From NCBI GenBank assembly GCA_964538585.1, contig CAZIEX010000003.1, forward strand, positions 1 to 36,212: a stretch of 36,212 bases of DNA, given 5' to 3'. The position numbers and the translations under genes are program-made. Shown here piece by piece: positions 1-36,212 of the stretch. Under the pieces are notes generated by a model. The model was not told the DNA's origin and did no database searches. It saw only the letters and a list, made by a program, of their open reading frames with translations. This stretch comes from an uncultured Mycoplasmatales bacterium (GTDB taxonomy: Bacteria > Bacillota_I > Bacilli_A > Mycoplasmatales > Mycoplasmoidaceae). The stretch's first letter is position 1. Each line of letters opens with the position of its first letter.

Positions 1-51
1 CTTGCCCCCCCCTAGTAATTTCCAGCAATTTTTTGTTGATAAATTTTTCAT
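1..51 (-). CDS. First 17 codons (MKNLSTKNCWKLLGGGK...) of an unidentified gene running off the left edge
   Basis: ATG at 51..49 with TATAAT (66..61) 9 nt upstream. The frame stays open to the window edge. Too short to identify. Confidence 0.35.
   Translation of the reverse strand, partial: MKNLSTKNCWKLLGGGK
5..12 (-). repeat. Homopolymeric G8 tract (C8 on + strand) in codons 14-16 of the truncated gene
   Basis: Read directly: cttg-cccccccc-tag. It stands out in a sequence that is otherwise about three quarters A+T by eye. Confidence 0.95.
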
Positions 52-60
52 AACATAAAT

Positions 61-66
61 ATTATA
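61..66 (-). promoter_or_regulatory. -10 box TATAAT, 9 nt upstream of the ATG at 51
   Basis: The + strand attata is the reverse complement of TATAAT. It fits the recurring TATAAT-N7-9-ATG pattern seen in this window. Confidence 0.4.
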
Positions 67-111
67 CACAAAACCATAGAAAGTAACATTAGTTTTATCA
101 GTCAATATACT

Positions 112-125
112 TATATATATATATA
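112..125. repeat. (TA)7 dinucleotide repeat in the divergent intergenic region
   Basis: tatatatatatata read directly. It ends 15 nt upstream of the extended -10 at 141..149. Confidence 0.95.
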
Positions 126-140
126 ATCTAATTAATTTTA

Positions 141-149
141 TGATATAAT
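141..149 (+). promoter_or_regulatory. Extended -10 (TGATATAAT) for the small zinc-ribbon gene
   Basis: TGnTATAAT match 20 nt upstream of the ATG at 170. Confidence 0.45.
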
Positions 150-169
150 CTTTCAGAAAGAAACCTATT

Positions 170-343
170 ATGTTAGTTAAATGCCCTCATTGTCACAATG
201 ATGTTAAACTCACTTATTCATCGACTCAACAAACTGTAATAATAGGTTTATTATTTTTAGGACTATTTTTTGGAATAGTTTATTTATGTTTTGCTAGAAA
301 ACGTACTTGTTCTTGTTGTGGATGTTATGTAAAAAAAGCATAA
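170..343 (+). CDS. 57-aa small membrane protein with split zinc-ribbon (LITAF-like architecture): MLVKCPHCHNDVKLTYSSTQQTVIIGLLFLGLFFGIVYLCFARKRTCSCCGCYVKKA
   Basis: ATG to TAA with no internal stop. It has a CPHC knuckle, a 20-residue hydrophobic helix and a CSCCGC knuckle. Absent from the ORF track because it is under 60 aa. Confidence 0.55.
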   Translation: MLVKCPHCHNDVKLTYSSTQQTVIIGLLFLGLFFGIVYLCFARKRTCSCCGCYVKKA

Positions 344-430
344 TCACTTGGTTTTTCAAGATGAAGAGTATGTAAGATGAAATTAATAAAGCAATAAAGT
401 GACTTTAACTTTGATAAAAAGACTAAAAGC

Positions 431-739
431 TTAAATTTTTTCAATAATTTTTATATTTGAATAACCGTCTTTTTTAAGATCATTAATTTCAGTTTTTAGT
501 TCATTATTTTCTTTTTTTAATTGTTCAATTGTAAGTTTTAAAGAATCTATTTCTTTAGTATAAGCATTTTTATTTGCTTCAAGATCTTTGTAGAATTTTT
601 TCACATTTTCAATGTATTCAATAACTTCATCAAAAAAGCTATCAACATCTACAGGATCATAACCAGCATGAATTTTTGAGTTGAATTTTTTGTTTAAAAT
701 AATGTTTATTTTGTCATCAAAATCAAAATTAATAGACAT
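431..739 (-). CDS. DivIVA/GpsB-domain coiled-coil protein (102 aa)
   Basis: N-terminal GYDPVDVDSFFDEV motif typical of the DivIVA N-domain, followed by a heptad-rich coiled coil. ATG start and TAA stop. Confidence 0.8.
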   Translation of the reverse strand: MSINFDFDDKINIILNKKFNSKIHAGYDPVDVDSFFDEVIEYIENVKKFYKDLEANKNAYTKEIDSLKLTIEQLKKENNELKTEINDLKKDGYSNIKIIEKI

Positions 740-768
740 AAATATAATGTTAATAATATTTTAATATT

Positions 769-1728
769 ATGGGAAGCAAATATAGTAAAAATGTTTATAG
801 TTCTTCAATTGATGATAAAACCAAAGAAAGATTAATAAAAAAGTTATCATTAGAGTGCGATTCCAAAGAAATTAATAGAGGTATTTTGTTTAAATACAAA
901 AATTCTTCTATCTCAATTTTTGAAACTAACAAAATATTAATTCAATCTAAAAATGTTGTTGGGATTGTTAAAGAACTAAATCTTCCATTTGTTAAATATG
1001 AAAAAGATAATTTTGCAGATTCTAATCAAAGCAATAAAAATAATGAGTTAGAAGAATACATTGGATGCGACGAAGTCGGTGTAGGTGATTATTTTGGAGG
1101 AATTGTCTGTGCTAGTGTTCAAGTTAATAAAGATAACAAACAAAAATTACAATCACTGCATATTGATGATTCTAAAAAACTTAGTGATGAAGAAATTAAT
1201 GTATTAGCACCAAAGATTATGAAACTTTGTAATTTTAATGTTGCTGCATTTACTCCTGCTCAATACAATGACTATTATAATTCTTATCCAAATGTTAATA
1301 CCATAAAAACTATTTGTCACAACACAAATATTGTCCAAATGCAAAAAGAAAATATTGAAAAAAACAAAGGACATATTACTGTTGTTATGGATCAATATTG
1401 TCCACCAGAAAAATACTTAAATCATTTAAAATCTTTACATCAAAAAATTTATCCCATTTTACAAAAGGTAGATATTTTTGAAACTAAAGCAGAATCCAAA
1501 TATATAGCAGTTGCAGCTGCTAGTATATTAGCTAGATATTTCTTTTTACTCCAAATAAAAGATTTAATTGAATTTATTAATAAAACAGCTGGTTTAAAAT
1601 TAAAGTATTTACCTCTTGGTGCTTCTAATGAATTCAAAATAAAAAAAGTTATTGATATGATTTTAGATAAAACAAAAGATAAAGCAATCTTACGTTATTT
1701 AATTAAATTAAACTTTAAAAAAATATAA
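769..1728 (+). CDS. rnhC: Ribonuclease HIII (319 aa)
   Basis: GCDEVGVGDYFGG active-site motif and C-terminal KAESKYIAVAAASILAR, with an N-terminal extension as in RNase HIII. Confidence 0.85.
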   Translation: MGSKYSKNVYSSSIDDKTKERLIKKLSLECDSKEINRGILFKYKNSSISIFETNKILIQSKNVVGIVKELNLPFVKYEKDNFADSNQSNKNNELEEYIGCDEVGVGDYFGGIVCASVQVNKDNKQKLQSLHIDDSKKLSDEEINVLAPKIMKLCNFNVAAFTPAQYNDYYNSYPNVNTIKTICHNTNIVQMQKENIEKNKGHITVVMDQYCPPEKYLNHLKSLHQKIYPILQKVDIFETKAESKYIAVAAASILARYFFLLQIKDLIEFINKTAGLKLKYLPLGASNEFKIKKVIDMILDKTKDKAILRYLIKLNFKKI

Positions 1729-1735
1729 TTTTTAT

Positions 1736-2452
1736 ATGGTTAATTCACTATATAAAAATAGAACATCTACCCGTTCTTATACTGAAGAAAAAATATCGCA
1801 AAATATCATTGATGATTTAAAGGAAGTTATAAATTTGTCTCCTACATCAATGAATTGTCAAGCATTTAGTGCTATTTTTGTTACTGATGATAAATTAAAA
1901 GAAAAACTAAAAGAATGTAACTTTAATAACAAGCATGTTGCTGCTGCTCCATTAGTTATTGTATTTTGTGCTGATTATAATAGAAATATTGAAGCTTTTA
2001 AGCAACACAGCAATGCAAATAAGTTGGATGGTTTTGACCAATTTATAGTTGCAGTGGTTGATGCAATTATTGCAGCAGGTAATGTTCATTATGCTGCTAC
2101 TGAAATGGGTTTAGGCACTTGCTTTTTAGGAGGGATTCGATTAAATGCTAAAAAAGTTAGTGAAATATTAAATCTTGATGGTAAATGTATGCCTATTCTA
2201 GGTTTAACAGTAGGATATCCTAAAAACAAAGTTCCATTTCGTCCTAAAATTAACAAATGTTATGACAATAACCAATATTCTTTAGAAACTATAAGAGAAG
2301 AATTAAAAAAATATGACTCTGTAATGAGCAAATATTACAAAGACATATTTAATTTGGACACAAATTTTACAAAAATTGTTTCTGAACAATTAGGTAAAGT
2401 TATTGATCCACAACAAATTGAAGTTATAAAAGAACTATTTTTAAATAAATAG
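1736..2452 (+). CDS. NAD(P)H nitroreductase family protein (NfsA/NfrA-like, 238 aa)
   Basis: RTSTRSYT N-terminal FMN-binding motif and a GLGTCFLGG segment. Confidence 0.8.
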   Translation: MVNSLYKNRTSTRSYTEEKISQNIIDDLKEVINLSPTSMNCQAFSAIFVTDDKLKEKLKECNFNNKHVAAAPLVIVFCADYNRNIEAFKQHSNANKLDGFDQFIVAVVDAIIAAGNVHYAATEMGLGTCFLGGIRLNAKKVSEILNLDGKCMPILGLTVGYPKNKVPFRPKINKCYDNNQYSLETIREELKKYDSVMSKYYKDIFNLDTNFTKIVSEQLGKVIDPQQIEVIKELFLNK

Positions 2453-2662
2453 TTATTTGTTACGTTTTTCAATACGTTTTTCTAATACTTTAAGATATTG
2501 AGCATATCTTTCTTTATTAGGTAAATAATACTCAGGCATATCTTGATTGTAATATTCACGTTTTTTTAATCAAGAATTTTGACGGTATTCATTTCATTCT
2601 TTTTCATCCATTTTTAGAATTTCTTCAGATGTAATACTTAGTTTATTTAGTGTTTTAGGCAT
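2453..2662 (-). CDS. Hypothetical 69-aa basic protein (MPKTLNKLSITSEEILKMDEKEWNEYRQNSWLKKREYYNQDMPEYYLPNKERYAQYLKVLEKRIEKRNK)
   Basis: Open only when the two in-frame TGA codons are read as Trp. ATG at 2662 has TATAAT 8 nt upstream. The TAA stop abuts the nitroreductase stop. Confidence 0.5.
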
Positions 2663-2670
2663 AATACTTA

Positions 2671-2676
2671 ATTATA
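2671..2676 (-). promoter_or_regulatory. -10 box TATAAT, 8 nt upstream of the ATG at 2662
   Basis: The + strand attata is the reverse complement of TATAAT. Confidence 0.4.
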
Positions 2677-2704
2677 TATTAAGATTTTTGCATATTTTAA
2701 TAGA

Positions 2705-2729
2705 TAATTACTATGTTTTTGAGTAATTA
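2705..2729. promoter_or_regulatory. Perfect 8-bp inverted repeat TAATTACT-N9-AGTAATTA upstream of rubrerythrin (candidate operator)
   Basis: Arms at 2705..2712 and 2722..2729 are exact reverse complements. The repeat ends 6 nt before the -10 box. Confidence 0.35.
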
Positions 2730-2735
2730 CATTTA

Positions 2736-2741
2736 TATAAT
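2736..2741 (+). promoter_or_regulatory. -10 box TATAAT, 8 nt upstream of the rubrerythrin ATG
   Basis: Exact hexamer, with spacing consistent with a leaderless transcript. Confidence 0.4.
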
Positions 2742-2749
2742 ATTTTTGT

Positions 2750-3292
2750 ATGAAAAAATTACAAGGTACAAAAACAGAACAAAATTTGCTAACTGCTTTT
2801 GCAGGTGAATCTCAAGCAACTAACAAATACACTTATTATGCTTCTGCAGCAAAAAAAGAAGGATATGTTGAAATTGCTAACATTTTTACTGAAACTGCTG
2901 GAAATGAACGTGAACATGCTAAAGTTTGATTTAAACTACTACACAATGGTAAAGTTCCTTCAACTTTAGAAAATTTAAAAGATGCAGCAAAAGGTGAAAA
3001 TTATGAACATACACAAATGTATGCTCAATTTGCTAAAGAGGCTAAAAAAGAAGGATTTAATGATATTGCTCGATTATTTGAATTAGTTGGCAAAGTTGAA
3101 AAGCGTCATGAAGAGAGATACTTAAAATTTGCTAAAAAAGTAAAAGATAAAAAAGTATTTAATTCTCCTAAAGCAAGACTATGAATTTGTTTAAATTGTG
3201 GAACTGTTATTTCTAGTAAGACTGCTCCTATTAAATGTCCTACTTGTAGTCATCCACAAAGCTACTTTGCTCCATATAGAGAAGAAGAATAA
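2750..3292 (+). CDS. rbr: Rubrerythrin (180 aa): diiron four-helix bundle plus C-terminal rubredoxin-like CxxC...CxxC
   Basis: Not in the ORF track because two in-frame TGA codons split it into sub-threshold pieces. Translation gives [51 protein letters not shown], then CLNCG...CPTC. Confidence 0.9.
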
Positions 3293-3364
3293 TTTTTTGT
3301 GAATTTAAGTAAAAAAACATAAAATAAAATTGTGGGTTACAAGCTCACCATTAGTAAAGTTATC

Positions 3365-3403
3365 AACAATAAAACCACATCATAGTAGTTTTATTGTTTT
3401 TTT
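3365..3403 (+). terminator. Rho-independent terminator downstream of rbr
   Basis: Perfect 11-bp stem (aacaataaaac / gttttattgtt), a 12-nt loop, then a T5 run. Confidence 0.7.
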
Positions 3404-3509
3404 ATATAACTAAAACAATTTTAGTTGCATTATAATTCTTGAAATTTAATATTGCGATTTTGATGATTACTAAACTTTTATTTACTAAAGTAATATAAAA
3501 TATCTACAT

Positions 3510-5069
3510 ATGTCTAATATTAAACAAAAATATTATGTAACAACTCCAATTTATTATGCTTCTGGTAAACCGCATATTGGGCATGCATATACTACAATTT
3601 TAGCTGATACATATGTAGGATATAAAAAATTGTTAGGTAATGATGTTTTATTTCTTACTGGAATGGATGAACATGGACAAAAAATAGCCGAAAAAGCAAA
3701 AGACCAAGGTATGGGTGTTCAAGAATTTGTTAATAATATTGCACAAGATTTCAAATCTCTATGATCAGAATTATTAATTGATTATGATTGTTTTATTCGC
3801 ACAACTGATGAGAAACACATAGGTGTTATTAAACAAGTTTTTGATAAATTATATGAGAATAAAGAAGTATATTTAGGACATTGAGAAGGATTATATTGTG
3901 TTCAATGTGAAGAAAATTATAAATTATCAGATTGTATTAAAAAAGATAGTGAATTATATTGTAAAGTTGGACATAAAATTCAACAAAAACATGAAGAAAC
4001 TTATTTCTTAAAACTTAGTGAAAAGCAAACATGATTAGAAAATTTATATAGAAAGAATGAAGATTTTATTATTCCTATTGAGCGTAAAAAGGAAATTTTT
4101 AATAATTTCATTATTCCTGGTATTGAAGATTTGTCAATAACTAGAACTGCAATTGAATGAGGAGTACCTACAAACGTTAATCCCAAACATGTTTTGTATG
4201 TTTGAATTGATGCATTAATGACTTATTTGAGTGGTATAGGATATTTGCAAGATAATGATAATTTATATAGAAATTTTTGAGCAAATAAAGAAGCGAAAAA
4301 GATTCATTTTATAGGAAAAGAGATCACACGTTTTCATGGCATTTATTGACCTATTCTACTTCATGATTTAAATCTAAATCTTCCTTCACAAATTGTTTCA
4401 CATGGTTGAATTATTACTAAAGAAGGCAAAATGTCTAAATCCCTAGGTAATGTTATAAATCCATTTGAATTAATCAATAAGTATGGTTCAGATTTTTTAA
4501 GATATTTTTTGATTAAAAATATAAAAATCAATAGTAATGGAGTTTATAGTGAAGATTTAGCTATAGAAACATATAATGCTGATTTAGCCAATAATTATGG
4601 TAATTTCATATCAAGATCTTTAGGAATGATCAACAAATATAACAATGGAATTGTACCTAAAATAGAGATTAAGAATTTAGAAAATGATGAATTACAAATC
4701 ATTATTCAAATAAAGAAATTAATTAATAGGATTAATAAACTAGTTGATAATTATGACTTTTCATTGCTAGTTGAAAACATTATTGATATTTGTAACCTAG
4801 GTAATCAATATATTGAGAATATAAAACCATGAAATTTATTTAAGAATAAACAATTTATCAAATTAAATAATTTTCTTAATATTGTTTTTAATTTGTCTTT
4901 GTTTTTAACTTGAATTTTATCACCTATATTAAAATCAGGAACTAATCAAGCTTTTGATCAGCTAGGAATTGAAAAACAAATATCTTTTACATCATCCTTC
5001 GATTTAAATAAGTTTGCTAATCATAAAGTAAATACATCAATACCAATTTATCAACGAATTAAGAAGTAA
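3510..5069 (+). CDS. metG: Methionine--tRNA ligase, short form without C-terminal tRNA-binding domain (519 aa)
   Basis: HIGH motif (KPHIGHAYT) and KMSKS motif (KMSKSLGN). The fragments at 3510.. and 4431.. are in the same frame and are joined through TGA codons. Confidence 0.95.
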
Positions 5070-5100
5070 TTATTTAATTAATTCTTAAAATATAAATAAT

Positions 5101-5952
5101 ATGCGTTTTTTAAGGGTATTTTTGCATTACTTAGGGTTTCCTTTTGTTTTATTATCATTTGGTATAAAATTTTTAAGAATTAAAGGAAAATACCAAAAAT
5201 ATAAGAACAATCCTAGCAGTTATCCATTAGAGGAAAGGTATTATGCCGTTTATAAATTAGCAAAAAAGGCCATATATTTAAAAAATTACAAAATATACAC
5301 TAGTGGTTTTGATAAAATCCCAACAACACCAGCTTTGTATATTGCTAATCATAAATCTTCAGCTGACCCATTAATGTTATTTGTGAAATTGTATGAAAAT
5401 AGAAAAATACCTTATTTTCAATTTATTGCTAAAATTCAAGCTAGTAAAGGAAGAATAGGTTATGCTCTTAAATTGATTGATACTATTTTTATTGACCGTG
5501 ATAATTTCCGTGAAACTTATGAAATGTATCAAAACAAAATTAACCCAATTAAAGATAAAAGATCAATTGTTTTGTTTATTGAAGGTACACGAGTATATGA
5601 ACAAAACAAGTTAGGAAATTTTCATTCAGGTTCTTTACAAATTGCATACAAAAATTTAATTCCTATTATTCCACTTGTTATTTATGGTTCAAGTGGATCA
5701 ATGCTTGATGATAAAGATAGATCTTTTTCTAACCGTCATAAACAAATTTTCATCAGTTGTTTAGAAAAAATATCACCTCATCAGTTTTCAACATCTAATA
5801 TAGTTAGTTTTTCTTCATCTTTAAGAGAGAAGTTTCAAAAAGAAATAACTCGTATTGATAATATTGTTCAAAAAGCACCAAAAAAATATATAGAAGATCC
5901 TACAGAAATATTTGATCATCTTGATCAACAAGATGAAGAAAAAAGGTATTAG
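5101..5952 (+). CDS. plsC: 1-acyl-sn-glycerol-3-phosphate acyltransferase (283 aa)
   Basis: HX4D motif (NHKSSAD), an FIEGTR motif and an N-terminal hydrophobic segment. Confidence 0.85.
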   Translation: MRFLRVFLHYLGFPFVLLSFGIKFLRIKGKYQKYKNNPSSYPLEERYYAVYKLAKKAIYLKNYKIYTSGFDKIPTTPALYIANHKSSADPLMLFVKLYENRKIPYFQFIAKIQASKGRIGYALKLIDTIFIDRDNFRETYEMYQNKINPIKDKRSIVLFIEGTRVYEQNKLGNFHSGSLQIAYKNLIPIIPLVIYGSSGSMLDDKDRSFSNRHKQIFISCLEKISPHQFSTSNIVSFSSSLREKFQKEITRIDNIVQKAPKKYIEDPTEIFDHLDQQDEEKRY

Positions 5953-5954
5953 TT

Positions 5955-6824
5955 ATGAAACAATATTTGCAATTACTTCAATACATACTTGATAATGGGC
6001 GTAAAAGACACAACCGTACAGGAATTGATACAATATCAACTTTTGGATATCAAGTATCTTATGATTTAGAAAATAATTTTCCATTATTAACAACAAAGAA
6101 AGTTTATTGGAAAGGAATAGTTACTGAACTATTATGATTTATTAAAGGTGATACAAATATTAAGTATCTAGTTGATAATAATTGCAATATCTGAAATGAT
6201 TGACCATTTGAAGTTTACAAAAATTCATCTGAATATAAAAATGAAACCATTCAAGAGTTCGCTATTAAAATTAGAGAAAATGTAGAATTTGCTAAAAAAT
6301 GGGGTAATTTAGGCCCAGTATATGGAAAGCAATGAAGAAATTTCAATGGATTTGATCAATTAAAATGATTAATTAATGAAATTAAAACTAATCCAAATTC
6401 GCGTCGACTTATTATAAGTGCATGAAATCCTAATGATATTCAAAAAATGGCTTTACCTCCTTGCCATTCTTTATTTCAATTTTATGTTGAAGATAATAAA
6501 TACTTATCTTGTCAATTGTATCAAAGGTCAGCTGATGCTTTTTTAGGTGTCCCATTTAACATTGCTTCTTATAGTTTACTAACTTATATTATTGCTGATA
6601 TTACCGGTTTAAAACCTAAAAAATTGGTTCACACATTTGGGGATTTACACATTTATGAAAATCATCTTGAGCAAGTGCATACTCAATTACAAAGACAACC
6701 TAAACAACCACCAAAATTAATTATTAAAAATCATCATCAAAATATTGAAGATTATGAAATATCTGATTTCAAAATTATTGATTATGACCCATATCCAGTA
6801 ATTAAAGGGAAAGTAGCGGTTTAA
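5955..6824 (+). CDS. thyA: Thymidylate synthase (289 aa)
   Basis: RTGIDT and ELL-W(TGA)-FIKGDTN motifs, active-site ALPPCH, and DAFLGVPFNIASY. The fragments share a frame. Confidence 0.95.
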
Positions 6825-6827
6825 TTT

Positions 6828-7289
6828 ATGATTTCAATGATTTGATGTGAAGATAAAAAACATGGTATAGGTATTAACAATGCATTACCATGAAAAATTA
6901 AAGATGAAATGGATCATTTTAGAGAAACAACAATAAATCAAATTGTTGTTTGTGGTGAAAAGACATATGCATCTTGAGGTGGTAGGCCACTAAAAAATAG
7001 AACTAATATTGTTTTAACATTAGATAAAAATTTTAAATCAGACGAATGCATAGTTTATTATGATATTAATCAACTAATCAATGATTATAAAGATAAACAC
7101 ATATTTATTATTGGTGGTAAATCAATCTATAATGCATTCTTCCCCTTTGCTGATGAATTAATAATTTCAACATTAAAACAAGAGTATGAATGCAATATGT
7201 TTATGGAATTTGATTTATCTGATTTTAACAAAACTAAGACAGTTGATCATGAATTATTTACTATAAACTATTATCAACGAAAAAAATAA
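6828..7289 (+). CDS. folA: Dihydrofolate reductase (153 aa)
   Basis: MISMIWCEDKKHGIGINNALPW...IIGGKSIY. Starts 3 nt after the thyA stop. Contains several TGA-Trp codons. Confidence 0.85.
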
Positions 7290-7293
7290 AACT

Positions 7294-7299
7294 TATAAT
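7294..7299 (+). promoter_or_regulatory. -10 box TATAAT, 9 nt upstream of the scpA ATG
   Basis: Exact hexamer in the 19-nt folA-scpA gap. Confidence 0.35.
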
Positions 7300-7308
7300 T
7301 AAGTATTC

Positions 7309-8073
7309 ATGTCTGATTCTTCTATATTTAACTTAAAGCTAAGAGATTTTCAGGGTCCATTAGATTTATTAGATTCTCTAATACGTGAAAGAAAAATGGA
7401 TATTTTAGATCTTGATGTTGCTGCAATTGCTGAGCAATATGCTAATTTTGTTAATAGTCAAATTGATACTATTTCTATTGATGAAGCAAGTGAATATTTA
7501 GAAATGAGCACTTATTTATTACAACTTAAGTCTAAAAAAGTAATCCCTTCTGAAAATATTGTTGGTAATGATTCTTCATTTGAGTATGAAAGAGATAAAT
7601 TAATTCAAAGGATTATTGAATATCGTAAATATAAAGAAGTAGCTCAAGCAATGTTGCAAAAAAGAGAGCTTCGTTTAGCTAAATTTTCTAAAACTTCTAG
7701 TGATTTTGAAGAATTTGAACCTGATACATTAATAATAGAATCACTACCTAACCAAATAGACCCAAAGAAATTATTTAATGCTTTAAATTTAGCTTTTGAA
7801 AGATATCGAATGCATCTTTACACTCAAAAAAAGATTATTGTTCAAGAATTATCAATTGCTGAAGTTGAAGAAGAATTATGAAATTTTTTAGTTGAAGATA
7901 ATATTAAAAAAACTACATTTAGTGAATATCTATCTAAAATTGATGTTTTAAAAATTACACAACAATACATTGTTAGTACATTTTTAGCACTTCTAGATTT
8001 AACAAAGTACCAAAAGATAAAACTTACACAAAATCTTGATAATAATGAATTATTAATTGAAAGGATTAAATAA
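7309..8073 (+). CDS. scpA: Segregation and condensation protein A (254 aa)
   Basis: N-terminal FQGPLDLLDSLIRERKMDILDLDVAAIAEQY, the typical ScpA kleisin N-domain. Read through one TGA. Confidence 0.9.
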
Positions 8074-8075
8074 AA

Positions 8076-8639
8076 ATGAGTTTAAGTAATAAAGCTTTAA
8101 TTGAAAGTGTTTTATATGTTGCTGGAGTTGAAGGTATTGATATTGCCGATATTAAACGTGTTGTAGAAATACCTACAAATGATATAAGAAAAATTATTAA
8201 AGAAATAAAAAAAGAATATGATGAAAGCCCAAATCATGGAATTACAATTGAACAATTCGGGGAAGTTTATAAATTTTTAACCAAACCTGAATGTCATGCT
8301 AATTTGAGCAAAATTTATGAAATAAAAAGTAAAAATCCATTATCTGCAGCAATGCTTGAAACATTAGCTATTATTGCATATAATTCACCTTGTTCTGGAT
8401 CCGAAATAGAGCAAATAAGAGGAAGAGATGCATCAAACATTTTATCTAAATTGCAAACTTTAAATTTAATTAAATGCATTGGTCGAGCAGACACCCCAGG
8501 TCGACCATATTTGTATGAAGTAACAAATAAGTTTTTTGATATTTTTGGTTTAAAATCTTTAAATGATCTTCCTAATCCAAAAGAAAAATTAGTAGAGGAA
8601 GACGAATTTTCAACAGATTTTTTTGATAATAGAAAATAA
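8076..8639 (+). CDS. scpB: Segregation and condensation protein B (187 aa)
   Basis: LIESVLYVAG...LSAAMLETLAIIAYNSP...RGRD...GRPYLY pattern. Lies immediately after scpA. Confidence 0.9.
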   Translation: MSLSNKALIESVLYVAGVEGIDIADIKRVVEIPTNDIRKIIKEIKKEYDESPNHGITIEQFGEVYKFLTKPECHANLSKIYEIKSKNPLSAAMLETLAIIAYNSPCSGSEIEQIRGRDASNILSKLQTLNLIKCIGRADTPGRPYLYEVTNKFFDIFGLKSLNDLPNPKEKLVEEDEFSTDFFDNRK

Positions 8640-8641
8640 AT

Positions 8642-9262
8642 ATGGGAAGACTACGTCGTATTAAAAACGACTATGAATTAGTTAAATTATCACCATATTA
8701 TTTTGAAAAACCTTTTTCCAATAATAAAGACTCATACCTTGAAATAGGAATGGGTAAAGGTGATTTTATAATATCATCTGCAATAAAAAATAAAGAAATA
8801 AATTATTATGGGATAGATAAATTTCCAACAGTAATTTGTAAAGCAATAAGAAAATTAGAATTATTTGAATCAAAATTAAACAATTTGCAATTTATAATTT
8901 GTGATGTATCTGACATATTCAATTATTTGAACCCAAAATTTATTAACAAAATTTTCCTAAATTTTTCTGATCCTTGACCTAAAAAAAGACATGAAAAGAG
9001 AAGGCTTACTTCAAATTATCATTTAGACATTTATAAAAAGTTATTGGTGGATGATGGTAATATTGAATTAAAAACTGATAATGTAAATTTTTTTAAATAT
9101 ACATTAGGAGTATTAACATCTAGAAGAGACATAAAAATATTAATTAAAACTAAAGATTTATATAAATCAAATATTATTAAAAATAATATTCAAACTGAAT
9201 ATGAAAGAAAATTTGTTCTTCAAGGAAAACAAATCTTTTATATTAGATTTAAATTTGTCTAG
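8642..9262 (+). CDS. trmB: tRNA (guanine46-N7)-methyltransferase (206 aa)
   Basis: LEIGMGKGDF SAM motif and FSDP-W(TGA)-PKKRHEKRR. Confidence 0.9.
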
Positions 9263-10443
9263 TGTTTTATTTCAACTAAATATGAAGAATTATCATTATG
9301 AGAAGAAAGCTTGTTTATGATTCTACTACATTGAGATAATTCTAAAATCTTATTATTATCTAAAATATAAATAGGTTCTCTATCTTTGTGATAGATTTCA
9401 GTAATTTTTGGGCTAACAATCCCACAAAAATAAGACTTATTAATTTTGGTAGATTTTTTATTAACTCTTTTAATAGAAATTAAAAGATTATTGTTATAAG
9501 CCTTGTATAAGTTTTTTAAAATTTCATCATCTTCATAATGAAGAGATTCAATGAATGATAAGAAAATATAATCATCAAGTTGTAAAAATTGTTCAGTAGT
9601 AAATATCTTGTTTTCAAATAAAGGGATAAAAAATTTGAATAAGCCATATGAATCTTTAAACTCAAAGTTTTGCTTATATAAATCTTTTACTCTTCTAAAA
9701 ATTTGTTCTACTAAAAAATCTTTAGCAATGATTTTTGGATTGTTATAAACTTGCTTATACATATGATAACGACCAATAAGCAAATTTTCTATATCACCAA
9801 CTGCTTTTTTATTAAAAACAATATTTCCATTGATTAAATTAGCTTCTTTAATTAAGTAATCAGGATTTATTTGACCAAAAGCAGCTCCAGTATATCAACT
9901 ATCTCGCATTAGATAATCCATTCGATCAGCATCTATTTGAGAGTCAATTAATTCAGTCGCTCATTTAAATTTAGATTTTGTTGATAATATTTTGATTACT
10001 TCATCCAAATTTATATTGTGTTTTTTTAAAATTTTGTAAATATTTCCTTTAGGATTAGTGAAAATTAGTTTTGAATATTGCTCATGAGAAATATTTGTAT
10101 ATTTTTCAAATGAGTGAGAAAGTGGTCCATGACCCAAATCATGTATCAAAGCAGCACAAAGAAGATGCTTTGATTCTTCAGGGTATAGCTGGTTTAGTTT
10201 TAACTGATTTATAAATTTTTTAGTTATTTGATAAGTACCTAATGAATGTGACAATCTAGTATGAGTTGCAGATGGAAAGAAACAATAAGTTAGACCTAAT
10301 TGATGTATTCTTGATAATCTTTGAAATTCAGGTGTTTCAACTAATTCATGCATCCAATAATTTTCATCTTTGAATGAAATGGTTTTTAGAATTGGGTCAA
10401 CAAAAAACGATTGTTTTAAATAATTTTTATTTGCGTTCTTCAT
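9259..10443 (-). CDS. HD-domain dNTP triphosphohydrolase-like protein (SAMHD1/EF1143-type, 394 aa)
   Basis: RLSHSLGT, HDLGHGPLSH and DADRMDYLMRDSW motifs. The two track fragments are in the same frame and are joined through TGA. Confidence 0.8.
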
Positions 10444-11356
10444 TTTCAGATATTAATACAATTGGATCTTTAAATTTAATTGCAACGATAAGAGCATCAG
10501 AACCAGCATGAGCCATTAAAACATTGGGAAATTGTTCTTCATAAATTGTTGAAGAATTACCATATATATTTTTAAATCATTTTTTAGTATCCTCAATTTC
10601 TTCTGAACTCACTAATTTATTTTCAATAAACATAATATCTTTGATTAATTCTGGCTTAAGTTCATTTTTAATTGAATTTTCAAAATACTTCAAAATTTTA
10701 TTATTAATAGATTTTGCACTAAATAAAATTTTGTAAAATCTCATTCCTCTAACATCTAAAGAAACCATTATTTTACTGTTAATAGAATTTAGAATATATC
10801 CAGATAATCGACCAAGTCTTCCACCTTTGAATAGAAACCTTGGACTATTTACAACCATAATACCAATTATTTTGCTTTTAGCTATTTCTGCATATTCTTC
10901 AGCTCAATCTTTGGTTAATATTCCTTCATCTCTTGCTTTAATAAAATCATCAATAAAAAATTTAAACATTGGGCCACCCATATGATTTTTTATGATGTAG
11001 ACATTTCTATATTCTGAAGCAACTATTTGTCAAGTATTTTCACTTCCTGAAACTGTTTTAGTGATTGGTAATACATAAATTTCATCATATGAATCTGTCA
11101 ATCTATCTAGTAGATCAATAATTTCACCAGCAGAAGCTTGTGATGTAGTGATAGTGTAGTTTTTATCTTCTAATCATTCCATCATTTGTTTTTGATCACA
11201 TTCATTCTCTTTATAAGATTTTGTATTATTTTGTCCATTTTCACTATTTTTATTTTCAACGTTGATTATTAAAGGCAAGACATAAAAATCAGGAAATTGT
11301 TCATTTTTATATCCTGAAGAGGAATCAGTAATAATAGCTATTCTTTTTTTATCCAT
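10427..11356 (-). CDS. degV: DegV family fatty-acid-binding protein (309 aa)
   Basis: N-terminal IAIITDSSSG and C-terminal MAHAGSDAL. A GGAGGAG SD lies 7 nt upstream. The 3' end overlaps the HD gene start by 17 nt. Confidence 0.85.
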
Positions 11357-11359
11357 TTT

Positions 11360-12232
11360 TTACTCCTCCAAATATATTGCAAATACGTCATCTCCAGTAT
11401 GGGAACAAATAATTCCAGGAAGTTCACCAAATGAATATTGACAATTTGCAGTTTTTGTTTTTTCTTTCAATAATTCAATAATTTTTAAGAAATCTTTATT
11501 TTCTTTTTGTGTAGGAGGACAAATAAATGCAATTCTTTTTACTTTGTTAATATCGAATTCTGATTGTCTGATTTGATTTTCTTCTAATATCAAATCTAGA
11601 CCTTTTTCAACAGATTTAGTTGTTTTAAAGAAATTAAGTCCATCATTATCAAGAGTGATGATAATTTTTAAACCCAATAAATTAGCAACTAGAGATTTAA
11701 GATTGCTAACTCTTCCACCAAGAACTAATTGTGATAAATCATTAACAAACAAATATCCACGCTTGTGTTTATTGATTTCATCCATATATTTTTTGAATGA
11801 ATCATCATTCAATAGATTAGATTTAACCATTTTTAATAAATCTAAAATTGTTCATTCTAATCCAAGAGTCACATCATATTGTTCATACACAAATAATTTT
11901 GGATAATCATTAGCAAGAATTTTTCAAGTTGATAAACTACCAGAAATTTTGCTAGGAATGGGTAAAACATAAATTCGATCATATTTATCATAAATTGATT
12001 CAACTAAACTTACAATTTCCCCCATAGATGCTTGTGAAGTTTTAATCAATGTATTTTTTTCATTTAATTTCTTACATATTTCTAGTAAAGATATATCTTC
12101 ATTATCATGATATGTTTTGATATTTCCATCTTTATCTTGTATTGAAACAATTAATGGAAGAACATAAACATCAGGATATTGAGAATTCTTGATTCCACTA
12201 CTAGAATCAACAATAAAACCAATTTTGTCCAT
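11360..12232 (-). CDS. degV: DegV family fatty-acid-binding protein (290 aa), tandem paralogue
   Basis: IGFIVDSSSG N-terminus. The fragments at 11360.. and 11924.. share a frame. Confidence 0.85.
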
Positions 12233-12240
12233 GATTTTAG

Positions 12241-12246
12241 ATTATA
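12241..12246 (-). promoter_or_regulatory. -10 box TATAAT, 8 nt upstream of the degV ATG (12232)
   Basis: Left half of the palindrome ATTATATATAAT. Confidence 0.45.
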
Positions 12247-12252
12247 TATAAT
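12247..12252 (+). promoter_or_regulatory. -10 box TATAAT, 9 nt upstream of the ytpR-like ATG (12262)
   Basis: Right half of the palindrome ATTATATATAAT. Confidence 0.45.
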
Positions 12253-12261
12253 CTACTTACC

Positions 12262-12861
12262 ATGATTGGGGTATTTTACAATAAATCAACTTTAAATAAC
12301 ACTTTAGTAGTTAATTTAAGTGATAAACCAATTGATCATATTAGTAATACTGATTTATTTTCAATTATGTATGATAAAGAAAATAAGATTCTTGGATTAA
12401 ATATTTTAAATTGAAATAATGTCTATCCTGAATGTCCAATTGGTTTTTTACATTTAACACCTAATATTTGTAATTTTATTAAGATTATTACAAAAATTGA
12501 TTTGTTTGAATATTTAGATTCAAATGATTTTGTTATTGGACAAGTTGTAAAGTGTGTTGAAATACCTAATACTCATTTACATAGTACTGAAGTTAATATT
12601 GGTAGTGAAACATTGAATATTGTTTGTGGTGCTAAAAACGTAAGAGAGGGTTTAAAGGTAGTAGTGGCTAAAATTGGAACCATATTGCCTAATGGTTTTA
12701 GAATCAAACCCTCTGAATTAATGGGATATAAATCATTTGGAATGCTTTGTAGCACCAAAGAACTTAATATTCAAGGTAAATTCAATGATCAAGGTATTAT
12801 TGAATTATCTGATAAATATAAAGTAGGATCTAAATTTTTGGATTTATTTTCTAATAAATAG
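12262..12861 (+). CDS. ytpR: YtpR-like stand-alone tRNA-binding-domain protein (199 aa)
   Basis: The C-terminal half (GQVVKCVEIPNTHLHSTEVNIGSETLNIVCGAKNV...) resembles the PheT/CsaA tRNA-binding fold. The N-terminal 80 codons are recovered by reading a TGA as Trp. Confidence 0.75.
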
Positions 12862-13690
12862 ATTTGGGGTTTGGTAATAACCTAAAAGAATATTTTTATT
12901 GCTTTTTTTCTTACTAATATTTCATCATTTGGTTTTTTGCAAACCATATTCAAATCAATGTAAGGCTTCAATTATTAGTAATCCACCAATTGCTAGTATC
13001 ACCATACATCATTCTCAGCTTATTTTTAATATATCCATAACTGCTTCATATTCTCCACCTGGTAATCAATCAGCAGGTAACAAGCCGGTAACATGATCAG
13101 TAATTTTTCCATTAAAGCAAATCATTACTAAACAAATGTATAAAAAATAAAATGCTAAAACTGCTAAAGTTCATAAGCAAGTTTTTCATGAATCATTAGG
13201 TGTATTAAGTAATATTAGCATTCCTGTAAAAGCATTTAAAAAATGAATTAAGAAATATGCTTCATTCGGAGATATACCAAAGAAAATATATTGAATAGTT
13301 CATGATGCTTGCGGATCAAAAGCTATTCCTCCAGTGATAGTTAATAATCCTCCAAATAAAGAACAAGGTGCAATATATAAAGCAATTTTTCTATTTGGAT
13401 TAATTATTACTACAGGATGTAATAGGAAGCAAAATGCTGGACACAAATCTAGCATAAACACTTTAGATATGTAAATACTTTCTACATATTCATATCCTGT
13501 TCTCCATTCATTAATCAGATTTTTTAGGTCTATTGAAAATCTAAAAGCAATTATTAGACTTAAACAAATAGTTCCATAAATAATTCAAAACAAATAAGAA
13601 TTTGTAATTTTTCTTATAAAATGGATGAATTAATACTACAAAAAGAAGTATTAATCATGTGGATAGAGTAAGTCCGGCACCAGCACTCAT
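12844..13690 (-). pseudogene. YwaF/TMEM164-like polytopic membrane protein, apparently interrupted by a +1 frameshift near 13618..13621
   Basis: The ATG at 13690, 4 nt after the pyrG stop, opens a 48-codon frame (MSAGAGLTLSTWLILLFVVLIHPF...). The rest (IRKITNSYLFWIIYG...MLDLCPAFCFLL...) continues in the +1 frame down to 12844. Total length is 847 nt, which is 3n+1. Removing one T from the TTTT run restores a 282-codon ORF. The alternative is an intact 249-aa gene starting at the TTG at 13593. Confidence 0.5.
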
Positions 13691-13694
13691 TTAA

Positions 13695-15311
13695 TTATGA
13701 CTTATGAATTGATTTTTTGATAAATTCACAAAAAATAGGATCAGTATCATCTGGTCTACTACTAAATTCTGGATGGTATTGACAACCCATATAAAAAGTA
13801 TTAGTAGGAACCTCTACTATTTCAGCAATTAATAAATTTCGATAGTAATGTCGACTGATTCCAGAAACAATCATTCCTTTTTGTTCTAACAATTTCATAT
13901 ATTCTTCATTTATTAAACCATAACGGTGTCGATGTCTTTGCATAATATATGGATATTTGTAAAGATCACTAGCTTTTGTCTTTTCAATAATTTTACATTC
14001 TTGGTTACCTAATCTAAGATCACCATCTATTAACTGAATAATAGGGTTACTAGTCTCTTTATTAAATTCATATGAATTAGCATCTTGTAATTTTAAAACA
14101 TTACGGGCAAATTCAATAACCATTAATTGCATACCTAGACATATACCAAGTGTTGGAATATTTTTGATTCTTAAATACTTGAAAATAGAAATTATTTCTT
14201 CTGAACCTCTTTCACCAAAACCACCAGGCACAACTACACCATGGATTCCTCTAAATGTTTTAGAATAATCTTTTTGTTTTAATTCATCTGCTTCAATTCA
14301 TTTCAATTTAACTTTAACATTATTTATATACCCAGCAAATTTAATTGCTTCTATTAGTGATGCATAAGAATCATGTAAATTAATATATTTACCAACAAGA
14401 CCTATATTAATAGTATTTTCAATACTATTAATTTTATGTGTATATGAAGTTCATTTTAAAAAAAGTTGATCATTCTTTTTAGAACAAGGAAGGTTGAAAT
14501 AATGAAGAATATATTCATGAATTTTTTGCTTGTAAAATTGTTTAGGTAAATCATAAATACTCTTTACATCTTGTGCTAAAAAAATTGCTTTTTCTTCGAT
14601 ATGGGAATTAAAAGCTAATTTTGTAATAGTATTTGTATCAGGTTTTAAGTGAGAACGCAAAATCAATAAGTTAGGATAAATTCCACCACTTCTTAATTCT
14701 TTTAATGAATGCTGAGTTGGTTTGGTCTTAATTTCACCACTTGTGGAATTTAAATAAATTAATGGAGATACTAAACATGATAAAAGATTTTGTGCTCCAA
14801 TTTCACTAGTTAATTGACTAATACTTTCAACAAAGGGTACAGATTCAATGTCTCCAATTGTACCACCAACTTCAATTAATAAAAAATCAGGATTTTCTAA
14901 ATGAATAATTTTATAAATGTGTTCTTTAATATAGTTGGTTACATGAGGAATAACTTGAACAGTTTTCCCTTTAAAACCACCTGTTCTTTCTTTGGTGATA
15001 ATATCAAAATATATTCTTCCAGATGTTAAATTAGAAAATCTAGTCAAATCACGATTAAGAAATCTTTCATAATTACCAACATCTAAATCAGTTTGTGCGC
15101 CATCAGCAGTTACATAAACCTCCCCATGTTGACTTGGAGTCATAGTTTCAGGATCTACATTTAGATAAGGATCCATTTTTAAAATACTTACTTTGTAGTT
15201 TAAATTACTTAGGATTTTTCCTATAGATGAAGTGCATATTCCTTTACCTAAAGAACTATATACTCCACCAAATACAACTATTATTTTCACTTTTAGATCT
15301 TTAGGTTCCAT
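13695..15311 (-). CDS. pyrG: CTP synthase (538 aa)
   Basis: GGVYSSLGKG N-terminal motif and the glutamine amidotransferase GICLGMQ / HRHRY motifs. The fragments share a frame. Confidence 0.95.
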
Positions 15312-15356
15312 AAAATATATTTATATTTTAATATTAAGATTTTGAATAATCAATGA

Positions 15357-15364
15357 TGTATAAT
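15357..15364 (+). promoter_or_regulatory. TATAAT -10 box (15359..15364) preceded by TG, 7 nt upstream of the flavodoxin ATG
   Basis: TGTATAAT read directly in the 60-nt divergent pyrG/flavodoxin intergenic region. The TG abuts the hexamer, so this is not the canonical TGnTATAAT extended -10 spacing. Confidence 0.45.
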
Positions 15365-15371
15365 TTTTAAT

Positions 15372-15902
15372 ATGAAAAAAAGAATAGTTATTTATTTTTC
15401 ACATTCTGGTGAAAATTGATCAAAATCTGGATTAGTAGTGTTAAAAGAAGGCTTTACTAAAAATTTAGCAAAATTTATTCAAAAGCAGCTTGGATCAGAT
15501 ATTTTTGAAATTGAAGAATCTATTCCATATACTTTAGAAAGTTATGATGAATGTGTAAAAGAATCTAGACCACATTTTAAAGAATATAAATTAGTTCCAA
15601 TTAAAAAATATTTAGAAAATTTAGAAGATTATGATGAAATATTCTTAGGTTTTCCTATTTGGTTTGGGACTTACCCAATGCCAGTAGCTACTTTCTTTAA
15701 TAAATACAACTTAAAAAATAAAAAGGTGAACCTTTTTGTAACTCATGGTGGAGGTGGAAAATCAAGAAGCTTAGAGGATGTGAAAAATAAATTATTGCCT
15801 AATTGCGATATTGATGATAAACCACTTGTAATTTTTGGTGATACCAATCTATTATTTGATAATGAAAAAACTATTTTAAATTGAATAAAAGAGCATGAGT
15901 AA
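15372..15902 (+). CDS. Flavodoxin-family protein (176 aa)
   Basis: MKKRIVIYFSHSGENW... is a flavodoxin-like N-terminus. Extended at both ends of the track ORF through TGA codons. Overlaps the tatD start by 8 nt. Confidence 0.75.
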
Positions 15903-16710
15903 ATATATTGATTTATTCTCTAAATTAAATGAATATGAATATTTTGATATTCATGCACATTTAAACTCTAACCCATTATTGCAGCAAGCGGATTTAATTA
16001 TTGATATTTGTAAAAATGAAAAGATTTTAATCAATAATGCTGGTACTGAGCTAATTGACTCATTAGAAGCTATTAATCAAGCAAAAAAATATGACAATGT
16101 TTTTGCAATGATTGGAATTCATCCTATGTGTATTGAAGAAACTAAATCATGTGAATATTATGTTCATGAATTAGAACAGCTATATATAAAGAATAAAGAA
16201 TACATTCTATGTTTAGGTGAAATTGGGTTAGAGTTAACTAGTAATCAAATAGCTTATGAAAAACAAAAGAAATTATTAATTATGCTTTTTGATTTAGCTA
16301 GAAAATATAGTTTACCAATTGAAATGCATATTAGAAATGCTAATGAAGATGCAATCCAAATAATAAAACAATATGGTCAAGGTTTGAAAATATTAATTCA
16401 CTGTTTTGCTTTAGGATATGATATTGCAAAACAGTATTTGAATCTTGGCTGCTATTTATCTATAAATGGGATTATTACATTTGAAAAGAAAAATGATGAT
16501 ATTTTAAAAGCAATACCTAAAATCTCTTATAATCGAATTTTATTAGAAACTGATTGCCCATATTTAACACCAGTTCCTTATCGTGGGAAACAAAATAACC
16601 CTAGATATGTTAAATTGATATTTAATAAATTAAAAGCTCTTTGAGATTTATCAGATAATGAATTAAAAGACCAATTAAAAAAGAATGCAATATCTTTCTT
16701 TGAAAGATAA
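15895..16710 (+). CDS. tatD: TatD-family metal-dependent DNase/hydrolase (271 aa)
   Basis: DIHAHL, GEIGLE, HCF and ETDCPYL motifs. Confidence 0.9.
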
Positions 16711-16711
16711 C

Positions 16712-17446
16712 TTATAAATTTTTAAAGAATTCATCTGCTTTAGTATTGAAATAATAGTCAACAATTTGTGAGGTATATTGAGTAGTATTGGGATTGACTT
16801 CAATAACTATTAAATTTTGGTTATTACTTTTAGCTATAAAAGGTAATGAATTGGCTGGAGAAACTTCTCCAGAAGTTCCAATAATTAGTAAAACATCTGC
16901 TTTAAATATACATTCAAGTGATTGTTGATAAACCTTGTTATTAATACCTTCTCCATAAAAAATAAAATTTGGTTTTAAAACACTATTACATTTAGGACAT
17001 TTTGGTGGTAATGAAGACAAATCAACATTATCAATTAAAGCTTCATAATCACATTTTGTACAAATTAATTTACTACAAGTTCCATGAAATTCAAAAACAT
17101 TTCTAGAACCTGCTAGTTGATGAAGATTATCAATATTTTGGGTAATTACACCTATTACTTTTTTATCTTTTTCCATTTTAGCTATTACTTTATGAGCATA
17201 AGTTGGTTTTGCGTTTTTTAACAAGTGTTTATAAAATATTTCTTTAATTTCTATTCAAGATTCTAGTGGATGCTTATAAAAGAAATCTAATTCAATAAAT
17301 TTAGGGTCATATTTAGTTCATAATCCATTAATACCAGTAAAAGCAGGGATACCTGCTGATGTAGATATTCCTGCTCCAGTGAAAACAACAATTTTATGAT
17401 TTTGATTTAAAATTTTAGAAACGGTTTTTCAATCATTTAAAATCAT
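16712..17446 (-). CDS. cobB: NAD-dependent protein deacylase, Sir2 family (244 aa)
   Basis: GAGISTSAGIPAF, QNIDNLH and FEFHGT (catalytic His) motifs, plus a CTKC...CPKC zinc ribbon. The N-terminal 74 codons are recovered through TGA codons. Confidence 0.85.
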
Positions 17447-19056
17447 TATTTATTAACTCTTACTTTTTCTCAAAGTAATGGTTGATTATATGTTTTGTTT
17501 GTTAATTTAATGATTAGATCATTTAAGAAAGGGAATACAAAGAATAAGACTGCTGTACCCCAGAATATTCCAGCTGCTGCAGCAGCTGATAATGCAACTT
17601 TATTATCATAGAAAAGACCCCAAGAACATGAAGCACCAGAATGAATAATAGGATTTAGAAAGTAAGTCCAAATCATTGAGTAACCACCTATAAATGCACA
17701 ACCCACAAAAGAAACAATTGCAAATGTTCTTCTAAATTTTTGATGAGATACTTCTGAGGTAGGAACTTTGTTTTTTCATACCATCATTAATGGAACAAAA
17801 CCATAAATTAGAAAGAAGAATACAACAACTAAATTGCTTAGTCCATCAACTATCTGATCATTTTGCAAAATAAGTGATGGAATCGAAGCAATTATGAAGA
17901 AGAAAATTTGGATAATTCCCATTAAAATTGCTCCACCTAATAATTTACTTTTTCTACCATTTGTAATTTTTTTGAATCAACCACTAAATGCAATTACGTT
18001 TTCATTAATTGATGCTTGTGCAGAGCGAATTGCAGCTAAACAAATTGAATTTACTACACCAAAAATAGCAATAAATAATAATGCTGACATAATAATACTA
18101 AACACTTTAATACCAGTTGAGTTACCATTCAATAGAACACTAGCTAAATCATAAGGGTTACCACAACCACAACATAATTCAGCAACAGTGATAAGTAAAT
18201 ATAGTCCTCCACTAATAACCATTGATAAGATAACAGAAAGAGGAACATTTTTTTCTGGTTTTTTTACACTCCCAGAAATATTACCAACAATTAAGAATGA
18301 ATCAAAAGCAAATAAAATTGCAGGTAATGAATCTAACATTCCTGTGAAAGTAAAGCTTCCATCATATTGTCCACTAGTATTGTAAATATTTCCTGGATAG
18401 ACAAATAAGTTAAATTGACTTCCATAAGAACTTCCAGCACAAACAAAACCACAAACAATAACCAAAATAATTGGAGCAAATTTAACTAATGATACAACAC
18501 TAGACATTTTTGTTGTTAATGTCTCAGATAAAACATTGACTATCATAAATGCAGCAATAATTACAACACTTAGCAATACAATTCAACCATAATTAATGTT
18601 ATCAATAGATGAATGGTCAATTGTTCTTGAGTAAATATTAAAAATAGCTTCTGATAAAAATACAGACATTGCTAGTAGATAAATTGAATAGTAGAACAAA
18701 GGATAATCAAGTTTTACAAATCTTGAAAATCGATATCCTACATACCTTTCACTTCAACCAGCTAATCCAGCATTTGCTACTTTCGTTTTAGCCCTAGTAA
18801 TTTCACCATATGAATAAGCTGTTGCTAAAGTAATCACAAGTACTATGATTCATGACAACAAAACACCATAAGGGTTACCATTATTACTTTTAAAAACACT
18901 ATTGTTTTTAAAGAATATTCCTATTCCAATAATAGCACCAATAATAACTCCAATAGCACCAAATAAACCAATTTTACCAGCAGTTTCAGTTTTTAAAGTG
19001 ATACTTGCTTCACTAGTTTTAGGTTCAGTGGATGAAAATGACTGTTGACTTGTCAT
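17446..19056 (-). CDS. APC-superfamily amino acid permease (536 aa)
   Basis: Three track fragments in one frame, polytopic and hydrophobic throughout. The track end at 17470 is a TGA. The true TAA stop at 17448..17446 shares one base with the cobB ATG (TAATG). Confidence 0.85.
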
Positions 19057-19074
19057 AATAAAAAACTTTCTTAA

Positions 19075-19449
19075 TTAATCTTTTTTAGCAATAACTTCAA
19101 TTTCAATCATTGCATCTTTTGGTAATTTTGCAACCTGAACACAACTACGCGCTGGTTTATGTTCAGCAAAATATTTACCATAAACTTCATTCACTTTTGC
19201 AAAATTATTCATATCAGTAATAAAAACAGTACTTTTAATTACATTATTCAAAGTGCAACCTTCAGATTTTAAAATAGCAATTATATTTTCTAAAGATTGT
19301 TTAGTTTGATTTTCAATACCTTCAACAAGATTTCCAGTAGTTGGATCAGCTGGAATTTGCCCAGAAGCAAAGATAAATCCATCAGCTTCTACAGCATGAC
19401 AATAAGGACCAATTGCTGCAGGTGCATTTTTAGCATTAATAATTTTCAT
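19075..19449 (-). CDS. ridA: RidA/YjgF-family reactive-intermediate deaminase (124 aa)
   Basis: APAAIGPYCHAV...PARSCVQVAKLP pattern. GGAG SD 7 nt upstream. Confidence 0.9.
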   Translation of the reverse strand: MKIINAKNAPAAIGPYCHAVEADGFIFASGQIPADPTTGNLVEGIENQTKQSLENIIAILKSEGCTLNNVIKSTVFITDMNNFAKVNEVYGKYFAEHKPARSCVQVAKLPKDAMIEIEVIAKKD

Positions 19450-19460
19450 AAATGTTCTCC

Positions 19461-19490
19461 AATAATCTTATTATAGAGAATAAGATTATT
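19461..19490 (-). other. Intergenic stem-loop: perfect 12-bp inverted repeat with a 6-nt loop between the ftsY stop and the ridA SD
   Basis: aataatcttatt-atagag-aataagattatt read directly. On the transcribed strand it is followed immediately by GGAG, not by a U-run. Confidence 0.5.
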
Positions 19491-19493
19491 ATT

Positions 19494-20516
19494 TTAAATA
19501 TTTATATTAGAAGTTAAGCCTTTAATAAATTTTTGTAAATCAAATTCTTGTAAATCATCAAATGATTCACCTAAACCAATAAATTTAACTGGTAAATTAA
19601 ATGCATCTTTTATAGCTAGAATAATTCCACCTTTAGAAGTACTGTCCATTTTAGTTAGGATAATTCCAGAAATTTTAGTGACTTCATTAAATGCTTTAGC
19701 TTGTAAAATACCAGATTGACCAGTAGTTGCATCAATAACAAGCAATGATTCGCAAGGTTGAGTAGAGTCAAATTTCTTGATTACTTGATCAATTTTCTTT
19801 AGTTCATTCATTAAATTAATTTTATTTTGTAATCTTCCAGAAGTATCACAAAGAACTATTTCTATTTTGTTATCTTTAGCATATTTAAGACCATTATAAA
19901 TGACGCTTGCAGGATCTTGATTTGGTCTTTCTGGAGTGAATATTTTTACATTTAGCCTTTCTGCTCAAATTTTTAGTTGTTCAACTGCTCCTGCTCTAAA
20001 TGTATCACCAGCAACTAAACAAATTGAATAACCTAATTTTTTGTAAAAATTAGTTAACTTAGCAATTGATGCAGTTTTACCAACACCATTTGCTCCAGTA
20101 ACTAAAATGACATTTAGTTGTCCTTTTTTAACATTTATAGAAGTATCAATATCAGTATTTTGAATGTAATAAACAAAAAGTTTATCCATAATAATTTCTT
20201 TGATAAGTTTTGGATCATCTACACGTTGATACTTAATTTCATCAATAATTGCAGACATAATTTTATTACATGCATCTGCACCAATGTCATAAAGAATTAA
20301 AGTTTCCTCAACTTCTTCAAGTAGTTCATCATCAATGTGTTGGTATTTTTTTGCAATTGAATTAATTGAATCATTTAAAGAATTAGAAGACTTTCTTAAT
20401 CCTTTATCAAATTTTTCTTGTGAAATATTAGATGATTCAAGATTTTTTTGAGTTACTGATTTAGTAACTTTATTTTTACTAGTAAAAAGTTTTTTAAGTT
20501 TAGTTCAAAGTGCCAT
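19494..20516 (-). CDS. ftsY: Signal recognition particle receptor FtsY (340 aa)
   Basis: GANGVGKT, AGDTFRAGA and TKMDSTSKGG motifs. The fragments share a frame. Confidence 0.95.
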
Positions 20517-20518
20517 AT

Positions 20519-23479
20519 CTAATTTGTTTGTTCATCAGAACCAAAATCATTTTGAGCTTGTTCAAGTTCAACTTGGTAAATACTTGTAACACCTTTATTT
20601 TGCATAGTAGCACCATATAAGATATCACATTTTTCCATAGTACCAGGGCGATGAGTAATAACTATGAATTGTGTGTTTTCACAATTTTGTTGAATAATAT
20701 TAGCAAAACGTTCAACATTAGCAGGGTCTAGTGCAGATTCTGCTTCATCTAGAATAACAAGTGGGAAATTTTTGATATTTAAAATAGTAAATAAAATACT
20801 TAAAGCTACAAGTGATTTTTCTCCACCAGATAGCAAACTTAAGTGAGCTACATTTTTTCCAAATGGTGCTGCAGTAACATCTAACCCAGATGTTAATACA
20901 TGTTCAGGATCAACATATTCCACTCGACAAGTTCCACCACCAAACAAGTATTTGAATACATTTGGTAACATTTCATTAACTTTATCAATAGTATTTGAAA
21001 ACTCTTTTTGTGCTTTAGTATCAAGTTTTCTAATTACTTCAGACATATCATCATGTGCTTTTTGTAGTTCTTCTTGCTGTTTAACAAGAGTTTCATAACG
21101 ACCTTGATTTTGATTAAGTTCATTTAATGCTTCCATGTTAATTGGACCTAATCGAGCAATATCTTCTCTTAATTGGTCAATTGTTTGTCTAGCTTCATAA
21201 TCACTAATAGGTAATTCTTGATTATAATTTTCCATTGCAAATTCAAGAGTCATTTTGTAATCTTCATTGATTTTAGTTTTGGCATTTTCAAGAATAGATT
21301 CACATTTAACTTTTTCTACTTCATGTTTACTAACCACATCACGTGCAGCATCTAATTGAAATCTAATTTCATTAATTTTAGCTTCTTGGTCTATTAATTG
21401 GCTCTTATAGATTGCTTTATTATTACGGTTAATTGTTAGATCTTCATTGATTTTATTACGACGAGCAACTAATTTTGCTAATTGTTCATCAATAGTGTTT
21501 TGATCAAGATGAGCAATTTTTGATTCTATGTTATTAGCTTTTAGTAATTGGTTATAGTCTGCTTCATATTTAATTAATTGATTTTCATTAGTATGAAAAG
21601 ATTCTTCATAACGTGATAGCAAAATTTTACGTTCACTTTGTTTAGATGAAATATCATTTAAATCAGCAATAATTTTTTCAAGCTCAAGTTTAGTGTTAAT
21701 TAATTCATCATTAATTTGTGGATATTGTTTATTCAATTCATCTAAAATTTTTTGAGGATTAGCAACTTGTTCAAAATTTGCCTTATTAATGTAGCCACCA
21801 GTAACTGCCCCACCAGGACTAATTAGTTCACCATCAAGTGTAATAACCCTATATAATTGGTAAGTCAAACGTGATAGGTTAAAAGCATCATTTAAATTAT
21901 CAGCAATGATAACATTACCCAGTAAGAAGCGATAAATATTTTCATATTCTTCTTTATATTTGACCAATTCACTAGCAATTCCAATATATCCTTGGCGATT
22001 AGTTAATACATCCAAGTGCTCTGATTTAAGACCTTTTGGTCGAATACTTTGCAATGGTAAGAATGTTGCTTTACCTGCTCGATTTTGTTTTAAAAAATCA
22101 ATAGCATTTTCAGCATCAACATCTTTTTTAACAACAATGTTACTAGAAGATTTACCTAATGCAACATCCATTGCAATTTGGTATTTATCATCTATTTCAA
22201 TAAAATCATTTACTAGACCACAAATACCAGTTAATGCTTTTTTGTTTTCCAATATTGTTCTTACACCAATTGAAGTACTATTTTGGGAATTAATTTGATC
22301 AACTAGATGTTTAATTTTAGTTCTAATTTCAACAAGTTTATTAGATTGGTCATTAGCTTGAGAAGATAAATTATCACGTTTTTTAGTTAAATCTTTAATA
22401 ATTTCTTCATAAGTGTTAACTGAGTCACTTAATTTATCTGTATTTTTCTTAGCATCTTCAATAGTAAACTTAGTTGAACTAATTAAACTTTCTAGTGCTT
22501 CAATTTTTTTATTTAAATTATCACTTGTTAAATCAGCTTGTAATTGAGAATTTAGTGAAGATTTTTTGATTTCTAATTTATTAATATTTTCAACTAATTC
22601 ATTAAATTCTTTAGTTAAAACTTCAATATTTTTTTCTGCTTGTTCTTCTTTTTGACGTGAAAATTGTATTGATTGATTTAATTCTTTAATGTTAGGCTCA
22701 AATACTGATAATTTATCTTTAGCATTTGCTGCATCTTTGTTAATGGTTTTTAATTTCTCACTAAAATATTTAAGATCTTTAACCATCATAGTTAAGTCTA
22801 ATTGTTTCAATTGAACCATTTTTTCTTCATAAATTTTTGCTTTATCTGCTTGTTTACGAAGCTTATTTAATTGATTTTTTAATTCATTGGTTATATCATT
22901 TATTCTGTTGAGATTTTCATCTGTTTTTTCTAATGACTTAACAGCTTCATCACGTTTTTTTAGATATAAACCAATACCAGCAGCATCTTCAAAGATTGTT
23001 CGACGGTCTTCTGGCTTAGCGTCAACAAATCATTGCACTGTACCTTGTGAAATAATACCCAATGAACCCTTAGACAATCCAGTATCCAAAAAGATATCTT
23101 GAATATCTTTTAAGCGGCAAGGTTCATTATTTAAAAAATATTCATTATTTCCTTCACCACGAGTTAAACGTCGAGTGATAGTAATTTCATTTTCATCATG
23201 ATGCAATACATGATTAGAATTATCAAAAACTAATGTGATTTCTGCACATTTAGCTGGTTGATGCTCTACTGAGCCATGAAAGATAACATCCTCACTAGTT
23301 TTACCACGGAGAGTTTTATTAGATTTTTCTCCTAAAACTCATTTGATAGCATCAACAATGTTAGATTTTCCACTTCCATTGGGTCCTACTACACCAGTCA
23401 TCTGGTGTTTAAAATCAATTTCAACTTTAGTAGCAAATGATTTAAAACCATTAGCAATTATTTTTTTAAGAAAAAGCAT
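20519..23479 (-). CDS. smc: Chromosome partition protein SMC (986 aa)
   Basis: Walker A GPNGSGKSN at the recovered N-terminus, long coiled coils, a hinge, the LSGGEKSL signature and LVILDEAESALD. Confidence 0.95.
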
Positions 23480-23497
23480 AAATTAAAAAAATTATAT

Positions 23498-24193
23498 TTA
23501 TTTAATTGTGGTAGGTATTATATCTTCTGTCAACTTTTTTATTGCTGCTTTTGCAGCATCTTGTTCAGCAATCTTGATTTTTTTTCCTTTGCCTGTACCA
23601 TAGCATATTCCATCAAGATATAATTTGGTAGTGAATGCGTTATCATTTAGTTTAGTTGTGAGATATTTAATAGTGTTTTTGTTATATTTTTTTGTTAACT
23701 CTTGAAATAATGATTTGTAATCAGTTGAAAAATTAAGAGCAGATTTAATATTTTTATCTGTACATAATGTATTAATAACAACTTGTTTGGCAATATCAAA
23801 TCCTTGATCAAAATAAATTGCTCCAATTAGTGCTTCATATACATCTTCATAGATTTTATCAAGGTTTTTATTAATATGAAAACTATTACCAATAAGGAAA
23901 TAGTGATTAAGTTTTAATGCTTTAGCAACTGTAATTTCAGAGTGAGATTGAACAATGATAGTTCTTAATTTAGAAAGATTACCAACCTTAGCATTTGGAT
24001 TTACAGAATTTAAGAAATCACTAGTAGATAAACTAATAACTGCATCACCAATAAATTCTAATTTTTCATAATTATATGGCAAATGATGATCATTTGCATA
24101 AGATGAATGAGTTAAAGCCTCAATATAGTAGGAAATTTTATTGGGTTTAATTCCTAGCTTTTCAAGCAATTCATGAATCAAACTATTTTCCAT
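23498..24193 (-). CDS. rnc: Ribonuclease III (231 aa)
   Basis: EKLEFIGDAV catalytic motif and a C-terminal dsRBD. Confidence 0.95.
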   Translation of the reverse strand: MENSLIHELLEKLGIKPNKISYYIEALTHSSYANDHHLPYNYEKLEFIGDAVISLSTSDFLNSVNPNAKVGNLSKLRTIIVQSHSEITVAKALKLNHYFLIGNSFHINKNLDKIYEDVYEALIGAIYFDQGFDIAKQVVINTLCTDKNIKSALNFSTDYKSLFQELTKKYNKNTIKYLTTKLNDNAFTTKLYLDGICYGTGKGKKIKIAEQDAAKAAIKKLTEDIIPTTIK

Positions 24194-25160
24194 TAAAATA
24201 TTCCTTTGCTTTTTCTATATAGTTTGATTTAATCATTTCATATAAAATTTTTAATCCAGCATATGTTTGTTTAGCATCACTTGAACCGTGGATTTTTACT
24301 GCAGGTTTATTCAATCCCAAAATCATTGCTCCAGCATTACCTTTATAATCAAAAGCTTTATTAAAAGAGAGAAATGATCCAATAGAAGTTAAAGCTCCTA
24401 ATCAATTTCAAGGTTTTTTGTATTGTTGAACTAATAAGTCTTTAACTTTAGTTAAAGTACCTTCGGCAGTTTTTAATAGAATATTCCCTGTATATCCATC
24501 ACAAACACCAATATCAATAGTATCAGCAAATGCATATTTAGGTTCAATGAAGCCTAAGTAATTTAAATTTTTATCCTCTCTTAGTAATTTATCTGCATCT
24601 TTATGATATTGATATCCTTTAGTTTGCTCAGTTCCAATGTTAATAATTCCAATTCGAGGATTTTCAACATGAAGAATTTTATTTCAAAATATTTTTGCTA
24701 ATATAGCAAAGTTATATAAATCTTGTCCATTGCAATTGATGTTTGCACCAACATCAATAATGTTCATTACCTTATTTTTATTGATTGGAAAAAATGGCAT
24801 AAATCCAGGTTTTAATCCTGGCATCAATGTTTTTAATAAAAAATAACATAAAGAGACATAACAAGCAGTAGAACCTGATGAAATAACACCTTCAACTTTG
24901 TTATTCATCAAAGCTTCAATTGCTTTATACATACTTGAATCAGTTTTACGTAAAGTGTCAATTGGTTCATCAGTAGGATTAACTACATCACTAGCATCTA
25001 ATATGGTGAATTCGTTTTCTTTGATATATTCTTGAATATTAGTTTGTTTGCCAACAAGTAAAATTTCAACATCTTTATGCTTTTTAGCAAAAGAACGACA
25101 CGCAGTTATCATGTCTTTTATATTAGTTTCAGAACCCATTAAATCAAAAGCTATCTTCAT
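24183..25160 (-). CDS. plsX: Phosphate acyltransferase PlsX (325 aa)
   Basis: The C-terminal 167 codons were translated through three TGA codons: NPRIGIINIGTEQTKG...GFIEP...CDGYTGNILLK...KIHGSSDAK. Overlaps the rnc start by 11 nt. Confidence 0.9.
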
Positions 25161-25162
25161 AG

Positions 25163-26002
25163 TTATTCAAGTAATAAAAAATTAGTTAAAAAGTAATCAA
25201 AATCTTTGAAATGTTTGATGATTGCTTCATTAGGAACATCAATTACAATTTTTCCTTCTTTAATAACAACACAACGTTTAGTATGATATAAAATTTCTCG
25301 AACATTGTGGCTAGATAAAACAAGAGTAGTTTTATGTTCATCTACGTATTCACGAATAATGTTATTTAAATAAAATTGCATATCAACATCAAGGGCAGTA
25401 GATAATTCATCTAAGAATACAATTTTTGGATTTGTCATAAAGCATAAAGTAACATTTAATCTTTGTTTTTGACCACCAGATAATTTATATGCATTATGAT
25501 TTAATAGTTCCTTTAATTGAAATAGATCAATTAAATTAGCAATATCTTTAGGAGCCAAAGGATTAATAATAATTGAATTTTGAATTTTTATTAAGTCATA
25601 GACTGTAAAACCATAAGGACAAGAAGCATCTTGAAATTGAATACCAATAGCTTCTTGCGGAGTTTTTTTGTAAGGAAATAAATATTCAATAGTTCCAGCT
25701 GTTTGTTTCTCTAATCCAATAATTATTTCTAGTAATGTTGTTTTACCTGCACCATTTGCTCCAAGTAAAGCGATTTTATCATTTTCATAAATAGTTAAAT
25801 CAATATTTTGTAAAACTAGATTGTGTTTAAATAAATTAACATATATTTTTGATAAATTTTTAATTTTAATTACTGGTTTATTGGAACCAGGAGTGGGTTG
25901 AAAACAATTAAATTTAGAAAGAAGTTTAACAAAATGAGGATCTACTTTTTGTTTAATTTCTTTGTTATTAATATTATCTTTAGTTTTGAGCTTTTTTTTC
26001 AT
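25163..26002 (-). CDS. ABC transporter ATP-binding protein B (279 aa) with a roughly 43-aa basic N-terminal extension
   Basis: Walker A GANGAGKTT, signature LSGGQKQR, Walker B IVFLDE and an H-loop SSHN. Confidence 0.9.
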   Translation of the reverse strand: MKKKLKTKDNINNKEIKQKVDPHFVKLLSKFNCFQPTPGSNKPVIKIKNLSKIYVNLFKHNLVLQNIDLTIYENDKIALLGANGAGKTTLLEIIIGLEKQTAGTIEYLFPYKKTPQEAIGIQFQDASCPYGFTVYDLIKIQNSIIINPLAPKDIANLIDLFQLKELLNHNAYKLSGGQKQRLNVTLCFMTNPKIVFLDELSTALDVDMQFYLNNIIREYVDEHKTTLVLSSHNVREILYHTKRCVVIKEGKIVIDVPNEAIIKHFKDFDYFLTNFLLLE

Positions 26003-26010
26003 GTTAATAC

Positions 26011-28074
26011 CTAGTTATTTTTCTTTTTATATTCCAATCTAGCTTTTGATTTTTTAACAAGTGAGGTTACAAAAAGTATGACTATTACAACACCTACCAA
26101 TCCATAGCAAATTCCTAAGATGGTATATTCAGTGTAGCTTTTTGTAAAACCAGTAATATCATAAGTGATATTTCAAGTTTCATTGAATAATCCAAAAATA
26201 GCTGTAGCAATTTGATTGATTGAAGCATTTTCAGATATATTTAACGAAGAAGGAATATATTCATCATGCGAAATTGCTCCAAATCCTACAATTTGAATTT
26301 TTCCTGCAACATTGTTACTATAAGATGTGCCAGTATGAACATCAGTTGGAGAATTGTACAAATCACTAGGTATAACTGATGTTCCTAATTGATCAGTTTG
26401 ACATCCACTTAGTGCAATAAAATCTTTTAAAATATTAGAAAAAGCATATTTATATTGTGTTGCATGATTAGAAAAATAACTTGGAAGAAGTGAATAATCA
26501 ACTATTTCATCATATCTACTAAGATCTTCAGAAAAACCATAACTTAAACTTGGATAATTAAAAGCTAAATTTTCTTCAGGGAAAGTAAGTCCATACTTCA
26601 AATAATGAGCTAGCTCATTAGAAGTGGTACAAAAACCATCAGTTTGATATACACCTAAACCAAGAATATACTCAATAGTATTAATAAAACTATCAGAATC
26701 AATGTAATTGTATGTTGTATAAGTCATATAACTACGTTGGTAAGAAAAATAAATGTAATTTGGTAGAAGTTCAGCAAGTATAGGTTCTTTTCAACTTTCA
26801 ACCATAGATTGTCAATTATGTCTATCTAGAATTGATGGTGAACTATTTTCGATCAATAAAAAATTGATATATGAAAGATAGTTGTAGTCCAAATCTACAC
26901 CAATATTATCATCAATTGTATTTTTTCATTTACTTCCAATTGGTGAAGCATCATCATAGTTTTCATATCGACATTTAACAAGAGTTAAGAGTGAGGGATA
27001 ATCAGTATAAGTTGTGAATAATTCATTTCGAGAAGCAAAAGTTGTTGAATCAGATGTAGGAACTCAATTATAACTTTTATCAAAAGCACGATATGAATAT
27101 GTATTAATATAGCATAAATGATTATGAGATAAATTTATACCTGTTATACAACCATCAGTATTTGTATTAGTACTATTTCTGCTATCTACTGCTGCTGCAC
27201 CATTCATTTGTAATAAAACATTAGGATAAGTTGTTGTATCTTCAAACAATCAACCATCACAATTCTTGTTTGGAATTGAAGCTATATTGGGAACAATTCG
27301 TAGAGAGTTATAACTTAAATCAATAGTTCCAATACTAGCTTTAGTCTCAGATGTACCACAATTGTTTAAGGCAGTAAGTATAGCATCTCATAACATTGGA
27401 TTCAATAAAGACAAAACAGCATTATCTCGATCTAGATCATTAGATAGAAGAGTAGAGAAATCTAAATCAAGTTGTTTAGTAGTGGTATCAATATTATTCA
27501 ACACAAAATCATTAATGGTTTCATATGTACATTTATCTTCATAAATGTCACCACCATTATCAAAATACAAAGCAAGATTACGGTCTCCAGCAAAAACTTG
27601 ATAAAAAGTGTTGGCATTAACATCACTATCATCTGCAGCAATGTAAGCAAAACAATTAGCTGCTTCTCAATTAGTGTTGACACTATAAGTGTTCATTGGA
27701 GTTGAACAAGGATTATTATCTAAATTATAAATACATACATTAGTATTGTCATCATAGTAAAGGTTACGATAACGATCAAGTGTGTAGTCATAATTATTTG
27801 ATATTTCACTACGATAAACAGAAATTAGGTTAATATTTTCTTTAGTAATATCAGGGTAATAATATTGTTGATTAATATTAGATAAAGAATGATAATTGTG
27901 TGTGAAAGGAGTAAAAGAAAAAGAATTTTTTGGTGTGTATTCAGAAGTTAAACTGTAATTTACAGTTTGATATGGTGATTGACCATACAAAAATAATGCA
28001 GTACAGCAAGTAGTGGCTGCTAGAGCAGCTGCTGTGATTGTTAAGATTGATTTCATTAAATTAATTTTTTTCAT
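26011..28074 (-). CDS. P2: 687-aa double-anchored surface protein (N-terminal TM, Tyr/Asn/Ser/Thr-rich ectodomain with LRR-like motifs, C-terminal TM plus basic tail)
   Basis: Four track fragments in one frame, joined by TGA. I translated all the gaps and found no TAA or TAG. The ATG at 28074 is preferred over the track start at the GTG at 28086. The C-terminus is ...ILGICYGLVGVVIVILFVTSLVKKSKARLEYKKKNN. Confidence 0.75.
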
Positions 28075-28088
28075 ATTATCTTTCACAT

Positions 28089-28919
28089 TTACAAATGCAC
28101 ATTTACAAAACTAGAAATATCTTTGTATTTTTTTAGAATTTTGGCAACATCAGCATCAATTGATATCTTACCATTTTCTAGAAATATTATTCTATTTGCT
28201 AATTTTTCAATTTCTAAAATATTATGAGAAATACAAATTAATGTACATTTGTGCTTTTGAATATATTGTTTGATGTAATTTAGAATTTTTTTCTGTGAAA
28301 AAACATCAAGACCAGTAGTCAATTCATCCAAGAAAATAAGTTGTGGTCGAGAAACTAATGCTAAGAAAATATTCAATCTTTGTTTTTGTCCTCCAGATAA
28401 ACTATTTGCTTCAAAATTCATAAGTTTTCTTAAATTAAATACATCGATCATTTCTTCTTTTTCATTAGGATCAACAAAATTAAAATTTCTAATTTCAATT
28501 AAGAAATTAATAATATCTTTAACTGCTAAACCAGTTGGATATGATGAAGTTTGAAATTGTACTCCCAGTTTTTCATAAGGAGAATTTAAATATGAAAAGC
28601 CAAAATTAATATTACCCATTGTTATTGGTAAAACTCCAGAAAACATTTCAATTAACGTTGTTTTTCCTGCACCATTTTTTCCTACCAAAGCAATACAATC
28701 ACCATCATAAATTGTTAGATTTAAATGATTAATTACTGTTTTTCTTTTCTTTTTGCTATGAAGATTGAAAATTTTAGTAACATCTGTTGCTTTTAAAATA
28801 ACTTTTTTATTAGGATTAGGAGTATATGCTAAACTTTGATCAAATTTAACTACTTTCTTTCTAGCACAAGTAGATTTTGAACTATTTAAATATTTAGTAA
28901 TTTTTTTCAAACTTCACAT
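28089..28919 (-). CDS. ABC transporter ATP-binding protein A (276 aa), paralogue of 25163..26002
   Basis: GKNGAGKTT, LSGGQKQR and LIFLDE motifs. The ATG at 28919 is followed directly by TGA (MWSLKK...), whereas the track begins at an internal TTG at 28910. Confidence 0.9.
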
Positions 28920-28923
28920 ATTG

Positions 28924-29796
28924 TTAATTTGTTTCTCTTCTTAATAAAATTACAGAAGTGCATATAGCAAACACACCATAAGGCACTGTCATATTTAGAA
29001 TTTTATCCACTGGAGTTAAAACAAGAAATGGGTAACTGGTTAGTCCATTAAGTTGTGCATAATATGGAGTAGAAAAATCAAAAATACTTGATCCATAAAC
29101 ATTAAATGTACTTGCTTTAGAATAAATAGCTTCAAAAGCAGAAGTTACTGGATAACGGACAAAATCAATATAGCTAATATATCACAAGCTAGGATGTTGT
29201 GATGGTACTAAACAAATAGGTGTTAAAAATCCGGCAAGTACAATTGATAAAAAGACAATTAATGTACCTACTAAAGAAATTACTGATACACTTTTGCAAA
29301 CCATTCCCATCATTGCACCAAAAGACATTGCAGTAATAAGATTTATGAAAATTACATATATAAGATCTAATCAATTGATTTGTCTAAAAGTAAAGAAAGT
29401 GATGTCTAACATTTCAGTTGATGAGAGACAGCACAATAAAACAGAGGCTAATGATATAAAAACAGTAATGATATTTAGAACACTATAAAACAAAATTCCA
29501 GCAATTGGTATTTTTCAAGGTTTGATAGATGAAGCCACAAGCATTTTACTAAATATTGAGTTCTTCAATTCAAAGATAGATTGTGGTAAAATCAACAAAC
29601 TTAACAAGTACATTGTTAAGAATATGATTGCTGGAATAATTAGTTCACCAATTGCAATTGATGTAGTTGAATTAATATGTAGGTTGTAAGCTGTTAAAAA
29701 TAGGAAAACAATGATAACAGGAATTACAAAAGTTAAAATTGGTCCAAAAATGGATTTTCAATAATTTTTATTGTAAATCTTTATCAATGAAAACAT
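28924..29796 (-). CDS. ABC-2-type transporter permease (290 aa, about 6 TM)
   Basis: Absent from the track because TGA codons break it up. My translation MFSLIKIYNKNYWKSIFGPILTFVIPVIIVF...RRETN is open from ATG to TAA. It shows six hydrophobic spans and a roughly 70-aa loop before the last one. Confidence 0.8.
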
Positions 29797-29801
29797 TTTC
29801 T

Positions 29802-31550
29802 TTATTTTTTATCCTGATAAATCATTTGAATATCTTTTTGCTTTCTTTTTTCAATTACTTTCTTTTTAAAAAATAAGCAATAGATAATGATACTAATGAG
29901 TGCAAAAGCAATACAACCAAGTATTATTCCCTCTAGAATCCACATTACATTTACATGTTGATATCCACTTATTGAAATAGAAAAGAAATATGCAATTGTA
30001 GATGAAGGTGTATAAATTGTATAGTCCTCATTCTCATATGAACAAAAATTAGGATCACCAACATTAATAGAAAGACATATTTGTCCAGTATTTGTTGAAT
30101 AATCTGGATATGCATAGAAGTTATTGCTTCCATATATGGCATTAACAAGTATTTGCATATCAGTTAATTCATCAAATATGTAATTAGAAGACAAGAAATT
30201 TTCATTTAGATATGTGATAATTAAAGCTTCAAGACATTCGCCATTTGTATACTCTTTACTACTTGTAAGTAGACTCAATTCAGGAATTAAATTAGCTAAA
30301 TCTTGATTTGTTGTGCTTAATTTCAAACTACTAGGTTCAACACCATATTTTTCAAGAATAAAATTATTAATTGCTAATTTAATAACATTAGTATTAGTAT
30401 AAATAGCAGTTGTTTGATAATTATTTGTTAAATCTTCTTCAGTAGTAGAATCAGGTGAAGTAACTAAAACATTAGTATATTGATATAAAGGAGCATCTAA
30501 TTCAGAAATACTAGGCGAAAATAAGTTTCTTAAATAATTACCATATACTTCAATAGTTCCATAAGTAGTAGTACTTGTAGCCATTAAATTGGTAATGTCA
30601 TATCCAGCTTCTTTAATATGAGAACTAGCAGATCTGTAAGCAAAGGTATAAGGCAATATTGTTAAATGATTGTTTGATAAATTAATATCACTTAAATTAC
30701 TAAAACCAGAATATTGAGCACTTGAACCATAATCAGATGAAGCAATTGTTTCGTTGGTTGCTCTAAAAATATAACATTTTTCATATGTTGATTCAGAACT
30801 CGGAGTTACATCAACATAACCAAAGAAAGGAACATATCAAAGATCATTATTTGATAAATCAATTGAAGTAAAATAACTATAAATTGAACTTGAGTAACCA
30901 CTTGGTATTTCATAAAAGAATGGGCAATTTAATACTTTTACGGTGTCATCAGCATAAGGATCACTTAAAAAATCACCTTCTAAGTCTAAACAAACATCAT
31001 TACCAGAAGCTGATTGAGTTTGCAAATTAGTTATGATTTGTGATGCACTAACATATGAGCTATCAATATTACCAGATGTTCCTTCAGCCAAAGTGCAAAA
31101 GAATGAAGCCAATTTTGAATTTAGAAAAAATTGATGATAAGTAAGATGTTCAGGGTGGAGTGGTCATCCATTTTGATCAAAAAAATCTTCAGGATCTTGT
31201 GTATAGCTTTCAGGAACACTTATACCAAGTAAATTTCATAATTGCACATAATCAGGAGCTAATGTATGAGAAGTAAAAGTGGTTTCATAATAATCTGTGT
31301 TTGTTGAATCAACACTAGCAGAATACATATGTGGTGTAGGATATGTGATAAAACCGACAGAATTTGATAATGTTCGCGGTGAAAGTTCTACATAAGTATC
31401 ATTTATAAAATCATTGCTAGAACTTTTAAGAGAAATGTTGTAATTATTAAATGTTGTATTGTTATAACCAACAAAAGCAATAGTAGCAATGCCACCAATG
31501 CCTAATAAACCTAATAATGATCTTAAAAAATTTTTATTTCTTTTTTTCAT
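29802..31550 (-). CDS. P1: 582-aa double-anchored surface protein, paralogue of P2
   Basis: Three track fragments in one frame, joined by TGA, with the gaps translated. N-terminus MKKRNKNFLRSLLGLLGIGGIATIAFVGY and C-terminus ...ILEGIILGCIAFALISIIIYCLFFKKKVIEKRKQK.... The ATG at 31550 overlaps the galU 3' end by 17 nt. Confidence 0.75.
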
Positions 31551-32436
31551 GTTCAGCAATTATTTTCTTAATATGTTTGAAATATTCTTCACTTATTTCT
31601 GGGTCTTTTAGAGCACAATAATTTGTTGCATCTAGATAACCAATTTTTGACCCAGCATCAAATCTTTGGCCATTAAATACACAACCATAGATTTTTTTAT
31701 TATTTTTTAGCATATATTGAAGAGCATCAGTTAGTTGAATTTCTCCACTCTTATCTGGGGATATATTATCTAATGCATCAAAAATATCAGGAGTCAAAAC
31801 ATAACGGCCTAAAATAGCATAATCACTTGGTGCTTTATCTATATCAGGTTTTTCAACTAGGTTATTAATGTTTAACAAAGTGCTTGATTTATCTTTTTTA
31901 AAATCAAGAATTCCATACTTGTTAACAGTATTATGACTAACTTTTTGGGTACCAACTATTGATGATTGTGTTTGCTTAAATGCTTCAATACATTGTTTGA
32001 TAGCATTTTTCATACCTTGCTTTTGAAAAACTAAATCATCACCAAGAATTACAGCAAATGGTTCATTACTGCAAAAAGTTTGAGCACATTTGATAGCATC
32101 ACCTAATCCTTTTGGCTCTTTTTGACGAATAAAATGAATGTTAGCCATTTTAGAAATGGACTTAACCATTTCATACATTTTCATTTTTTTATTATTTAAC
32201 AATCTTTGCTCTAATTCAAATGAAGAGTCAAAATAATCAACTATTGAATTTTTATGAGATGAAACAATAATAAGAATTTCATCTATTCCAGCTTCCAATG
32301 CTTCATTAACAATGTAATGCATAGTAGGAACAGTCAAAATAGGTAGCATTTCTTTTGCTAATGCTTTAGTAACTGGTAAAAAGCGAGTGCCCATACCTGC
32401 TGCTGGTATTACTACCTTTTTCACAGTTTGAGTCAT
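31534..32436 (-). CDS. galU: UTP--glucose-1-phosphate uridylyltransferase (300 aa)
   Basis: VIPAAGMGTRFLPVTKALAKEMLPI N-terminal signature and LGDD, VEKP motifs. Confidence 0.95.
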   Translation of the reverse strand: MTQTVKKVVIPAAGMGTRFLPVTKALAKEMLPILTVPTMHYIVNEALEAGIDEILIIVSSHKNSIVDYFDSSFELEQRLLNNKKMKMYEMVKSISKMANIHFIRQKEPKGLGDAIKCAQTFCSNEPFAVILGDDLVFQKQGMKNAIKQCIEAFKQTQSSIVGTQKVSHNTVNKYGILDFKKDKSSTLLNINNLVEKPDIDKAPSDYAILGRYVLTPDIFDALDNISPDKSGEIQLTDALQYMLKNNKKIYGCVFNGQRFDAGSKIGYLDATNYCALKDPEISEEYFKHIKKIIAEHEKKK

Positions 32437-32462
32437 AAGTATTATTAGAGTATTATATATAT

Positions 32463-33734
32463 TTATACAAAAGAGTGCAAGATGAAGAATTTGATAAGTT
32501 TATTATCAAGTTTTGCAAAAGTAGAGTTGAACATAATGCTAAAATCATGAATAAATGTTTTAAAAAAAAGATTTAAGTCTTTTGAACTGAATCTTCTTTG
32601 GTTAACAAAGATTTTCTTAGGTATCTTGTATTTATCAAAATAGTCTAGTAAATAGTTTATATTTGTGATAACATTAGAATTGTTTTTTTTACTCACACCT
32701 AGGAATAATTTTAAAAGATCAGTATAAAAAAATTTTAATTTTTTTTCATCATTTTTTAAGATTGACAAGAAGGTATATAAAAGCACGGCATTAATTGTGC
32801 AAGTGTTAATAGAATAACGAGAAGCAATACAATTGGCTATATGCTCAACAAAATTAGAATCTATATTAGCATTTGCAGTTCCAATTAAAAAAGAGCATAT
32901 ATTGATATCACCATCATCAAATTTACTAGTATTTAACATTTCTAGAATTATTCTAATTGCTGCTATTAAATGAGTTTTCATTTGTAAACTATATGTTTGG
33001 GAAAAGTAAGAAAAAAATCCTCTTGCAAGTAGTGAGAAGACAATCTCTATTTTTTTATCATTATCTTGATTGTCTTGAGTAGCAAAAATCAGTGTAGTTG
33101 GTACTAAAGAAGAGTCAGTAATGCAATAGAAATTGTTTTTATTTAGTATTAGGGATTTATTTGATATTTGTAAACCATCTGTTAGTTCATTACAATAAGA
33201 GACAAAAGGATTAATTGGTTTTTTAATAAGATTACCAAGTTCATAGTAATAATATGGCTTTTGAGAGAAGTATTGAACTAATATGCTCTTAGCTTGATTT
33301 TGAAAATTATCGTTACCAGCTAAAATAAAATTTTGAGTTTTAATTATATGACATTCAGTTTCTACATAATTAATCAAATCATTATCAATTTTTGGATTAT
33401 CAATTTTATGAACTAATAATTTATTTTTCTTTGCATATATTTCAATGTCATTTTTGTTTGTTAGTATTAAAGAAAATTTTAAATTGTTTTGAATATTATT
33501 TAAATGATTATCTTTTGAGAAGCTAACATATCTAGGCAAAGTACAAGTATATTCTACTTGCCTTTGATTTCTTAAAAAAGGTACAAGCCATTGAAAGAAT
33601 CTCAGTTTTGATATTTTATTAATTAAAATTCTAACAAATTTTAATTTGTTGATAAAACTCATAATATATCTAACAATAACCATGTTAGTTCTTAAAAATA
33701 AAAAGAAAATGTTACTAAAGATACTAAAAAACAT
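32463..33734 (-). CDS. Hypothetical protein H2 (423 aa), no family recognised
   Basis: Long uninterrupted ORF from ATG to TAA with a basic/hydrophobic N-terminus. The start is uncertain, with alternative in-frame ATGs at 33683 and 33662. Confidence 0.7.
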   Translation of the reverse strand: MFFSIFSNIFFLFLRTNMVIVRYIMSFINKLKFVRILINKISKLRFFQWLVPFLRNQRQVEYTCTLPRYVSFSKDNHLNNIQNNLKFSLILTNKNDIEIYAKKNKLLVHKIDNPKIDNDLINYVETECHIIKTQNFILAGNDNFQNQAKSILVQYFSQKPYYYYELGNLIKKPINPFVSYCNELTDGLQISNKSLILNKNNFYCITDSSLVPTTLIFATQDNQDNDKKIEIVFSLLARGFFSYFSQTYSLQMKTHLIAAIRIILEMLNTSKFDDGDINICSFLIGTANANIDSNFVEHIANCIASRYSINTCTINAVLLYTFLSILKNDEKKLKFFYTDLLKLFLGVSKKNNSNVITNINYLLDYFDKYKIPKKIFVNQRRFSSKDLNLFFKTFIHDFSIMFNSTFAKLDNKLIKFFILHSFV

Positions 33735-34557
33735 AAAATTTCAATAATTTCTCTTTTATTTCTGCAATTTTATCATTACTAAATGTTTGGATTATTTTTT
33801 CATTTTTACTAATAATCTCATCTAAACTATTTAATAACTTTTTGCCATCTAAAATTAGATATTCTTCAAATTCTTCCATTGATCGAGAATACTGAAAATA
33901 TTTACTTACAATATGTTTGGAATCATTAGCAAGTAAATTATTTAAAATATTTTGGTAAATATTATCAACTTGTTCAAGAAAAATTGCTGTCTTAGGATTG
34001 CGCATTTTTTTATTGCAAAAGTTATCTCATGTTTCTAATTTATTTGTAATTTCAAACAAATTTTCAATTAAACAAGCTGCTAAAATCTGCAAATATTTAT
34101 CATCATTTTTATTTAAGACATTAAGGGCTAATCCTATAGCACACAAAAAATGCTTTTTATAGATAGATAATTCAACAAGTTTATGATGAAAGTTACTATA
34201 GACACAATAAGGAATGAATTTAGGATCAAAAATTAAACTATCTTTGATTTCAACTATCCCAGAAGAACTTAACAATAACCCTGGAATATTTTCAATAATT
34301 ATTAAATTTTGATATTTGCAGTGAGTTTTGAATCAACAAACATCTTTGTAAGTTCCAAAAACAACTGCAATGTCAAAATTTAACTTTTCAGAATTTTTAT
34401 TGTTTTTTATTTTTTTGCCATTAATTATTTTTACTAGTTTAAAACGATAAAGCAAACTTCATACTAAACATAAAAATTTTCAAGGAACAAATTTTGAAAA
34501 ATAAATTAGTGAAACTTTTTTTGCTTTAATAGATTTAATCAATCACACAATTTGCAT
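33724..34557 (-). CDS. Hypothetical protein H1 (277 aa), no family recognised; first gene of the minus-strand array
   Basis: Track ORFs 33724..34005 and 34027..34275 are in one frame and separated by TGA. Reading five more TGA codons extends the frame upstream to the ATG at 34557. The N-terminus is hydrophobic and basic (FVPWKFLCLVWSLLY). Confidence 0.65.
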
Positions 34558-34644
34558 GACTGATTTTAAACCAATTATTGTTTTTCTAGGAAAATAATAT
34601 TGTTTCACAATAAATATAATATTTTATATTAAGATGTTTTAAAT

Positions 34645-35928
34645 ATGAACAAAACAACATTCATTAAACAAAAAATGCAAGATTTGCTTAAAGTTGCATA
34701 TGGTTGTACTGAAATAGGTGTAATTGGTTATCCATGTTCTTTAGCATATGATCAAGTAAAGGGCGAAGAAATTAAGCAATTGACATTAGAAATTTCTCCT
34801 TTTATCTATAAAAATGCTTCACGTGTAGGAGTACCAAATATGGGAAGATGTGGTATTCCAATGATGGCTGCTACTGGTGCTTATATATGTGCTCCAGAAC
34901 GTAAATTAGAATTATTTTCTAGTGTTAATTTAAAACAAAAATCTGCAGCTAAAAAATTGATTGAAAGAAAACGAGTTAAAGTTATTGTTAATGATCAAGT
35001 AAACCCTGTTTATGCTGAAGTTCGATTAGAAACAACAAAGGGCAATAATGTGGTAGTTAGAATTGAAAAGGAACACGATAATGTTGTATTTATTAAAAAG
35101 AATGATTTTTGTGTTCGAGAACAAAAACAAAAAGAAGAAACTATCACAGTTCATAAAGAAGAATATTCAGCTAATGATTTCAGCATTAAAGAAATAATTA
35201 AGATTGTTGAGTCTTTACAGGAAAAAGATTTGTCTTTTTTGACTCAAGTATTTAAAATCAATCAAGAAATTTCTAGTTATGGTTTGAAACATAAAACTCC
35301 TGGATCATATACTGATATTTTTGCTAAAACATTTAAAAAACCCAACTGAAGACAACAAATTATTTTAGATACTGCTGCAGCTATTGATGCACGAATGCGT
35401 GGTGATTCATTACCAGTAATGTCTTCTTGTGGTTCAGGTGATCATGGATTAACTATTTCAATTCCTCAATATTCTTTTCATAAGCTAATGAAAACTTCAA
35501 ATATTCGTTTCTTAAGAGGTTTAGCAATTGCAAATCTATTAACATGAATTATTAAACAAAATATTGGTAGTTTGTCTGCTTTATGTGGTAGTGTTATTGC
35601 TGCTGCAACTTCAGCTATGGTTGGCATTGCTTACCAAAGCGGATGAACATATAGTAAAATATCAGCTCTTATTGAAGCAATGTTATGTGCAAATGCTATA
35701 TGTATATGTGATGGAGCAAAATCTAGTTGTACATTCAAAGTATCATCAGCATTATCATCTGGATTTATGATTTTTGATATGGTAGAGAATAATTATAAAA
35801 TCACAGCAAGAGATGGAATAGTAGGAGATGATCCTAAGACAATTATTGAAGTTTTTAAAACTATTTCTAGTGAAAATAGCTTGAAATTGAATAATTCCAT
35901 AGTTAAAATGTTAAATTCAATAAATTAA
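34645..35928 (+). CDS. UPF0597 / L-cysteine desulfidase-like protein (CyuA/YhaM family, 427 aa)
   Basis: N-terminal VAYGCTEIGVIGYP and SSCGSGDHG motifs and a Cys-rich C-terminal half (CANAICICDGAKSSC). The fragments share a frame. Confidence 0.75.
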
Positions 35929-35946
35929 GAGTAAAATACTTAAATA

Positions 35947-36177
35947 ATGAATTGAGCAACTATAGTTCTTATCATTCTAGGTGTGATAGCAATCATTATT
36001 GGATTGTTAATTTCTAGTAGTGGTGCTACATCAGGACTTAATGCTATGGCAGGACAAGATCTAGAATTATTTAAAAAAACTAAAGATCGTGGTTTTGTTA
36101 AAGCTATGCAAATGGTTTTATTTTTTATAGTTTTTATCATTGTTGTGTTATTAATTGTTTATAAAATAGTTAGTTAA
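35947..36177 (+). CDS. secG: Preprotein translocase subunit SecG (76 aa)
   Basis: Two TM helices flank a Gly/Ser-rich loop (SSSGATSGLNAMAGQD). The ATG at 35947 is recovered by reading a TGA; the track starts at an internal GTG. Confidence 0.8.
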
Positions 36178-36212
36178 GATTAAAAAGTAATTATCATAAG
36201 TTATTACAAAAT

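Follow-up and report, generated by a model that had tools for sequence, protein, structure and literature searches.

The window, meaning the whole stretch of 36,212 nucleotides analysed here, contains a five-gene module in which the genes of two large surface proteins, P1 and P2, are interleaved with those of an ABC-2 (type V) transporter. We think it somewhat probable (roughly 0.55) that P1 and P2 are accessory surface subunits of this transporter, which would be powered by a heterodimeric ATPase. The module is vertically inherited and specific to an anaerobic, uncultivated mycoplasma lineage to which the Trichomonas symbiont Candidatus Mycoplasma (Malacoplasma) girerdii belongs.

Gene content, conservation and expression of the module

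Genes were called with genetic code table 4 (TGA = Trp); P1, P2 and the permease contain 3 to 8 TGA codons in frame. On the minus strand the order is galU, P1, ABC-2 permease, ATPase A, P2, ATPase B and plsX, followed by rnc, smc and ftsY (Table 1). The intergenic gaps from P1 to plsX are 5, 4, 14, 8 and 2 nt, the third of which shrinks to 2 nt with a GTG start, and galU and P1 have 17 nt in common. The new calls reproduce the order, the spacing of at most 14 nt and the overlap that the earlier note had given. A repeat scan found no phase-variation repeats or tracts in the region.

P1/P2 homologues adjoin ABC-2 permease or ATPase genes in 13 of 13 related loci, and the cassette is one conserved unit, as had been supposed. 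L001-L010, L012 and L013 all show the order P1, permease, ATPase A, P2, ATPase B, even where P1 identity is down to 24%, and P2 always stands between ATPase A and ATPase B. Locus L011 has a divergent layout, yet a family member directly follows an ABC-2 permease gene. Within a single clade whose mollicute genomes are gene-dense and co-directional, plain inheritance may be enough to preserve such an order, which counts against reading it as a sign of a complex. Published RNA-seq data on Ca. M. girerdii, taken while it grew in T. vaginalis (Margarita et al. 2022, PMC9239101, Table S6), give 853-2033 TPM for the five orthologues and 605-921 TPM for plsX, rnc, smc and ftsY; the module orthologues are expressed at even levels.

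The two flanks of the cassette differ in constancy. galU adjoins it in the window, L001, L007 and L013; in L002 and L008 (Ca. M. girerdii), P1 directly follows a divergent PF03313 gene without galU. For this reason we consider galU and the two ORFs travelling with it a variable element, and the plsX junction, the same among loci, the constant one. One of these ORFs encodes a diverged protein of Fe-alcohol-dehydrogenase fold, the other has no match, and no glycosyltransferase was found near the module. The galU link, kept in only some lineages, is incidental, and galU lies outside the system.

The permease matches PF01061 (ABC2_membrane; 42.3 bits, cut-off 26.9, E = 8e-11) and has 6 hydrophobic segments. 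Its orthologues share 41-62% identity, and the external TM5-TM6 loop is its best-conserved part (24/67 invariant columns at residues 200-273). A second permease occurs in none of the related loci, which bears out the single permease per module. Both ATPases match PF00005 at 82-89 bits (ATPase A, E = 1e-22). ATPase A has a ~45-aa N-terminal extension and a full set of catalytic motifs (Walker A, Q-loop, LSGGQ, Walker B (D-E), H-loop), and the catalytic motifs of ATPase B are intact. The nearest solved relatives of both are the NBDs of ABCA1, ABCA3, ABCA4 and ABCA7 (E = 1e-40 to 1e-24); for ATPase A the best are ABCA3, ABCA4 and ABCA1 (E = 1e-40 to 1e-38). Its best NCBIfam model is TIGR01188 (drrA), at 125.8 bits far short of that family's 312-bit cut-off. 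ATPase A and ATPase B share 43% identity, and in every lineage each shows 48-68% identity to its own orthologues versus 38-47% to the other paralogue. Of the five genes, ATPase B is the most conserved (54-68% identity), with conserved motifs of its own at the N-terminus (VDPxFxxLLxxFxxFQ) and C-terminus (HFKDFD[YF]FL[TS]N); the terminal extensions of both ATPases are conserved and paralogue-specific. With P1 and P2 homologous at profile level, the half-modules noted earlier as duplicated go back to an ancient duplication.

Table 1. Genes and features of the module and its flanking genes (positions in the window).
Feature	Position	Strand	Description	Basis
galU	31534..32436	minus		TIGR01099, 338 bits vs cut-off 326.8
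P1	29802..31550	minus	582 aa; founding member, P1 branch of novel surface-protein family	table 4 ORF
P1 N-terminal segment	31464..31550	minus	residues 1-29; basic + hydrophobic, signal anchor or signal peptide	Kyte-Doolittle 1.87
P1 LRR-like motif 1	30828..30872	minus	residues 227-241; FTSIDLSNNDLWYVP	alignment; model
P1 LRR-like motif 2	30651..30695	minus	residues 286-300; LSDINLSNNHLTILP	sub-threshold LRR_8, 14 bits
P1 LRR-like motif 3	30519..30557	minus	residues 332-344; TIEVYGNYLRNLF	alignment; model
P1 C-terminal TM helix	29868..29948	minus	residues 535-561	Kyte-Doolittle 2.87
P1 conserved basic cytoplasmic tail	29805..29867	minus	KKKVIEKRKQKDIQMI...	orthologue alignment
ABC-2 (type V) permease	28924..29796	minus	290 aa; 6 predicted TM; module's only permease	PF01061
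ATPase A	28089..28919	minus	276 aa; DrrA/ABCA-like nucleotide-binding subunit	PF00005; catalytic motifs
P2	26011..28074	minus	687 aa; P2 branch of P1/P2 family	homologue search; profile-level tie to P1
P2 N-terminal segment	27982..28074	minus	residues 1-31; basic + hydrophobic, possible lipobox AATTC	hydropathy
P2 LRR-like motif 1 + conserved extension	27274..27333	minus	residues 248-267; IGTIDLSYNSLRIVPNIASI	alignment
P2 LRR-like motif 2	27103..27147	minus	residues 310-324; ITGINLSHNHLCYIN	alignment
P2 LRR-like motif 3	26866..26904	minus	residues 391-403; IGVDLDYNYLSYI	alignment
P2 C-terminal TM helix	26056..26127	minus	residues 650-673	Kyte-Doolittle 2.76
ATPase B	25163..26002	minus	279 aa; ATPase A paralogue	PF00005; 43% identity to ATPase A
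plsX	24183..25160	minus		table 4 ORF

The P1/P2 family

The two surface proteins, described as paralogous in the earlier note, show no pairwise similarity (BLASTP E = 0.15); their relationship stands by profile-profile comparison (hhalign probability 97%, E = 6.6e-11, 401 columns) and by the joint alignment only, in which the Asn, Leu and Pro residues of the LRR motifs do not vary. The family is rare, with 22 matches among 1.84 billion representative proteins. Its named members are 'hypothetical proteins' from Ca. Malacoplasma girerdii (MGM1_0350 and B1217_0035, both in the P2 orthologue cluster) and from related MAGs. Searches of Pfam and NCBIfam returned no matching family for P1 or P2, the BspA-type LRR model PF13306 included, and none of 19 members matches PF09822 (ABC_transp_aux/GldG) or PF02706 (Wzz), with the threshold relaxed to E<=1. 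Foldseek with the structure models, which are weak (pLDDT 39 and 56), gave no structural neighbour or informative fold match, and no PCP or GldG match. The proteins, which the earlier note could not place by eye, match no characterised family, and by sequence comparison they are ancient paralogues within a new, undescribed family. P1 orthologues share 24-37% identity at the same position in L001, L002, L003, L005, L006, L007, L008 and L013, and P2 identity across loci drops to 28%. Both proteins diverge much faster than the ABC genes and differ among girerdii strains (91.6-99.8% identity); P2 is present in two copies in L001 and L005.

Both proteins begin with a hydrophobic segment (Kyte-Doolittle 1.87) and end with a strongly hydrophobic one (2.76-2.87) followed by a Lys/Arg-rich tail (7-9 K+R). 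The ectodomain is rich in N (9-11%), S (10-13%), T (9-10%) and Y (9%). A lipobox lies at the matching N-terminal position in the P1 orthologues of L002, L003, L006 and L007 (LLTSC, ILTSC, LSLC), and P2 relatives have either a lipobox (SINC, SANC or PAIC) or an AxA signal-peptidase site, as in MGM1_0350. Because many orthologues carry a lipoprotein or secretory signal as their N-terminal segment, the conserved architecture is predicted to start with an export signal and to continue with an irregular LRR-like ectodomain, a C-terminal TM helix and a basic tail. The double-anchored topology envisaged earlier holds for the C-terminal segment, which spans the membrane by hydropathy and AlphaFold model; a second, N-terminal anchor is not conserved. 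Placing both ends in the cytoplasm around an external loop is doubtful, and is not a conserved property, since most orthologue N-termini resemble cleavable or lipid-modified signals.

The LRR-like motifs noticed earlier are confirmed as three of LxxLxLxxNxL type in each protein, with invariant key positions. In P1, motif 1 (L232, S233, N235, L237 and P241 invariant in P1- and P2-type proteins) contains a beta-strand at 227-231 in the AlphaFold model (pTM 0.60), N294 of motif 2 is invariant in joint alignments, and motif 3 has N338 invariant in a 19-sequence alignment and a strand at 332-334; the P1 profile also matches designed LRR proteins (E = 1.1e-5). Among P2-type proteins, the run from I251 to I267 in motif 1 is invariant (6 proteins), as are I313, L315, S316 and N318 of motif 2, the sole stretch aligning pairwise with P1, and G392, D396, Y397 and N398 of motif 3. 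At the C-terminus the P1 model shows an unbroken helix at 535-581 (pLDDT about 88) and the P2 model a helix at 648-686. The P1 tail (K563, K568, R569, K572, D573 and I577 invariant in 4 orthologues, 31-41% identical overall) is far better conserved than P1 as a whole.

Proposed role of P1 and P2 and alternatives

As accessory subunits, P1 and P2 would belong to a type V (ABC-2 fold) core formed by the single 6-TM permease, which we assume to be a homodimer, and powered by the two paralogous DrrA/ABCA-like ATPases, assumed to be a heterodimer. Each would be exported via its N-terminal signal (a lipoprotein signal in many orthologues), display an ectodomain of roughly 500-600 aa around three widely spaced LRR-type motifs, and be held by the C-terminal helix and its basic cytoplasmic tail. 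Helix and tail may dock on the permease-ATPase complex, positioning the ectodomains above the conserved external TM5-TM6 loop; there they could accept or hand over a substrate that is hydrophobic or surface-bound, or pass ATP-driven movement outward. We infer this physical association, as well as subunit numbers, transport direction and cargo. The earlier proposal of accessory proteins of an ABC-2 machine survives in this general form.

Several observations count against the accessory-subunit reading. Fast divergence, strain variation and the varying copy number of P2 are what one sees in adhesins or antigens exposed to the host, not in core transporter subunits; the succession of signal, ectodomain and C-terminal TM helix is ordinary for the surface (BspA-like) proteins of this lineage (Fettweis et al. 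2014, PMC4206474); and the structure models are weak and offer no informative fold match. P1 and P2 might instead be ordinary LRR-type adhesins or antigens facing host or protist, whose genes simply share a transcript with an unrelated ABC-2 efflux pump and which have no transport role. LRR-type motifs are typically seen in binding proteins, and this lineage has many C-terminally anchored LRR surface proteins with a presumed part in Trichomonas or host contact (PMC4206474, PMC10557491). We regard this as a serious if rather unlikely alternative, as the interleaving of ATPase A, P2 and ATPase B is strict in every lineage and goes beyond mere adjacency, the duplication copied a surface-protein gene jointly with an ATPase gene, the cytoplasmic tails are conserved, and none of the 13 loci has the family away from ABC-2 genes. 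The lack of repeats or phase-variation tracts and of a PF13306 match also speaks against it.

The module could also be a split-gene, lipid-handling analogue of eukaryotic ABCA proteins, with P1/P2 ectodomains on a type V core moving sterols or phospholipids between the wall-less cell and the host membrane. Mycoplasmas need external lipids, the module is always joined to plsX, both ATPases have the NBDs of ABCA lipid transporters as their nearest solved relatives, and the order ectodomain protein, TMD, NBD, ectodomain protein, NBD seems to echo the ABCA domain order. However, bacterial DrrA-type ATPases generally resemble ABCA NBDs, so the match is not specific; plsX, rnc, smc and ftsY form a widespread conserved gene string; the ectodomains have no detectable similarity to those of ABCA; and there is a single permease gene. 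We therefore find it improbable. The earlier note itself raised a galU-fed glycan or glycolipid exporter, with P1 and P2 as GldG- or polysaccharide co-polymerase-like partners with both ends cytoplasmic. Type V ABC transporters do include the Wzm/Wzt and TarGH polymer exporters. galU is adjacent in the window, where it overlaps P1, and in three relatives, and for mycoplasmas the non-synthase routes to polysaccharides are a recognised gap (PMC11658790). The main support for glycan export is nevertheless lost, as galU is missing at the site in L002 and Ca. M. girerdii and the travelling ORFs are not glycosyltransferases, nor is one nearby. The GldG- or Wzz-like partnership falls with the PF09822, PF02706 and Foldseek results and the signal-like N-termini, which leaves this exporter very improbable.

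Comparison with known systems

Several known systems share parts of the proposed plan of accessory subunits on a type V core. BspA-like TpLRR proteins (PF13306; Ca. M. girerdii, M. hominis, Trichomonas) occur in the same lineage, are exported and carry LRR-type motifs, with a C-terminal TM anchor in most (PMC4206474). They form a dispersed multigene family, whereas P1 and P2 lack a PF13306 match, have just three widely spaced canonical-type LRR motifs, and are single- or low-copy and syntenic inside an ABC operon. DrrAB drug/lipid efflux systems pair a similar ATPase with a 6-TM ABC-2 permease, but ATPase A stays below the TIGR01188 cut-off, and DrrAB has one ATPase and no ectodomain partners. 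Wzz/KpsE co-polymerases (PF02706), working with Wzm/Wzt or KpsMT, are likewise accessory membrane proteins with large external domains that partner a type V exporter; P1 and P2 differ by the missing PF02706 match, models without a long helical hairpin, and a locus with no nearby glycosyltransferase genes and no conserved galU linkage. GldA/GldF/GldG of Flavobacterium, too, combines ABC-2 permease, ATPase and a large membrane-anchored extracytoplasmic accessory protein in one operon. The module here has two accessory paralogues and two ATPases, and P1 and P2 show neither sequence nor fold similarity to PF09822, with a lipoprotein or secretory signal in most orthologues in place of a second TM anchor. 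ABCA1, ABCA3, ABCA4 and ABCA7 share the type V fold class, are the nearest solved ATPase relatives and have two large ectodomains per transporter; they are, however, single polypeptides with two TMDs and ectodomains inserted between TM1 and TM2, while P1 and P2 are separate, C-terminally anchored proteins unrelated in sequence to the ABCA ectodomains.

Gene order and linkage of the cassette

The cassette consists of two genes for membrane-anchored surface proteins of one novel family (P1 and P2), an ABC-2 permease and two ATPases (A and B), and is part of an unbroken gene string on the minus strand of the window. ORFs were called with genetic code 4 (TGA = Trp), under which the coding content (ORFs of at least 100 aa) amounts to 12,833 aa versus 7,348 aa under code 11, an approximately twofold difference. 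From P1 through plsX the intergenic gaps are 5, 4, 14, 8 and 2 nt, and galU (338.1 bits against TIGR01099, cut-off 326.8) overlaps P1 by 17 nt. The code 4 ORFs, together with Pfam and NCBIfam, reproduce the coordinates and gene descriptions of the earlier note: the cassette itself is real and was well described. The G+C content of the window is 24-29%; in such AT-rich DNA a scan for sigma-70 promoters and terminators is uninformative, with counts equal to those of shuffled controls. An Rfam search of the window returned no match.

Genes of the cassette and of its flanks in the window, in order of transcription
Feature	Position	Strand	Basis
294-aa ORF, no match	33724-34608	minus	code 4 ORF
423-aa ORF, diverged Fe-ADH-fold	32463-33734	minus	code 4 ORF and profile vs PDB
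galU	31534-32436	minus	TIGR01099
P1, 582 aa from ATG	29802-31550	minus	code 4 ORF
permease, 290 aa	28924-29796	minus	PF01061
ATPase A	28089-28919	minus	ABC_tran PF00005
P2, 687 aa	26011-28074	minus	code 4 ORF
ATPase B	25163-26002	minus	ABC_tran PF00005
plsX, rnc, smc, ftsY	after ATPase B in the string	minus	code 4 ORFs

The linkage was compared across 13 related loci. Wherever flanking sequence is available, a P1-like gene is followed by the ABC-2 permease, ATPase A, a P2-like gene, ATPase B and plsX, with identities down to 24% for P1 and 28% for P2, and of 41-62% for the permease and 54-68% for ATPase B. The sole divergent layout is found in locus L011 (1-2244), where a 543-aa member (P0021) matches both the P1 and the P2 branch and directly follows the 3' end of an ABC-2 permease gene; a stem-loop-like sequence and a convergent gene come next. 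It is a different and perhaps simpler arrangement of the system. The linkage of P1 and P2 to ABC genes, expected in the earlier note, thus holds across genomes, L011 included. The P1 orthologue of L006 (371-2077, ENA contig) is present as two ORFs of 359 and 203 aa; the split reflects pseudogene status, a frameshift or faulty assembly.

No such conservation is found for galU. In L002 and in L008 (Ca. M. girerdii) P1 directly follows a divergently transcribed PF03313 gene, and galU is absent at the site; galU and two companion ORFs occur here only in the window, L001, L007 and L013. The earlier note had placed the cassette as an insertion between galU and plsX. Because galU is missing at the site in L002 and L008 and the junction of cassette and plsX is constant, the description is to be reversed: galU and its companions are the variable insert. 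The companions, likewise absent in L002 and L008, are two overlapping ORFs (32463-34608, minus strand). The longer encodes a strongly diverged protein with the fold of iron-type (group III) alcohol dehydrogenases (profile against PDB, E = 6e-11) and the shorter matches nothing; they are not glycosyltransferases. The PF03313 (SDH_alpha-type) gene is also present in the window (34645-35928), divergent from the gene string; in genomes without galU it delimits the cassette on the upstream side. In Ca. M. girerdii the orthologue carries the annotation putative L-cysteine desulfidase and shows high expression (4262 TPM; Margarita et al. 2022, PMC9239101).

Transporter core and surface proteins

The permease and the ATPases carry the sequence hallmarks of an ABC-2, or type V, ABC transporter, and both the complex and its transport activity are predicted on this basis. 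The permease matches ABC2_membrane (PF01061; 42.3 bits, cut-off 26.9, E = 8e-11) and has six predicted hydrophobic segments; a PDB sequence search with its profile gave no match. Its best-conserved stretch is the TM5-TM6 loop of approximately 70 residues, which holds 24 of the 67 invariant columns of the permease. In type V transporters this loop is external. Both ATPases match PF00005 (82-89 bits) with intact Walker A, Q-loop, LSGGQ, Walker B with catalytic Glu, and H-loop, readable as GxNGAGKTT, QFQ, LSGGQKQR, FLDE and SHN. The nearest solved relatives of both are the nucleotide-binding domains of ABCA lipid transporters; the top NCBIfam model for ATPase A is DrrA, with a score far below the cut-off. 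Each ATPase also has an N-terminal extension of about 45 residues outside the standard ABC domain, with a conserved motif specific to the paralogue (VDPxFxxLLxxFxxFQxTP in ATPase B, an LxYxP-type motif in ATPase A), and the C-terminus of ATPase B carries a near-invariant HFKDFD[YF]FL[TS]N, likewise outside that domain.

P1 and P2 both consist of a basic and hydrophobic N-terminal segment, a long middle part rich in Asn, Ser, Thr and Tyr, and a C-terminal hydrophobic segment (Kyte-Doolittle 2.8-2.9 over 19 residues) followed by a Lys/Arg-rich tail. The C-terminal TM helix proposed in the earlier note is clear by hydropathy; an external loop with both ends in the cytoplasm is probably not the conserved topology, as the N-terminus resembles a lipobox or signal peptide, with putative cleavage, in most orthologues. 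The N-terminal segment ends in a typical mollicute lipobox (LLTSC, ILTSC, LSLC) in the P1 orthologues of L002, L003, L006 and L007, and distant P2-type members have SINC, SANC or PAIC or, in MGM1_0350, an AxA site (ATA-QS). In the window, P2 has a possible lipobox (AATTC) and none was found in P1. Because of these N-termini, the conserved architecture would be an export signal, an ectodomain and a C-terminal TM helix, with the signal probably cleaved. The cytoplasmic tail of P1, [FL][RK]K..xK[KR][RK]xKDLxxI, is near-invariant in proteins that are otherwise approximately 30% identical.

Neither P1 and P2 nor any of 19 family members has a significant match in Pfam or NCBIfam; the earlier note had likewise matched P1 and P2 to no characterised family. 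Its two candidate relationships are rejected. The GldG-type model (ABC_transp_aux, PF09822) matches neither P1 nor P2 at E <= 0.1 and none of the 19 members at E <= 1; the Wzz model (PF02706) of polysaccharide co-polymerases (PCP) is likewise absent from all 19, and the predicted structures are mixtures of short strands and helices for which Foldseek lists no PCP match. Mycoplasma variable surface lipoproteins are ruled out as well: the window contains no meaningful tandem repeats, homopolymer or dinucleotide tracts between 24000 and 35000, the genes are single-copy and syntenic, and P1 of the window has no lipobox.

In a joint alignment of 19 sequences the Leu, Asn and Pro positions of three LxxLxLxxNxL(xxLP) motifs, spaced by 60-80 residues within each protein, are invariant or nearly so; a YQ[TS] motif and a juxtamembrane GF motif are also kept. 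The P1 profile has weak matches to designed LRR proteins among PDB sequences (E = 1.1e-5), and the P2 profile has none. An AlphaFold model of P2 (6 sequences, pLDDT 39) is unusable; that of P1 (17 sequences, pLDDT 56, pTM 0.60) is confident only for the C-terminal TM helix and for residues ~100-245, a stretch of helices that runs into the first LRR-type strands. The conserved LxL motifs coincide exactly with short strands of the P1 model. Foldseek searches of both models against PDB gave no match with E < 0.2; the top matches of P1 are the LRR ectodomains of TLR8, Toll5A, TLR4, VLR and SALM5 (E = 0.24-1.6, not significant). The LRR-like motifs of the earlier note are seen as three conserved motifs per protein, and the LRR_8 score is below threshold (14 bits, cut-off 27). 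The ectodomain is described here as irregular and LRR-like, and may belong to the LRR clan.

The paralogy of P1 and P2 stands as an ancient duplication and is not seen pairwise. BLASTP aligns a single 22-residue motif (E = 0.15, not significant), whereas hhalign of the orthologue alignments joins P1 131-566 and P2 164-684 over 401 columns (probability 97%, E = 6.6e-11), and both branches enter the joint alignment. The two ATPases are 43% identical. Because in every related genome each shares more with its own orthologue (48-68% identity) than with the other paralogue (38-47%), the joint duplication of a surface-protein gene and an ATPase gene is older than the whole clade. In three loci the place between the two ATPases is taken by a tandem pair of P2-type genes (L001 7908-12061, L004 863-4019, L005 2029-4846); these copies are only 39% identical and therefore an old duplication. 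The single P2 of the window is 46-55% identical to the copy adjoining ATPase B versus 40-42% to the upstream copy.

Distribution and expression

The P1/P2 family is exceptionally rare. Among 5.8 billion proteins, a word-indexed search gave five relatives of P2 and two of P1. When 1.84 billion representatives were searched exhaustively with HMMER and the P2 profile, 22 proteins were retrieved, approximately 12 of them full length. Contig scans found one locus in the GTDB species genomes (n = 185,579; a Mycoplasmataceae MAG) and one in the JGI metagenomes, both of the same MAG lineage; the peptide patterns used were narrow and these counts are lower bounds. One protein cluster holds MGM1_0350 and B1217_0035, both listed as hypothetical in Candidatus Malacoplasma (Mycoplasma) girerdii, the uncultivated symbiont of Trichomonas vaginalis; a 657-kb Mycoplasma sp. 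MAG encodes a further member, likewise hypothetical. In the literature on the locus tags or on ABC-plus-LRR systems in mycoplasmas we found no discussion of the module genes.

The window derives from a more distant relative of anaerobe type: its plsX is 47% identical to the girerdii orthologue. Three products encoded at 1736-3292 and 15342-15902, namely a nitroreductase (PF00881), a rubrerythrin whose tail is rubredoxin-like (PF02915, PF21349) and a flavodoxin (PF12682), point to an anaerobic life, consistent with the gut- or mucosa-dwelling, trichomonad-associated girerdii lineage. The window is also rich in genes for lipid acquisition and assembly: two tandem DegV-family (fatty-acid-binding) paralogues (10427-12232) and a PlsC-type acyltransferase (5101-5952), in addition to plsX beside the cassette. 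A multi-pass membrane protein (12844-13593, minus strand) matches DUF5378 (138 bits).

The expression of Ca. M. girerdii genes within T. vaginalis is listed in Table S6 of Margarita et al. 2022 (PMC9239101). The orthologues of P1 (B1217_0038, 2033 TPM), permease (B1217_0037, 974), the first ATPase (B1217_0036, 892), P2 (B1217_0035, 1094) and the second ATPase (B1217_0034, 853) are followed by plsX (B1217_0033, 817), rnc (B1217_0032, 605), smc (B1217_0031, 853) and ftsY (B1217_0030, 921). The module is thus transcribed in the symbiotic state, at even and moderate levels. The pattern is compatible with one long transcript starting at P1 but falls short of proof. The contigs L008 (Ca. M. girerdii) and L009 are near-identical, with a single base difference, and yield no strain-level dN/dS.

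Function of the module and relation to known systems

Taken together, the module is best described as a new, lineage-restricted variant of ABC-2 transporters, paired with two surface proteins not described before, the complex and its transport being predictions from sequence. The TM helices and tails of P1 and P2 would dock on the transporter, and their ectodomains would sit over the external TM5-TM6 loop of the permease. This model fits the ATPase extensions, the conserved TM5-TM6 loop and the near-invariant P1 tail.

Alternatively, P1 and P2 may be adhesins or antigens encoded beside a transporter, as suggested by their fast divergence, by variation between girerdii strains (91.6-99.8% identity) and by the old extra P2 copy in some genomes. 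Such a role is opposed by the way in which their genes strictly alternate with ABC genes, by the duplication of surface-protein and ATPase genes together and by the conserved tails; nor were any signals of phase variation found between 24000 and 35000. The glycan export fed by galU, considered in the earlier note, has lost its main support, as the galU linkage is variable and the companion ORFs are not glycosyltransferases; the connection of galU to the cassette should be dropped. Lipid handling similar to that of ABCA transporters has its appeal in a wall-less symbiont that depends on lipids, but is derived from a non-specific similarity of the ATPases. In a far-reaching extension of the transporter reading, which we consider improbable, the type V ABC core would have a heterodimeric motor and power two LRR-like ectodomains in contact with the membrane of the eukaryotic host, Trichomonas, or with proteins on its surface. 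These would form a new class of extracytoplasmic ABC partners, acting either in lipid extraction or exchange like a split ABCA, or in a mechanical link between ATP hydrolysis and either adhesion or remodelling where symbiont and protist meet, and the module would be a signature symbiosis device of the girerdii lineage.

Ca. M. girerdii and its relatives are unculturable trichomonad symbionts that matter for vaginal and oral health. To our knowledge, almost nothing is known about their interaction with the protist host beyond speculation on BspA-like proteins. The module is among the few lineage-defining gene sets so far, kept from the human symbiont to distant metagenomic relatives, and its two large surface proteins, listed everywhere as hypothetical, are expressed in symbiosis. 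As true transporter subunits, P1 and P2 would constitute a new accessory-protein family of type V ABC transporters and a tractable target for structural and binding studies; as adhesins, they would be candidate ligands for host or protist recognition. The analysis also corrects a tempting but unsupported tie to galU-dependent glycan export.

The 26 BspA-like surface proteins described for Ca. M. girerdii (Fettweis et al. 2014, PMC4206474) are defined by the TpLRR model PF13306 (LRR_5), the criterion used in that study, which matches neither P1 nor P2 and is absent from all 19 family members at E <= 1, excluding them as BspA-like TpLRR proteins. The predicted succession of signal, ectodomain and C-terminal TM helix in P1 and P2 is the usual architecture of the girerdii BspA-like proteins (PMC4206474).
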